NCBI GenBank assembly: GCA_031285625.1 | Contig: JAITVV010000073.1 | Location: forward strand, 50,357-114,356 | Reading direction: 5' to 3' | DNA: 64,000 bases | Source of the DNA: Prevotella sp. | GTDB lineage: Bacteria > Bacteroidota > Bacteroidia > Bacteroidales > Dysgonomonadaceae | In this document: one piece after another, positions 1 through 64,000 of the stretch | Position numbering within the stretch: position 1 is the stretch's first letter | Layout of the letters: every line of letters starts with the position of its first letter | Notes under the pieces: generated by a model | What the model saw: only the letters and a program-made list of their open reading frames with translations | Told to the model about the DNA's origin: nothing | Databases searched by the model: none | Position numbers and translations under genes: made by a program

Positions 1-1
1 A

Positions 2-676
2 AAGCTATTGAGGAAAGAGCATAATATTCAAAAGATTAGAGAACAGTTACGGATAAAATCTATGCAAATAGCCGAGAATGAATCAATTATTAATCAAAAC
101 GAGCAACTTATCCGTTCTTTGAATTCTCAGGTTGGCGAAAATGAAGACATCAGACAGGAGTTAGATACCCTATTAGCTGAGAACGAGAAAATAAAAGAAA
201 AAAACGGGTTGTTGCAATCAGATATTCAGTCATTTACTAATTCCATTACAGAAAAGGACAAAGAGCTAAATTTCTTTGAAGAATTGTCTTTACAAAATGC
301 CAGATTGATGGAACGTGATCAATTTCTGACAATACAACTTATTAAAAGAACTCCAATACTGAATGGTCTGGATAAAAATCCGAAGTATATAGAAGAGATA
401 CAATGGCACGAAATAATTCATACTGTAGATCAGTTGTTTGATGGCTTTTCTGTCCGTCTTCATATTGATTACCCAACACTTACAGAGGAGGATATACGCT
501 ATTGCTGTTTATTCAAACTGCGATTATCCAACTCAGTTATCTCGTCTCTGATGGGAATTTCTCCTTCCTCGGTGACAAAGCGTAAACAACGTATAAAAGA
601 AAAGATAAATCAACATTTACCGGATGACTTAACTATGGAAAAACCATTAGAAGTTTATCTCTGGAATTACAATTGA
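2..676 (+). CDS. C-terminal part of a coiled-coil + LuxR-like HTH regulator (Bacteroidota TPR/HTH type), 5'-truncated by the window
   Basis: Frame is open from the window start. A long coiled coil is followed by 'YPTLTEEDIRYCCLFKLRLSNSVISSLMGISPSSVTKRKQRIKEK', an HTH-type C-terminus. Confidence 0.7.
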   Translation, partial: KLLRKEHNIQKIREQLRIKSMQIAENESIINQNEQLIRSLNSQVGENEDIRQELDTLLAENEKIKEKNGLLQSDIQSFTNSITEKDKELNFFEELSLQNARLMERDQFLTIQLIKRTPILNGLDKNPKYIEEIQWHEIIHTVDQLFDGFSVRLHIDYPTLTEEDIRYCCLFKLRLSNSVISSLMGISPSSVTKRKQRIKEKINQHLPDDLTMEKPLEVYLWNYN

Positions 677-796
677 AATTAAATGTCCACATAAGAAGAA
701 GATAATAAATATAAACAATTAATAAACAAATATTTACAAAACAATATTGTCCACCTTTATCCATGTAAAAGAAACGCTTTGAGTGCTTGTATAGAC

Positions 797-804
797 TAAT
801 TTTG
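797..804 (+). promoter_or_regulatory. Bacteroidota sigma-A -7 element (TAATTTTG)
   Basis: Matches TAnnTTTG, 44 bp upstream of the ATG at 848. Confidence 0.5.
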
Positions 805-847
805 CTAATACAGATAAGCAAATATTATTCAATAAAACTATATAAGC

Positions 848-3160
848 ATGAAACAGTTTGAAACTATTTTATTTTTCTTTCTTATTATCTCTATTTATAT
901 AAATGGACAGAATGATATCTCAGGAAGAATTACAGAACAAAAGGGAAATCAACCTTTAGAATTTGCTACTATTGTACTGAATACACAAGATTCAACATTC
1001 GTTACAGGAACTACCTGCGACCAGAATGGTAAGTTTAAATTAAAAAACATTCCTTCAGGAAATTATAGCATTGTAGCTACTTTCTTAGGGTACATACCCA
1101 AAAAGGTTATGATAAACAGTCTATCGGGCTCTATCGATTTAGGGGATATCTCCCTAAATGAAGCAACAAACCTGCTGAATGAAGTTGCCGTTACGGCTTC
1201 TGCTACGACAAATAAGGTAGACAGGCTGGTGGTATTTGTCACAGACCAACAAAAAGCTCATTCCAGCGATGGCATAAATCTTCTGGCAACGATGCAACTT
1301 CCCCGTCTGTCGGTCAATTCACTGATGGGTAGCCTCTCTTTACCCGGCGAAGGAAAACTTCAACTTTGTATTAATGGAATAAAAGTAGATGAGAATGATA
1401 TTAAAGCTTTGAAACCGGACGAAGTTATCCGTATCGAATATATTGATAATCCCGGCGTTCGGTATGGAGATTCAGATGTGGTAATTAATTATATTCTGAA
1501 ACGTGCTGTTACGGGCGGGATGGTTGGAATTAACCTGATGAATGCCGTAACCTCCCTATTCGGTAATGAGCAGGTAACCTTCAAGATGAACCATAAGAAA
1601 TCTGAATTTGGTTTTATCTATACTGGCAGATTCAGAGAGATGGATAAGGTCTGGAATGACAAAATAAGCCACTTTAAATTTCAGGATAAAGGAGAATTAA
1701 TACGCTTTGATGATGGAGTCCCTGGAAAGTGGAAAGAGAATGCACATCATTTTACTTTAAACTATAATTTTCTGGATGAAAAGAATTACTTCAATGCTAC
1801 ATTCAGACATGGTATAACAGATATGGACAAAATGACTTATACTAATCAGCATACATCACTAGATCCTTCGAGGATCACATCAGTACATCAGGGTGCCAAT
1901 ACCTTACAGCATCTTCCTTCAATAGATTTATATTATTCGCATTCGTTTGGCAATAAACAAACCTTAATTCTGAATGGAGTAGGTACCTATATTAATTCCG
2001 ATATCAATCAGATATATGAAGAAACAAAAGATGGAAATTTAATTACAGATATCATATCTGATGTAGAAGGAAAGAAATATTCGATAATAGGTGAAGGTAT
2101 TTATGAAAAAACATTCGAAAATAATAATCGCTTTACGGCAGGGATAAAACATACACAAGCATTTGCTAACAACAGATATGAAGGTACTGTAAACAGCTTA
2201 TCCAAGATGGATCAGAGTGAGAGCTATGCATATATTGAATATACAGGAAGAAAGAATAAACTTAGCTATATGGGAGGTGTCGGTGTATCACGTTCATGGA
2301 CAAAACAGCAAGGAGAGAAATCCCACACAGATTATATATTCAGGCCCAAGATAACTCTTCAATATAACTTTAAACCTGAACTGTTCTTAAGATTAAAGGG
2401 TGAAATATACAATACCACCCCTTCATTAGCTAACCTCAGTGCAGTTGATCAGTATATCGATACCTTACGTGTTACAAGAGGAAATCCAAATCTCAAAACA
2501 ACGATGAATTATCGTGCAGGACTAACATTCAGCTGGGAGAAAAGCTTGTTTGGAATATACTATGATGCCTCATACCTATACACTCCGGACGCTATTATAG
2601 AAGAAATATTCAGGGAGGGAGATTTTTTCATTAATACCTATGATAATCAGGAAAGCTGGCAAAAACTGAATAATGAATTAACTCTAAAACTAAAACCGGT
2701 AAAAAACATGCTTATGTTGTCTCTAACAGGTGGTGTAAATCGCTATTGGAGCCGGGGGAACAACTACAATCATAATCATACCAATTATTATTACCGTGCA
2801 TCAATAACATTTATGTATAAAAAATTTATGGCATACTTCTCTGCAAACAATGCTTACAATAACCTGTGGGGAGAGACCCTTTCAGGCGGAGAAACCGTCC
2901 AACAATCAGGTATAATGTATAATCATGGAAAATTCGCAATAGGAGCCGGAATAATGTCTCCTTTTTCCGGAAAATACAAGCGTGAAACCGAAAACTTTAA
3001 TATTTATTCACCATATAAGTCCAATGCTTATATAAATAATCTTTCCCGTATGATAATGATAACATTCTCATGGAATTTCGATTTCGGACGTAAGGCTAAA
3101 AGTGGAAACAAACGAATTAATAATTCGGATAGTGATACGGGTATTATGCATATGAATTAG
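848..3160 (+). CDS. Outer-membrane beta-barrel protein, TonB-dependent-receptor-like, with N-terminal carboxypeptidase-regulatory-like domain
   Basis: Signal peptide, 'ISGRITEQKGNQPLEFATIVL...G.F.L.NIPSGNY', plug-like 'VIRIEYIDNPGVRY', 'GNPNLK', C-terminal 'ITFSWNF'. Confidence 0.8.
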   Translation: MKQFETILFFFLIISIYINGQNDISGRITEQKGNQPLEFATIVLNTQDSTFVTGTTCDQNGKFKLKNIPSGNYSIVATFLGYIPKKVMINSLSGSIDLGDISLNEATNLLNEVAVTASATTNKVDRLVVFVTDQQKAHSSDGINLLATMQLPRLSVNSLMGSLSLPGEGKLQLCINGIKVDENDIKALKPDEVIRIEYIDNPGVRYGDSDVVINYILKRAVTGGMVGINLMNAVTSLFGNEQVTFKMNHKKSEFGFIYTGRFREMDKVWNDKISHFKFQDKGELIRFDDGVPGKWKENAHHFTLNYNFLDEKNYFNATFRHGITDMDKMTYTNQHTSLDPSRITSVHQGANTLQHLPSIDLYYSHSFGNKQTLILNGVGTYINSDINQIYEETKDGNLITDIISDVEGKKYSIIGEGIYEKTFENNNRFTAGIKHTQAFANNRYEGTVNSLSKMDQSESYAYIEYTGRKNKLSYMGGVGVSRSWTKQQGEKSHTDYIFRPKITLQYNFKPELFLRLKGEIYNTTPSLANLSAVDQYIDTLRVTRGNPNLKTTMNYRAGLTFSWEKSLFGIYYDASYLYTPDAIIEEIFREGDFFINTYDNQESWQKLNNELTLKLKPVKNMLMLSLTGGVNRYWSRGNNYNHNHTNYYYRASITFMYKKFMAYFSANNAYNNLWGETLSGGETVQQSGIMYNHGKFAIGAGIMSPFSGKYKRETENFNIYSPYKSNAYINNLSRMIMITFSWNFDFGRKAKSGNKRINNSDSDTGIMHMN

Positions 3161-3167
3161 AATATCG

Positions 3168-3229
3168 GGACAAGTCAGGGATACTAAACAAGTTTCATGC
3201 GATTATATTTGATTATTCCCTGACTGTCC
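3168..3229. terminator. Long-loop inverted repeat downstream of the beta-barrel gene
   Basis: GGACAAGTCAGGGA ... TCCCTGACTGTCC begins just after the stop at 3160. Confidence 0.4.
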
Positions 3230-3378
3230 TTGATTATATAAATCCTCCAGTTGCTTATGAGATACCCAGATTTTTTTCAAAACGAAACTCTTAAATAAAA
3301 AATACCCTGATCATATAGATTTGGGACATTTTTATAAATCAACCATTCGTATAGTTGCGAACTATAAATATTAATCAT

Positions 3379-3465
3379 ATGTCAAAGAAAGAACTTACAG
3401 CTGAGCAGGAGCAACTAGCGCGCTTCGCCAAAGCATTAGGGCATCCTATTCGTATAAAGTATTAG
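3379..3465 (+). pseudogene. Truncated ArsR/SmtB-family regulator (N-terminal 28 codons only)
   Basis: Translates as MSKKELTAEQEQLARFAKALGHPIRIKY*. 'AKALGHP.R' is the ArsR helix-1 signature. The frame stops 5 bp from the convergent phosphatase stop. Confidence 0.75.
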
Positions 3466-3470
3466 GATAA

Positions 3471-4526
3471 TTAATACAAATATTTTTGTTTCATTTTTTG
3501 TATATCAACATATAGAACCTTCGTTAGATAATTTTCTATTGAACCATGATCCTCTTTTATACGGTCTAAGCCAGCTTGTAAAAATTCAGTTTTCACTTCA
3601 AATAAAGACTTTAACGCAGGGCTTTCATCCTTACACTTAGCATATTTATCAGCCAGATAAATATTAGATAATAGATAATCGTTCAATATTGTTCTTTCAT
3701 CAACGCCCAGAGCTGATAAAATAAGAGCAGCGGCCATACCGGTCCTGTCTTTTCCGGCAGAACAATGAAACATTAAAGGCGTATCCGTATCATTTTGTAA
3801 TAATTGAAAGAGATTTCTATATTGCTGGACACAAGCAGAATCTGTAACCAAAAGTATATTCATTCCTATCATAAGAGTATCTGCTTGATTTGCTGTAAGC
3901 TTAGCCAGATCATCCAGAGAAGATGCTGCTGCCATCAGATTGCCGGGACTAATGGAATAAGAATAATTTGTTTTTACTGATGATGGATTTTTATCCGGAG
4001 CCTGGCTCATCTCTTCTTTAGATCTGAAATCAACTATAGATATTAAAGGTATGGAAGCGAGGTAATCAAGATCAGCTTCTGTAAGATTATGTAAATCATC
4101 AGAACGGAATATCTTTCCCCATTTTACATATTTGTTATCCGATGTCTTATAGCCACCTAAATCTCTAAAGTTATAACCGCCTGTCATAGGCAAATGCTGT
4201 TCGGATAGTATGGCAGTACCTCTTTGTGACACCAATTCGAAGTAACTCCTTACAGAATCGGATATATCTAAAGGGAAAGTACCGGGTTCAGAGCCTGAAG
4301 CAATTGGCCTTGAGAAATCAATGTTATCAACAGAGGAGCCTTCGTAAAGCGCCCACTCTCCTTTTATTTGAATTTGTAAAGAAGCAACCTTACTTGTCTT
4401 ATCTCTTATAATTTTAGCGTCTTTTGATATATCTTCTCCAGTATACCCCGCTTTTAAATTACTTTGTTTTCCACACGATACCAGAAATACAGTTGCTACA
4501 GTCATATATATAAATATTTTATTCAT
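3471..4526 (-). CDS. Lipoprotein tyrosine-protein phosphatase (PtpB/LipA-like, Y_phosphatase3)
   Basis: Lipobox LVSC, 'NFRDLGGY', P-loop HCSAGKDRTG, 'DYLLSN'. Confidence 0.9.
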   Translation of the reverse strand: MNKIFIYMTVATVFLVSCGKQSNLKAGYTGEDISKDAKIIRDKTSKVASLQIQIKGEWALYEGSSVDNIDFSRPIASGSEPGTFPLDISDSVRSYFELVSQRGTAILSEQHLPMTGGYNFRDLGGYKTSDNKYVKWGKIFRSDDLHNLTEADLDYLASIPLISIVDFRSKEEMSQAPDKNPSSVKTNYSYSISPGNLMAAASSLDDLAKLTANQADTLMIGMNILLVTDSACVQQYRNLFQLLQNDTDTPLMFHCSAGKDRTGMAAALILSALGVDERTILNDYLLSNIYLADKYAKCKDESPALKSLFEVKTEFLQAGLDRIKEDHGSIENYLTKVLYVDIQKMKQKYLY

Positions 4527-4745
4527 CTTATCTTCGGTCTAATAATCTTCGCAAGTTAGTTAAAAAATAAGTATCTGGGAATAAGAAAAAATTAATTAAA
4601 CATAAGAAATCCTTTTATCTATAAGAAACAAATAAAATAAGACACCTCTCATCCAATGTAATGGAATGTTAAAAATCCATTCGGAATTAAACCCCCAATC
4701 AATATTTCTATCTAAGAATTATAAAACGTTTAAAACATAGAGGTT

Positions 4746-5540
4746 ATGAAAAGATTATTATTATCATTAGCAATATTAGCATGTATATCCTTTACAGCAT
4801 CAATAAATGCGCAAGAAGGTAGAAGAGGAGGCAAGCGAGGCTTTACCCTACCCCAAGAGTTGAATTTGACTGCAGACCAACAACAGAAGGTAGAATCTGT
4901 AAATACCGATTTCAAAGCAAAGATGACTGAATTGAGAAGTAAATCAGATCTTTCAAGAGAAGACAGACGTTCTAAAATGAAAGAATTAAGAAAAGAGCAC
5001 CGTGACGCCATTAACAATATACTTACTCCCGAACAGCAAACTAAGCTAAAGGAGTTGCAAAGCCAAAGGGAAAAAGAAATGAGTATGCGTAATAAGAAAC
5101 ATGGCAAACAAATGAATAAACAAGGCAACTCTATGAAGGATCTTAACCTTACAGATAAACAAAAACAGGAAATAAAGACTATAAATGAAGACTATAGAGC
5201 TAAAACCAAAGAGCTTGCACAAAAACACCGAGAAACATTAAACAGCATCTATACTCCGGAACAACAGGCAAAATTGAAAGATATGCGGAAAGACAATACA
5301 AACCGTAGATTCGCCAATAATGAACGAAGAATAAAACTTGATGATGCCAGTGCTGCTAAATTGAAATCACTTAAAGAAAATTATGATAAAGAAAAAAAAG
5401 CTATTGAATTAAGTCGCATAGCTCCGGATGCACAAAAACAGAAGTTATCTGATTTGCGGGAGAACTTCAGAAAGGAAAAACACCAGATAATGAATGAAGC
5501 ACGCAAAACAAATAAAACAAAAGAAAATAAACCGGCTTAA
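4746..5540 (+). CDS. Secreted Spy/CpxP-like (LTXXQ-repeat) helical protein
   Basis: Signal peptide and repeated LTADQ / LTPEQ / LTDKQ / YTPEQ motifs in a lysine-rich helical sequence. Confidence 0.7.
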   Translation: MKRLLLSLAILACISFTASINAQEGRRGGKRGFTLPQELNLTADQQQKVESVNTDFKAKMTELRSKSDLSREDRRSKMKELRKEHRDAINNILTPEQQTKLKELQSQREKEMSMRNKKHGKQMNKQGNSMKDLNLTDKQKQEIKTINEDYRAKTKELAQKHRETLNSIYTPEQQAKLKDMRKDNTNRRFANNERRIKLDDASAAKLKSLKENYDKEKKAIELSRIAPDAQKQKLSDLRENFRKEKHQIMNEARKTNKTKENKPA

Positions 5541-5562
5541 CACGTCTACATAAATTTCGGTG

Positions 5563-5599
5563 AAGGACTATCAAAATACTTTGATAGTCTTTCTTTTTT
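5563..5599 (+). terminator. Rho-independent terminator
   Basis: GACTATCAAA-ATAC-TTTGATAGTC followed by TTTCTTTTTT. Confidence 0.7.
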
Positions 5600-5663
5600 A
5601 CAAGACCCGTTCCATCATTTTTTGCTACTTTTGTACTTTTCAACCAATTATTATAATCGTCAG

Positions 5664-8552
5664 ATGATTCCTTTCCTGCAGAATGTAGCCCAGGCATACT
5701 ATAAAGCTTACGGACAAAAGATAAGCCGCTATACCTTTGTATTCCCTAACCGCAGGGCGGGACTATTCTTCCAATATTATATATCACAAATAGCAGGGAA
5801 ACCTATTTTCTCGCCTGAGATATTAACGATAAGTGACCTTTTCCAAAATCTTAGTGTATATAAAAAGGCAGACAGGATAGAGATGCTTTTTATGTTATAT
5901 GATATCTATAAGCAGATAAGCGGGTCTGCCGAGACATTTGACGAATTCCTCTATTGGGGAGAAATGCTACTCAACGATTTTGACGATGTAGATAAATATA
6001 TAGTTGATGCGCAGCAGCTTTTTCGTAATATACATGACCTGAAAGAAATTGATGCAGGCTTTGATTATTTAAGTGAAAGTCAGATAGAAGCAATTCGTCG
6101 CTTCTGGTCTAACTTTCTGCCAGTAGGAGAAAACGATAAGAAGAAAGACTTTCTGGAAATGTGGGAAGTCCTTTTCCAGCTATATACACAACTACACAAA
6201 CAGTTACAAAAAAAAGGTCTGGCATATGAAGGTATGATCTTCCGTGATGTCATAGAAAGAGTTTCAAAAGATATAGACTATGATCTACCCTTTGAGAAAA
6301 TTGTCTTTATAGGACTAAACGGACATAGTAAATCTGAAGAAACACTCCTTCGCTATCTGCAAAAAAGAGGAATAGCTGATTTTTACTGGGACTATTCATC
6401 TCCATTAGTACGTGATCCCCAAAATAAAGCATCATTCTTTATGGATAGAAACAAGATGCTCTTCCCATCACAATTGACATTGCAGGCAGAGGAACTAAAT
6501 ATGGAACTTCCAATAGTAGAGGCAATTGGGATACCATCTGCTATAGGGCAGGCAAAATATGTACATACAATCATAAAATCATTACTAAAGGATAAACACA
6601 TCACTCCCGATAAGGCTATGAGTACGGCATTGGTCTTACCCGACGAAAATCTATTGTTACCGACATTATATTCTATCCCTGAAGAAATTAATAAGATCAA
6701 TATAACAATGGGATATAATTTAAATAATAGTTCCATCTCAGGATTGATGGAACATATATTTGAATTACAGCGAAGTATACGTAAATCTGAGAATTATTTC
6801 GGATTCTATTATAAACCTGTATTAGCTATACTCAACCACAGATATATAACTAATATAGCTCATGATGAAGCTAAGCAGTTAAGACAAGATATTCTTCAAT
6901 ATAATAAAGTCATAGTATCGGCTAATGATTTACAAACCCATCCCCTACTCTACCTTATATTCAAATCATTAACAGGCTGGACAGATATTCCTGATTATCT
7001 GAGAAAAATACTGTCAACTTTAAAAATCTCATTATCAGTAAAAGGAAGTGAAGATAAAGATAATGAGGATATAAATGCCCGATCGATAGATATAGAGGGG
7101 GAATTCATTGTGGAGTACTACAAGACTGTAAATAAAATGGATGAAGCATTAAAAAATGTTTCTCCCGAAATGTCTATAGAAACATATTTCAAGTTATTGA
7201 AAAAGCTCATAGTGGGGATAAGCGTTCCGTTTACAGGCGAACCCCTTTCGGGCCTGCAAATAATGGGGGTACTCGAAACCCGTGCTCTTGACTTCGACAA
7301 TCTGATTATCCTTTCTATGAATGAGGGAATATTCCCGCTAAAGAAGGCAGCCAGTTCGTTCATCCCTTATAATTTGCGTAAAGGCTTTGATCTCCCGACA
7401 TATGAACATCAGGATAGTATTTTTGCTTACCATTTCTACCGGATGATAAACCGTGCAAAACATATCTATCTACTCTATGACACACGTACTGAAGGCTTGC
7501 AAACAGGGGAGGTTAGTCGCTATTTCAGTCAGTTGAAACACCTGTATAACAATTCATTTGATATTCGGGAAAAACTGACTACATATAAAGTTTCAGCGAC
7601 GAAAAGTGTTGATATCTCGGTTAGGAAAACCCCACAGATAATGGAAAAGATGAATGTATTCCTGCAAGGTGGCGACAAGCGATTATCAGCCAGTGCAATC
7701 AATACATATCTGAATTGTCCCCTGCAATTCTATTTCTCAGTAGTAGAGAATATGGCTGAAGAAGATGAAATAGCGGAAACGGTAGAAGCCAGTATGTTCG
7801 GTACGATTTTCCACTCTATAATGGAATGGCTGTATGAACCCTTCAAAGGGAAAATGATAACAGCAGACTTGTTGCATAAGTTAAGAGCGGATGATAATCT
7901 TTTAACCGAAAAGATAGAACGGTCATTTGCCGAGAATTATTTTCAAAGTGAAAAGATCAGGAAGCTGACAGGACAAAACTTCCTGACAGGAGAAGTACTG
8001 CGTAAATATATAAAACAAGTATTAACCACGGATGCAAAGCTAACACCATTTATATACCTGGACTCCGAAGAGAGAATAAAAGTAGACTATCCACTCCCTT
8101 CCGGAAAAGTAGTATCACTTAAAGGTATTATTGACCGTGTGGACGAAGTAAAAGGACATACACGCATTATAGACTATAAGACAGGAAAAGGTATATTGCG
8201 GTACAGGGAGATGAAGGATTTGTTTGATAAAGAACTCAAAGACAGACCTAAAGCTGTTATGCAGGTATTTATGTACTCACACCTTTATCTGATAGAATAC
8301 CCCGATAATATACTTGAACCAGGCATATACTATCTGCGTAACCTATTCGATCCGAAATTTGAACCGGGAGTTATTCATAAATCAGGAAGAAGTGAATACC
8401 CAATAAAGGATTTCGCCGAATACAGAACCGAATTTAAAGAGAATTTCGATTCATGCCTTGAGGAAATATTCGACCCTAATGTACCTTTCTCCCAAACTCC
8501 AACAGGAGAAGCATGCAGATGGTGCATATTTACCAATATATGTAAGAAATAA
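5664..8552 (+). CDS. PD-(D/E)XK nuclease family protein, AddB-like (degenerate helicase N-terminus, Fe-S nuclease C-terminus)
   Basis: 'VFPNRRAG', 'QIMGVLETRALDF', 'LSASAINTYLNCP', 'KGIIDRVD..IIDYKTG', C-terminal 'CRWCIFTNIC'. ATG at 5664 is preferred over TTG at 5622. Confidence 0.85.
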   Translation: MIPFLQNVAQAYYKAYGQKISRYTFVFPNRRAGLFFQYYISQIAGKPIFSPEILTISDLFQNLSVYKKADRIEMLFMLYDIYKQISGSAETFDEFLYWGEMLLNDFDDVDKYIVDAQQLFRNIHDLKEIDAGFDYLSESQIEAIRRFWSNFLPVGENDKKKDFLEMWEVLFQLYTQLHKQLQKKGLAYEGMIFRDVIERVSKDIDYDLPFEKIVFIGLNGHSKSEETLLRYLQKRGIADFYWDYSSPLVRDPQNKASFFMDRNKMLFPSQLTLQAEELNMELPIVEAIGIPSAIGQAKYVHTIIKSLLKDKHITPDKAMSTALVLPDENLLLPTLYSIPEEINKINITMGYNLNNSSISGLMEHIFELQRSIRKSENYFGFYYKPVLAILNHRYITNIAHDEAKQLRQDILQYNKVIVSANDLQTHPLLYLIFKSLTGWTDIPDYLRKILSTLKISLSVKGSEDKDNEDINARSIDIEGEFIVEYYKTVNKMDEALKNVSPEMSIETYFKLLKKLIVGISVPFTGEPLSGLQIMGVLETRALDFDNLIILSMNEGIFPLKKAASSFIPYNLRKGFDLPTYEHQDSIFAYHFYRMINRAKHIYLLYDTRTEGLQTGEVSRYFSQLKHLYNNSFDIREKLTTYKVSATKSVDISVRKTPQIMEKMNVFLQGGDKRLSASAINTYLNCPLQFYFSVVENMAEEDEIAETVEASMFGTIFHSIMEWLYEPFKGKMITADLLHKLRADDNLLTEKIERSFAENYFQSEKIRKLTGQNFLTGEVLRKYIKQVLTTDAKLTPFIYLDSEERIKVDYPLPSGKVVSLKGIIDRVDEVKGHTRIIDYKTGKGILRYREMKDLFDKELKDRPKAVMQVFMYSHLYLIEYPDNILEPGIYYLRNLFDPKFEPGVIHKSGRSEYPIKDFAEYRTEFKENFDSCLEEIFDPNVPFSQTPTGEACRWCIFTNICKK

Positions 8553-8576
8553 AAGCCATTGAAAATCAATGGCTTT
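8552..8576. terminator. Bidirectional terminator between convergent genes
   Basis: AAAGCCATTGA-AAA-TCAATGGCTTT is a perfect hairpin. Confidence 0.75.
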
Positions 8577-8595
8577 ATATACATTAACTATCAGG

Positions 8596-10572
8596 TTAAT
8601 AACCCGGATTTTGTTCTATATTAGGATTTGCACTTACATCATTCTGTGGTATAGGCAACAGGTTGTTGTAAGACTGAGCACCGTATTTACCCAACGTCTC
8701 AACCAATATATTCCATCGGTTCAGTAACATATAATCAAATCCTTCTTTACTCATTTCAGATTTCCATAAATTACGAATCGCCACTTTCAATGTTTCATAA
8801 TTCATAGGATCAGAGAATAAAGGCTCTTTATTACAAGTATATATTTGATCGATATATGTCATAGCTTCTGTTAATTTTCCGGTTTCAAGTGCTGACTCTG
8901 CTGCTGTCAGTAAAACTTCTCTGTAACGTATAGGATGCATATAGTCGCCTTTTATCTCAACATAGCCTACATTCTTTGTACTATAACCTCCCAATAACAC
9001 TTCTTTATTAGATGCTGATGCAAAAGGCTTATTATTAGCATCTAAGCCATATAAATTACTATCCATAATAGCTCTCGACAAAGTATATGCCTTTGCATAA
9101 TCTCTCTCATTAGCATAGTAACGGGCAAGCATAGCGTTTACCGCACCAGCATTGGATGTAGATAACTTAGAAGTTAAACTTTCCACATATGCCATAACCT
9201 CTGCTTTTGAATTACGTTTCATATCTAACTTTTCAGAGAGTTCCATATATCTGTCAATCAGGACAACACCTCCATAATAGTTAGTAAGTACAGAGTAGAT
9301 ATATGCAATCTCGGACCAGTTCTGACCAGAAACTTTATTCCATTCATCAAGAATATAGGAAGGATAGCCCGGAGTTTCAAGTCTTTTTACCAAATAGAAG
9401 AAGTTGTTAATATATTTATAAGCAGTTTCCCATACCTTATTATTTTCACTAAAATACAGAGCAGGATACGAAACTTGCGGTTTAACCAGTTTGTTATCTA
9501 CCAGATAATTATAAGTTACAAATGATATAAATGTTTCATTGAGAGAACCCCGTAATTGATTAAGCCTCTCCAATGATATAAAAATATCTTCTGGGGAAAC
9601 AACATTACTAACTGTCATAATGTAAACCTTTTCAGTTGCATCCTTTTCTGCCTTGAAATAATCAGAAGTTAACAAGTCATCATAGTTAATAATACCATCA
9701 CCGTTTATATCAGCATACTTTACTGAACCCGGTACAACAATATCTGTAGAAGTGCCTGTCCGGTATTGCGGATAGCCATCGATTTCAGCTTGTGAAGTAA
9801 ATATACCTGCAATAAGAAATCCTCCGGCAGAAGATGATTTTTTATCTCCTTTCTTCACATTATAATATAGCCCGTCAGCATAATTATGATTATAAAAAGC
9901 GACTCCCTTATTATCAGTCATCACACTATCTAACAAAGTATAATTATCTCCAGATTTATTATATAAATATACCTTAGCTTCGTTTGAAACTGTAGCTTCT
10001 GTATTATTTCCTGTTGACCACTTCTCATTACATTCCAGAATATTAAATACCATCTTATACTTCTTCTGAGGTATATCTTTTACATCAGGTACTATTTCCG
10101 AAACCACATAAATATAGCTGTCACCAGCCTTGGTCGGAGATGTGGATACTAAAGGAATGCCATTGATTAAGATTTGGTTATTATACTTTGTTACATACAA
10201 AATATCATCTGAAATACTTTTCAGAGTCAAAGTATCAGTTGTAAGGGAAGTAAGATCATTAGCACCTTTAACTATATGGCGTTTTAATACTTGGCTGGTA
10301 TAACCACCGGTAGAAGTATCTTTTGTTTTAGTCTGACTCTTTACGGCGAGGATAGTCAATTTGTCTTCCGCAATATTCAAATTTGGAGATACACTTTTCA
10401 GAGCATCTGTAAAATCTTTCACATCACTCATACTTTCCAAGGCTTTTACCACCTCTTCAATCTGTTGTTGTCCTGCCGACGTTTTTTTTCCATTATCGTC
10501 ATCATCACTACACGAGAATAAAGCAAGTAATAGGAATAGTGCTGCAATACTTAGTCTTAAGGTATTTACCAT
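8596..10572 (-). CDS. Orphan lipoprotein: fasciclin-like domain, SusC-loop-like segment and degenerate RagB/SusD C-terminal domain
   Basis: Lipobox LFSC. Fasciclin-like 'LTILA...VLKRHIVKG...YIYVVSEIVP'. SusD-like 'IRYREVLLTAAESALE', 'EMSKEGFDYMLLNRW', 'LLPIPQNDVSANPNIEQNPGY'. Confidence 0.75.
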   Translation of the reverse strand: MVNTLRLSIAALFLLLALFSCSDDDDNGKKTSAGQQQIEEVVKALESMSDVKDFTDALKSVSPNLNIAEDKLTILAVKSQTKTKDTSTGGYTSQVLKRHIVKGANDLTSLTTDTLTLKSISDDILYVTKYNNQILINGIPLVSTSPTKAGDSYIYVVSEIVPDVKDIPQKKYKMVFNILECNEKWSTGNNTEATVSNEAKVYLYNKSGDNYTLLDSVMTDNKGVAFYNHNYADGLYYNVKKGDKKSSSAGGFLIAGIFTSQAEIDGYPQYRTGTSTDIVVPGSVKYADINGDGIINYDDLLTSDYFKAEKDATEKVYIMTVSNVVSPEDIFISLERLNQLRGSLNETFISFVTYNYLVDNKLVKPQVSYPALYFSENNKVWETAYKYINNFFYLVKRLETPGYPSYILDEWNKVSGQNWSEIAYIYSVLTNYYGGVVLIDRYMELSEKLDMKRNSKAEVMAYVESLTSKLSTSNAGAVNAMLARYYANERDYAKAYTLSRAIMDSNLYGLDANNKPFASASNKEVLLGGYSTKNVGYVEIKGDYMHPIRYREVLLTAAESALETGKLTEAMTYIDQIYTCNKEPLFSDPMNYETLKVAIRNLWKSEMSKEGFDYMLLNRWNILVETLGKYGAQSYNNLLPIPQNDVSANPNIEQNPGY

Positions 10573-10657
10573 AGTTTGTTAGTTTATATTGGACATAAAT
10601 TAAGTTCGTAATAAAGATAGTCTTTTTATTTATATTGAATAATATTGACAAATAAAA

Positions 10658-11188
10658 TTACAGGTCATATGTAAAGTAATAAGCTTTTTGCTCATCCTCA
10701 TTATACCAGAAATGCTTTATATAACGTTTATCAGCACTTTTCCAGGTATATAACTGCAATGAATCTATTTTATCTTTCTGCCACCAATCAAATACATAAT
10801 TGAAAATAATACCATCACCAATTGGCTTAATAGTATCAACTACCATCTGATGCTTATCCAATATCCTCTTTACTGTCGATGTGTCACAATTGAACGAAAA
10901 CCTATAAGAGGCATCTATTCCTATTGCATCATCAAAACAATAGATATTATAGATATCAGGAGTTAGCTCTACTTTCAGGAACTCAGTGAACCTCTTCTTA
11001 TTCCATTTTGTATCAGGCGTGCCACTGTCGAATGTTGGCAAAAATTTATCCACCATCTCATCTTTTTTATCTGTCACTTTTTGTTCTGTATTGTCCACTA
11101 TCTTATTAATCTTATTGCAAGAATAAAAACATAAGAAAGTAACAATTGCAGCAACTAATAGGATTTTAATCAAACAGCTATTACACAT
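10658..11188 (-). CDS. Hypothetical lipoprotein
   Basis: 176 aa ORF with a hydrophobic N-terminus ending FYSC. No recognised domain. Confidence 0.65.
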   Translation of the reverse strand: MCNSCLIKILLVAAIVTFLCFYSCNKINKIVDNTEQKVTDKKDEMVDKFLPTFDSGTPDTKWNKKRFTEFLKVELTPDIYNIYCFDDAIGIDASYRFSFNCDTSTVKRILDKHQMVVDTIKPIGDGIIFNYVFDWWQKDKIDSLQLYTWKSADKRYIKHFWYNEDEQKAYYFTYDL

Positions 11189-11212
11189 AATATTACAGCA
11201 TTATTATCATCA

Positions 11213-11263
11213 AAAAAGTGACAAAAGTAACACATTTTATACAGTTTTCGGTTGTAACCTTTT
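11213..11263 (-). repeat. Dispersed intergenic element, copy 1 (GTWACA-N20-TGTYAC plus 9 bp direct repeat)
   Basis: AAAAAGTGACAAAAGTAACA-N20-TGTAACCTTTT on +. Similar copies lie at 22186 and 50989. Confidence 0.65.
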
Positions 11264-11298
11264 TCATATTAAAACGATTGTGTAATAAGATAAAATCG

Positions 11299-12639
11299 CT
11301 AGTGAATCTTTGTCTGCTTCTGGAATCTTATAAACATAAGTATAGCTGCACAACTAAGCCCTGATGGAAAAGTCATCCATACGCCCGGTACTCCCCAGCC
11401 AAGGATAAAGCCACAAATATATCCGATAGGGAGGGCTACAATAAAATATGAAATGAAAGCAATAATCATCATAGCCTTTACATCGGCAATCCCTCTCAAA
11501 GCATTTGCAAAAGCAATCTGCATACCATCTCCGAACTGATACAATAACATAGGGAAAACAAGCGTAACCACCACCAGGCTAACCTCTGCATTATCAGTAA
11601 ACCATCCACCCAGATAATTACGACACAAGAAAATAAAGGAAGAAGTAATAATTGCCATTACGATAATAATATGGGCACCGGCAAAAGCCGAATAGCGGAT
11701 ATTCTGTATATCATTTGTACCTTTATAATTACTTACTCTAACTGCTATAGCTGCACCCATACTGTAAAACATCATAAAGCTAACAGTAGAAATAGTAACC
11801 ATGATCTGATGAGCAGCAAGGGCTATGGTTCCCAACCACCCTATCATCACAGCACTCAGACTGAATGAAGCTGTTTCCATTCCCATCTGAAAAGCAATAG
11901 GCCAACCCAATTTATTAAGTTGTAAAAAATCCAATTTATTTAAAATCGAACGTCTGAACCCTGCCCTGTATTGATTATATCTCTTTGTAAAAAAGAAGAT
12001 AAATATAAAAGCGACAAGCATCATTATTCGTGAAAATAATGTACTGATACCCGCCCCAAGTAATCCTAACTCAGGTAAGCCCAATTTACCATTGATAAGT
12101 ATGTAGTTACCAATTATGTTCATTACATTTCCACTTAGTAATATCCACATAGCCACACGAGTATCCGTTATCCCATCGGCAAATTGTTTGAATCCATTAA
12201 ATACCATAATGAAAACAATGGATACCAGTAATGTAAGGTAATACGGTTTTATCAGAGGTATCAGCTCTTCCGGCTGACCAAGATTCCCTACATTAAGGTA
12301 CAAAATTGTCATAATAAGAGTTAACAATACAGCAACCAGAAGATTTGCCACCAGACTGTTTTTCAGTACACGTCCGGCAACAGTCAGTTCCTTATTACCA
12401 AACAGGCCTCCAACAATAGGAGTCAACCCATATGAAAAACCGGTACCGAATATAATCGCCAGATTAAATACATTATTTACGAATGAGGCAGCGGATAATT
12501 CTTCTGTGCTATGGTGCCCGATCATCAATGTATCGGCAAATCCCATGATGATTATTCCTATTTGCCCTATTACAATAGGAAGCCCCAGATAGAGTAGTGC
12601 TTTGTAGTGCGGTTTGTATGTATCAAAAAACTTCTTCAT
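11299..12639 (-). CDS. MATE family efflux transporter (NorM-like)
   Basis: About 12 TM segments, 'LGLPIVIGQ', 'ADTLMIGH', 'GKLGLPELGLLGAGIST'. Likely ATG at 12639. Confidence 0.92.
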   Translation of the reverse strand: MKKFFDTYKPHYKALLYLGLPIVIGQIGIIIMGFADTLMIGHHSTEELSAASFVNNVFNLAIIFGTGFSYGLTPIVGGLFGNKELTVAGRVLKNSLVANLLVAVLLTLIMTILYLNVGNLGQPEELIPLIKPYYLTLLVSIVFIMVFNGFKQFADGITDTRVAMWILLSGNVMNIIGNYILINGKLGLPELGLLGAGISTLFSRIMMLVAFIFIFFFTKRYNQYRAGFRRSILNKLDFLQLNKLGWPIAFQMGMETASFSLSAVMIGWLGTIALAAHQIMVTISTVSFMMFYSMGAAIAVRVSNYKGTNDIQNIRYSAFAGAHIIIVMAIITSSFIFLCRNYLGGWFTDNAEVSLVVVTLVFPMLLYQFGDGMQIAFANALRGIADVKAMMIIAFISYFIVALPIGYICGFILGWGVPGVWMTFPSGLSCAAILMFIRFQKQTKIH

Positions 12640-12709
12640 TAGTGGGTGCAAAAGTACAAAATATTCTACACACCTCAAGCAAAGTCTTATTCTTAGTATG
12701 TTTTACAAT

Positions 12710-12742
12710 CTTAACCGTTTCGTAACAAATCCTTAGTCCCTT
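12710..12742 (+). promoter_or_regulatory. Putative pho-box-like array (11 bp periodic direct repeats) upstream of pstS
   Basis: CTTAACCGTTT / CGTAACAAATC / CTTAGTCCCTT at exact 11 bp spacing. Confidence 0.5.
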
Positions 12743-12856
12743 TGTTGCAAATACTAAATAATATTGCATCAAAATTAAGGTCACAGACCTATTTATTAGA
12801 TTATAAGTTTGAGTAATATATCATTAAATACTTTCAGTACTTAAAATTAAAAAAGA

Positions 12857-13900
12857 ATGAAAAAAACATTATTATTTTCAGTTGCAGCATTAATAGTTAT
12901 GCTCAGCTCATGTGGAAAGAAAGAGGCATCCTTATCCGGAGCAGGAGCAACATTTCCTGCACCGTTCTATAATATAGTATTCAAAGAATATGCAAAATCA
13001 GGTAATGATGTCACATATGGGGCCATTGGTAGTGGTGGAGGAATTCGCAGTCTGAAAGATAAAACAGTGGACTTTGGAGCCACAGATGTTTTCCTTTCGG
13101 AGAACGAACTTCAGGAAATGGGTGCCGATATTGTACATATCCCAACAGCATTGGGCGGAGTTGTTCTTTCATATAATCTGAAAGACGTAAAAGACCTAAA
13201 ACTTACAGCAGATATAATCTCCGATATTTACAGGGGGAAAGTTACAAACTGGAACGATGCTAAATTAAAAGAGTTAAACCCCGCATTAAATCTACCAGAT
13301 AAAAAAATAATTCCTGTTTACCGTTCAGATGGTAGTGGAACAACATCCGTGTTCTCCGAATATATGTCGAAAGTAAACGAAGCATGGAAAGTAGAAATCG
13401 GAGAAGGAAAATCATTAAAATTCCCTGAAGGTATTGCTGCTAAAGGAAATCCTGGTGTAGCAGGTATTATCGCCGAAACAGAGGGAGCAATAGGATATAT
13501 AGGTTCTGAATACGCATTAGCGTTGAATATGTCTTCTGCTCTGCTCCAAAATAGTTCAGGTAATTTTGTCGCCGCTGATAGTAAAAGTATTTCAGCTTCT
13601 GCAAATGTAGATATACCTAATGATACACGTGTAGTAATTACCAACTCTTCAAATCCAGAAGCATATCCGATCAGTACATTTACATGGATTATCGCATACA
13701 AGGAGCAAAACTATAACAACAGAACAGAAGCTCAGGCTCAGGCATTAACTGCACTATTCAGCTACATCATCAGTGATGCAGGACAAGAAATTGCAACCAA
13801 AACACATTATGCCCCCCTACCTCCTGTTGCTGTAGAAAAGACAAAAGCAATAATACAATCTATGACATATAACGGTCAACAAATACCGGCTAACCAGTAA
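12857..13900 (+). CDS. pstS: Phosphate ABC transporter substrate-binding lipoprotein
   Basis: Lipobox LSSC, 'GAGATFPAP', 'GSGGGI', 'DFGATD', 'RSDGSGTT'. Confidence 0.96.
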   Translation: MKKTLLFSVAALIVMLSSCGKKEASLSGAGATFPAPFYNIVFKEYAKSGNDVTYGAIGSGGGIRSLKDKTVDFGATDVFLSENELQEMGADIVHIPTALGGVVLSYNLKDVKDLKLTADIISDIYRGKVTNWNDAKLKELNPALNLPDKKIIPVYRSDGSGTTSVFSEYMSKVNEAWKVEIGEGKSLKFPEGIAAKGNPGVAGIIAETEGAIGYIGSEYALALNMSSALLQNSSGNFVAADSKSISASANVDIPNDTRVVITNSSNPEAYPISTFTWIIAYKEQNYNNRTEAQAQALTALFSYIISDAGQEIATKTHYAPLPPVAVEKTKAIIQSMTYNGQQIPANQ

Positions 13901-13935
13901 TAAAGGCTACCCCTAACGGCTAAAAGCTCGTAAAA

Positions 13936-14784
13936 ATGAAAGATAAAATATTTAAGGCCATATTATTCTTTGCATCATGCCTCATTATATTGCTCACAGC
14001 AGGTATAATATATGGATTGGTAAGCAAAAGTTTTGGAGCTTTCTCTGAATTTGGATTCTTTGGCTTTATCACTTCTTCAGAATGGGATTCCCGTAACGAT
14101 GTATACGGGGCCCTGCCTTTTATAGCAGGTACCATGTTAACATCCATACTTGCGTTATTATTCTGTATTCCGTTTTCACTTTCAGTGGCTTTATTTAATG
14201 GCGAATACTTCCGTAACAAGAAGCTGTCGACTATTGTTAGCTCGGTTGTAGATCTGCTTGCAGGAATACCATCTATCGTATATGGATTGTGGGGATTTTA
14301 TACCCTACGTCCTTTACTTATAGATATGGGTGTGAATGACCAGGGATTTGGAGTACTGCTATCAGCTATTGTTTTAGCGATTATGATTATACCTTATGCT
14401 TCATCCCTTAGCGCCGAGTTTATAGCGATGGTACCCAACGAGCTGAAAGAAGGAGCTTATAGTCTGGGTGCTACCCACCTCGAAGTAATTACATCTGTAA
14501 ACTTACCGGTAGCGGGTTCGGGAATATTTGCATCCTATGTACTGGCCTTTGGACGGGCACTGGGAGAAACAATGGCTGTAACCATGCTGATAGGAAATAC
14601 GATCAATATTCCGGCTGCACTATCTGATACGGGAAATTCGATGGCAAGTATTATCGCTAATCAATTTGGTGAAGCCAGCGGATTGAAATTGAGTTCACTC
14701 ATGGCAATAGGATTATTACTATTCCTTATCACAGCCTGTATCAATTTTGTAGCTAAGTATATAATGAAAATGGTAAACAAATGA
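13936..14784 (+). CDS. pstC: Phosphate ABC transporter permease
   Basis: 'LLAGIPSIVYGLWG', EAA-like loop 'EGAYSLGAT', 'RALGETMAV'. Confidence 0.95.
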   Translation: MKDKIFKAILFFASCLIILLTAGIIYGLVSKSFGAFSEFGFFGFITSSEWDSRNDVYGALPFIAGTMLTSILALLFCIPFSLSVALFNGEYFRNKKLSTIVSSVVDLLAGIPSIVYGLWGFYTLRPLLIDMGVNDQGFGVLLSAIVLAIMIIPYASSLSAEFIAMVPNELKEGAYSLGATHLEVITSVNLPVAGSGIFASYVLAFGRALGETMAVTMLIGNTINIPAALSDTGNSMASIIANQFGEASGLKLSSLMAIGLLLFLITACINFVAKYIMKMVNK

Positions 14785-15659
14785 GAAAAGGATATACAGC
14801 AACAGCAAAATTCAGACTGGCAAAAAGCAGAATATTCTTCTTTGGTGTATGTGCACTCTCTGGCCTTACAATGATTCCGCTGTTTCTCATATTGTGGGAG
14901 CTGATAAAGAAAGGATATAAGCAATTTAATTTAAGTCTGTTTACAGAAGTAGCACCAACATCGATGGAAGCCATGCTGGCACGTATCAGCGACAGCCCCA
15001 TACCCGGAGGTATACTGAATGGTATAACGGGAACACTCCTCATACTAGCTATTGCAATCGTTATTGCAATCCCTATAGGAATAATGACCGGAGTATACCT
15101 GGCAGAAAATCAAAAGAAAAAAATGGCTAATCTGGTAAGAAGCCTGAGTGATCTGTTACAGGGAATTCCATCCATCGTTATCGGTGTTGTAGTATATATA
15201 TGGGTAGTTGTTCCCATGTCCGGTTATTCGGCTCTGGCTGGTAGCGTAGCATTAGCTATAATGATGTTGCCAATGATAATACGATCTACCGAGGAGAGCA
15301 TGAAAATGTTACCCACCTCTTTGAAAGAAGCAGGTTTGGCTCTGGGAGGATCATATACAAGTGTTATACTAAGGATTCTGTTGCCATCAGCCTTTAGCGG
15401 ACTGTTTACAGGATCGTTACTTGCCGTATCGCGTGTGATGGGAGAAACTGCACCTCTACTGGTTACAGCACTGGGAGCAGCAACCGTAAACTGGGATGTA
15501 ACAAACCCTACTAGTGCAATTTCCCTGCTGATCTGGGAATTCTACAATGATCCTAATCTCGCAGATTTAGTATGGTCCTCGTCCCTGCTACTTTTGCTCT
15601 TTGTTTTAGGTATTAATCTTTTTGCAAAAAGTATAGCTAAAAAATGGAAAATACAGTAA
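14781..15659 (+). CDS. pstA: Phosphate ABC transporter permease
   Basis: 'GIPSIVIG', 'EAGLALG', 'RVMGETAPL'. Overlaps the pstC stop (ATGA). Confidence 0.95.
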
Positions 15660-16426
15660 ATTTGAATGAACAACATATCCTGGAACTGAAAGATGTATCA
15701 GTATCCTATACCCCGGGTAAGAACGCAGTAAACATGGTAAATGCAATTATCAAACCGAATACTGTCACTGCAGTTATGGGTCCATCCGGTTGTGGAAAAA
15801 GTACACTGCTGCGTGCAATAAACCGCATGCACGAACTTTATCCGGATATTGTTACCACCGGAGAAATACTCCTTAAGGGACAAAATATATTCGATATGAA
15901 TCCGATGAAGGTTCGCCGTTTGGCAGGAATGGTATTTCAACGTCCGAATCCATTTCCTACGATGAGTATCTATGACAATGTAATTGCAGGATATAAGCTC
16001 AACAATCTAAAATTGAATAAGACGGAGAAAGACGAAATAGTAGAAAACAGTTTACGCAGTGTAGCTCTTTGGGATGAAGTAAAAGACTCTATGACAAAAA
16101 AAGGGACATTCCTTTCGGGAGGCCAACAACAACGCCTTTGTATAGCCCGTGCCTTAGCCCTTAAACCGGAACTACTGTTAATGGATGAACCAACCTCTGC
16201 CCTCGATCCGATTTCGACAAGTAGAGTGGAAGAATTAATTTTCGAACTCAAAAAACAGTATACTATAGTAATTGTTACACATAATATGTCTCAGGCAGCC
16301 CGTTTATCAGATAACTCTATGTTTATGTATCTGGGAGAATTGGTTGAATACGGAACAACAAAACAAATGTTTACCAAGCCTAAAGATAAACGTACAGAAG
16401 ATTATCTGACAGGGGTATTTAGCTAA
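15644..16426 (+). CDS. pstB: Phosphate ABC transporter ATP-binding protein
   Basis: GPSGCGKST, '[10 protein letters not shown]', [16 protein letters not shown], 'DEPTSALDP'. Confidence 0.97.
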
Positions 16427-16511
16427 TGTGCCAATTCGAAAATTAGCAAATTTTAAGATGATAAAAACAATTTGCTAATATGCTAATTCACTAATTTTCA
16501 AATTAAAGAAT

Positions 16512-17192
16512 ATGACATCAAATATAAAAAATAAGCAATTAGAACTTCTTCTTCACGATTTCGAGCATCTTTCAAAAACCGCTATGGTACAGATGCAGAT
16601 TGCAACAAAGCTTCTGCAGGATAATACAATAGAAGACCTTTACACAGAAGCTGAATCGAATGAGATCATTATGGACAGGCTGGAAATAAAAATACGTGAA
16701 GAGGTTGTGTTTACCATCTTTCAGTTTAACCCGATAGCTGCCGACCTGAGAAAGATAATAACATATCAGGATGTAACCACCAACCTGGAGCGAATAGGAG
16801 ATATACTTCTCAATATTATCCACTTCCTCAGAGAAACAGATCGTAGCCTCCCTGAATTTGAAGGTATCAACAAAAAGATAACCAAAATGATAGGATATGC
16901 AGCAGAGATGCTACGCAACGCTATTTTCTCATTCTCTAATGAAGACAGCCATATGGCCTATCAGGTGATAAAAGATGATGATAAAGTAGACGAGTTATTT
17001 CATGAAATTTCATCATCTTTACAGGATGTTTTTATAAACAGACCACTAAGAAAAGATGAAGTGCAGAGTATTATAAATATAAATGCCATATCATACAATC
17101 TCGAACGGATTGGAGACAGCTCTACGAATATTGCCGAGGCCGCTATTTATTTAACTGAAGGAAAAGATATCAGACATGGAAACAAACAATAA
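16512..17192 (+). CDS. phoU: Phosphate signalling protein PhoU
   Basis: 'PIAADLR', two 'LERIGD' repeats, 'DDKVDELF'. Confidence 0.93.
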   Translation: MTSNIKNKQLELLLHDFEHLSKTAMVQMQIATKLLQDNTIEDLYTEAESNEIIMDRLEIKIREEVVFTIFQFNPIAADLRKIITYQDVTTNLERIGDILLNIIHFLRETDRSLPEFEGINKKITKMIGYAAEMLRNAIFSFSNEDSHMAYQVIKDDDKVDELFHEISSSLQDVFINRPLRKDEVQSIININAISYNLERIGDSSTNIAEAAIYLTEGKDIRHGNKQ

Positions 17193-17877
17193 AGACATTG
17201 ACATATTGATAGTTGACGATGAACCGGATATTCGCGAAATTTTACAGTTTAATCTGCAGAACGAAGGTTATAATATAGATCTTGCCGAATCATCGGAACA
17301 AGCAGCCAAACTATTATCGCCTAAACATCAGCTGATATTACTGGATGTAATGATGGGAGGTATATCAGGTTTTAAGTTTGCAGACCAACTGAGAAAAGAC
17401 GGTAACACTATTCCAATCATCTTTTTAACAGCAAAAGATACAGAAAATGACATGTTAACAGGCTTCTCGATAGGAGGTGACGACTATATTTCAAAACCTT
17501 TCTCTATAAAAGAAGTTGTAGCACGTGTAAGGAGCGTATTGAAAAGAGCAGGAGGACAAAAGAATAATGTGCAAAAGAATTCACTCGTAGTAAATGACCT
17601 TGTTATTGATTTTGATACAAAAACCGTAACCGTAGAAAACAAAGCTGTAGAATTAACAAAAACCGAATTCAATATACTGGTTCTGCTGGTCCAGAATGCC
17701 GGGCGGATATTCTCACGTGCTGATATTTTAGATAAGGCATGGAAAGATGATGGCATTGTGCTGGAAAGAACTGTAGATGTACACATTGCCCGTTTGAGAA
17801 AAAAAATAGGTATCTATGGTGATTATATTATCAATCGTACCGGATATGGATATACATTCAATTTACAAAACAAATAA
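17176..17877 (+). CDS. phoB: OmpR/PhoB-family response regulator
   Basis: Receiver 'IVDDE...LLDVMM...DDYISKPF' plus winged helix 'RTVDVHIARLRKK'. The symbol is assigned from pst context. Confidence 0.8.
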   Translation: METNNKDIDILIVDDEPDIREILQFNLQNEGYNIDLAESSEQAAKLLSPKHQLILLDVMMGGISGFKFADQLRKDGNTIPIIFLTAKDTENDMLTGFSIGGDDYISKPFSIKEVVARVRSVLKRAGGQKNNVQKNSLVVNDLVIDFDTKTVTVENKAVELTKTEFNILVLLVQNAGRIFSRADILDKAWKDDGIVLERTVDVHIARLRKKIGIYGDYIINRTGYGYTFNLQNK

Positions 17878-17900
17878 CATTCAAATACCAAAATATAATT

Positions 17901-19628
17901 ATGAAACTAACCTATAAACAACGCATATTTTTCTACTTCTTTATCATATTTGCTCTGTTTGCAGTGTGCATAATTATATTTGAGCAAAGGGAAGAAAAAG
18001 CACAACGCACACAGGCATTGGAAGACCGCCTCGACAGTTATGCCGATATGATTCATTTATATATGGATCAATATCAATTAACTGACAGCAATATAGTAGA
18101 AATACAAACATTAGCCAAAGCAATGCCTCTGGATATACGTATTACTATTATTGATGAATCGGGAAAAGTAACCTTTGACAAAGACATTGAGAATTTCAAT
18201 TCTCTGGAAAACCATATGGACCGTCCCGAAATTCGAAATGCATCTTATCTGGGGAAAGGTTCCAACATCCGTATGTCAGCTTCTACCCATCATGAGTATT
18301 TATATTACGCCAAACAATACAAAGGATATTATGTGCGTGTTGCTCTGCCATATACAATTGAAACAAAGAGCATGTTAAAAGCAGATAATCTGTTTATCTA
18401 TATTGTGCTTGGTATGTTTATTATCGTCTTACTTTTATTAAACTATGTTGCCGGAAGGTTTGGTGGCTCGATATCACAACTTAAAAATCTGGCAGTAAAG
18501 ATAAAAGAGGATAAGCCCCTGCCGGAAAAAATTGCATTTCCGGATGATGAGTTAGGCGAAATAGGTAACCAGTTAGTATCTATGCTGAAACAAAAAGAAA
18601 GGAGTAAACGCGAAATAGAGTTGGAGCGCGAGAAACTGATACAGCACTTTCATTATTCGCAAGAAGGTATATGTATATTCGACCGTGACATAAGGAAGGT
18701 ATATGCCAATACAAATTTCTTCCAATACTTTAATTTCATTGTTGAGCAGCCTGTATTTAATTTGGAGGCCATAATTAAGGAACAAGTTTTTGATCCGGCT
18801 ATTGAATTCATAAACAAACGAAAAGAAGGAGATAACTACCATACCTACCAGATAAAAAAGAATGGAAAAACATTCTCTATACAGACAATTGTATTTGAAG
18901 ATGATAGCTTTGAAATCACAATTAAGGATATAAGTAAGACGGAGAAAACGCGCCAATTAAAACAGGAGATGACCAATAATATAGCACATGAGCTACGTAC
19001 ACCTGTTACCAGCCTGAGGGGATATCTGGAAACATTGGATACGCAAACTCTTCCAGCAGATAAGCAGACACAATTTATTCACCGTGCCTATCAGCAAACA
19101 ATCAGGTTGTCTAATCTTATTGAGGATGTGAGCCTGATAAGCAAGATGGAAGAGGCTCCAACTCAGTTTGCAATGGAGAAAGTAAATATGTCTCAATTAA
19201 TTAACGATGTACGAATAGATCTTACGGACAAATTAAAAGAGAACGATATACAGTTACTTGTATCAATAAAAGATGATCTGGTAATAAATGGTAACTATAC
19301 CCTACTCTACTCTATATTCCGCAACCTGATGGATAACTCAATCGGCTATGCCGGACAACATATATTTATAGATATAAATAACTATATGGAGGATCAGGAA
19401 TATATCTACTTCTCATACTTCGATACGGGAAAAGGAGTTGATGAACAATACCTGCCCCGCTTATTCGAACGTTTCTACCGCGTCAATGAAGGTCGAACAC
19501 GTGACACCGGAGGATCAGGGCTTGGGCTATCCATTGTTAGAAACGCAGTGCTTTTTCACAAAGGAGAGATACAAGTAAGGAATCACTCAGGAGGTGGACT
19601 GGAATTCTTCTTTACATTGAAGAAATAA
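17901..19628 (+). CDS. phoR: PhoR-like sensor histidine kinase
   Basis: Two TM segments, H-box 'AHELRTPVTS', 'FERFYRV', 'GGSGLGLSIV'. The symbol is assigned from context. Confidence 0.8.
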   Translation: MKLTYKQRIFFYFFIIFALFAVCIIIFEQREEKAQRTQALEDRLDSYADMIHLYMDQYQLTDSNIVEIQTLAKAMPLDIRITIIDESGKVTFDKDIENFNSLENHMDRPEIRNASYLGKGSNIRMSASTHHEYLYYAKQYKGYYVRVALPYTIETKSMLKADNLFIYIVLGMFIIVLLLLNYVAGRFGGSISQLKNLAVKIKEDKPLPEKIAFPDDELGEIGNQLVSMLKQKERSKREIELEREKLIQHFHYSQEGICIFDRDIRKVYANTNFFQYFNFIVEQPVFNLEAIIKEQVFDPAIEFINKRKEGDNYHTYQIKKNGKTFSIQTIVFEDDSFEITIKDISKTEKTRQLKQEMTNNIAHELRTPVTSLRGYLETLDTQTLPADKQTQFIHRAYQQTIRLSNLIEDVSLISKMEEAPTQFAMEKVNMSQLINDVRIDLTDKLKENDIQLLVSIKDDLVINGNYTLLYSIFRNLMDNSIGYAGQHIFIDINNYMEDQEYIYFSYFDTGKGVDEQYLPRLFERFYRVNEGRTRDTGGSGLGLSIVRNAVLFHKGEIQVRNHSGGGLEFFFTLKK

Positions 19629-19650
19629 TTATATCATCCCTTATAATATA

Positions 19651-19683
19651 ATAGTCCAAATTGATTAAATTTGGGCTATTTTT
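19651..19683 (+). terminator. Rho-independent terminator after the pst/pho operon
   Basis: ATAGTCCAAATT...AATTTGGGCTAT followed by TTTT. Confidence 0.6.
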
Positions 19684-19695
19684 AAATTTAAGCAT

Positions 19696-20493
19696 ATGAT
19701 AAACCTAGAACAACTTACTTCAAAAGTTTGTGAGATAGCTATTGAAGGAGGAAAATACCTGGCCAGCGAAAGAAAGACATTTCAGAAAGATAAAGTCATA
19801 GAGAAAGGGTCTCACGACTATGTTTCGTATGTAGATAAAGAAACCGAAAAGCTTCTTGTAAAAAAGTTATCCGAACTATTACCGGAAGCCACTTTCATCA
19901 CAGAAGAGAAGACAGTTAAATTTGAAGAAAAAGACTATTGCTGGATTATAGATCCTCTGGATGGAACAACAAACTATATTAATGACAATACTCCGTATTG
20001 CGTAAGTATAGCATTAAGCCATAAATCAGAGTTACTGATTGGTGTTATATACGAAGTATGTAGAGATGAATGTTTCTATGCATGGAAAGACGGTAAAGCC
20101 TATCTGAATGGAACACAGATTCATGTATCAGATAAAGGCTCATTGAATCAATCATTTGTAGAGTTAGGACTACCATATAATGCAAAAGCATATAAACCTG
20201 TAATAAATCACTTAATGGATGAGCTGTATGGAAGAGCTTCTTGCATCCGTATCAACGGATCGGCAGCAAGCGACCTGTGCTATGTCGCAGCAGGCAGGTT
20301 TGACCTCTATATAGAAGCGTATATCAATATCTGGGACTTTGCTGCAGGAGCATTAATTGTACAGGAAGCAGGAGGAAATATAACTAATTTTTCAGGAGAA
20401 GATTTCATGAAAGGGCATCATATTGTGGCTTCGAATACTTTAGTACATAATGAGGCAGTAAAATTATTAACTCCCTTTCTTGGTAGTTTATAA
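19696..20493 (+). CDS. suhB: Inositol monophosphatase family protein
   Basis: 'WIIDPLDGTTNY', 'GSAASDLCYVAAG', 'WDFAAGALIVQEAGG'. Confidence 0.9.
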   Translation: MINLEQLTSKVCEIAIEGGKYLASERKTFQKDKVIEKGSHDYVSYVDKETEKLLVKKLSELLPEATFITEEKTVKFEEKDYCWIIDPLDGTTNYINDNTPYCVSIALSHKSELLIGVIYEVCRDECFYAWKDGKAYLNGTQIHVSDKGSLNQSFVELGLPYNAKAYKPVINHLMDELYGRASCIRINGSAASDLCYVAAGRFDLYIEAYINIWDFAAGALIVQEAGGNITNFSGEDFMKGHHIVASNTLVHNEAVKLLTPFLGSL

Positions 20494-20662
20494 GTAGTTA
20501 TCAGACAAAAAGAAAACCGCCTATAATTTAAAAGATCATAGACGGTTTTGCAGTTACTATTCATATAAACCCATAAAACCTATTAACCATAGTAGTATAT
20601 TGAAATATTGAAACTTTGTCATAAAGACAAGCTATCAAATCAATTAGCTAACAAACAGCATA

Positions 20663-22150
20663 TTACAGAGTCACCCCTGTTTTAAAGATAGCAATCTCTT
20701 TAAATCCTGTTTCTTCGTGTTTCAGTTGTTTACCATCACAAACTTCGACTGTGAAGTTTATAAAGTCAGCCAGAACGGTTTCCATACTTTTTCCTTCAAG
20801 TAAGGCTCCGGCATTAAAATCAATCCAGTTTTTCTTGAAGTTATATAACTTGGAATTGGTCGAAATCTTCATTGTAGGGACAAACGATCCGAACGGAGTT
20901 CCACGGCCGGTGGTAAACAATACAATCTGGCAACCGGACATAGCCAAAGCAGAGGCAGCAACAAGGTCATTGCCCGGAGCATTCAATAAGTTCAGACCAT
21001 GCTTAGTGACAGGCTGAGAGTAATCCAATACATCTACAACTTCCGAATTCCCTCCTTTTTGTGTACACCCCAAAGATTTATCTTCAAGTGTTGTGATTCC
21101 CCCCGCTTTATTTCCCGGTGAAGGATTTTCATATATCGGCTGGTCAAACTTGCGGAAATAATGCTTAAAGTTATTGATAAGCAACACTGTGTCATCAAAT
21201 ACTTTTTCGGTCTCTGCTCGGTTCATCAATATGGTCTCTGCACCAAACATTTCAGGTACTTCCGTTAGTATGCTTGTTCCCCCCTGTGCTATAAGCCAGT
21301 CAGAGAACTGCCCTACAAGAGGATTTGCTGTAATTCCTGAGAATCCGTCGCTACCGCCACATTTTAGTCCGACTTTAAGTTTCGATAATGGAAGAGGTTC
21401 ACGTTTATCATTACGCATATTTTCTACAAGTTCCTTCATCATCTGAAATCCTGTTTCCACCTCATCTTCAACCTCCTGGGATATCAGGAACTTTACACGT
21501 TTCTCGTCCCATTCACCCATAACCTTCTTGAAGTCGGATTGCTGATTGTTTTCACAACCTAAGCTTAGAACTAGTACGCCTCCGGCATTCGGATGTTTAG
21601 CCAATGCTGCCAGCGCTTTCTGTGTATTTACATGATCATCTCCAAGTTGGGAGCAGCCATAGTTATGTGTATAAACCCTTATATCATCTATATGCGATAC
21701 ATCAAGCTCAGCCTTTATACGATTGATGATAGCTTGTGCCTGCCCGTTTACACAACCTACGGTAGGAACAATCCACAATTCGTTGCGGATTCCCATCTCA
21801 CCGTTGTAGCGGAGGTAACCATTTATTTTAAGGTTACTTTTTGCAATATCCAGTTTCGGATGAACGGGAATGTAGGTATATTGCAGGTCATCATGCAAAT
21901 TAGTTTTCACATTATGTGTATGCACATGTTCGCCGGTATGTATGTCAACCGTAGCATGCCCGATAGGATAGCCATATTTGATCACGTCATCATCCTCTTT
22001 TATCTCCTTGATGGCAAACTTATGTCCTGTGGGAATAGGATTCTGTATAGTAACCGATACCCCGTCAATATTCAGTGCCTCTCCTTCATTAAGGTCTGCT
22101 ATGGCTACACATACATTATCCGTAGATGCTATTTTTAGATATTTATTCAT
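20663..22150 (-). CDS. uxaA: Altronate dehydratase (SAF domain + UxaA/GarD)
   Basis: 'GHKFA', 'HNYGCSQLGDD', 'CGGSDGFSGITANP', 'NPSPGNKAGGITTLEDKSLG'. Confidence 0.95.
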   Translation of the reverse strand: MNKYLKIASTDNVCVAIADLNEGEALNIDGVSVTIQNPIPTGHKFAIKEIKEDDDVIKYGYPIGHATVDIHTGEHVHTHNVKTNLHDDLQYTYIPVHPKLDIAKSNLKINGYLRYNGEMGIRNELWIVPTVGCVNGQAQAIINRIKAELDVSHIDDIRVYTHNYGCSQLGDDHVNTQKALAALAKHPNAGGVLVLSLGCENNQQSDFKKVMGEWDEKRVKFLISQEVEDEVETGFQMMKELVENMRNDKREPLPLSKLKVGLKCGGSDGFSGITANPLVGQFSDWLIAQGGTSILTEVPEMFGAETILMNRAETEKVFDDTVLLINNFKHYFRKFDQPIYENPSPGNKAGGITTLEDKSLGCTQKGGNSEVVDVLDYSQPVTKHGLNLLNAPGNDLVAASALAMSGCQIVLFTTGRGTPFGSFVPTMKISTNSKLYNFKKNWIDFNAGALLEGKSMETVLADFINFTVEVCDGKQLKHEETGFKEIAIFKTGVTL

Positions 22151-22185
22151 TTTTATATTGACTTGTTATTTAACTCGTTATTCTA

Positions 22186-22235
22186 AAAAGGTGACAAAAG
22201 TAACAGGTTTTGCTCGTTTTTTGTTTGTTACCTTT
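22186..22235 (-). repeat. Dispersed intergenic element, copy 2
   Basis: AAAAGGTGACAAAAGTAACA-N20-TGTTACCTTT between uxaB and uxaA. Confidence 0.65.
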
Positions 22236-22284
22236 ATGTAACTTTCCAGCCCAATTAATCTGATATATATAATAGATAATTTTT

Positions 22285-23730
22285 TTAGCTTATTATATCC
22301 CTGAGTGCGCTCATCATGCCTTTATCCAGAATTGATTCCACATCTTTTGTCACTTCTTCTATAAAGTGAGGTACTTCTGTAAAATTCTCCTTCCACATTT
22401 CTTTATTATTGACAATACCTGTTACCCATGCCTTGATATTGTTGCGGTCATAGGTATTTTGGATAAAATCAATAAATTCCGGTGTATCGTTCGGGATAAA
22501 ATTCTTAGCTGCCGCCGATTGCCCTGAGTACAGCACAAGCATAGCAGCGAACGAAAACGTTGTCAGATAAGCATTCTTGCCTAGTTTCTTGCAATTATCA
22601 TATACCGTAGGATAATCACGCGTTTCCCATTTAGAGACAGAGTTTAGCGAGATATCTTTCAGGTAATGTTTCAGATACGGGTTGTAGAAGCGTTCCAGTA
22701 TCTTGGCTGCAAATGCTTTCAGTTCGGCCGGATCTTCATCGATACATGGCAAAACTTCATCGGCAACCATTTTGTTGATATACTTTTCTACTTCAGGTGA
22801 ATTAAATGCATCCATAACTGTTTCGCAACCCAGTTGCAAAGCTACAGGAACCATTGCTGTATGCGACCCGTTCAATATACGTACTTTCTTGGCGCGGAAC
22901 GCTTTTATATCATCCATAAACAAGACGTTCAATCCGGCTTTATCCAATGGAAATTTTTCTTTGATGATGCTGTCTCCGCCAATTGCCCATACATGGAAGT
23001 ATTCACCTTTTACAACCAGATTATCGTCGAATCCGATCTCTTCTTTTATTTCGTTGATGTTTTCGCGTGGAAATCCGGGTACAATGCGGTCTACCAATGT
23101 ATCATAGAAATGGCAAGCCGTATTTACCCAGTTTATAAAACCTTCTTCCAGCTGATTTTGTTTTGCGTGTTTTAATACATATTCGCGAAGTGTAGAACCA
23201 TTATCCTCAATTAATTCACAGCATATGATAAGAAGACCTTTATTTTGATCACCATTGAATTTTTTATATCGTTTATGAAGTAATGCCGTCATCTTTGCAG
23301 GAAAAGATTTAGGAGGCTCTGCATTCAGATCGTCCCCTTCTTCGTAGCGTATCCCGGCTTCCGTAGTATTGGATATTATCATTTCCAGCTCTTCACTTAA
23401 GAAAAGTTTCTCATACTCGGCATATTCACAATACGGATTCATTATATCCATTATACTTTTTACCAAAGCTATCTCTTTTACGGGCTTTTTATCTTTTATT
23501 CCCTCCAGATAGACATGGTACATACAATCCTGAGCTTTGAATATATTAGCTATTTCCTGCCCCTGAGCTATGGGTTGTACAGCAATAATTCCGTGGTTCA
23601 TCACACCTGCATTATTTGCTTTATCTATCATCCAGTCTACAAAGCAGCGAAGAAAATTGCCTTCGCCGAATTGAAGTATCTTTACAGGTAAATCTTGCTT
23701 CTCTACTGTCGTTCTATTAAGTTGTTTCAT
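22285..23730 (-). CDS. uxaB: Tagaturonate (altronate) oxidoreductase
   Basis: 'ILQFGEGNFLR', 'SNTTEAGI', 'LVDRIVPG', 'KVRILNGSHT', 'RFYNPY'. Confidence 0.95.
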   Translation of the reverse strand: MKQLNRTTVEKQDLPVKILQFGEGNFLRCFVDWMIDKANNAGVMNHGIIAVQPIAQGQEIANIFKAQDCMYHVYLEGIKDKKPVKEIALVKSIMDIMNPYCEYAEYEKLFLSEELEMIISNTTEAGIRYEEGDDLNAEPPKSFPAKMTALLHKRYKKFNGDQNKGLLIICCELIEDNGSTLREYVLKHAKQNQLEEGFINWVNTACHFYDTLVDRIVPGFPRENINEIKEEIGFDDNLVVKGEYFHVWAIGGDSIIKEKFPLDKAGLNVLFMDDIKAFRAKKVRILNGSHTAMVPVALQLGCETVMDAFNSPEVEKYINKMVADEVLPCIDEDPAELKAFAAKILERFYNPYLKHYLKDISLNSVSKWETRDYPTVYDNCKKLGKNAYLTTFSFAAMLVLYSGQSAAAKNFIPNDTPEFIDFIQNTYDRNNIKAWVTGIVNNKEMWKENFTEVPHFIEEVTKDVESILDKGMMSALRDIIS

Positions 23731-23738
23731 GGCATGTA

Positions 23739-24965
23739 TTATTTAGTTGTAAGTATATTATATGTTACCAGACTATTCAGTCTATTTAGTACCTCATCTA
23801 TGCAACGTTGCAAGTCTTCTTTTGTTCTGACCGGTTCTTTATCCAGTTCCCATGTCGGCATAAAATAGTATTCTACATATCCGTTCTGCGGAGTAAATAC
23901 CATAATATGGTTAAGTGTATCCTCTGTAATTTCTTTTATCTGGGCTGTGGGCGCAAACACCACAAGTCCCTGCATATCATTATTCAGGCTTTGCTGTCCA
24001 AATGTGGCAATATATGACCATTTACTGTTTTTATCATTGCTCACCAGTAATTCGGCTTTTTTACTCTTTATAATCCCTGTAGTAATATTATCAATCTCTT
24101 TATCTATCAGCAATTCCATATGTGATGCCCTGCTACCTGCATCTATTGATATCAGGGAGCTCAAATCACATTTCGTTCCATTAGCATCCCATCCATAATA
24201 AATAGTCTTCACCTGGGAACGTATTTTACCATCTGCCGGAATATAGCAGACTATACTATCTTTTTTCTCCACCCGTACTGCTTTTTCTCCATTCCATACA
24301 GCGATTGATCCCACTCCTAATGCCTTACCGACTTTCAGGTTATCCATTCCCCAATCAGACATATGATGATATTTTTCAAAATCATCTATGCCAACAGCAG
24401 GCAGAATAATATCAGAAGTTTTTTTACCGAATACATCGATTGCATTCCGGTTATCCAGATAAAAACGAAATGCTACTTTATCGTTTTCCCAACCGGGCCC
24501 TTCATATTTTATATAATATGAATGATCACGAAAATCACCGGGTAATGTTATATAATTTGGTTTAGCCCATGAAAAAAGACTATCCTGTTTGCTATTATAA
24601 TATGGTCTGTTAATCTTATGGGATAATTCGGCATATGTCCGTTTAGGATAATCAGGTACCAACCCTTTTTGCAATTGTATAACTAATTCCTCGTTGGCTT
24701 GCATCTTCTCAATGGGGATTATTGCTTTTACAGTCCCTTTTATATCTGTTATGACTTCAACAGGAACACTCCTGTTGTTTATTAGGGCAATATAATTTCC
24801 TAAAGATAATTTAAGATCCTTTACCGGAATTTCCAATGTGTAATCCAAAACTGCCTGATTCGAATTATTTTTCACAGAAATAGTTTGTGCTGACAGGGTT
24901 ACCTGTATCAGTAAAACCGAACAGAGAAAAAACAAAACTCTATAGACTAAAGAAAAATTACTCAT
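23739..24965 (-). CDS. DUF4861-family secreted protein (PUL-associated)
   Basis: 'EGPGWENDKVAFRFY', 'IDVFGK', 'WGMDNLKVGKALGVG'. Paralogous to 48699..49853. Likely ATG at 24965. Confidence 0.75.
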   Translation of the reverse strand: MSNFSLVYRVLFFLCSVLLIQVTLSAQTISVKNNSNQAVLDYTLEIPVKDLKLSLGNYIALINNRSVPVEVITDIKGTVKAIIPIEKMQANEELVIQLQKGLVPDYPKRTYAELSHKINRPYYNSKQDSLFSWAKPNYITLPGDFRDHSYYIKYEGPGWENDKVAFRFYLDNRNAIDVFGKKTSDIILPAVGIDDFEKYHHMSDWGMDNLKVGKALGVGSIAVWNGEKAVRVEKKDSIVCYIPADGKIRSQVKTIYYGWDANGTKCDLSSLISIDAGSRASHMELLIDKEIDNITTGIIKSKKAELLVSNDKNSKWSYIATFGQQSLNNDMQGLVVFAPTAQIKEITEDTLNHIMVFTPQNGYVEYYFMPTWELDKEPVRTKEDLQRCIDEVLNRLNSLVTYNILTTK

Positions 24966-25023
24966 GGCTTTAAGGTTATGGTAAATCGCGTTGCCAGAGA
25001 AACAGATATCCGGCATCCGTTAG

Positions 25024-25084
25024 CAAATATAACAGATGCCATTAATAAATAGAGGGGTGAATTTGACTTAAACAATTTCACCCC
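25024..25084 (-). promoter_or_regulatory. Promoter (-7 TATATTTG) and candidate HTCS site / inverted repeat for DUF4861-uxaB-uxaA
   Basis: Minus-strand TATATTTG at 25024-25031 and AAGTCAAATTCACCCC at 25054-25069. GGGGTGAA...TTCACCCC forms an inverted repeat. Confidence 0.55.
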
Positions 25085-25152
25085 GTATTTTTTTGAAACA
25101 ACAAGTTCTAAACAAATTATTCAATATTTATTACTCACTATAACACAACACT

Positions 25153-25749
25153 TTATGTACACCAATAACAATTTTCATTGTCTTCAATATGTGTGTATTG
25201 TACAGTAATATTCTTATCTTTTATCCTTTCATATAATTCTGGATAATAATATCTCGTTTTTTCTAAATTTTCGGCAGATCGCTTCTTTTTCACAGTTGTA
25301 TTATCCCAATCAATCATCTTATAATAATATATTTTTTCTGCTTCTTCTATATTGGAAAATACTTTAGGAATAATAGAATGTCTTTGCTTTTGTGTTATAA
25401 TAGGAAGAGTTTTTGGTATTTTACCATTGAACTCAGAGAAAAACTTGAAAGGAGAAAATTTATTATTTGGATCACTATTTTTCAGTTCTAAAATATCGCA
25501 TAATTTATAATATGTGGGAGTATCTAATATATAGTTTACCAAATAACCATTTACAACATCTATCCAAAGTTGAAAGTTTGATTTTAGCAATAGAAATCCA
25601 AGATTATAAGGAACTGTACCTATATCGAAAAATACATCAAATTCAACACTATTCTTTTTAAACTTAAAAATTGTATAAGTTTCATTTTTTCGTCTAAGTT
25701 GAATATCTAATTCTCTTAAAGCATCTATTTTTATTGTTCTGTTATCCAT
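25153..25749 (-). CDS. DUF6037-like hypothetical protein
   Basis: 'FKFKKNSVEFDVFFDIGTVPY', 'YYKLCDILEL..NKFSPFKFFSEFN', 'RSAENLEKTR'. Very AT-rich. Confidence 0.65.
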   Translation of the reverse strand: MDNRTIKIDALRELDIQLRRKNETYTIFKFKKNSVEFDVFFDIGTVPYNLGFLLLKSNFQLWIDVVNGYLVNYILDTPTYYKLCDILELKNSDPNNKFSPFKFFSEFNGKIPKTLPIITQKQRHSIIPKVFSNIEEAEKIYYYKMIDWDNTTVKKKRSAENLEKTRYYYPELYERIKDKNITVQYTHIEDNENCYWCT

Positions 25750-25800
25750 TGTACTAAAATACAAATTAATTAAATAAATATCTGATAATTAGCAGTAAAT

Positions 25801-25852
25801 ATTTCTCTTATATATTTCTCTTATATATTTCTCTTATATATTTCTCTTATAT
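25801..25852. repeat. Tandem repeat (ATTTCTCTTATAT)x4
   Basis: Four exact 13 bp copies read directly from the sequence. Confidence 0.9.
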
Positions 25853-25883
25853 ACTTCTATTCAAAACTAAAAGTGATAATTAC

Positions 25884-28800
25884 TTATAATTCTTTTGATT
25901 TATTCTTATATTCACTAGGAGTCATTCCCACAATACTTTTAAAGATTTGTGTAAAGTATTTTGTATCTGATATACCTATCATATACGAAACCTCTTTTAC
26001 CGTATACTGCTGAGTTTTCAGAAGCGCGGCAGCATATTTTATTTTTACATCCCTGATGAACTCAATAGGAGAAAACCCTGTAAGACTTTTTAGTTTTTTA
26101 AAGAATACCGTCCGGCTCATTGCCGTTGCAGCGGCAAGGTCATCCACAACAAAATCACTGTTATCGATATTATTCTCTATCTCTTCTTTGATCTTTTTAA
26201 TGAATAATTCATCCTGAGGCGTTATCCTTAATCCCGGTTCCGCATCCTTCTCTATTTGAACAGGCTTAGCCCCAACAGGCTTTTGAACAGCTCCATATGT
26301 ATCATATAGTCTTTTTCGCTGGCGGATTATATTATCAATCCTTGCTTTCAGATATTTTACACTAAACGGCTTTGTTATATAATCATCAGCACCATATTCC
26401 AGGCTATCCAATCTGCTTTCCATATCCGTTTTTGCAGTAAGCAGTATAAAAGGTATATGACTGGTATCAGAGTTAGACCTTATCTTCTGCAACAACCCTA
26501 CACCATCCAGTTCCGGCATCATAATATCGCTCAGAATAAAATCGGGAATAGCTTTTACAGCCACTTCATATCCCTGTTTACCATTCTCGGCATCCAATAC
26601 ATTATAATGGGGGCTCAATATGGTTACTATAAACCGCCTCAGGTCGGAATCATCTTCAACAACCAGAATTGTTTCCTGATCTCTATTATCATCCGTTGAT
26701 TTTATGGTTTCGGATTCACTTACTTCTTCGATAGTCTCAATCGATTCCTTACTACCCTCTTCCTTTACAGTATCGGTATATACAAATATTATATTCTCAT
26801 CTTCTTTAAAATGATCGATCCCCATAGGAAATAAGACAGTAAATACTGAACCTTCATTTACTTCGCTATCTACAGCTATCTTCGCATGATGTTTATCTGC
26901 AACTTCCTTTACAATGGACAAACCAATCCCTGTACTGGGTTTACTTTTATCTTTATTAAAGGATGCAAACCGGGTAAAGAGCTTACTTAATATTTCCTTA
27001 CTCATGCCCCTACCCTCATCTTTCACTTCGATGGCAACGGTACGGTCTTTACTATTTTTATTTACACTGACCTCTATTGTTTTCTCCACAGAAGTATATT
27101 TGAAAGCATTCGATAAAAGATTAAATACCAGTTTTTCTACACTATCCCTGTCAATCCATATTTTCTCACCATCCGTTCTGTCATTAAATTTCAAATTGAT
27201 ATTTTGAAATTCTGCTATTTTTGAGAAATTATTACATATTTCCGACACATACTCTCCTATCTGTGTTTCCTGGATATTTAGTTTTTGCTTTTGGATTTTC
27301 CTAAAATCAAGTATTTGATTTACCATACGTTGCATACGGCTTGCGTTTTTCAGCACCAATTGTAGTTGCGACTTAATATCCCCCGGAGTATGCTCATTAT
27401 CAATAATATTCTCCACCGGAGAGACAATCATTGTCAGAGGAGTGCGTATCTCATGAGAAATATCAGTAAAAAACCGGGTTTTCATCTCTGTTTGTTCATG
27501 CTCTAATTTCACCTTATCTCTTAACCGATAGAAAACAAAAAGAGTACGCAAAATGATATACAGAATAGCCCCAACAATTATAAAATACAATAAATAAGAC
27601 CAGCCTGTTTGCCAGAAAGAAGGAGTAATTTCTATTGTCAGAGTATGTTCATTATCCATCCATATACCATCACTATTAGTCGATTTTACACGGAATGTAT
27701 ATTTTCCGGGCGATAGATTGGTATAATTGGCAATCCGTTGTTTCTTTGTGATAATCCAGTCTTCTTCAAACCCTTCTAACTTATAAGCATAGGTAATCCG
27801 CTTTGGTTCGATATAATCGAGGGCCACAAATTCTATATTAATAAAATTCTGTTTGTGATTCAGCTTAATATAATTCTGATCGTCAATATTTTCTTTTAGC
27901 GGAGAATCCCCACCTATAGGTACATCTTTATTAGCTATCTGGAATTTTGTCAGTGCAAGATAAGGTTTAAACAAGTTCTTGTCATACCTTCCTATACTTT
28001 CCGGATCTATTGATAGCACACCTTTAGAATATCCTATATAAACAATTCCTGATTGTGTGGTACATCGGGCACCTTCAGAAAAATTTTGCCGATCTATCAG
28101 CCTGTTTATCTCACTATAGGTTTCAAAAGATTTTGTTTCAGGATCAAACTTGGTGACATTCCCTTCTGTTGTGATCCATAGTTTTCCATCCTTATCTTCT
28201 ACTATGGTGAGAACTACATCTAACGGCAACCCGTCTTTTATAGTATAAGATATAAATTTAGTAGGGAAGCCCATGTTATCCACCGCTTCTATCTTATTCA
28301 CTCCACCCCCGAAAGTAGCAATATAAGTTTCTCCTTTCTTTGTAGTGCATATATCATATACATCATTTTCGCTAAGGCTCTCATTATCTTCCGGAATGCG
28401 TGTATAGAACTTATAATCAATATCGTTTACCGAAGTAAAATTCGGAGAAAACATTATCAGACCTAATGTAGTACCCACACAGATATTGCCAAATTTATCT
28501 GAAAGGATTGTCCTTATCTGTGACCCATATTGGGCCGGATAATTTTTAAGATTGTTACGATAATTAATAAACCGCTCTTCTTTTTCGTCCAATAGATTAA
28601 GGCCTCCACCATATGTACCTACCCATATCCGTTTTTTGTTATCTTCGAATATAGCATATACACTATTATTACTAAGACTATACAGGTTATCAGGTGAATG
28701 CCTGTAATGTTTAATACTATATGAATTTCCGGAAGGAGTTAGCTTATATACTCCCTCTCCTTTGGTTCCTAGCCAGATATTTTTGTTACTGTCTTCAATT

Positions 28801-30311
28801 ATGCAATAAGTAATACCTTCCAGAGGATTACCAAATTCGATACGTCCATTTGAACACAAGTAACCTTTTTGTGTAAGAGATTGATCATAAACAAAGATTT
28901 TACCTCCCTTTGTTGACACCCAGAGATTCCTGTTACTGTCTTCGAAAATACTGCGTATATCATTATTAATTGTGGAATGGATATTGGGATCTACAGTTAT
29001 TGATTTATAAACATCATTACTAAAAATAACCTTGTCAAGTCCATGCGACCGGGTACTCATCCAGAGATTTCCCTGCCTGTCGGAAAAAGCCGTATGCATC
29101 ATATTCGAGAAACGCCAATCGGGAGAAGACGGCTCATTAAAAAACGGCACTAATGCATCTTTCTCTGTATTATACCAGGCAAATCCACCACCGCGCAGAT
29201 GTACCCACAAACGGTTATCCTTATCCTCGAAAATGAAAAAGTTAGAAGGGAACACATTAGATACTGCACTTTCGGTTTTTAATTCAAAGTGTCTGAATAT
29301 CTTAGTCACCGGACTAAATTTTGCTACACCTGCGTAATCCGTCTCAAACCATACATTTTTTGATTTATCTATATAGCAGGAAAGAATGCTATTAGTCCGC
29401 ATACCGGATGTATTAGACATATCATACTTCACAAAACTTTTCAATGATTGATCATAAGTATAAAAGCCATTGTCGCGTGTTGCTATCAATAGCTGATTAT
29501 TATCAATATTACCTATATATCTAATCTCTGATTTTGAATCGACCTGTAGTAATTCCGAATCACCATTTTTCTTATTATAAATCCATATCCTGCCATTACT
29601 TGATCCGAACCAGATTTTATCATCGAGTTCCATCACTGAATAAAAATCCTGAGCAGAGTTTATTTCTACATATGATTTTTCAGTAAAAAAGCTATTTATC
29701 TTCCCATCAGAAGATATCAGGTATAATCCGTTATTTGTTAACAGCCATGAATTTAACTCTCTATCCTCATATACGGCATGTATGGTATTTGCATTGATCC
29801 TGTTATTTTCTTTATTATATATCTCAATATTAAATGTAGAATCAGTTACACAGACACACCCCATATTGTCAGACAAAAGCCATACTTTACCTGAAGGAGC
29901 AGTAACTATTTTCGAAGCTATAAAAGTAAGATTCTCATGCCCCTTTACAGAGCGTATTCCCATAAACTCTTCCTTTTGGGGGTCAAATCGGTGCGGCTCC
30001 CTGTCATAGGGTAATGTCCAGATATAGCCATACTTATCTTCACTTATAAAGTCTATACGGTTACTCCGCATATGATATTTATCCCCCTGCTGTATCTTAT
30101 ATGTATAGAAGTTATATCCATCGAAGCGGCAAAGGCCATTCCATGTAGAAAACCACATAAATCCTTTCCGGTCTTGTACAATACTCATTATAGTATGCTG
30201 GGGCAATCCATCTTCAGGACCATAATGTTCAAAAAAGCATTTTTGCTGACAAAATGTAGGTAATCCAGCAATGCCAAGTATAAAAACAAGAATGGTTAGT
30301 TTCAATTTCAT
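25884..30311 (-). CDS. Hybrid two-component system sensor-regulator (beta-propeller, Y_Y_Y, HisKA, HATPase, REC, AraC)
   Basis: Reg_prop repeats 'DxxGxxWxxT', 'YTNLSPGKYTFRVK', 'SHEIRTPLT', 'GIGLSIV', 'SDIMMP', AraC 'YFTQIFKSIVGMTPSEY'. Confidence 0.96.
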   Translation of the reverse strand: MKLKLTILVFILGIAGLPTFCQQKCFFEHYGPEDGLPQHTIMSIVQDRKGFMWFSTWNGLCRFDGYNFYTYKIQQGDKYHMRSNRIDFISEDKYGYIWTLPYDREPHRFDPQKEEFMGIRSVKGHENLTFIASKIVTAPSGKVWLLSDNMGCVCVTDSTFNIEIYNKENNRINANTIHAVYEDRELNSWLLTNNGLYLISSDGKINSFFTEKSYVEINSAQDFYSVMELDDKIWFGSSNGRIWIYNKKNGDSELLQVDSKSEIRYIGNIDNNQLLIATRDNGFYTYDQSLKSFVKYDMSNTSGMRTNSILSCYIDKSKNVWFETDYAGVAKFSPVTKIFRHFELKTESAVSNVFPSNFFIFEDKDNRLWVHLRGGGFAWYNTEKDALVPFFNEPSSPDWRFSNMMHTAFSDRQGNLWMSTRSHGLDKVIFSNDVYKSITVDPNIHSTINNDIRSIFEDSNRNLWVSTKGGKIFVYDQSLTQKGYLCSNGRIEFGNPLEGITYCIIEDSNKNIWLGTKGEGVYKLTPSGNSYSIKHYRHSPDNLYSLSNNSVYAIFEDNKKRIWVGTYGGGLNLLDEKEERFINYRNNLKNYPAQYGSQIRTILSDKFGNICVGTTLGLIMFSPNFTSVNDIDYKFYTRIPEDNESLSENDVYDICTTKKGETYIATFGGGVNKIEAVDNMGFPTKFISYTIKDGLPLDVVLTIVEDKDGKLWITTEGNVTKFDPETKSFETYSEINRLIDRQNFSEGARCTTQSGIVYIGYSKGVLSIDPESIGRYDKNLFKPYLALTKFQIANKDVPIGGDSPLKENIDDQNYIKLNHKQNFINIEFVALDYIEPKRITYAYKLEGFEEDWIITKKQRIANYTNLSPGKYTFRVKSTNSDGIWMDNEHTLTIEITPSFWQTGWSYLLYFIIVGAILYIILRTLFVFYRLRDKVKLEHEQTEMKTRFFTDISHEIRTPLTMIVSPVENIIDNEHTPGDIKSQLQLVLKNASRMQRMVNQILDFRKIQKQKLNIQETQIGEYVSEICNNFSKIAEFQNINLKFNDRTDGEKIWIDRDSVEKLVFNLLSNAFKYTSVEKTIEVSVNKNSKDRTVAIEVKDEGRGMSKEILSKLFTRFASFNKDKSKPSTGIGLSIVKEVADKHHAKIAVDSEVNEGSVFTVLFPMGIDHFKEDENIIFVYTDTVKEEGSKESIETIEEVSESETIKSTDDNRDQETILVVEDDSDLRRFIVTILSPHYNVLDAENGKQGYEVAVKAIPDFILSDIMMPELDGVGLLQKIRSNSDTSHIPFILLTAKTDMESRLDSLEYGADDYITKPFSVKYLKARIDNIIRQRKRLYDTYGAVQKPVGAKPVQIEKDAEPGLRITPQDELFIKKIKEEIENNIDNSDFVVDDLAAATAMSRTVFFKKLKSLTGFSPIEFIRDVKIKYAAALLKTQQYTVKEVSYMIGISDTKYFTQIFKSIVGMTPSEYKNKSKEL

Positions 30312-30363
30312 AGCAGATCAGGTTTGATACAAATATAATTAGTTTTGAGGAAAATATCGTATA

Positions 30364-30403
30364 AAGTCAATTTGTCCCCCTCAAAAAAAATATTTTAACC
30401 CCC
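30364..30403 (+). promoter_or_regulatory. Candidate HTCS-binding tandem site upstream of susC
   Basis: AAGTCAATTTGTCCCCC ... ATTTTAACCCCC. The first half matches the site at 25054-25069. Confidence 0.5.
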
Positions 30404-30488
30404 ATTATTTCAGAAAATCGTACATAAATTGCACCCGAAATCTATTAACCGTGAAAATATAAGCCTTCTTATAATACCAATATTTATA

Positions 30489-30514
30489 GAATAAGGAATA
30501 AGGAATAAGGAATA
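30489..30514. repeat. Short tandem repeat (GAATAAG)x3.7 in the susC leader
   Basis: gaataag gaataag gaataag gaata. Confidence 0.75.
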
Positions 30515-30562
30515 CTGAATTCACAAACACATTAAAAAAAATTAATATTTAAATCTACAACC

Positions 30563-33500
30563 ATGCAAAAGACAATCAAAAAATTTTTGTCCTTGATTTG
30601 TATCTCGTTGTTTCTCTTATGTGGGCAAAATGTATACGCTCAACAGAAAGAAATAAAGGGCACAGTGACCGACTCCCAAGGAGAACCCCTGATTGGCGTT
30701 ACTATCGCTGTAAAGGGTACAACCAAAGCCACCATGACAGATATGGATGGTACTTATACACTTTCGGTAGGAAACGATGCAAAAACATTAATTGCAACTT
30801 TCGTAGGAATGAGACCAAATGAAAAGGCTATAGCAGGAACTGTTATAGATTTCACAATGGAAGATCTTAGTTCCGAATTAGAAGAAGTTGTAGTTATCGG
30901 TTATGGAACAGTAAAAAGGAAAGACCTGACAGGATCGGTTTCTTCTGTTAATGCTGATGCAATTGCTGCAGTACCAGTAGCTAACGTTACAGAAGCTATT
31001 ACCGGTAAACTGGCCGGGGTACAGATTACAACCACAGAAGGTTCACCTGATGCTGAAATGAAAGTACGTGTACGTGGTGGAGGTTCCATTACAGGAGATA
31101 ATACTCCATTATTTATAGTTGACGGTTTTCCGGTGCAATCAATTAGTGATATAGCACCTTCAGATATAGAATCGATAGATGTATTGAAAGATGCGTCTTC
31201 TACGGCAATTTATGGTTCCCGTGGTGCAAATGGTGTAGTCCTTGTTACTACAAAATCGGGTAAAGAAGGTAAGATAAGCGTAAACTACAATGCTTACTAT
31301 AGCTGGAAAAAAATAGCCAAAACATTGGATGTTCTTTCTCCAAAGGATTACGCATCCTGGCAATATGAACTGGCAATGTTAAATGATGATATCAAATCGT
31401 ATACAGATTTCTTCGGAAATTATCAGGATATAGACTTGTATGATAATGTTCGGTCCAACGACTGGCAAGACCTCACATTCGGGCGTACAGGACATACATT
31501 CAATCACAACCTGAGTATTACAGGCGGAAATGACAAGATACGCTATGCATTTAGTTATTCACATATGAATGACAAAGCGATTATGGTTGGCTCAAGTTTT
31601 AAACGTGATAATTTCAGTTTGAAGCTTAATACAAATCCGGCAAAGAATGTTTCTGTCGACCTGTCTGTCCGTTATTCCGACACTGATATTAATGGTGGCG
31701 GTGCTAATGATGTAGATAGCAATTATGATTCTGACAAACGTTTAAAATATTCTGTAATTTATACTCCGTTCCCATTAGCTAACCTTACATCGGAAGCAGG
31801 TAGCTCTGATGACGATCTTGGAAACCTTTTCCATCCGTTGACAGCAATATCCGACAATGACCGTAAACAAACGCGCAAAACATTAAATATGTCAGGAAGC
31901 GTAGGTTGGGAAGTTTTTGATAATTTCCGCCTTAGAGCCGAAATGGGCTTGGATGACTACAGGAATAATGATAATCGCTATTGGGGATTGACTACTTATT
32001 ATATCAAAAATGTTCCATCTTCGACAAACCAGGGACATCCGGCAATCCAGTTAAAAAATACCTCACGCCAAACATTCCGTAGTACAAATACTGTAAATTA
32101 TGACTTTAAAAAACTGTTAGGAAACGACCATCACCTTAATTTAATGGGAGGTCATGAGTATGTTATTACGAAAGAAAATATCCAGACAAATGTTGTACAT
32201 GGATTTCCAAAAACATTTACTGCCGAAGAAGCATGGAAATACTCAACAGAAGGTAAAGCAAACTCTATAGATAATCATTATAATCCGGATAACAGACTAT
32301 TATCTTATTTTGGCCGTATAAATTATGACTACCAAAGCAGATATCTATTTAGTGCTACTTTCCGTGCCGATGGTTCTTCTAAATTTGGAGACGGAAATAA
32401 ATGGGGATATTTCCCATCCGCAGCTCTTGCATGGCGTATTTCTTCCGAATCTTTTATGGCAGGAACAAAGAGTTGGTTAGATGACCTCAAACTACGCTTA
32501 AGCTATGGTACTGCCGGTAATAATAACATTCCTTCAGGACAGATAACACAAATGTACGAATCAAAAACTACCGAATGGATAAACGGATTTGGTAACTATT
32601 GGGCTCCATCAAAATATATGGCTAACCCAGACCTGAAATGGGAAACTACAGTTACCCGTAATCTTGGTCTAGACTTTACATTCCTTGGTGGCAGGTTAAG
32701 CGGTACAGTCGAAGGATACATCAATACTACAAAAGATTTGCTTATCGAATTCCCGGTACCCGGATCGGGCTATGACTACCAATACAGAAACATGGGTAAA
32801 ACTCAAAACACAGGTTTTGAGGCTTCTCTTAACTGGGTAGCAATTGATAAGAAAGATTATGGATTAAGCTTAAGTGCAAATATAGGGTTTAATAAAAATA
32901 AGATTAAATCGCTTGGAACAATGGAAGACTTCGGAGCATCTACATCGTGGGCATCTACCGAAATCGGATATGATTACTGGATTGCTACCGGAGGGTCTGT
33001 AGGACAGATATATGGATACCGTTCAGATGGCAGATATGAAGTAAGTGACTTTACAGGCTACAATGAATCAACTAAAAAATGGGAAGTAGATAAATCTGTG
33101 GCACCGGACGCATCAGGAGCAATAGGTACAGTACGCCCGGGTTCTATGAAAATAAAGGATCTGAATGGAGACGGTATTATTGATGCAAACGACAAAGAAG
33201 TGATAGGTGATGCTAATCCAACTCACACAGGAGGATTTACAATATCAGGAAGATTATATGGATTCGATCTATCTGCCAACTTTAACTGGAGTGTGGGTAA
33301 TGATGTTTACAATGCTAACAAGGTTGAATTTACTGAAACCGGTAAATATTCATACCGAAACCTGACTACAGATATGGCAAGTGGAAACCGTTGGACAAAT
33401 CTTCGTGCTGACGGTACAATCTCTAACAATGCAGATGAACTTATAGCAATGAATGCCAATACTTCTATGTGGTCACCATGGACATCCAAAATGGTATTTA

Positions 33501-33766
33501 CCGATTGGGCAGTAGAGGACGGATCTTTCCTTCGACTGAATACATTAACCATAGGTTATACTTTACCTAAATCTTTGACGACTAAAGCGAAAATACAGAA
33601 TGCCCGCTTTTATGTTACAGGTTATAACCTGTTCTGTATAACCGGTTATTCTGGCTATGATCCTGAGGTTTCAACTATGCGCAGAACGAACCTTACACCG
33701 GGCGTAGATTATTCGGCATATCCAAAAAGCCGTCAGTTTGTTGTAGGTGTTAACTTAAATTTCTAA
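30563..33766 (+). CDS. susC: SusC/RagA TonB-dependent transporter
   Basis: 'EVVVIGYG..KRKDLTGSVSSV', 'LKDASSTAIYGSRGANGV', 'NPDLKWET', C-terminal 'GVNLNF'. Confidence 0.97.
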   Translation: MQKTIKKFLSLICISLFLLCGQNVYAQQKEIKGTVTDSQGEPLIGVTIAVKGTTKATMTDMDGTYTLSVGNDAKTLIATFVGMRPNEKAIAGTVIDFTMEDLSSELEEVVVIGYGTVKRKDLTGSVSSVNADAIAAVPVANVTEAITGKLAGVQITTTEGSPDAEMKVRVRGGGSITGDNTPLFIVDGFPVQSISDIAPSDIESIDVLKDASSTAIYGSRGANGVVLVTTKSGKEGKISVNYNAYYSWKKIAKTLDVLSPKDYASWQYELAMLNDDIKSYTDFFGNYQDIDLYDNVRSNDWQDLTFGRTGHTFNHNLSITGGNDKIRYAFSYSHMNDKAIMVGSSFKRDNFSLKLNTNPAKNVSVDLSVRYSDTDINGGGANDVDSNYDSDKRLKYSVIYTPFPLANLTSEAGSSDDDLGNLFHPLTAISDNDRKQTRKTLNMSGSVGWEVFDNFRLRAEMGLDDYRNNDNRYWGLTTYYIKNVPSSTNQGHPAIQLKNTSRQTFRSTNTVNYDFKKLLGNDHHLNLMGGHEYVITKENIQTNVVHGFPKTFTAEEAWKYSTEGKANSIDNHYNPDNRLLSYFGRINYDYQSRYLFSATFRADGSSKFGDGNKWGYFPSAALAWRISSESFMAGTKSWLDDLKLRLSYGTAGNNNIPSGQITQMYESKTTEWINGFGNYWAPSKYMANPDLKWETTVTRNLGLDFTFLGGRLSGTVEGYINTTKDLLIEFPVPGSGYDYQYRNMGKTQNTGFEASLNWVAIDKKDYGLSLSANIGFNKNKIKSLGTMEDFGASTSWASTEIGYDYWIATGGSVGQIYGYRSDGRYEVSDFTGYNESTKKWEVDKSVAPDASGAIGTVRPGSMKIKDLNGDGIIDANDKEVIGDANPTHTGGFTISGRLYGFDLSANFNWSVGNDVYNANKVEFTETGKYSYRNLTTDMASGNRWTNLRADGTISNNADELIAMNANTSMWSPWTSKMVFTDWAVEDGSFLRLNTLTIGYTLPKSLTTKAKIQNARFYVTGYNLFCITGYSGYDPEVSTMRRTNLTPGVDYSAYPKSRQFVVGVNLNF

Positions 33767-33784
33767 ATATAAAACTGGAAAACA

Positions 33785-35563
33785 ATGAAAAAATTTATAT
33801 ATAAATCAATCTTGGCTTTGTCTCTGGCTGGTATAATAACAGCTTGTGACCTCGAAACAGATCCAAAATCTTCGGCAGAACCTGAATCCGTTTTTAAAAT
33901 ATACGGACTTGCCGAAAAGGCTGTAATGGCAATACACCAATCTTTTGGTGAACAAAATTCTTACAGAGGCAGATTCCTTCCATATTATGGGATTAATTCG
34001 GATGTGGAATGGATTAATAATATGGATGCAGCTAAAATAACTACTGATGCTAAATATCAGTTGGCTACTTACGCTCCTACTTCTACAAATACCGAAATGA
34101 ATACGGATAATAACGCATGGGCAAAATTCTATGAAGGCATTGAACGTGCAAATATGGCTATAGTTGGACTACGCACTCATGGTAATGTGGAAACAGATGC
34201 TGATATGGCTCATCTTTTAGGAGAAGCGTTGACTTTAAGAGCCGTTATTTATCTCGACTTAGTAAAAGCGTGGGGAGATGTACCAGCACGATTCGAACCG
34301 GTTACGCCTCAAACAATTTATACACCAAGATCTGACCGTGACGTGATATATAAACAAATTCTTGCAGATCTTAAAGAAGCTGAAGCTTTGGTAGCATGGC
34401 CAAACAGGTCTACTCAGACCATGACTGTAGAACGTGTAAATAAAGCTTTTGTAAAAGCCCTCAGAGCACGTATTGCATTATATGCCGGAGGATACAGCCA
34501 GCGTAAGGACGGTGTGCGCCTGAGTACAGATCCTGAGTTAAGCAGGGCCGAAATGTATAAGATAGCCAAAGAAGAATGCCTTGACATTATAAATAATGGT
34601 TCAAACAAATTGGGTTCTTTCGAACAAAATTTCAGACGGCTTTGTGAAGACCTTGTAGAAGCCGGAGAAGAATCAATCTGGGAAATTCCTTTCGCAGACG
34701 GACGCGGACGTGTACTTTACACATTCGGTGTACAACATCAGGCAGCAGACCAATATACAGGACAAGCAAAAGGTGGTGTAAACGGGCCGTTACCTTATCT
34801 TTTCTATGATTATGATTTGGAAGATGTACGTCGCGATATTACATGTGTTCCTTATGAATGGTCAAAAGAAAGTATAAGCAGGCAACAACTTCGTTCTCTT
34901 AAAACATGGTGTTTTGGTAAACTTCGTTACGAATGGATGAAACGTAAAGTAACTTCAACAAATGACGATGGTGTAAACTGGCAGTATATGCGTTTAGCCG
35001 ATGTATATCTGATGGCTGCTGAAGCTATCAATGAACTGGAAGGACCAAACAATGCCGCACAATATATGAAACCAATCTTAGATCGCGCTCTTCCTGCTGC
35101 TAAAGCAGATGCATATATGTCAAAAGCAACGGCAAGCAAGGATGCATTCTTTAATGCGATTGTAGAACAACGTGCATTCGAATTTGCCGGAGAATCTCTA
35201 CGTAGGGCTGACCTTATCCGTTGGAATCTATTAAAGACCAAACTGGATGAAGCTAAAGCAAAGATGACGCAATTGGCAAGACGCGAAGGAGCTTACAAAA
35301 ACCTTCCTGAAAAGCTATATTATAAGACAGATGTTGATAACGAAACATTGCTTATCTATGGTCTTAATCATGGCGAAACTGACGAACAAGGGCAAAAACT
35401 GATAGATGAAGAAGGATACCTGAGTGATACATGGATCAATACTGATAAGCTTACTGATGCACTTATCAACGCGCTGTATCAGAAAGATCCGAACCAAAAC
35501 CAATACTGGCCTATCTGGCAAACCTTTATCGACAGTAGTAACGGCACATTAACAAATGATTAA
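33785..35563 (+). CDS. susD: RagB/SusD nutrient-binding lipoprotein
   Basis: Lipobox ITAC, 'GEALTLRA..YLDLVKAWGDVP', 'RLADVYLMAAEA', 'EFAGESLRRADLIRW'. Confidence 0.95.
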   Translation: MKKFIYKSILALSLAGIITACDLETDPKSSAEPESVFKIYGLAEKAVMAIHQSFGEQNSYRGRFLPYYGINSDVEWINNMDAAKITTDAKYQLATYAPTSTNTEMNTDNNAWAKFYEGIERANMAIVGLRTHGNVETDADMAHLLGEALTLRAVIYLDLVKAWGDVPARFEPVTPQTIYTPRSDRDVIYKQILADLKEAEALVAWPNRSTQTMTVERVNKAFVKALRARIALYAGGYSQRKDGVRLSTDPELSRAEMYKIAKEECLDIINNGSNKLGSFEQNFRRLCEDLVEAGEESIWEIPFADGRGRVLYTFGVQHQAADQYTGQAKGGVNGPLPYLFYDYDLEDVRRDITCVPYEWSKESISRQQLRSLKTWCFGKLRYEWMKRKVTSTNDDGVNWQYMRLADVYLMAAEAINELEGPNNAAQYMKPILDRALPAAKADAYMSKATASKDAFFNAIVEQRAFEFAGESLRRADLIRWNLLKTKLDEAKAKMTQLARREGAYKNLPEKLYYKTDVDNETLLIYGLNHGETDEQGQKLIDEEGYLSDTWINTDKLTDALINALYQKDPNQNQYWPIWQTFIDSSNGTLTND

Positions 35564-35589
35564 TTACCACTATTTATAAAAAACGAATC

Positions 35590-37164
35590 ATGAATAAATT
35601 GAAAAATATATTATATATACTGGGATTATCCATAGCAATGATTTTCACTGGTTGCTCTGATCCTGATGATGAAGTACTAAGCATCGATTACGACCGTTTA
35701 TTTTCGCCTACAGAACTTAAACTCCAGATAGCCAATCGTACAAATGTATTAGTATTATGGAATTCGGTAAAAAAAGCTGAAAGTTACACTATTGAAGTAT
35801 TTGATAATGGTGACCTTAACTTTGAAGGAACTCCGGTTATGACTTTAGATGGAATTGCAAAAAATGGAACACTTTCTGATCCTTACATAATTCAGGGATT
35901 GGAAGGTGAAACTGATTACTCTATCCGGATAAAAGCTATTAGCGCCTCAGTCTCAGACTCAAAATGGTCGAGTGAGAAAATTACAACTGCTACCGAACAA
36001 ATACTGGAAGCGGTTGCAGATGCAGACCGTAAAGCAACTGAAGTAACTCTTCGCTGGCCTGCCGGTATAACAGCTACACAAATGGTATTAACAGCTTTAG
36101 ACAAGAGTGGTAATCCTGTAGGAGATAATATTATCCATACTATCACTGCACAAGAGATAACCAACGGTGCGGTTACTATAAAAGGCTTGAAAGGCTATAC
36201 CTCATATACAGCTAAATTGATGAATGGAACAAAAACCAGAGGAACTGCAACATTCAAAACACGTATAGAAGGTGCAACTGAAGTAAGTGCGGAAGAGAAC
36301 CTTATCGAATTACTAGATGCCGCCAAAGATGGTGATAAATTCGCTTTATTCCCTGGAGAATATGATTTGGGTGAATATACTTTCACTAAATCTGTTTCAA
36401 TAATAGGTCTTGAATCATCAGACCGTCCGGTTCTTACAGGAAAATTCACTTGTAGCACTTCAGTCAATTCACTAGAATTCAGCTCACTGATCATTAAAGG
36501 GAAGGGAGAATTAGAAGATGCAAGTTTCTTCGATCTGGGAACTTCAGCTTCATTAAATTCATTAACAATATCTGACTGTGAAATAAGTAATTATAAGAAC
36601 CAGTTAATATCCAGCAGCGGTTCTGGTGTAATGGGCGACTTGGTCATATCAAATTGCATTATCCACGATATCGAAGGTAGCGGTGGCGATGGTATCGATT
36701 TCCGAGGAGGTACATTAGGCTCATTGAAAGTAGAAAATACTACATTCTACAATGCCTTCCGTACATTCCTGCGTATGCAGGCCAAAGCCGGTCCTATCTC
36801 ATTTACCAATTGTACATTCTATAAAGTGTCGAATTATGACAATGGTAATAATCACGGTCTGTTCAGAATTTCTAACGGAGATACATTCCAAGTTAAAAAT
36901 TGCTTATTCGTTGAAACCGGAAATGCAACAACCACGGTGGCTACAGCTGGTAACTTCTGTCGTCAGGCATCTAATATGAAGGCTACAGCTTCTTATGCAT
37001 CCAACATATATTACAGTTGTTATCAACTATGGGCAGGTCTGTATACCAATCCAACCGAATGTGCTGCAAATGAGGCAGACCCTCAATTCAAAGATCCGGC
37101 TAAAGGAGATTTTACAGTGCAAAATATCGTTGTAAATGCAGGTGACCCTCGTTGGTTAGAATAA
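35590..37164 (+). CDS. Surface lipoprotein with FN3 and beta-helix regions (DUF4957/DUF5123-like), probable pectin-binding protein
   Basis: Lipobox FTGC, 'RLFSP', FN3-like region, repeated 'I.NCTF' strands, C-terminal 'DPQFKDP..GDF...GDPRW'. Confidence 0.8.
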   Translation: MNKLKNILYILGLSIAMIFTGCSDPDDEVLSIDYDRLFSPTELKLQIANRTNVLVLWNSVKKAESYTIEVFDNGDLNFEGTPVMTLDGIAKNGTLSDPYIIQGLEGETDYSIRIKAISASVSDSKWSSEKITTATEQILEAVADADRKATEVTLRWPAGITATQMVLTALDKSGNPVGDNIIHTITAQEITNGAVTIKGLKGYTSYTAKLMNGTKTRGTATFKTRIEGATEVSAEENLIELLDAAKDGDKFALFPGEYDLGEYTFTKSVSIIGLESSDRPVLTGKFTCSTSVNSLEFSSLIIKGKGELEDASFFDLGTSASLNSLTISDCEISNYKNQLISSSGSGVMGDLVISNCIIHDIEGSGGDGIDFRGGTLGSLKVENTTFYNAFRTFLRMQAKAGPISFTNCTFYKVSNYDNGNNHGLFRISNGDTFQVKNCLFVETGNATTTVATAGNFCRQASNMKATASYASNIYYSCYQLWAGLYTNPTECAANEADPQFKDPAKGDFTVQNIVVNAGDPRWLE

Positions 37165-37173
37165 ATATAAATC

Positions 37174-37208
37174 ACTGTTACAGGATTGTTTAATCCTGTA
37201 ACAGTTTT
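37174..37208 (+). terminator. Rho-independent terminator/attenuator after susCD-SGBP
   Basis: ACTGTTACAGGATT-GTTT-AATCCTGTAACAGT is a perfect 14 bp stem followed by TTT. Confidence 0.8.
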
Positions 37209-37298
37209 GAAAACAGAAAAACTTCTTGATAACTATTTCTGGGTATTTCATTACTCAGTAAGGTATTCTGCAATGAAGCCTTTAAAAATTAAGACTCA

Positions 37299-38930
37299 AT
37301 GAAAAGAAACAAAATAATTCAGTTTTTTATAGTATCGCTTCTTGTGTGCTTCGCACAATTTAGCTATGCTCAAAAAAATGAATACAAATACGAATGCCTG
37401 TATAAAGATTTACCTTTTCAGATGCCTCACATTCAACGCCCTGTTTTTCCGGGCAATCAAATTTCAATAGCTGACTACGGAGGAATATCTGATGGAATAA
37501 CCCTAAACACAGAAGCTTTTGAAAAAGCGATGAATGCTCTATCTGTAAAAGGCGGAGGGACACTCATTGTGCCAAGTGGTGTCTGGTATACCGGACCGAT
37601 TGTCTTCAAATCAAATATCAACCTACATCTCGAAAAAGGAGCATTGATACTATTCTCTGCCAATTTCGATTTATACCCATTGGTTAACACTGTATTCGAA
37701 GGTTTGGATACACGCCGTTGCCAGTCTCCTATATCAGGACGTAATCTGGAAAATATAGCTATTACGGGAGAAGGTTCGATAAATGGCTCCGGTCATGCCT
37801 GGCGTCCGCTAAAAAAAGCGAAAGTTACAGAAGCCCATTGGAAAAATGTACTAAAATCCGGAGGAGTAGTCAAAGATGGTAATTACTGGTTTCCTTCGGC
37901 GGGCTCACTCCAAGGTCTTGAAATAAGTGATATGAATGTTCCCCGCAAAAACTTAACAGAAGCTCAATGGCTGGAAATTAAAGATTTTCTCCGCCCGGTC
38001 ATGGTAAGTTTTATCGAATGTAAAAATGTATTGTTGGAAGGCGTACTGTTCGAAAATTCCCCTAGCTGGAATATTCACCCGTTAATGTGTGAAAATGTAA
38101 TAATAGACAATATATATGTCCGTAACCCTGGCTATGCCCAGAATGGCGATGGCGTCGACCTGGAGTCATGCCTTAACTCAATCATTGTAAACAGTATATT
38201 CGATGTAGGTGACGATGCTATCTGCATAAAATCGGGAAAAGATGAAGACGGACGCCGCAGAAACCGTTCCACAGTAAATGTCCTGATAGATAACTGCAAA
38301 GTATTTCAGGGACATGGGGGATTTGTTGTTGGTAGCGAAATGTCAGGAGGTGTGAAAAATATATCTGTTTCCAACTGCCAGTTTCTGGGAACAGACGTCG
38401 GCTTACGCTTCAAAAGCCGCAGAGGACGCGGTGGTGTCGTAGAAAATATTTATATTAGGGATATCAATATGTTTGATATTGCTACCGAATCATTCCTGTT
38501 CGACTTGTATTACGGAGGCAAATCAGCATCCGAATCCCTCGAAGATGGAGATGAAACGCCTGTGGATACAATTGTTCCGGCAGTGGACGAAACTACGCCT
38601 GCTTTCAGGAATATATATGTAAAAAATCTGACTTCGCGGAATGCGCGCAGGGCTATGTTCTTTAATGGACTACCTGAGATGAATATTTCGAATATAAATG
38701 TGGAAAATGTGGTTATTACATCTGAAATTGGAGCTGAACTGGCTGAGTCGAAAGGAATCAATTTCAAGAATGTAAAAATAATACCAAAAGAGGGTCCCGC
38801 TCTTATGTTGAAAAATATAGAAGACTTTACTCTTACCGGTTTCGAATACCCTTCTTCATTAAAGGAAGTGGTGAAAATAAGCGGTAAGAATAAAAATATT
38901 AATTTACCGAAGGATTTAGTTCAAAAATAA
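37299..38930 (+). CDS. Glycoside hydrolase family 28 (polygalacturonase-type)
   Basis: GH28 motifs 'NGDG', '[10 protein letters not shown]', 'GHGG..GSE', 'RFKS'. Confidence 0.93.
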
Positions 38931-38971
38931 CAAGTAGGTCTGCGACCTCAATAAGAATAAAGGTTAGGTTT

Positions 38972-40138
38972 ATGAAGGTAAAATTACTGGTAATATTATG
39001 GTCCTTGTCATCTGCCCTGTTGGCAGGTGATGGGGCAAAATATTATATTCAAATGACTGACTCCGAAATAAAGCGTAATCCTGAAGGATGGATGCTTGAT
39101 TTCTCAAAAGCTCCGAAATGGAACTATTGTCACGGACTGGAGGTGCAAGCCTTTTTTCAGGTATGGCAAAAAACTTTCAATCAGAAGTATTATGACTATG
39201 TATATGGTTTTGCCGACCTGATGGTAGAACAGGATGGACAAATAAAAACCTATAAACCGCTGGAATATAATATTGACCGTGTAAATTCGGGGAAGTTTTT
39301 ATTTCCGATATATGCCCTTACCAAACAGGAACGCTTCAAGAAAGCGCTAGACCTGATACGGGAGCAAATGCGCACGCATCCCCGGACAAAGGATGGTAGT
39401 TTTTGGCACAAGAAAATTTATCCTCATCAAGTATGGCTTGATGGTTTGTATATGGCTGGTCCTTATCTTGCCGAATATGCAAAAACATTCAACGAACCTG
39501 AACTATACGATGATGTAGCTGTACAAATACTGGATGTATACAAGTACATGTACGACCCAAAGACTGGCTTATACTATCATGGTTGGGACGAAAGCCGTCA
39601 GCAACGTTGGGCTGACCCTGTAACCGGGCTGTCGCCTAATTTCTGGTCGAGAAGTATAGGCTGGTATATGATGGCTATGGTCGATGTTCTCGATTTTTTA
39701 CCGGAAGAGCATACAAAACGCGGAGAAATAATCTGCTTATTTAAGAATCTATGCTCTGCTATAGAAAAATACAGAGACACTGATACAGGCATGTGGTATC
39801 AAGTAACCGACCAGATGGGACGTGAAGGAAACTATATAGAATCCAGTGCTTCTGCTATGTTTATCTATTCATGGGTGAAGGGTAGCCAGAAGGGTTATCT
39901 GGATGAAAGCTATCTCGAAAAAGGGGAAAAAGCTTATGACCAGTTTATTAAACGTTTTATAAAAAACAATGAAGATGGTACTATCTCCCTGACAGACGGT
40001 TGTGCTGTAGCAGGACTTGGAGGTGAAAAAAATTATCGCGATGGAAGTTATGAATATTATATAAATGAACCTGTGCGCGATAACGACCCTAAGTCTGTCG
40101 GGCCATTTATTATGGTGAGTGCCATGCTGGACAGGTAA
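38972..40138 (+). CDS. Glycoside hydrolase family 105 (unsaturated galacturonyl/rhamnogalacturonyl hydrolase)
   Basis: 'FWHKKIYPHQVWLDGLYM', 'YHGWDES', 'FWSRSIGW', 'ESSASAMF'. Confidence 0.92.
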   Translation: MKVKLLVILWSLSSALLAGDGAKYYIQMTDSEIKRNPEGWMLDFSKAPKWNYCHGLEVQAFFQVWQKTFNQKYYDYVYGFADLMVEQDGQIKTYKPLEYNIDRVNSGKFLFPIYALTKQERFKKALDLIREQMRTHPRTKDGSFWHKKIYPHQVWLDGLYMAGPYLAEYAKTFNEPELYDDVAVQILDVYKYMYDPKTGLYYHGWDESRQQRWADPVTGLSPNFWSRSIGWYMMAMVDVLDFLPEEHTKRGEIICLFKNLCSAIEKYRDTDTGMWYQVTDQMGREGNYIESSASAMFIYSWVKGSQKGYLDESYLEKGEKAYDQFIKRFIKNNEDGTISLTDGCAVAGLGGEKNYRDGSYEYYINEPVRDNDPKSVGPFIMVSAMLDR

Positions 40139-40147
40139 CATTCGAGC

Positions 40148-40213
40148 GTAGGGGCGTATTGCATACGCCCGAAGACAAAATCACATAAGCGGGTGTATGC
40201 AATACACCCCTAC
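40148..40213. repeat. GTAG-type REP doublet (REPIN-like)
   Basis: GTAGGGGCGTATTGCATACGCCC-N20-GGGTGTATGCAATACACCCCTAC: an inverted pair of 23 nt palindromic units. Confidence 0.8.
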
Positions 40214-40227
40214 AAGTAAACTAAATC

Positions 40228-41613
40228 ATGAAAAAACTATTATTATTTTTTTTAGCAATATTCTATGTTCTACTTGCTTTTCCGCAAACACCCGCTTTCC
40301 CGGGTGCTGAGGGTGGAGGAATGTACACAACCGGAGGACGTGGAGGAAAGGTGTATTATGTAAATACACTGGAAGATACAATGATGGGTAATAAAAAGGC
40401 ACAGGAAGGAACACTTCGCTGGTGCCTGAAACAAAAAGGTGCAAAAACAATCCTTTTCAAAGTAGCGGGAATTATTCATCTGAAATCAAAACTTATAGTA
40501 TCAGACAGCACAACAATTGCCGGACAAAGCGCACCGGGGGATGGTATCTGTATTGCAAATTATTCCGTAAGGATAGAAGGCGATAATATAATTATCCGCT
40601 ATATACGTTTCCGTATGGGAGATTTATGCGGAGTAGAAGATGATGCTCTGTATGGCTACCGCAACAGGGATATTATTATAGACCACTGTTCTATGAGTTG
40701 GAGCACTGATGAATGCGCTTCATTCTACGACAATGAGAATTTCACAATGCAATGGTGTATTATTTCAGAAAGCCTGAGAGCTTCAGTTCACAAAAAGGGA
40801 ACACATGGCTATGGTGCTATCTGGGGTGGAAAGAAAGCCTCTTATCACCATAATCTGCTGGCACATCACGACAGCCGCAATCCCCGTATGTGTGGTAGCC
40901 GTTACAGCAACCAGCCGGAGTTGGAGTTAGTTGATTTCAGAAATAATGTAATATATAATTGGGGAAGTAACAGTGGTTATGCAGGAGAAGGAGGCAGATA
41001 CAATTTCGTCAACAATTATTATAAACCATCAGCAACATCGTCTAACCGTGGCCGGATATTTTCACCGAATGCGGATGAGGGAGCAAACAAACAAGCCGAA
41101 GGTGTATGGGGTACTTTTTATCTGAGTGGCAACTATATGTTTGACAATGACGAAGTAACAAAGAATAATCTTTTAGGATTACAGCCGAACCCCAAATCCA
41201 AAGATATACAGGATATAATATCTCCCGTTCCGTTTGATATTCCGTTTGTAACAACAGATGATGCGGGGTCAGCATTTCAAAAAGTATTGAAATACGCAGG
41301 AGCAAGCTACAAAAGAGATAAAACAGATGAACGCATAGTAAACGAAGTTGAAAATGGTCTGACACCAGTCAGAGCATCACATAATGCAGGAACAAAACCC
41401 GGTATGATAGATTCACAGAAAGATGTAGGTGGATGGGAAACATATTCCTATGCCCCTGAGTCTGTTCCTGTAGATTCAAATATAGATGGTATCCCGGACG
41501 GCTGGCTCGAAAAACATTATCCGACAAAAACGGCAAATGATTTAAATGAAGAAGGCTATACTTATCTTGAAGTATATTTGAATAGTCTGATAAATATCGC
41601 TGAGGATGTCTAA
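40228..41613 (+). CDS. Pectate lyase, PL1 family
   Basis: 'AFPGAEGGG..TTGGRGG', 'TIAGQSAPG', 'IIDHCSMSWSTDE', 'RNPR', 'NNVIYNW'. Confidence 0.92.
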   Translation: MKKLLLFFLAIFYVLLAFPQTPAFPGAEGGGMYTTGGRGGKVYYVNTLEDTMMGNKKAQEGTLRWCLKQKGAKTILFKVAGIIHLKSKLIVSDSTTIAGQSAPGDGICIANYSVRIEGDNIIIRYIRFRMGDLCGVEDDALYGYRNRDIIIDHCSMSWSTDECASFYDNENFTMQWCIISESLRASVHKKGTHGYGAIWGGKKASYHHNLLAHHDSRNPRMCGSRYSNQPELELVDFRNNVIYNWGSNSGYAGEGGRYNFVNNYYKPSATSSNRGRIFSPNADEGANKQAEGVWGTFYLSGNYMFDNDEVTKNNLLGLQPNPKSKDIQDIISPVPFDIPFVTTDDAGSAFQKVLKYAGASYKRDKTDERIVNEVENGLTPVRASHNAGTKPGMIDSQKDVGGWETYSYAPESVPVDSNIDGIPDGWLEKHYPTKTANDLNEEGYTYLEVYLNSLINIAEDV

Positions 41614-41645
41614 AACGATATTGTACTAGAAAGTGTAATTCTCTT

Positions 41646-41715
41646 TGTCATTCTGAATGCAATGAAGAATCCCAACCCTCCTGACACGAGATGTTTCACT
41701 CCGTTCAACAGGACA
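41646..41715. repeat. (C/T)GTC-type palindromic REP-like element
   Basis: TGTCATTCTGAATGCAATGAAGAATC ... GAGATGTTTCACTCCGTTCAACAGGACA, imperfect inverted ends. Confidence 0.6.
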
Positions 41716-41743
41716 AAAAACAATAATTACTATTAATTTTTAT

Positions 41744-42694
41744 ATGAAACATATTGCTATTATTTGCATCTTTTTTTTCTCTCTGAGCGCCATCGCTCAG
41801 GAAAAAACTGAAATTATTGTAGACCGCAACGGCACAGGTGATTTCAGAAATATACAGGAAGCAATAAACTCGGTACGTACTGCCGACCCAAGGGGCCGGA
41901 TTACCATCCGCATCAAAAACGGAATATATAAAGAAAAGCTAATCTTGCCCCCTCATGTGACAAATATTCATTTTATAGGAGAAAACAGGGATAAAACCGT
42001 TATCAATCACGACGACCATGCCAATATCAACAAGATGGGTACCTTCAAGACCTATACTTTTCTGTTGAGTGGTAACGATATTACATTAGAGAATCTCACC
42101 ATAGAAAATTCTTCCGAGCCACTTGGGCAAGCTGTAGCCCTACATATCGAAGGCGACAGGGTAATACTTCGCAACTGCCGTTTACTCGGACATCAGGATA
42201 CACTGTATGCAGGCAGGGACGGAGCTCGTCAGTATTTCGAAAATTGTTATATTGAGGGAACTACCGACTTTATCTTTGGGCCGTCAACTGCATGGTTCGA
42301 AGGGTGTACAATCCATTGCAAAAAGAATTCATATATTACGGCAGCTAATACTCCACAGAATATAAAATACGGTTATATTTTTAATGACTGTAATATAACA
42401 CTGGCAAAGGATGTTAATACCATGTACCTTGGCCGTCCGTGGCGCGCTTATGCCATGACCCTTTTTATGAACTGCACTTTACCCAAAGGTATAAAACCCG
42501 AAGGTTGGCATAACTGGAACAGTGAGGCGAACGAAAAAACCGCCCGCTATATGGAGTACAACAATAAAGGCGAAGGCTCCAATACAAACAACAGAGTAAA
42601 ATGGGCAAAATTATTAACAGAATCGGAGGTCAAAGAATATACTGTACAAAACGTATTAAGCGGCTGTGACAACTGGAATCCTCAAAAAAAATGA
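41744..42694 (+). CDS. Pectin methylesterase (CE8)
   Basis: 'GDF..IQEAI', 'QAVAL', 'GHQDTLY', 'IEGTTDFIFG', 'YLGRPW'. Confidence 0.95.
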   Translation: MKHIAIICIFFFSLSAIAQEKTEIIVDRNGTGDFRNIQEAINSVRTADPRGRITIRIKNGIYKEKLILPPHVTNIHFIGENRDKTVINHDDHANINKMGTFKTYTFLLSGNDITLENLTIENSSEPLGQAVALHIEGDRVILRNCRLLGHQDTLYAGRDGARQYFENCYIEGTTDFIFGPSTAWFEGCTIHCKKNSYITAANTPQNIKYGYIFNDCNITLAKDVNTMYLGRPWRAYAMTLFMNCTLPKGIKPEGWHNWNSEANEKTARYMEYNNKGEGSNTNNRVKWAKLLTESEVKEYTVQNVLSGCDNWNPQKK

Positions 42695-43476
42695 TTATGA
42701 CAAACAAGAGAAATATAATATTTGCTTTGCTGATTATAAGCACATCATTATTTGCACAGAAACGTATCTTTATGATGGGTGATTCCACAATGGCAGATAA
42801 GCTCATATTCAAGGTTGTGAAAGATAGTATATCGGGCGACTCTATTTTTGAGCCTTTCCCCGAAAAAGGCTGGGGACAGCTTCTCCCCGCTTTTTTGACA
42901 GAAAATGTACAGGTAAAGAACTTTGCAAAAAATGGCAGAAGTTCACGCACATTTATAGAAGAAGGTTTGTGGCAACAAGTGATCGATAGCTTACAAAAGG
43001 ATGATTTCCTTATTATCCAGTTCGGACATAATGATGCTTCGAAAGAAAAGGTAGACCGTTATACAACTCCCGAAGAATATGTCCGGAATTTTACAATGTT
43101 TGTACAAAAAGCAAAAGAAAAAGGAGCTAATCCCATTATCTGTACTTCTGTAGCAAGACGCAGATTCGACCAAAGTGGTATATTTCAGGACTCTCATGGC
43201 GAATACCTCGATTTAGCACGGAATGTAGCTAAAGCTGAGAAAATCCCGATGATAGATATGTACGAAAAAAGTAAGGAACTGATTATAAAGATGGGGGATG
43301 AAAAATCCAAATCCTTATTCCTACACCTAAAACCCGGAGAAAACATGAATTTTCCGGAAGGTAAAATAGACAATACACACTTTAACGAAAGAGGAGCGCT
43401 TCTTATGGCATCCCTCTTTCTGGAAGGGCTAAAAGAACAAAATATAACAACATTAACAGAAGAAATTAAAAAGTGA
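42691..43476 (+). CDS. Rhamnogalacturonan/pectin acetylesterase (CE12, SGNH)
   Basis: 'GDST', 'GWGQ', 'GRSSRTF', 'QFGHND', 'DNTH'. Confidence 0.92.
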   Translation: MIMTNKRNIIFALLIISTSLFAQKRIFMMGDSTMADKLIFKVVKDSISGDSIFEPFPEKGWGQLLPAFLTENVQVKNFAKNGRSSRTFIEEGLWQQVIDSLQKDDFLIIQFGHNDASKEKVDRYTTPEEYVRNFTMFVQKAKEKGANPIICTSVARRRFDQSGIFQDSHGEYLDLARNVAKAEKIPMIDMYEKSKELIIKMGDEKSKSLFLHLKPGENMNFPEGKIDNTHFNERGALLMASLFLEGLKEQNITTLTEEIKK

Positions 43477-45104
43477 AACTATTCATAAAAATAGCATTAA
43501 TTATATTTCTTTGCTTTGCTTCCTATAGCATTAATGCACAGAGTTATATATCCAAAGTCTGGGTTTCCGACCTCGGCAACGGCACATATAAGAATCCTAT
43601 ACTTTATGCGGATTATTCCGACCCGGATGTATGCAGAGTTGGGCATGATTATTATATGACTGCATCCAGCTTCAATTGCATTCCGGGATTACCTGTTCTG
43701 CATTCTAAAGATATGGTAAACTGGACAATTATAGGTCATGCTATAAGTAGAATGCCTGAATATGCTTCATTCGGAGAAGGTGTAAATCACGGAGGAGGTG
43801 TCTGGGCGCCTTCTATACGTCATCATAATGGAGAATTCTATATTTACTATGGTGACCCTGACTTGGGTATATTTATGACCAAAAGCCAAAATCCCGCAGG
43901 CAGATGGGAACCTCTTACTTTGGTAAAAGAAGGAAAAGGATTGATAGACCCATGTCCTTTATTTGATGATGACGGAAAAGTCTATCTGGCACATGCTTAT
44001 GCTGGCAGCCGTGCAGGGATAAAGAGTTTATTGGCAGTTACACGCCTGACTCCTGATGGAAAAAAAACGATTGGGGAATCAAAGGTTATTTACGACGGAC
44101 ACGATATTGACCCCACAATAGAAGGCCCTAAATTCTACAAAAGAAATGGCTACTATTATATATTCGCTCCTGCCGGAGGTGTCGCTACAGGCTGGCAACT
44201 GGCAATGCGCTCAAAAGATATTTTCGGCCCATACGAACGAAAAGTAGTTATGGAACAGGGTAATACACCAATCAATGGCCCTCATCAGGGTGCATGGGTG
44301 GATACTACAACTGGTGAAGACTGGTTCTTTCATTTTCAAGATGTGGGAGCAATGGGACGTCTAGTACATTTGCAGCCTATGATTTGGAAAAACGACTGGC
44401 CGGTCATTGGTGAAGACAAAGACAATAAGGGTTGTGGTAATCCTGTATCGACATACAAAAAGCCAAATGCAGGAAACATTTATCCTATTACAACACCTGT
44501 GGAAAGTGACGAATTTTCGACAAACAACTTAAGTCTGCAATGGCAATGGCATGCCAATCCTCAATCGTGGTGGTATTTTGCCAATCAGGAAAAAGGATGT
44601 CTAAGCCTGTATTCTATACCTGTTGCGGATGATTATAAAAACTTGTGGAGTGTTCCGAACCTACTATTACAGAAAATTCCTGCACCGGAATTCATTGCAA
44701 CCATAAAGTTGACATTCAAGCCTGATACACGCTACTATGGAGAGCGCACAGGGTTAGTTGTGATGGGTATTGATTACGGACTCTTATCCTTCGAAAGTTC
44801 GGAAAATGGATATATCCTATCCCAGAATGAATGTATCGATGCAGAGAAAGGAGCAAAAGAGACAGTAAATGAATCGGTGATACTAAAAGAACCGGCTGTC
44901 TACCTGAGAGTAAAGATGTCACCGGATACATCATGTGTATTCAGCTATAGTACTGATGACAAAAATTATAAAAAACTAGGTAAAAGCTTTAAAGCCAGAG
45001 AAGGTAAATGGATTGGAGCTAAAATAGGAACATTTTGTATACGTCCCATCCAAAAGAATGATGGCGGGCGTGTTGATATAGATTGGTTCAGGGTTACTGA
45101 ATAA
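43473..45104 (+). CDS. Glycoside hydrolase family 43 with C-terminal beta-sandwich
   Basis: 'NPILYADYSDPDV', 'WAPSI', 'IDPCP', 'EGPKFYK', 'HQG'. GTG start overlaps the CE12 stop. Confidence 0.92.
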   Translation: MKLFIKIALIIFLCFASYSINAQSYISKVWVSDLGNGTYKNPILYADYSDPDVCRVGHDYYMTASSFNCIPGLPVLHSKDMVNWTIIGHAISRMPEYASFGEGVNHGGGVWAPSIRHHNGEFYIYYGDPDLGIFMTKSQNPAGRWEPLTLVKEGKGLIDPCPLFDDDGKVYLAHAYAGSRAGIKSLLAVTRLTPDGKKTIGESKVIYDGHDIDPTIEGPKFYKRNGYYYIFAPAGGVATGWQLAMRSKDIFGPYERKVVMEQGNTPINGPHQGAWVDTTTGEDWFFHFQDVGAMGRLVHLQPMIWKNDWPVIGEDKDNKGCGNPVSTYKKPNAGNIYPITTPVESDEFSTNNLSLQWQWHANPQSWWYFANQEKGCLSLYSIPVADDYKNLWSVPNLLLQKIPAPEFIATIKLTFKPDTRYYGERTGLVVMGIDYGLLSFESSENGYILSQNECIDAEKGAKETVNESVILKEPAVYLRVKMSPDTSCVFSYSTDDKNYKKLGKSFKAREGKWIGAKIGTFCIRPIQKNDGGRVDIDWFRVTE

Positions 45105-45140
45105 TTATTTTAGATTGTTTTTAGATTGATTTAGAGTAAG

Positions 45141-45168
45141 GAGGTAAGTTCTACTTTATACTTGCCTC
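45141..45168 (+). terminator. Possible hairpin terminator
   Basis: GAGGTAAGT...ACTTGCCTC stem. Confidence 0.4.
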
Positions 45169-45192
45169 CTCTCTTCTCAAAAATTAAAAAAG

Positions 45193-46179
45193 ATGAAATT
45201 GTATCTGATTATATTATCTTTCCTTTACTGTTGCATCGCAGATGCACAGTTGATCGATGGTACTCCTCGTGATACAACTTTTACTGTACATAGTGCTTAT
45301 ATCAAAGAGCAGAAAAAGCGCCCTTATATCGAAATTGTAAAACCGCGACTACCAAAGAATGTAAAAGCGACTGAAAATATACACTATTCTAATCCTATAC
45401 CAAACCGTCACCTTAACCTCAATATATACAGACCTGATGATGAATGTAAATATCCTGCCCTACTGATGGTACATGGAGGCGGATGGAGTTCAGGTAATTT
45501 ATCCATGCAGATTCCGATGGCACAACAAATTGCTTCCAAAGGATATGTAACAATTCCTGTCGAATATCGTTTATCACCCGAAGCCTTATACCCTGCTGCC
45601 ATTTATGATTTGAAAACAGCTATACGCTGGATTCGGGCAAATGCTGATGAATATGGAATAGACACAGCTAAAATTGCAATATCCGGTTGTTCATCAGGAG
45701 GACATTTAGCTATGTTTATTGGCATGACAAATTTCCGACCGGAGTTTGAAGTAAAAAATGAATATGCAGAATATCAGAGCAATGTACATGCAGTGATTAA
45801 CATAGATGGTATCTCCGATTTCTCTACCGACGAACTGACCGCTGCACAGGAATCATTAAGCAAGAATAAGATTCCGGCATCCATAAAATGGTTGGGTGCA
45901 ACATATGAAGAAAATAAAGACAAATGGGAAGATGCATCACCTGTTAATCATATAACAAGTAATTCCGCCCCTGTATGTTTTATTAATAGTTCAATACCTC
46001 GTTTCCATGCAGGGCGTGATGAAGCCATAAAGAATTTATCACTATATAATATCTATACTGAGGTTCATACATTGGATGATACACCTCACCCATTCTGGCT
46101 ATTTTCGCCATGGTTTGATACCACCGTAAACTACATGGTAAGTTTTATGGATAAGGCATTGAAAATGAAAACAATATAA
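45193..46179 (+). CDS. Secreted alpha/beta-hydrolase esterase (HSL / BD-FAE-like), probable carbohydrate esterase
   Basis: HGGGW oxyanion motif, GCSSGG nucleophile elbow, C-terminal 'TPHPFW'. Confidence 0.85.
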   Translation: MKLYLIILSFLYCCIADAQLIDGTPRDTTFTVHSAYIKEQKKRPYIEIVKPRLPKNVKATENIHYSNPIPNRHLNLNIYRPDDECKYPALLMVHGGGWSSGNLSMQIPMAQQIASKGYVTIPVEYRLSPEALYPAAIYDLKTAIRWIRANADEYGIDTAKIAISGCSSGGHLAMFIGMTNFRPEFEVKNEYAEYQSNVHAVINIDGISDFSTDELTAAQESLSKNKIPASIKWLGATYEENKDKWEDASPVNHITSNSAPVCFINSSIPRFHAGRDEAIKNLSLYNIYTEVHTLDDTPHPFWLFSPWFDTTVNYMVSFMDKALKMKTI

Positions 46180-46263
46180 TTATGAATGTTTTAAAACATT
46201 TTTTCAATCACAAAAGCAAAACAAATAGTTGATATACAACAAACTAGCGAAACAATAAAAAAT

Positions 46264-46334
46264 TATGTGTGCGCACACATATTGTTTTAATATAAGAAAT
46301 AAGTATATTTGTATATTAGTTGTGTGCGCACACA
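46264..46334 (+). promoter_or_regulatory. uxaC promoter (-7 TATATTTG) flanked by two TGTGTGCGCACACA palindromic operators
   Basis: Palindromes at 46264-46281 (18 bp perfect) and 46321-46334. TATATTTG lies at 46304-46311. Confidence 0.8.
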
Positions 46335-46377
46335 CAATTTACAATTAGAATGAAATAAACATATAATATATACAATC

Positions 46378-47784
46378 ATGAAACACTTTCTAGACGATAA
46401 TTTTGTACTGCAAAACGAAACAGCTAAACAACTATATCATGAGCATGCCAAGTCGTTACCAATCATAGATTACCATTGTCACCTTGATCCCAAGATGATT
46501 GCAGAAGATCATCAATTCGATAACCTGGGTGAAATATGGCTGGGAGGCGATCATTATAAATGGCGTGCTATGCGTACAAATGGTGTCGATGAAAGATTCT
46601 GTACAGGAAAAGATACCAGCGATTGGGAGAAATTTGAAAAATGGGCGGAGACCGTCCCTTATACGATGCGCAATCCACTTTATCACTGGACACATCTGGA
46701 ATTAAAAACAGCCTTTGGTGTAACCAAACTACTAAAACCAGAAACAGCACGTGAAATATTTGATGAATGTACAGCAAAACTTCGCACACCGGAGTTTTCA
46801 GCACGGGGATTGATGAAGCGTTACAATGTTGAAACAGTTTGTACAACAGACGACCCTATAGATACGCTTGAATACCATCTTTCGCTCAAGAAAGAAGGCT
46901 TTGAGATAAAAGTCCTTCCAACATGGCGTCCTGACAAGGCAATGGCCGTTGAAATTCCGGATGTATTCAGAGCATATGTAGAAAAATTATCAGAAGTATC
47001 CAATGTTCCTATCAGCAACTATGCAGACCTGATTGCAGCACTTCGCAAGCGCCATGATTTCTTTGCCAGTGTGGGTTGTAAATTATCAGACCATGGTATT
47101 GAAGAATTCTATGCAGAAGATTATACACAGAATGAGATAGATGCTATTTTCAATAAAGTATACGGTGGAAAAGAGTTGACACAAGAAGAAATCATAAAAT
47201 TCAAGTCAGCGATGTTAGTCGAAGGTGCCATCATGGACTGGGAAAAGGGTTGGACACAACAATTCCATTATGGGGCCATCCGTAATAATAATACACGCCT
47301 GTTTAAACAATTAGGGCCTGATACAGGTTTTGATTCTATAGGAGATTTTACTGTTGCAAAAGCAATGTCTAAATTTCTGAACAGATTAGACACTGATAAT
47401 AAATTAGCAAAAACAATAATATATAATCTCAATCCGAGAGATAATGATTTACTGGCAACCATGATAGGTAATTTCCAGGATGGTTCTGTTGCTGGAAAGA
47501 TCCAGTTCGGTTCGGGCTGGTGGTTCCTCGACCAAAAAACCGGTATGGAAGCTCAGATAAATTCGTTATCAAATCTTGGATTATTAAGTCGTTTTGTAGG
47601 TATGTTGACAGACTCGCGTAGTTTCTTATCCTACCCACGCCACGAATATTTCCGTCGCATATTATGTAATCTGATAGGTACAGATGTTGAACAAGGATTA
47701 CTTCCTTCATCGGAACTTCCTTTCCTTGGTAAATTGGTGGAAAATGTATCCTATTATAATGCGAAGGAGTTTTTTAAATTCTAA
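46378..47784 (+). CDS. uxaC: Uronate (glucuronate/galacturonate) isomerase
   Basis: 'PIIDYHCHL', 'GDHYKWRAMR', 'GSGWWF', 'GMLTDSRSFLSYPRHEYFRR'. Confidence 0.97.
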   Translation: MKHFLDDNFVLQNETAKQLYHEHAKSLPIIDYHCHLDPKMIAEDHQFDNLGEIWLGGDHYKWRAMRTNGVDERFCTGKDTSDWEKFEKWAETVPYTMRNPLYHWTHLELKTAFGVTKLLKPETAREIFDECTAKLRTPEFSARGLMKRYNVETVCTTDDPIDTLEYHLSLKKEGFEIKVLPTWRPDKAMAVEIPDVFRAYVEKLSEVSNVPISNYADLIAALRKRHDFFASVGCKLSDHGIEEFYAEDYTQNEIDAIFNKVYGGKELTQEEIIKFKSAMLVEGAIMDWEKGWTQQFHYGAIRNNNTRLFKQLGPDTGFDSIGDFTVAKAMSKFLNRLDTDNKLAKTIIYNLNPRDNDLLATMIGNFQDGSVAGKIQFGSGWWFLDQKTGMEAQINSLSNLGLLSRFVGMLTDSRSFLSYPRHEYFRRILCNLIGTDVEQGLLPSSELPFLGKLVENVSYYNAKEFFKF

Positions 47785-47809
47785 AGATCAATATTTTAAA
47801 ATAAAAACA

Positions 47810-48652
47810 ATGAAAACAATTATTGAAGAACGTTGGGGTACACATCCCGATGACGTAAAGAAGTATGACACGTCCCAATTACGAAAAGAATTCCTTGTGA
47901 AAAGGCTTTTCGAACCAGACTGCGTACTAATGACTTATACACACAACGACCGCCTTATAATAGGTGGAGCATTACCTGTAAAAGAATCATTAAAGTTAGA
48001 AACAGTAGACCTTATCCGCTCTGAATATTTCTGTGAAAGAAGAGAGTTAGGCATCATCTGTATCGAAGGCGAAGGTGTTGTCACCGTAGATGGTAAAGAC
48101 TATAACATGGGCTTCAAAGATGCTATTTATGTAGGGCGCGGAAGCAAAGAAGTTGTTTTCAAAAGCAATAGCGCTTTCAATCCGGCTAAATATTATTTCG
48201 CATCATCGCCTGCTCATAAAGAATACCCGACAGCACAAATTACGGCTGAGATGCGCCGTACCCGTGACCTGGGAGCTCCGGCAACATCTAATGAACGCTT
48301 ACTCAATCAACTTATCCTAAGCGAGATAGTACCTTGCTGTCAGCTACAGATGGGTATGACCGAGCTAAAAGAAGGCAGCGTATGGAATACAATGCCTCCA
48401 CATACACATTCCCGACGCATGGAAGCATATTTCTATTTTAAAGTACCTGCAGGGCAAGCCGTATGTCACTTTATGGGACAACCACAGGAAACACGCCATA
48501 TTTTTATGGGAAATGAACAAGCTGTAATCTCTCCGTCATGGTCGATTCATTCTGCTGCCGGAACAAGCAATTATACCTTTATATGGGCAATGTGTGGAGA
48601 AAACCTTGATTATGATGATATGGACACTTTTACTGCAGACAAATTACGTTAA
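47810..48652 (+). CDS. kduI: 5-dehydro-4-deoxy-D-glucuronate isomerase
   Basis: 'RRELGII', 'QLQMGMT', 'WNTMPPHTHSRRMEAYFY', 'SPSWSIH'. Likely ATG at 47810. Confidence 0.96.
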   Translation: MKTIIEERWGTHPDDVKKYDTSQLRKEFLVKRLFEPDCVLMTYTHNDRLIIGGALPVKESLKLETVDLIRSEYFCERRELGIICIEGEGVVTVDGKDYNMGFKDAIYVGRGSKEVVFKSNSAFNPAKYYFASSPAHKEYPTAQITAEMRRTRDLGAPATSNERLLNQLILSEIVPCCQLQMGMTELKEGSVWNTMPPHTHSRRMEAYFYFKVPAGQAVCHFMGQPQETRHIFMGNEQAVISPSWSIHSAAGTSNYTFIWAMCGENLDYDDMDTFTADKLR

Positions 48653-48698
48653 GCAGTAACATTATCTCAGAACATATTTATAATCAAACCAGAAAGAA

Positions 48699-49853
48699 AT
48701 GAAAAAGATATTTTACTTAATTATAGCAACTGTTTTCATGCTTTCGTGTTCGACTAAAGAGGCAAAGGTAACTATAGAGAATACCAGCAACTTTGATCGT
48801 TTAACAGAACTTGTGGAAATACCTATAGACAGTATTAAAGACAAAAAATCTGTTACAGATAGTTTAGTCTACCATGTTCAAACTGAAGACGGAGTAATAA
48901 TTCCATCACAAGTAACCTATGACAGGAAGATTATATTCCAACCTCAGTTGAAAGCCAACGAAACTAAATCTTTTATTATCACAACAGGCGATCCTCAGGA
49001 TTTCGAAGCAAAAACATACGGACGTTTCATTACTGAACGTAAAGATGATTTTGCATGGGAAAATGACCGTGTTGCATTCCGTATCTATGGGCCTGCATTA
49101 ATTGAAATAGATGGTCCCAGCAACGGCATTGATATATGGTATAAACGTACCAACGACCTTATTATAGACAAATGGTACAAGGACGATCTGGCCGGTGTTG
49201 CATCATACCATGACGATCATGGCGAAGGCCTCGATGATTACAAAGTTGGCCGTACTCTGGGTGCAGGTGCAATGGCTCCATATGTAAACAACAAATTGTG
49301 GCTGAATGAAAATTTTATATCAGAAGAGCTATTAGATAATGGCCCTTTGCGTACAACATTTAAGCTTACTTACAAAGATATGGATGTAGATGGTAAGACT
49401 GTTGCCGAAAACCGTACGATCTCTTTAGATGCAGGTTCTCAATTTTCAAAAATAGTTCAGGCTTATACTATCAAAGAGCCTATGACTGTTGCTGCAGGAA
49501 TTGTAAAAAGGGAAACAGGGGATTCCATTATCGCTTCTGTAGATAAAGGATATATCGTTTATGCAGAACCAAAAACTGATAAGGTATCTGGTATTTATTT
49601 AGGGCTTGTTTTTCCACAAGGTATTAATGAAAGTAAAACAGATACCTATGATGTTCTAAATGCAAAATCAAACAAAAAAGATACATACTCTCATGTACTC
49701 GCTATTGCGACCCAACAACCAAATATTCCGGTAACTTATTATGCAGGTTATGGCTGGTCTCAATTTGGATTTCCTACTGTTGCAGATTTCGAGAAATATA
49801 TTCAAAACTTTTCAGAAGAACTTAAACAACCATTAATAATAAAATATAAATAA
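48699..49853 (+). CDS. DUF4861-family lipoprotein
   Basis: Lipobox MLSC, 'ERKDDFAWENDRVAFRIYGPAL', 'YHDDHGEGLDDYKVGRTLGAG'. Confidence 0.85.
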   Translation: MKKIFYLIIATVFMLSCSTKEAKVTIENTSNFDRLTELVEIPIDSIKDKKSVTDSLVYHVQTEDGVIIPSQVTYDRKIIFQPQLKANETKSFIITTGDPQDFEAKTYGRFITERKDDFAWENDRVAFRIYGPALIEIDGPSNGIDIWYKRTNDLIIDKWYKDDLAGVASYHDDHGEGLDDYKVGRTLGAGAMAPYVNNKLWLNENFISEELLDNGPLRTTFKLTYKDMDVDGKTVAENRTISLDAGSQFSKIVQAYTIKEPMTVAAGIVKRETGDSIIASVDKGYIVYAEPKTDKVSGIYLGLVFPQGINESKTDTYDVLNAKSNKKDTYSHVLAIATQQPNIPVTYYAGYGWSQFGFPTVADFEKYIQNFSEELKQPLIIKYK

Positions 49854-49885
49854 CAAATACTAATTATTATACAAAGACTAAAACT

Positions 49886-50923
49886 ATGAAAAAAGTTGTC
49901 ACATTCGGGGAAATTATGCTACGCCTTGCAACTCCCGGATATCAGAGATTTATACAGTCAACCAACCTTAATGCCACATTTGGAGGAGGTGAAGCCAACG
50001 TTGCAGTTTCACTATCCAACTATGGTATTCCTACGGATTTTGTAACCCGGTTACCTAAAAATGATATAGCCGAGTGGTGTATCTCTGATTTGAGAAAATA
50101 CAATGTAGGAGTGAATAATATTCTCAGAGGAGGAGATCGTGTAGGTATCTATTTCCTTGAAACCGGAGCTGTAGCACGTGCCTCAAAGGTAGTATATGAC
50201 AGGGCAAACTCATCTATTGCCGATATAAAACCCGGAATGATCGACTGGAAAGAAGTCTTTAAAGATGCACAATGGTTTCATTGGACAGGAATCACTCCCG
50301 CTCTGTCCCAAGGTGCAGCAGATGCATGTCTGGAAGCTATAAAGGTTGCCAATGAAATGGGGGTAACAGTTTCGACTGACCTTAATTATCGTAAAAACCT
50401 ATGGAAATATGGCAAGACAGCTTCCGAGGTGATGCCGGCACTTGTTGAAGGGTGTGACATTATTTTAGGAAACGAAGAAGATGCGGAGAAGGTATTTGGC
50501 ATAAAACCCGAGGGCTTTGATGTAGCTCATACCGGAGGAGAAGTGAATGCCGCAGAATTTGAGTCGGTATGTACCCAAATGATGAAACGTTTTCCTCGTG
50601 CCAGTAAAGTAATAGTTACTCTTCGCGGTTCGATCAATGCAAACCATAACACATGGGGAGGATGTTTGTACTCGGATAAGCTTTATCAAAGTAAACGATA
50701 TGACATTACCCATATTGTAGACCGTGTAGGAGGAGGAGATTCGTTTATGGGAGGACTTATTTACGGACTTATCTCCTACCCTAGCGATGACCGGAAAGCA
50801 CTGGAGTTTGCTGTTGCGGCTTCTTGCCTGAAACACACTATATACGGGGATTTCAACCTTGTAACAGTTGCAGAAGTTGAAAACCTAATGAAGGGAGATG
50901 GATCAGGACGTGTTTCCAGATAA
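49886..50923 (+). CDS. kdgK: 2-keto-3-deoxygluconate kinase (PfkB family)
   Basis: 'FGEIMLRL', 'GGGEANVA', 'DLNYRKNLW', 'DRVGGGDSF'. Confidence 0.93.
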   Translation: MKKVVTFGEIMLRLATPGYQRFIQSTNLNATFGGGEANVAVSLSNYGIPTDFVTRLPKNDIAEWCISDLRKYNVGVNNILRGGDRVGIYFLETGAVARASKVVYDRANSSIADIKPGMIDWKEVFKDAQWFHWTGITPALSQGAADACLEAIKVANEMGVTVSTDLNYRKNLWKYGKTASEVMPALVEGCDIILGNEEDAEKVFGIKPEGFDVAHTGGEVNAAEFESVCTQMMKRFPRASKVIVTLRGSINANHNTWGGCLYSDKLYQSKRYDITHIVDRVGGGDSFMGGLIYGLISYPSDDRKALEFAVAASCLKHTIYGDFNLVTVAEVENLMKGDGSGRVSR

Positions 50924-50988
50924 ATAGCTGTAATCCTGTTTCAGTAATTTTATCTATATAATAAAGATAAACAGTATTTTATAGAAGA

Positions 50989-51038
50989 AAAAGTAACACT
51001 ATAAAAACACCTGAAAAGTGTCACCTTTGTCACTTTTT
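50989..51038 (+). repeat. Dispersed intergenic element, copy 3
   Basis: AAAAGTAACA-N20-TGTCACCTTTGTCACTTTTT between kdgK and kduD. Confidence 0.65.
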
Positions 51039-51142
51039 AACAGAATAGCTACTGATTATTAATAATATAGATCATTCATAAGATGTTACTTTTATCGGTT
51101 ATATCTAAAATATTGATTCAGATTTTAAGAATAGAATAAAAA

Positions 51143-51928
51143 ATGATAAAAAATCAATTTTCGTTAGAAGGAAAAGTAGCCCTAATCACAGGAGGAACCT
51201 ATGGTATTGGTATGGCAATGGCTAAAGCTTTAGGAAGAGCAGGAGCCAAAATCGTATTCAATGCCAGAAGTAAAGACCAGATAGAAAAGGCTATTGAAGA
51301 CTATAAAGCAGATGGATTTGAAGTATACGGTTATCAATGTGATGTAACTGTAGAAGCACAGGTACAGGAAATGGTTGCTGATATATCGAAAAAAATAGGT
51401 GATGTAGATATTTTAGTAAATAATGCAGGAATCATTAAACGTATACCTGCACTGGAGATGTCTGTAGAAGAATTCAGCCAGGTAATAGACATAGACCTCA
51501 TAGGTCCCTTTATTGTATCTAAGGCTGTAGCTCCCGGAATGATAAAAAAAGGCTCCGGAAAAATCATCAATATCTGTTCTATGATGAGTGAACTGGGACG
51601 TGAAACAGTATCGGCCTATGCAGCAGCCAAAGGAGGACTGAAGATGCTTACCAAGAATCTGGCATGCGAATGGGCTGAACATAATATACAAGTAAATGGG
51701 ATAGGCCCCGGATATATTGCAACCCCTCAAACTGCCCCTTTACGTACGGCTGGACATCCGTTTAATGATTTCATTATATCCAAGACTCCGGCTGCTCGCT
51801 GGGGGACACCCGAAGATCTGGAAGGTCCGGTTGTATTCCTGGCTTCGCAGGCATCTGATTTTATTAACGGACACATATTATATGTAGACGGAGGTATACT
51901 TGCATATATTGGTAAACAACCAAAATAA
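51143..51928 (+). CDS. kduD: SDR, gluconate 5-dehydrogenase family; likely 2-dehydro-3-deoxy-D-gluconate 5-dehydrogenase
   Basis: TGGTYGIG, NNAG, YAAAKGG. Context with kduI and kdgK. Confidence 0.85.
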   Translation: MIKNQFSLEGKVALITGGTYGIGMAMAKALGRAGAKIVFNARSKDQIEKAIEDYKADGFEVYGYQCDVTVEAQVQEMVADISKKIGDVDILVNNAGIIKRIPALEMSVEEFSQVIDIDLIGPFIVSKAVAPGMIKKGSGKIINICSMMSELGRETVSAYAAAKGGLKMLTKNLACEWAEHNIQVNGIGPGYIATPQTAPLRTAGHPFNDFIISKTPAARWGTPEDLEGPVVFLASQASDFINGHILYVDGGILAYIGKQPK

Positions 51929-52032
51929 TTTATAATTAATACTTAACAGCAAGTAGGTATGAAAACTAAAACCATTGTTTTTATTGATCTAAAAAACATA
52001 CCTGCTTGCCTGTTTGTAAAACTAACAGTTAG

Positions 52033-52707
52033 ATGGCACGATTTTCAAGAATAAAAGCCTGTCAGGTAATGGCAGAAACAGGAATGGTACCTGTATTTTA
52101 CCACAACGACCTGGAAACATCTAAACAAGTAATCAAGGCTTGTTATCAGGGAGGTGTAAGAGCATTTGAATTTACCAACAGGGGTGATTTTGCACATGAA
52201 ATATTTGGAGAACTGAATAAATGGGCAGCAAAAGAATGCCCGGATATGATATTGGGTATCGGATCGGTAGTAGATGCCGGTACTGCATCTTTGTTTTTAC
52301 AGCTTGGGGCCAATTTCGTTGTAGGTCCCCTATTAAATCCCGACATCTTCAAAGTGTGTAACCGTAGGCAAGTAGCGTATATTCCCGGTTGCGGATCTGT
52401 ATCCGAAATCGGTTACGCACAAGAGTTGGGTGCCGAGGTGGTGAAAGTATTTCCGGCAGGAAATGTCGGAGGCCCGTCATTTGTGAAGAATGTAAAAGCA
52501 CCGATGCCATGGTCGAGTATTATGGTAACAGGAGGTGTAGAACCTACCGAAGAAAATCTTACAAAATGGATTGATGCAGGTGTTACCTGTGTGGGTATGG
52601 GTTCAAACTTATTTCCCAAAGATGTGATTGCTGCAAAAGACTGGGGTAAGATAACACTAATGTGCAAAGATGCACTTGCAATAATAGCAAAAGCGAAAAC
52701 TAAATAA
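52033..52707 (+). CDS. eda: KDPG/KHG aldolase
   Basis: 'AFEFTNRG', 'GANFVVGP', 'VKVFPA', 'MVTGGV'. Confidence 0.93.
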
Positions 52708-52713
52708 AAATCT

Positions 52714-54303
52714 ATGAATAATACCGGAAAAACCAAAATGACAAATTACAGATGGACAATCTGTGCCATGCTGTTCTTTGCCACTACGATCAATTATCTG
52801 GATAGGCAGGTACTATCCCTTACATGGAAAGATTTTATCTCACCAGAGTTTCATTGGACAAATGACCATTATGGAACTATAACTGCGCTCTTCTCTATAT
52901 TTTATGCTGTCAGCATGCTCTTTGCCGGAAAATTTGTAGACTGGATGGATACTAAAAAAGGATTTCTCTGGGCTATTGGTATCTGGTCTTTTGGAGCTAT
53001 CATCCATGCCTTCTGTGGTATTGCCACGTCAGGTATCGTTGCCGGAGAATGGTTTGTCGGATTCGAAGGAGCCCGTGAAGCCATAGCAATGGTGAGTAAT
53101 GTAGGGAAGGTAGCGAGTGTCAGTGTTGTGCTCTTCATATTTGCCCGCTTGATACTGGCTATAGGAGAAGCCGGGAACTTTCCTGCAGCAATTAAGGCTA
53201 CTGCAGAATACTTCCCCAAAAAGGACAGAGCCTTTGCTACCAGTATATTTAATGCAGGAGCAACAGTCGGAGCACTTGCTGCTCCGGTTACAATTCCTGT
53301 TATTGCAAAATTCTGGGGTTGGGAAATGTCATTCATTATCATTGGTGCGCTTGGATTTGTATGGATGGGATTCTGGGTTTTCATATATAAGAAACCGGAA
53401 GTACACCCGAAAGTAAATAGTGCAGAATTAGCTTATATACAATCAGATCAAAGTTCTACCAACCCTGAAGAAGAAAAAGTAGAGGCAGTACAAGCAAAAA
53501 GTAACAAAATATCTTTTAAGGATGCATTCAGGTATAAACAAACCTGGGCTTTTGCCATTGGTAAATTTATGACAGACGGCGTATGGTGGTTCTTTTTGTT
53601 TTGGGCTCCGGCATATCTAAGTTCCGTATATGGAATTAAATCATCCGACCCTCAAGGACAATTAGCTATTTTTGTTCTTTATGCAATCACACTACTCTCA
53701 ATTATTGGAGGATGGCTTCCATCTTACTTTGTAGAAAAGAAAGGAATGAATCCGTATGCAGGCCGTATGAAAGCCATGCTAATATTTGCATTCTTCCCGC
53801 TATTGGCATTACTGGCTCAACCTTTGGGCGGTTATTCATATTGGATTCCTGTTATTATAATCGGTATTGCAGGAGCAGCACATCAGGCATGGTCTGCAAA
53901 TATATTCTCCACTATAGGTGACATGTTCCCTAAGAAAGCAATTGCCACTATCACAGGTATCGGAGGAATGGCAGGTGGTTTTGGTTCCTTCCTTATAAAC
54001 AAAGGTTCGGGAGCGCTATTCGATTTTACTCAAAAGAATTGGAGTACAGTCAATGGAGAAGCTTTTCTCGATAAATACCCTCAGTTTTTGAATACTGAAA
54101 CAGCTACAGCCTTTCTGAAAGAACAGAAGGTCAGTAATCTTGAAGAATTCCTAAAAATGTTATCAGCTTCGGGTGATACTGTAGTAGATGGCATCAATTC
54201 CGGTTATATGATTATATTCTCTATCTGTGCTGTGGCATACCTGATAGGATGGGTTATAATGAAAGCATTAGTACCTAAATATAAGCCGATTACAGATCTA
54301 TAA
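52714..54303 (+). CDS. exuT: MFS hexuronate transporter (ExuT-like)
   Basis: 'INYLDRQVLS', 'GEAGNFPAAIKA.AEYFP', 'FNAG', 'DGVWWFFLFW', 'AHQAWSAN'. Confidence 0.88.
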   Translation: MNNTGKTKMTNYRWTICAMLFFATTINYLDRQVLSLTWKDFISPEFHWTNDHYGTITALFSIFYAVSMLFAGKFVDWMDTKKGFLWAIGIWSFGAIIHAFCGIATSGIVAGEWFVGFEGAREAIAMVSNVGKVASVSVVLFIFARLILAIGEAGNFPAAIKATAEYFPKKDRAFATSIFNAGATVGALAAPVTIPVIAKFWGWEMSFIIIGALGFVWMGFWVFIYKKPEVHPKVNSAELAYIQSDQSSTNPEEEKVEAVQAKSNKISFKDAFRYKQTWAFAIGKFMTDGVWWFFLFWAPAYLSSVYGIKSSDPQGQLAIFVLYAITLLSIIGGWLPSYFVEKKGMNPYAGRMKAMLIFAFFPLLALLAQPLGGYSYWIPVIIIGIAGAAHQAWSANIFSTIGDMFPKKAIATITGIGGMAGGFGSFLINKGSGALFDFTQKNWSTVNGEAFLDKYPQFLNTETATAFLKEQKVSNLEEFLKMLSASGDTVVDGINSGYMIIFSICAVAYLIGWVIMKALVPKYKPITDL

Positions 54304-54338
54304 GATTCCATGTTTTTATATATTAGTTCAACAAAGAG

Positions 54339-54373
54339 TATCCGAAGACTTAATATAGTCTTCGGATATTTTT
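54339..54373 (+). terminator. Rho-independent terminator ending the PUL catabolic operon
   Basis: TATCCGAAGACT-TAATAT-AGTCTTCGGATA followed by TTTTT. Confidence 0.85.
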
Positions 54374-54467
54374 ATATTCAGATACAAAAACAGACATCTT
54401 TTATATCATAATATTGTTATATATTTATCTAATAGTATCTACAAATAAATTAAAGAACAATACAAAG

Positions 54468-54896
54468 ATGATAAGAATAGAGGAAATAACAGAATACACA
54501 TCGGAAAATTATGAAGCTATACAGAGGTTCACTAAGGTATTTCAACAAGAAGTGAATCATCTGACACCGGAATATTTTAAAGAGATAATAATTTCAACAA
54601 ACAGTCATTTATTCATCTTATCCGAAAATGAAAACATTGCAGGAATGCTTACTATCGGCATATATAAATCACCAACCGGATCAAAGGCCTGGATTGAAGA
54701 TGTAGTAATAGATGAAATCCATCGAGGAAAGGGTTTTGGAAAATTGATCATGCAACATGCTGTAGAATTTGTAAAGTTATCACAGATAGATCTTCTTATG
54801 TTAACGTCCAATCCGGCACGTATTGCAGCAAATAAGCTTTATCAGTCATTGGGATTTGATCAGAAGAATACGAACGTATATAAGATGACCTTTTAG
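54468..54896 (+). CDS. GNAT family N-acetyltransferase
   Basis: 'WIEDVVIDEIHRGKGFGK', 'LTSNPARIAANKLYQSLGF'. Likely ATG at 54468. Confidence 0.92.
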   Translation: MIRIEEITEYTSENYEAIQRFTKVFQQEVNHLTPEYFKEIIISTNSHLFILSENENIAGMLTIGIYKSPTGSKAWIEDVVIDEIHRGKGFGKLIMQHAVEFVKLSQIDLLMLTSNPARIAANKLYQSLGFDQKNTNVYKMTF

Positions 54897-54903
54897 TATA
54901 TAA

Positions 54904-54932
54904 AAAATCCCGCATATTTCTACCGGGATTTT
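54904..54932. terminator. Bidirectional terminator between GNAT and the VWA gene
   Basis: AAAATCCCG...CGGGATTTT. Confidence 0.65.
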
Positions 54933-54950
54933 CTATAAGCTTCTTAAAAG

Positions 54951-56111
54951 TTAGATACCTTCATATTTATGTTCGAATTTTTTCAGATCCATACCTTTCA
55001 GAGCTCCCTCTACTAATTCAGGGAGTCGATCAGGAGTACAGGCGAAACATGCTATGCCTAATTTACTTATTTCTTTTGCCAGATTAGGATCATAGTCGGG
55101 TTTTCCCCTATCTGACAGAGCTAACAATGTTATCACTTTAACACCATCAGCATGCATTTCAGACAGACGCCTTAATAGTCCTGCACGTACCCCTCCTTCA
55201 TAGAGATCAGAGATAAGGATAAACATCGTCTTGCGAGGATTCTGAATCAGGCTCTGGCAATATGTTACAGATTTGTTGATATCTGTTCCTCCTCCCAGCT
55301 GAACCCCGAAAAGCATGTCTACCGGATCGTTCTTACATAATTCAGTCAGATCAGTTATTTCTGTATCGAAAGCTACTACATGCGTATCCAATGCAGGCAT
55401 ACTGGCAAATATAGATCCCATAACAGAAGAATAGACTATTGAGTCACACATAGATCCACTCTGGTCTATATCCAGAATCACAGTCCACGATTTTTGTTTC
55501 TGGCTCCGTTCGAAGAAATAGAATTTTTCAGGGATAAGTCTTTTCTTTTCAGTATCATAATTCTTCAGGTTGCGATTGATAGTACGCTTCCAGTCTGTTG
55601 CTGAGAAATTACTGATAGGTGAATGTGCTTTTTTATTCAGAGCACCGGTTACAGCCTTACGCAGATCCTGTTCCATCCGTTTCATTATTTCATCTACCAC
55701 CTCTTTCACCAACTGGCGTGCAGTTTCCTTCGATTTTTCAGGTATCTGTCCCTTCAATGCCATCAAGGTACCTACCATAGAGATATCTGGTTGTACATTC
55801 TTCAATGTTTCTGGCTCCAGAAGAAGCTTTGTCAAGCCCTTTCGCTCAATGGCATCAGCCTGTATTACACTTACCACATCCTGAGGAAAGAATGTACGCA
55901 CATCAGTAAGCCATTTAGCCAGATTAGGAGCGGATGGTCCCAGGCCAGCACCCTTTCTTCCTCCTCCTTTTCCTGAGCTATCACTATCATAAATAGCAGC
56001 CAGAGCGGCATCCATTATACTTTCTTTCTCACTTAACCCTACATTGCCAAATGCCTTGGAATCTCCTCCAAGGATCAACCTCCACCGGGTCATATTTTGA
56101 TTATCTGTCAT
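54951..56111 (-). CDS. VWA domain protein (CoxE/YehP-like)
   Basis: N-terminal 'RWRLILG', MIDAS 'DIDQSGSM', 'GGGTDI', 'ISDLYEGG'. Confidence 0.9.
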   Translation of the reverse strand: MTDNQNMTRWRLILGGDSKAFGNVGLSEKESIMDAALAAIYDSDSSGKGGGRKGAGLGPSAPNLAKWLTDVRTFFPQDVVSVIQADAIERKGLTKLLLEPETLKNVQPDISMVGTLMALKGQIPEKSKETARQLVKEVVDEIMKRMEQDLRKAVTGALNKKAHSPISNFSATDWKRTINRNLKNYDTEKKRLIPEKFYFFERSQKQKSWTVILDIDQSGSMCDSIVYSSVMGSIFASMPALDTHVVAFDTEITDLTELCKNDPVDMLFGVQLGGGTDINKSVTYCQSLIQNPRKTMFILISDLYEGGVRAGLLRRLSEMHADGVKVITLLALSDRGKPDYDPNLAKEISKLGIACFACTPDRLPELVEGALKGMDLKKFEHKYEGI

Positions 56112-56125
56112 TGTTTATCATTTTA

Positions 56126-58420
56126 TCAGAAATCGAATTCAAAGTCATTTAGTTCATCCAGTTTCTCGGTTTCCTGCTCTGTCAACTCAGCTTGCAATAT
56201 CTCGGCTGTAGCTTCTGCACCTGTACCCCATATATCGCCCAAGAGTTCGGCAATACTATTTTTCTGATTGGGTTCAAAGTCTCCAAAAGCTCTACGCAGA
56301 AATACCACTGAACGGAAAAACTCATCTTCATCCAATGCCTGTACATAGCTATCCAGTTCGCGCCACAGCGTAACACGGGATAATAACGCATAGCGGTTAC
56401 GACCCGAAAGACCTTCAAACCATCCGGCTCCTATATCTGCAGGAATACCAGGAGATAATCGCCGCGAAACTTCTTTTGCACAGTCATCTTCATCAGCCAA
56501 ATTATGCTCCAATAGCAGAGAAAATGCGACACCGGATAATTTCGGATTAAGATCGTCTCTCCATGCCAGTTTTTGCAACTCCTGTTGCCATATATTTACA
56601 TCTACCTGATCGTATTGCTCTTGTGAGATAAGGTCCATAACATTGATAGCTTTTGCTATCTCTGATGAGGATTTCTCGTCACAGGATGAAGCATCCGTTA
56701 ATAAAAGAGAAGCTCTTAAGAACAACTGTTGCATAATAGGTATGAGTGGTTCCAGATTGAACTGACGTATGCTTCCATACTGTATAAGGTATGAAAGTTC
56801 CTGAGCAGCATAAGCCACTTCCCTGAAATTATTTGAATCTACAAGGAGACTTTGTAATGTAGATACAGCATTGTCAAAAAGCTTAGACAAATTACACTCA
56901 CATGCCTGACGGATAATTTTGGCAGCCTGTGATATATCTGTACAATTCTCCAATTGTTCTTTTAGTTCAAAAGCCGCCGCAGTTTCTAAAGTTTCACCTT
57001 TTAAGTTGGCCTCTACAATTTCAATCTCTGTTTCGGGTGTCCAACGCAAGATCCATTTCTCAGCCCATGAAGCAGAATCTTGGGATACTGAAAGCTTTTG
57101 GGCGAATTTTATTTTTAAGACTTCCAGGCGATGCAGAAAAGTAGAGCGATTCAGGTCAATAAAGGCGGCCTCTTTCGTTTTTACCTTTATATTCTCCCTC
57201 AAATCGAGACTTAAATCCTGTGCTACTGCAGATTTATATTGAGTCAGTTTTAAGCGCTTCAGTTCCTGATTCATATCTTCCTGTACAGGAGTCTGACTTA
57301 CGCCTTCCGGCAAGCTTCCTATTGCAGTACCTATATCTACCATATTGATAGCTTCAGCAACAGGAGATAGTTCTCCTCCACCAAAACAAGTAATAACGGC
57401 ATCATGTAGATCTTTGAGTACAGGCAGAGAGCCATTCCTCAAAGAAGTGAGCGAGTTAGCAAGCCTGACGGCTTCTATTACACTGGCAGATGATGCATTG
57501 TTTCCCTTTTGCCTGAGCTCTCCGGCTATCATCGAAAGATATATGGATGGCAAGCTGGTCAAAGCATTATCCTGAAGGCACTTCCACATCAATTCAAAAT
57601 AGAACGGAGCCTTATTGCCTGCACCATAACCTGTACGGCTACTTAACCGATGATAAGAATACGGCATCAAAGTCATCCTTGAATCTGCACGGGGTATATT
57701 CTTCAAGTCCTCATCAGACATTGGAGGTAATTCGCTCAATATCCCCTTTACATGGTATGCTCCGACTATAACAACAATATCTTCAGGTTTGAATCCTTCA
57801 TTAATAGCCCGTTGTATTTCCCGGCGCATATAAGCTTCGCGTATCAGATTGTAAGAATAATCATAAGGCACAGCCTCATATTCTTTGTCTACAACCATAT
57901 CGCGCATTTCACCGGTTTGCAAACTCAAACCTTCACGAAAAGTATCTTTCTGCAGATTATGTTCAAAGTTGCGCTCCCAATAGCTTTCGTAATCTTCCTC
58001 TCCATAATAAGATGCCAGCTTATCATAAAGTCCGTTATGAAAAGTATAGAATTCTTTCTGCTCCTCATCCGGCAATTCACGAGAGCGTTCTTGACGTATC
58101 TTTAAGAAAATATTACAAGGTAGATCTATGAAACGAACTTCTGCTTTTTTCTTTACACCCCAACATACTGCCTGATATTCGGGCGAATAGCTGGCAAAGG
58201 GATATAATATTGTTTCTATTGGTAATTCGGTAGTGTATGCAAGAAATGCAACAGGAGGTTTCACTTTCTTATTTGCCAATTCAAGTAGTATTTCTGTTCC
58301 ATCCGATGGTCCTTCAATAAGAATACATTTAGGCTTTTTCTCTTCTAAATATTGTATCAAATGATAGGATGCCCCCGGTGAAAGATGCCTGACTCCGAAT
58401 ATGTTTAAATCTTTATTCAT
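56126..58420 (-). CDS. DUF5682 / YehM-like protein
   Basis: 'IFGVRHLSP', 'ILIEGP', 'YSPEYQA', 'REAYM', 'VGAYH', 'SRTGYGAG', 'STFLHRL'. Confidence 0.85.
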   Translation of the reverse strand: MNKDLNIFGVRHLSPGASYHLIQYLEEKKPKCILIEGPSDGTEILLELANKKVKPPVAFLAYTTELPIETILYPFASYSPEYQAVCWGVKKKAEVRFIDLPCNIFLKIRQERSRELPDEEQKEFYTFHNGLYDKLASYYGEEDYESYWERNFEHNLQKDTFREGLSLQTGEMRDMVVDKEYEAVPYDYSYNLIREAYMRREIQRAINEGFKPEDIVVIVGAYHVKGILSELPPMSDEDLKNIPRADSRMTLMPYSYHRLSSRTGYGAGNKAPFYFELMWKCLQDNALTSLPSIYLSMIAGELRQKGNNASSASVIEAVRLANSLTSLRNGSLPVLKDLHDAVITCFGGGELSPVAEAINMVDIGTAIGSLPEGVSQTPVQEDMNQELKRLKLTQYKSAVAQDLSLDLRENIKVKTKEAAFIDLNRSTFLHRLEVLKIKFAQKLSVSQDSASWAEKWILRWTPETEIEIVEANLKGETLETAAAFELKEQLENCTDISQAAKIIRQACECNLSKLFDNAVSTLQSLLVDSNNFREVAYAAQELSYLIQYGSIRQFNLEPLIPIMQQLFLRASLLLTDASSCDEKSSSEIAKAINVMDLISQEQYDQVDVNIWQQELQKLAWRDDLNPKLSGVAFSLLLEHNLADEDDCAKEVSRRLSPGIPADIGAGWFEGLSGRNRYALLSRVTLWRELDSYVQALDEDEFFRSVVFLRRAFGDFEPNQKNSIAELLGDIWGTGAEATAEILQAELTEQETEKLDELNDFEFDF

Positions 58421-58467
58421 ATTGATGTGCTAAGTGTTAGAATTAATTGATATCGGTACATTTAGAA

Positions 58468-59568
58468 TCAACCATTCATTTCACTGCAACTATTATAAAG
58501 ACCTCTCCAGTCGGCACCACGCTTTTTCATTACATTTTCCAGGTATTCTTTCCATACCATTTTATCTTTATCTTCATCCTTTACAACAGCACCTTGAAGC
58601 CCTGCTGCCAAATCATTATCTGTGATGTTTCCATTGCCAAAACTAGCGGCTAACGCCATACTATTTGTGATCAAAGAAATAGCTTCGGCAGTAGATATTA
58701 CTCCACTTGGTGATTTTAGTTTCTGTTTTTCGTCTAGAGTAATACCTTGTCTTAATTCGCGGAACACAGTAACGATTTTTTCTACAATCTCACGGTTTGG
58801 CAAGGTAGCTTTCAATCTGTAATTACCCGCTATTTCAGCAACACGTTTATTAACGATATTTACCTCTGTTTCCAAATTGGCTGGAGAAGGCAGCACAATA
58901 ATATTAAAACGACGTTTAAGTGCCGATGACATATCATTTACACCCCTGTCACGTGTATTTGCTGTTGCTATAATTGCAAAACCACGTTGGGCTGGTAGTT
59001 CTTTAGATAACTCAGGAATAGCAATCGTTTTTTCTGACATGATAGAAATTAAAGCGTCTTGTACCTCTGACGCACAACGTGAAATTTCTTCAAAGCGGGC
59101 AATACTACCACCTTCCATAGACCGCATTATAGGGCTTTTTATCAGAGCAGCGTCAGATGGCCCATTTGCAAGCAACATGGCATAGTTCCAGGAATAGCGA
59201 ATATGTTCTTCACTCGTTCCGGCAGTACCTTGTACCACTTTGCCTGAATCTCCACAAATAGCTGCAGATAGATTCTCAGAAAGCCATGATTTTGCAGTTC
59301 CCGGCTCGCCGATTAGTAATAATGATCTGTCAGTAAGTAATGTGGCAATAGCGATTTCTACAAGACGATCATGGCCGATATATTTAGGAGTAATATCAAC
59401 GCTTCCAGCTTTACCACCAACAATAAATTTTAATACAGCTTTAGGAGACAAATGCCAGCCTACAGGTTTTTCTTCATTTTTATCTTCATCTTTCAGTGCA
59501 TCTAATTCGTGTGCATAAAGTAATTCGGCTGGTAACCTCAAAACATCTTTTTTGTCATCTTTTGCCAT
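58468..59568 (-). CDS. MoxR-clade AAA+ ATPase (YehL-like)
   Basis: Walker A GEPGTAKS, Walker B ARFEE, 'ATANTRDRGVNDMSSALKRRF'. Confidence 0.92.
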   Translation of the reverse strand: MAKDDKKDVLRLPAELLYAHELDALKDEDKNEEKPVGWHLSPKAVLKFIVGGKAGSVDITPKYIGHDRLVEIAIATLLTDRSLLLIGEPGTAKSWLSENLSAAICGDSGKVVQGTAGTSEEHIRYSWNYAMLLANGPSDAALIKSPIMRSMEGGSIARFEEISRCASEVQDALISIMSEKTIAIPELSKELPAQRGFAIIATANTRDRGVNDMSSALKRRFNIIVLPSPANLETEVNIVNKRVAEIAGNYRLKATLPNREIVEKIVTVFRELRQGITLDEKQKLKSPSGVISTAEAISLITNSMALAASFGNGNITDNDLAAGLQGAVVKDEDKDKMVWKEYLENVMKKRGADWRGLYNSCSEMNG

Positions 59569-59624
59569 TTGGTGTAAAGTTTTATAGTTTATAATTTGCT
59601 TATGTTTAATTATTGTACCTCAGC

Positions 59625-59749
59625 AGATTGTACAATCTTATATATTCCTTATAGTTTTGTACAAAAATTGTCATGCCAAATATATGAATAATGATCGTCT
59701 AAACCAACGGTAGATATTACAACAAACAGAAATATTTTATATATATTCG
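59625..59749. promoter_or_regulatory. Divergent promoter region with two TTGTACAA-core palindromes
   Basis: AGATTGTACAATCT at 59625-59638 and TTTTGTACAAAA at 59655-59666. Minus-strand TATATTTG at 59677-59684 and plus-strand TATATTCG at 59742-59749. Confidence 0.5.
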
Positions 59750-59774
59750 CAAATATCTTTAACAAAACAAGTTT

Positions 59775-61208
59775 ATGAATATCACTACAAAACTAATTGA
59801 GGAGCTGGCTCCCAATGCGGCAGCGGCAAAAAATGGCCGGGATCTTGTCAGCAAAAACAAATTCTCAAATCTCAAAAAATCAGAAGACGATACTGTTATA
59901 TGGGGAGAATGTGCCGGCAGTGGCAAGAATCCATATATGTGTTCTGTTGATTTTATTGATGAGAATAATCCCATAAGCAGGTGTAATTGCCCCAGCAGGC
60001 AGTTTCCATGTAAACATGGATTAGGATTAATGTACGCTTATGAAAAAGGGTTAACATTCAACTCTTCCGATATTCCTGAGGATATTTTATCAAAACGAGA
60101 AAAAATAGAAAAGAAACAGGAAAAAAAGACTCAAGAGAAGGAAACAATAAAGGAGAAAGCAGAAAAGCCAAAAAAAATAAATAAGGCAGCTGTTATAAAA
60201 AAAGCAGAGGCCCAACTTACCGGAATAGATCTGGCAGAAAAACTATTAAGGAATATTATTCAGATGGGGTTATCTTCTGTAGATGCACAATCCAGAAGAA
60301 CTTTTTCTACACAAATAAAAGAACTGGGTAATTACTATATCAATGGAATACAAACAGCATTTAATAATCTGATGCTGGAACTCGATGATGTGGAGAATGA
60401 CAAATATACCAGAGTCATAGATCAGATAAATTTTATTTCAGCACTACTAAAAAAGAGTAAAGATTATTTAAACTCACGTAAAGAAAATCCGGAAGCTGCT
60501 CCAGAACTAAATTCTGCGATTGAAGAACAAATTGGCTATGTATGGAAGCTTGTTGAATTGATGGAGAATGGACTTTGGGAAGAAAATGCTGAGATAATTC
60601 AATTGTCATTCAATAATTATGACGATCCTGCCCGCAAAGAGTATATCGATCAGGGATACTGGATAAACCTGAAAACAGGAAAAATATATTCAACTAAGAA
60701 TTATCGTCCTTACAGGGCTGCAAAATATATAAAAGAAGATAATAGTATATTTGACGTATTACAAACACCCGAACTATTTATTTATCCGGGAGACCTTAAT
60801 CCCCGCGCACGTTGGGATTCGGCAGGAAGACGTGACGTTACACAAAATGATATCACAACTATTATTAATTATGCCTCATCCAACTATGCAGATTTAGTAA
60901 AAACAATAAAGGGAAGTATAAAGAATCCATTGATGGATAAGAACCCTGTAGCATTAATAAAACTACATAAATCCTACGTTAATGGAGAACACCTTGTGGT
61001 TGAAGATGAGCAAGGCAATGTCTTGACTGTAATGGATATGCCTTATGAGGAAATGAAAGTAGAACATTTCCTTAAATCGGTTATACCCTCCGAACCGAAA
61101 GGCTATGCACTGCTGGTGAAAATAAACAATGATGTTGAGTCTGGCTTATTTTCGGTACAGCCACTTTCATTAATTACCCCGGAAAAGATAATCCGTTTGC
61201 TTTATTAA
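59775..61208 (+). CDS. SWIM zinc-finger protein (YehQ-like)
   Basis: 'WGECAGSGKNPY...CNCPSRQFPCKH' is a SWIM CxC...CxH motif. Confidence 0.88.
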   Translation: MNITTKLIEELAPNAAAAKNGRDLVSKNKFSNLKKSEDDTVIWGECAGSGKNPYMCSVDFIDENNPISRCNCPSRQFPCKHGLGLMYAYEKGLTFNSSDIPEDILSKREKIEKKQEKKTQEKETIKEKAEKPKKINKAAVIKKAEAQLTGIDLAEKLLRNIIQMGLSSVDAQSRRTFSTQIKELGNYYINGIQTAFNNLMLELDDVENDKYTRVIDQINFISALLKKSKDYLNSRKENPEAAPELNSAIEEQIGYVWKLVELMENGLWEENAEIIQLSFNNYDDPARKEYIDQGYWINLKTGKIYSTKNYRPYRAAKYIKEDNSIFDVLQTPELFIYPGDLNPRARWDSAGRRDVTQNDITTIINYASSNYADLVKTIKGSIKNPLMDKNPVALIKLHKSYVNGEHLVVEDEQGNVLTVMDMPYEEMKVEHFLKSVIPSEPKGYALLVKINNDVESGLFSVQPLSLITPEKIIRLLY

Positions 61209-61227
61209 TCCCCTAAAATGACACATT

Positions 61228-63060
61228 ATGAGAATACAACCATTATATGATCTGCAACAAGAAGTAAACCGCCTCTTTATTGCAGGCAGTAAATTTGCAA
61301 AAAACGACCCCCGACTACTAAAGTTGATACCTATATTTGAAAAGCTAGGAGAAAAGGCTCCGGTATTTAAAAAACTAGCAAGAGATATACAGGACTTAAC
61401 CAAGGCCGATGCTTTAGAATCATCAGAAAAGCTAACAGCTATCAGTACCCTACTCTACTCTGTACTTTACACGCAGGGAGAAATGACCGAAACTGATGTG
61501 AAGAAAAAAGATCAAACACCACATTTTGATATAAATGATATTACAACACTATATTCATATTTGGAGGTGAAGCCGGCAATTAAAGCCTTATCGGAAAGTA
61601 ATCAGGGAAGAATGGAAGTAGTTGAAGACGCCCGAAAAAGAGGAATATTTAAAGATTTCAGGACATATGCTTATCTGGATTTGGCTTTAGGCGATAAATA
61701 CTCAGAACTAGCCGAACTTGCATACACGATTATAAAAGAGGACGCAGGAAAAACAATCATTCCAATCCTGGTTGAGAATTTCAGCTATGAAGGACGCAAA
61801 GAAGATTCCCGAAGATTACTATTACTTCATCACTTTGGCTATGAAGGAGTACCTTTTATGATAAAAAAAATAATGGAAGAGTCTGCAGTTAATCTACAAG
61901 CTGCTGCTATCACTATTTTAAGTGAAGATCTAAAAAATGAAGATTGGATTATAGAACTCACCGGAGATAAAAATAAGGTTGTTCGTGAAGCCGCATATAT
62001 GGGCTTAGCAAAACTGAATACAGAAAAAAGCCAGGATAAATTAAAAGAGTTGTACATAAAGAACCGGACTAAAAACAAAACTAACTTCGAACTACTCGTA
62101 TATGCTCTCCAATCAACTGACATGAGCTTCTTCTTCAATGAGGTATTTCAGCAAGTACGTGAAAGCTTCAACGAACTGTTAGCCATCAACAAAGATGCGG
62201 ATAATAAAAACTTTGTGGCTGCAATGGAGAATTTCCAGTCAAACATTTCGGTATTAAATTATAAAGACAAACCGGAAGTATATGATTTCCTTTCGGAAGT
62301 GCTTCTAAGCGATAATTACAATAAACTGATAAAGGATAAGAAAAATCTGCTGGCTGGTTATGCAAACAACGTATCTCAAACTATAATATCCGTATTACGT
62401 ACACTGGATAATAAAAAGACATTGGCTTTCTATAAAAAGATAGCGGATAAAATGCCTGATACAGAATGGAAGATACCATTCTATAAGAGGTACTTATATG
62501 ATAGTGTTACTGCTAAATCGAAAGATATCTACGACACATTCATAAATGCATATAATAAGAACTATATTGATATTAATGACCTTATCAAAGCATATAGCAG
62601 TAGTTACTCATATTATGCTAATGTTTCGCAGATAGATGATATCAAGGTAATTGATAAACGTTGGATCGACAGATTATATGAGCATATAGAAAAAGCTAAG
62701 AGTATGAAATATGACGAAATGAGAATGCTCGATATCATAGATGCTTATGAACCTGTGCCATGCGATAAGTTGAATAAGCTATTAAAAAAGGCAAGTACTA
62801 AAGTTGAAGTATATACCTCTGTAGATATCTTCAATAAAATGATGGCCAGAGATATCCCTGATAAATTCGATGCAATATATTCTGTTGTTAAGAATTATAC
62901 AAAAGGCTCTAATTCATACTATTTCTCAAGGTTAGCCGAAGCTGATTTCTGGGAAAAATTTCCAAAAGAATATATACCGAAGTTTAAAGACTTACATGCT
63001 AAAACGAAGCTTGGGTTATTTGAAACAATTGTAGATAAAATCCAACTAGGAAACGGATAA
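61228..63060 (+). CDS. HEAT/armadillo-like repeat protein
   Basis: All-helical character with HEAT-like 'DKNKVVREAAYMGLAKL'. Starts 19 bp after the SWIM gene. Confidence 0.7.
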   Translation: MRIQPLYDLQQEVNRLFIAGSKFAKNDPRLLKLIPIFEKLGEKAPVFKKLARDIQDLTKADALESSEKLTAISTLLYSVLYTQGEMTETDVKKKDQTPHFDINDITTLYSYLEVKPAIKALSESNQGRMEVVEDARKRGIFKDFRTYAYLDLALGDKYSELAELAYTIIKEDAGKTIIPILVENFSYEGRKEDSRRLLLLHHFGYEGVPFMIKKIMEESAVNLQAAAITILSEDLKNEDWIIELTGDKNKVVREAAYMGLAKLNTEKSQDKLKELYIKNRTKNKTNFELLVYALQSTDMSFFFNEVFQQVRESFNELLAINKDADNKNFVAAMENFQSNISVLNYKDKPEVYDFLSEVLLSDNYNKLIKDKKNLLAGYANNVSQTIISVLRTLDNKKTLAFYKKIADKMPDTEWKIPFYKRYLYDSVTAKSKDIYDTFINAYNKNYIDINDLIKAYSSSYSYYANVSQIDDIKVIDKRWIDRLYEHIEKAKSMKYDEMRMLDIIDAYEPVPCDKLNKLLKKASTKVEVYTSVDIFNKMMARDIPDKFDAIYSVVKNYTKGSNSYYFSRLAEADFWEKFPKEYIPKFKDLHAKTKLGLFETIVDKIQLGNG

Positions 63061-63067
63061 GAATAAG

Positions 63068-63087
63068 GGGGCAGATAGTTCTGCCCC
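63068..63087. terminator. Terminator between convergent genes
   Basis: GGGGCAGA-TAGT-TCTGCCCC. Confidence 0.7.
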
Positions 63088-63094
63088 TCATTTA

Positions 63095-64000
63095 TTATAT
63101 AACTCCCATCCTTATTGCATCCATAACATTTGCAGGAGGACGCTTATTTTCAAATTCTTTCTTCATAAAATCCATATAAACAGCTACATGATCAAAAAAT
63201 TGATAATAGCCTTTGCATAAGTAGTTTAGTCCGGGCTCACCTGTTGGAGTCTTGCTAAACCTGTTCTTCGGACATTCTCCATTGCAAGCAAACAGATATT
63301 TACATTCCTTGCATTGAGTTGGTAAAGAATCATACTTATCTTGTCCAAATTTTTGCTGTTCCTTACTATAGAGCATCTCAACCAGTGACTTAGAATGTAT
63401 ATTCCCTAATTTATACTGAGGAAATACGAAGTGATCACAAGAATACACATCCCCGTTAAACTCCATTACTCCCGCATGTCCACAGGTTCGCGCCATCGAG
63501 CATATGCCTGGTTGCCCTCCTGCCCAATTTGCTAATATCGCATCAAAGAGCTGGATATAGTATTGTCCGACATCGTTTCGTACCCATTCGTCAAAGATCG
63601 TACACAGGAAATTACCCCATTGTTCGGGAGTTACCGAAAACTCAGCCATTTCCAGATCTCCACCTTCTTCCACAGCTGCCAGATGCCTGCCATCTGTATG
63701 ATTATAAATACGTTCCACAATTGGAGTAAACTGTATATAACGGCAACCTATTTCTTTAAAGAAGTGATAAAAATCTAAAGGATAATCTGCATTAAAATCA
63801 TTGACTACAGCAAGGGCATTCCATTCTACCTGATGCTTATTCAATAACTGAATACCTTTCATTACATTTACAAAAGAAGGCCGTCCCTGTTTGTTACGCC
63901 TGTATTCGTCATGAAACTCCTGCGGTCCGTCAATAGAAACTCCGACCAGCCAGTTATTATCCTTGAAAAATTTACACCAGTCATCTGTCAATAAAGTACC
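63095..64000 (-). CDS. chuR: Anaerobic sulfatase maturase (radical SAM/SPASM), 5' part outside the window
   Basis: 'VGVSIDGP', 'YIQFTPIVE', SPASM cysteines 'CSMARTCG..GDVYSCDHFV..CKECKYLFACNGECPKNR'. Confidence 0.9.
   Translation of the reverse strand, partial: GTLLTDDWCKFFKDNNWLVGVSIDGPQEFHDEYRRNKQGRPSFVNVMKGIQLLNKHQVEWNALAVVNDFNADYPLDFYHFFKEIGCRYIQFTPIVERIYNHTDGRHLAAVEEGGDLEMAEFSVTPEQWGNFLCTIFDEWVRNDVGQYYIQLFDAILANWAGGQPGICSMARTCGHAGVMEFNGDVYSCDHFVFPQYKLGNIHSKSLVEMLYSKEQQKFGQDKYDSLPTQCKECKYLFACNGECPKNRFSKTPTGEPGLNYLCKGYYQFFDHVAVYMDFMKKEFENKRPPANVMDAIRMGVI

Follow-up and report, generated by a model that had tools for sequence, protein, structure and literature searches.

A YehL-type MoxR gene module, probably complete and split by an inversion, in a Dysgonomonas lineage

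Introduction

Five genes in the 64,000-nucleotide stretch of DNA analysed here (the window) raise the questions of whether they form one unit, whether that unit is new, and what its proteins might do together. Three of them, encoding a VWA protein, a DUF5682 protein and an AAA ATPase, lie back to back with two others that encode a SWIM zinc-finger protein and a HEAT-repeat protein. A first-pass annotation read the locus as two operons that share a divergent promoter region, regarded the gene cluster as undescribed, and considered a role in phage defence. Here we propose, at a probability of about 60%, that the locus is a complete copy of a widespread five-gene YehL-type MoxR module that has been split by an inversion, and that its products would form a cytoplasmic, ATP-driven remodelling machine.

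Results

Layout of the locus

All five open reading frames in the ORF listing are intact at the coordinates first assigned to them (Table 1), and within each unit the genes are separated by only 14 nt (VWA and DUF5682), 47 nt (DUF5682 and AAA) or 19 nt (SWIM and HEAT). The coordinates, the Pfam matches, an inverted repeat search and a terminator scan agree with the earlier description of five intact genes bounded by hairpins. The left hairpin has two 14-nt arms (54899-54912 and 54924-54937) around an 11-nt loop and lies between runs of A and T; it is missing from the terminator scan listing because its loop is too long for the scan's rule. The G+C-rich hairpin on the right is common to the HEAT gene and a converging radical-SAM gene. 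Both hairpins are likely to act as two-way terminators. No hydrophobic, signal-like stretch is present at the N-terminus of any of the five translations, again as first annotated, and all five proteins look cytoplasmic.

Table 1. Features of the five-gene locus and domains of two of its products (nucleotide positions are those of the window; residues are those of the protein named)
Feature	Position	Strand	Length	Basis or remark
Hairpin between GNAT gene and VWA gene end	54899-54937	.		inverted repeat search
VWA gene	54951-56111	-	386 aa	
DUF5682 gene	56126-58420	-	764 aa	
AAA gene	58468-59568	-	366 aa	
Divergent spacer	59569-59774		206 nt	between AAA and SWIM genes
Candidate Bacteroidetes -7 promoter box TAGTTTTG for SWIM-HEAT	59652-59659	+		read from spacer sequence
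Candidate -7 box TATATTTG for AAA-DUF5682-VWA	59677-59684	-		read from spacer sequence
SWIM gene	59775-61208	+	477 aa	
HEAT gene	61228-63060	+	610 aa	
G+C-rich hairpin 3' of HEAT	63067-63088	.		terminator scan, both strands
DUF5682 ChaN/HopBA1-like alpha/beta domain	residues 1-233			predicted fold
DUF5682 AAA-lid-like helical bundle	residues 287-363			predicted fold; BchI lid, Z 9.6 (middling range)
DUF5682 helical solenoid	residues ~430-760			predicted fold
SWIM protein, ZSWIM8-like SWIM domain	residues 1-99			9rwz_M, Z 11.0, rmsd 2.8, 97 aligned
SWIM protein, four-helix bundle	residues 133-243			predicted fold
SWIM protein, beta-rich domains	residues 268-474			weak OB-like match within the tool's stated noise range (MCM N-terminal domain, Z 7.4-7.5)

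Five genes that travel together

The relatives of this locus bear out the claim that the five genes are self-contained. SWIM, HEAT and AAA genes are found in 63 of the 68 related loci with 5 kb or more of upstream sequence, and a VWA gene in 68 of the 73 with room downstream. Linkage of the SWIM and HEAT genes to the AAA-DUF5682-VWA trio, on which the notion of one unit had been made to depend, therefore extends to other genomes, with all five genes present in 61 of 80 loci. No sixth conserved gene emerges from this survey of 80 loci, which was limited to relatives with at least 47% identity; no other neighbour family is present in more than 11 of them. As judged from these sequences, the five genes are a self-contained unit that travels together across phyla. 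In five termite-gut or related loci, DUF5682 stands without some or all of its partners within 5-10 kb, and the protein may therefore not always need them.

The module is patchily distributed. Of 34 congeners (Dysgonomonas), 12 carry it; none of the 26 other genera sampled in the order does, and elsewhere in the Bacteroidota it turns up in 7 of 300 genomes. Its close relatives are found in Paenibacillus, in Clostridia and in one Spirochaetota MAG. Some related copies reside on plasmids, where their neighbours are IS elements, toxin-antitoxin genes or type I restriction-modification genes. The DUF5682 family as a whole is large; a threshold of E <= 0.001 gives matches in 3001 clusters built at 50% identity.

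The second helical protein varies among relatives, some of which carry DUF5691 or DUF4132 variants; specifically, the second gene of the Rhizobium and Methylosinus modules is of the DUF5691 type. A plasmid of Hymenobacter encodes a 1009-aa fusion of a homologue of the window's SWIM protein (hhalign probability 99.5%, E 1.8e-22, 387 columns) with DUF5691, and because the two are fused in this protein, the SWIM protein and the second protein probably work together. Homology between the HEAT family and the DUF5691 half of the fusion is not supported by profile comparison (probability 1.2%).

A single operon turned into two units

In all 61 loci that carry the five genes, the genes lie on one strand, and in 60 of these the order is SWIM-HEAT-AAA-DUF5682-VWA. 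Similarly, 10 of the 12 module-bearing congeners show the single-strand order. The two back-to-back units of the window, rather than being two operons built around a shared divergent promoter, are thus best explained as a local inversion of an operon that is single elsewhere. One inversion in this Dysgonomonas lineage would have split the module into two transcription units. No convincing inverted repeats are seen at the inversion ends.

The divergent layout is not an artefact of assembly, because independent contigs from two further public runs extend across the spacer (one covers 56115-63300, the other 56372-63300). Contigs from RNA libraries (two runs of one study) cover parts of all five genes, with DNA carry-over possible; in the spacer, contigs from one RNA library stop at 59674 and begin again at 59677, and DNA-like contigs run across it. 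The spacer itself is likely to be a product of the inversion and to hold the promoters of both units. One candidate box for each was picked by reference to TAnnTTTG, which we take to be the Bacteroidetes -7 promoter consensus. The box upstream of SWIM in congeners, which contains CTTATAAATTTGTAT, matches the TAGTTTTG box of the window. From this motif we infer, and only infer, that TAGTTTTG and TATATTTG may serve as -7 boxes.

A likely motor and adaptor

The AAA protein matches AAA_5 (Pfam, 9.6e-36) and carries the Walker A sequence GEPGTAKS and the Walker B sequence RFEE; GxPGTAKS and E160/E161 are invariant in relatives. It is 40% identical to E. coli YehL and, on these sequence features, is a YehL-like AAA+ ATPase of the MoxR type. 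Its partner matches VWA_CoxE (PF05762, 1.2e-46) and has a highly conserved N-terminal region (RWRLILG...) and a complete MIDAS (D216, S218, S220, T276 and D302; DxSxS, T, D) that is invariant in the alignment of relatives. The motifs first noted as intact in both proteins are therefore present in the window and conserved beyond it. NCBIfam offers no family for four of the five proteins. For AAA, a MadB ATPase identity was considered and rejected, in that the best of three NCBIfam matches reaches 41.7 bits against a cut-off of 475, with all three far below their thresholds. A Pfam match to bpMoxR scores 27.5 bits, where the cut-off is 27, along a stretch of only 48 residues.

A MoxR ATPase of the AAA_5 type and a VWA protein with an intact MIDAS also make up CbbQ/CbbO, RavA/ViaA, NorQ/NorD and CoxD/CoxE, which are MoxR-VWA pairs with a known client. 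By analogy, the module likely shares the motor-and-adaptor logic of these pairs. It differs from them in having three extra fixed partners (DUF5682, SWIM and HEAT) and in lacking a recognisable client gene nearby.

A probable hydrolase-like domain in DUF5682

DUF5682 (PF18934, 9.2e-147) is matched over profile positions 3-709 of 727, and its structure model has a pLDDT of 92. The predicted N-terminal alpha/beta domain resembles 8bqs_DQ (Z 10.6, 194 residues aligned), ChaN (2g5g, Z 8.0, 162 aligned) and HopBA1 (5t09, Z 7.2, 148 aligned), and Z-scores of 7-10 fall in the middling range by the comparison tool's own note. Five residues (H12, E36, R194, G220 and H223) are invariant among 57 diverse sequences. 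TraB/GumN proteins from the same genomes carry H21, E47, R227, G249 and H252, which have the same order and similar spacing.

EreA, ChaN, TraB (PrgY, GumN) and TIKI belong to one superfamily of hydrolase-like domains. DUF5682 resembles its members in the fold of this domain and in keeping the residue order GxxH...E...R...GAxH. It differs in being fused to about 530 further residues within a MoxR operon and in giving no significant profile match; against the TraB/GumN profile, hhalign returns a probability of 0.4% and aligns only 14 columns around GAxH. A Foldseek search of the PDB with the whole model yields nothing at E <= 0.001 (helical-repeat noise only), PDB sequence searches with the DUF5682 and TraB profiles yield nothing useful, and the scores of the N-terminal part in a protein atlas, at only 0.77, stay below lead level. 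Taken from the model and the invariant residues, the N-terminal region of DUF5682 seems to be a hydrolase-like domain, in keeping with the earlier view of the protein as enzyme-like, and its His/Glu/Arg/His set is closer to the hydrolase branch of the superfamily than to ChaN.

SWIM and HEAT proteins

The SWIM protein matches the SWIM profile of Pfam above its cut-off (1.2e-4), and both the C70-x-C72...C79-x-H81 motif and GxCxGSG are invariant in relatives. In its model (pLDDT 88), the first domain resembles that of ZSWIM8, a substrate receptor of cullin-RING ligases (PDB 9rwz), and both systems pair a SWIM domain with a large helical protein. The likeness is limited to this one domain, and the module, unlike ZSWIM8, has no ubiquitin-type machinery. 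The HEAT protein is a HEAT-repeat solenoid (HEAT_2, 1e-7, Pfam) and the fastest-evolving component among related loci, with a median identity of 34% vs 75% for AAA. HEAT_2 is found in 22 of 22 members of its family, VMAP-M1 in one of the 22 (E 0.013), and DUF4132 in none. The protein atlas yields HEAT clusters only, together with a weak DUF5724 lead at 0.85.

Relatives already on record

The gene cluster is not undescribed, since it matches the YehL subfamily and an operon reported in Deinococcus. The sequence matches place it with yehLMPQ of E. coli K-12, that is, the YehL subfamily of MoxR ATPases. The E. coli locus yehI-(yehK)-yehL-yehM-yehP-yehQ likewise combines a MoxR ATPase, DUF5682, a VWA protein and a SWIM protein with a large helical protein as the fifth member. 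The resemblance first noticed extends to YehM, a DUF5682 protein with 24% identity over its full length (E 3e-33), and to YehQ, in which a zinc finger sits at the same position (residues 68-91). YehQ shares the SWIM motif only, and the two SWIM proteins do not align outside it. The yeh order also differs, with the large helical YehI (DUF4132) first and the SWIM gene last, and the HEAT protein of the window has no similarity to YehI or YehQ. In the literature searched, we find no function for DUF5682, meet yehL, yehM, yehP and yehQ only in gene lists, and find no experiment on any member of the module.

The second relative is ddrTUVWX of D. deserti, where, according to Blanchard et al. (2017, PMC5552922), the SWIM gene is first and a CoxE-like VWA gene last. 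Its genes measure 1302, 1491, 1107, 2187 and 1179 nt (supplement Tables S1 and S2 of the same paper), which gives proteins of 433, 496, 368, 728 and 392 aa, compared with 477, 610, 366, 764 and 386 aa in the window. The gene order is that of the window's relatives, and the match consists of this order, the sizes and two annotations only. Like its counterparts in Rhizobium and Methylosinus, the second ddr gene probably belongs to the DUF5691 type and not to the HEAT_2 type.

Discussion

In the reading that we favour, the five proteins of the inversion-split module would build one remodelling machine, cytoplasmic and driven by ATP, with the MoxR ring as its source of force. The N-terminal region of the VWA protein would couple this ring to a partner held at the MIDAS site, much as in CbbQ/CbbO or Rea1. 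The choice of target may fall to the SWIM protein, through its ZSWIM8-like receptor domain, together with the HEAT solenoid, which evolves fast. The His-Glu-Arg-His set of the ChaN/EreA/TraB-like domain suggests that DUF5682 could be a metal-dependent hydrolase, either a protease or an esterase. As to what such a machine would be for, the strongest clues favour a role in coping with stress or nucleic-acid damage over one in fighting phages.

In a more specific version of this role, damage to DNA or RNA would activate the machine, which would then remodel or clear damaged nucleoprotein complexes alongside RtcB-like repair enzymes. We regard this as possible, though unlikely. The Deinococcus operon speaks for it, in that ddrTUVWX is described as induced 4- to 15-fold by radiation, as controlled by IrrE/DdrO and a radiation-response motif, and as sharing radiation induction with an RtcB family protein (Table 2 of PMC5552922). 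This type of control has no counterpart found in the window, where no SOS-type or radiation-response box is seen by eye in the spacer, and known boxes are missing from the subfamily at large: among 60 regions upstream of SWIM, a Cheo box occurs in one, GGA-N5-TCC in one and CTAA-N5-TTAG in none. In 11 of the 80 loci, an RlaP-RtcB-AAA-KptA cassette adjoins the operon on the same strand, at two different positions (upstream in nine loci, downstream in two), and in one of them (L066) it is joined by a TatD-like ORF. An HD+OB gene also lies downstream of the operon in seven Paenibacillus loci, and the E. coli yeh cluster adjoins WGR and DUF4132 genes. The RtcB link is confined to Paenibacillus, however, and because all these neighbours occur in one genus, they count as kin and not as independent cases. 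Rfam gives no matches in six Paenibacillus loci. The weak OB-like matches towards the C-terminus of the SWIM protein point the same way as the repair genes, but lie within the noise range of the tool, and the neighbours of the module in the window are genes of pectin and hexuronate (sugar) metabolism.

That sugar-metabolism context also weighs against the suggestion of an anti-phage or conflict system, in which the HEAT and SWIM proteins would sense an invader protein and the MoxR-VWA motor would then activate DUF5682 as a hydrolase effector. Several observations agree with this suggestion. The distribution is patchy, close relatives cross phyla, HEAT evolves fastest, some copies keep the mobile and restriction-modification company described above, and in one locus (L083) the gene immediately upstream is Shedu. 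For the vWA-MoxR ternary conflict systems reportedly described by Kaur and colleagues in 2020, which include VMAP proteins, the pertinent matches are the short bpMoxR hit and the VMAP-M1 hit in one of 22 HEAT family members. Against an anti-phage role, PADLOC-DB 2.0 (2023) has no family for four of the five proteins and only a weak mad8 match for AAA (E 8e-4), and neither the window nor most of the related loci show a defence island around the module. Among 141 neighbour proteins from 24 related loci, 13 have any PADLOC match and one has a clear defence signature, such that a defence gene stands beside one of the 24 loci. Of 50,697 phage records, a single one contains DUF5682; it is an unverified contig of 14 kb. 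We therefore consider an anti-phage role improbable.

One can also imagine a bacterial receptor-motor-hydrolase pathway in which SWIM and HEAT recognise a ribonucleoprotein that has been damaged. The MoxR-VWA motor would pull out one of its components for cutting by the TraB/TIKI-like domain of DUF5682, and the RNA would pass to RtcB-type repair. The extraction step would be akin to that of Rea1/Midasin, which extracts components from pre-ribosomes. This scheme is a long shot; if true, it would account both for the RtcB, RlaP and KptA neighbours in Paenibacillus and for the co-induction with RtcB in Deinococcus. Finally, the module is very unlikely to be a chaperone that inserts cofactors or metals, as CoxD/CoxE, NorQ/NorD and the AAA+/VWA chelatases do, with DUF5682 as a ligand-holding large subunit: the VWA protein does belong to the CoxE family, and DUF5682 does match haem-binding ChaN at its N-terminus and the lid of the magnesium-chelatase subunit BchI in its middle bundle, but the related loci have no conserved gene for a client enzyme or for tetrapyrrole metabolism beside the module, the invariant residues favour the hydrolase branch over ChaN, and such maturation systems are not known to have SWIM and HEAT partners.

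Regardless of the role that a MoxR remodelling machine of this kind would play, the window adds no new system. Rather, it adds facts on the unity, fusion, variability and regulation of an existing one, whose DUF5682 component belongs to a large family that is present even in E. coli K-12 and for which the literature search found no function. For work on this family, the usable points are that the five genes appear as one unit across phyla, that the SWIM protein and the second protein can be fused, that the HEAT protein is variable, and that DUF5682 carries a catalytic-looking set of residues. To these may be added the lack of known SOS boxes in the subfamily and the recurrence of an RNA-repair cassette beside the operon in Paenibacillus. 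Together, these findings make concrete experiments on the module possible.

Integrity of the five-gene module

The module in the window is a real, intact and rearranged member of a known but uncharacterized kind of gene cluster. A literature search on the module, with supplement coverage confined to PMC5552922, found no paper giving a function. All five genes named in the first-pass annotation were found at exactly the coordinates it gave, and its reading of their motifs is borne out. Specifically, Walker A (GEPGTAKS) and Walker B (R-F-E-E) of the MoxR-type ATPase (AAA), which are common to E. coli YehL, the VWA MIDAS residues D216, S218, S220, T276 and D302, and the SWIM zinc ligands C70, C72, C79 and H81 are all present and invariant among relatives. 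Signal peptides, which the annotation had not seen, are likewise not apparent at the N-terminus of any of the five translated reading frames. By the ORF listing, 47 nt separate AAA from DUF5682, 14 nt DUF5682 from VWA and 19 nt SWIM from HEAT, and the two gene groups diverge from a 206-nt spacer. Both hairpins said to bound the module also exist: one was detected by the terminator scan, and the other is an inverted repeat that the scan missed because of its loop length.

Coordinates of the module genes and associated elements in the window
Feature	Position	Strand	Details
Inverted repeat	54899-54937		14-nt arms, 11-nt loop
VWA protein	54951-56111	-	386 aa; Pfam VWA_CoxE 1.2e-46
DUF5682 protein	56126-58420	-	764 aa; Pfam DUF5682 9.2e-147, nearly whole profile
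AAA, MoxR-type ATPase	58468-59568	-	366 aa; Pfam AAA_5 9.6e-36
Candidate Bacteroidetes -7 box	59652-59659	+	TAGTTTTG
Candidate Bacteroidetes -7 box	59684-59677	-	TATATTTG
SWIM protein	59775-61208	+	477 aa; Pfam SWIM 1.2e-4, above cut-off
HEAT protein	61228-63060	+	610 aa; Pfam HEAT_2 1e-7
G+C-rich hairpin 3' of HEAT	63067-63088		terminator scan

A local inversion in the window

When 20 kb around DUF5682 was retrieved from the 12 congeners (other Dysgonomonas genomes) that bear this gene, ten had the complete set on a single strand, running SWIM-HEAT-AAA-DUF5682-VWA; the other two were without some of the five inside this stretch. We then considered 80 related loci, from a scan with one genome per species, in which genes were located by tblastn. 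All five genes are present in 61, invariably on a single strand, and 60 of these share the same order, the exception being a Myroides locus (L057) with HEAT ahead of SWIM. The divergent form in the window is therefore the product of a single inversion, in which either the promoter-SWIM-HEAT segment or AAA-DUF5682-VWA was flipped. Thus, the divergent layout described in the first-pass annotation is real, but its two operons correspond to a single operon in every full related locus. Contigs from two other public sequencing runs span the spacer (X2 record 3, 56115-63300, with 34 differences to the window; X4 record 11, 56372-63300, with 195), which excludes misassembly as the source of the inversion.

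The spacer contains two candidate -7 boxes of the Bacteroidetes type, one on each strand. Among the contigs of an RNA library (X5), one stops at 59674 and another begins at 59677, and this break lies within about 10 nt of the starts expected from these boxes. It is only a faint hint of back-to-back transcription starts, because it comes from contigs of one study in which DNA carry-over is possible. The spacer also holds three TTGTAC copies (attgtacc, attgtacaat and tttgtacaaaa; 59612-59667), one of which forms the palindrome TTGTACAA overlapping the candidate plus-strand box. These repeats could be an operator.

Distribution and divergence of the module

The module is self-contained and patchy. 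SWIM, HEAT and AAA are present in 63 of the 68 loci having at least 5 kb upstream of DUF5682, which upholds the proposed linkage of SWIM/HEAT to the AAA-DUF5682-VWA trio, and VWA is present in 68 of 73 having at least 1.5 kb downstream. Clustering the reading frames of the 80 loci places the five module families in 79, 70, 66, 65 and 62 loci, and the next family in 11. The window flanks (GNAT, MFS, radical SAM) are not common to any locus of the 12 congeners. DUF5682 occurs in 12/34 other genomes of the genus, 0/26 other genera of the order and 7/300 other genomes of the phylum (at least 90% complete). Close relatives are found in Paenibacillus, Clostridia, a Spirochaetota MAG and a Limnohabitans MAG (DUF5682 47-58% and ATPase 70-83% identity), and their presence in such distant taxa argues for horizontal spread.

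Median identities to the window across the 61 full loci (AAA 75%, VWA 63%, DUF5682 54%, SWIM 44%, HEAT 34%) point to widely differing rates of evolution among the components; beyond Bacteroidota, the alignable part of HEAT shrinks to about 364 of its 610 residues. Most Dysgonomonas relatives carry unrelated co-directional reading frames inserted within the operon at the AAA/DUF5682 and DUF5682/VWA junctions (L026-L034, L056, L063 and congener loci L015-L025), including IS200-like Y1 transposase-type, DUF2314, GNAT, TonB_C, lipoprotein-like and no-family types. These gaps reach 1.0 and 2.7 kb, respectively, against the compact spacing of the window. In two termite-gut Prevotellaceae MAGs (L046, L058), an intact DUF5682 gene of 67-70% identity has housekeeping flanks and no AAA, SWIM, HEAT or VWA gene within 8-10 kb. 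L043, L045, L047, L048 and L050 belong with them but are short contigs, and DUF5682 may persist alone in such genomes.

Relation to known gene clusters

The E. coli K-12 cluster reads yehI (DUF4132), yehK, yehL (MoxR), yehM, yehP (VWA) and yehQ (SWIM); upstream of these lie two WGR genes, yehF and yehH. The likeness to yehL/yehM/yehP/yehQ noted at first holds for YehL (40% identity to the window AAA) and YehM (24% to DUF5682, full length), but YehQ shares with the SWIM protein the zinc finger alone, at the same residues 68-91, and the HEAT protein has no match in YehI or YehQ. Two other arrangements appear in plasmid records: SWIM-DUF5691-AAA-DUF5682-VWA (Rhizobium, Methylosinus) and DUF4132-AAA-DUF5682-VWA-SWIM (Iodobacter). 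On a Hymenobacter sp. HDW8 plasmid (L121, 2198-5227), a SWIM-protein homologue (hhalign 99.5%, E 1.8e-22 to the window protein) is fused to DUF5691 in one 1009-aa protein. This fusion is good evidence that the products of genes 1 and 2 act together. Behind it come AAA, a 203-aa reading frame without a family, DUF5682 and VWA, with PDDEXK nuclease and recombinase genes further downstream.

In order, gene sizes and annotations, the module also resembles ddrTUVWX of Deinococcus, which PMC5552922 describes as a five-gene operon with a SWIM gene first and a CoxE-like VWA gene last, showing a 4- to 15-fold, IrrE-dependent induction upon irradiation. Its order and gene sizes (1302, 1491, 1107, 2187 and 1179 nt; supplementary Tables S1 and S2) match the module well.

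Predicted structures and a candidate active site

The DUF5682 model is confident (pLDDT 92) and was compared with about 48,000 PDB representatives. Over residues 1-233, similar folds are those of 8bqs_DQ (Z 10.6, 194 aligned), of ChaN, which binds haem (2g5g, Z 8.0), and of the HopBA1 effector (5t09, Z 7.2). Residues 287-363 resemble the BchI lid bundle (Z 9.6), and the remainder is a helical solenoid. These fold scores of about 7-10 are middling, and a Foldseek search with the model gave no match at E <= 0.001. ChaN, HopBA1, EreA, TraB/PrgY/GumN and TIKI have been grouped into one superfamily of mostly metal-dependent hydrolases. Five residues (H12, E36, R194, G220 and H223) never vary across 57 diverse DUF5682 family members. 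The TraB/GumN proteins encoded in the same genomes show a like set, H21, E47, R227, G249 and H252, also invariant, in identical order and with similar spacing. The idea that DUF5682 is an enzyme thus gains from the hydrolase-like fold and the invariant His/Glu/Arg/His, but the DUF5682-TraB/GumN profile comparison was not significant (0.4%, with the GAxH motif alone aligned).

In the SWIM model (pLDDT 88), the fold of residues 1-99 resembles that of ZSWIM8 within its cullin complex (Z 11.0); a four-helix bundle comes next, and then beta-rich domains with weak OB-like matches. The HEAT protein is a solenoid along its full length.

Possible roles

An anti-phage role had been proposed, and PADLOC returned no defence-family match for the five proteins save a weak one for AAA. 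Neighbours were drawn from 24 diverse loci (224 reading frames no shorter than 150 aa, each cluster represented once); of the 150 nearest the core, nine long or antisense frames were left out and 141 proteins scanned. Thirteen had PADLOC matches, mostly to generic kinase, helicase or AAA domains, and the single clear defence signature was a Shedu gene (L083). The patchiness to be looked for is present, with a clear defence neighbour in one of the 24 loci. DUF5682 occurs in 44/72,556 plasmid records and in 1/50,697 phage records, the latter an unverified 14-kb contig. In the window, the module follows a pectin and hexuronate utilization gene set (41744-54303) that encodes pectinesterase, GDSL esterase, GH43, BD-FAE esterase, UxaC, KduI, DUF4861, PfkB sugar kinase, SDR, KDPG aldolase and an MFS transporter; the contig ends just beyond the module.

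The most likely mechanism is that MoxR-VWA would be a motor working with a hydrolase-like DUF5682 subunit, and that the SWIM/HEAT pair would be the selector.

Of 60 regions upstream of SWIM, one has the Cheo box, while none and one, respectively, have the two Bacteroidetes SOS motifs of PMC8565304. As judged by these motif searches, the surveyed subfamily lacks the known SOS boxes ahead of SWIM. AGGAAA-N11-15-TGGAA is found in 20 of 33 Paenibacillus regions, at -61 to -98, and in 0 of 27 others (shuffled sequences, mean 0.045). The conserved element reads AAAGGAAAT-N~12-GTGGAAA (for example, L065 at -62 and L070 at -75), and resembles a sigma-H type promoter.

In 11 of the 80 loci, all of them from Paenibacillus, the operon has an RlaP-RtcB-AAA-KptA RNA-repair cassette, in which KptA is KptA/Tpt1, as a same-strand neighbour. 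The cassette lies upstream in nine (L066, L067, L068, L071, L073, L078, L086, L096 and L103, with a TatD-like frame also in L066) and downstream in two (L070 and L082); seven of the 11 have an HD+OB gene downstream of VWA. PMC5552922 also lists an RtcB protein as radiation-induced in D. deserti. The proximity of an RtcB-type RNA-repair cassette to the module offers a new lead on what its role may be.
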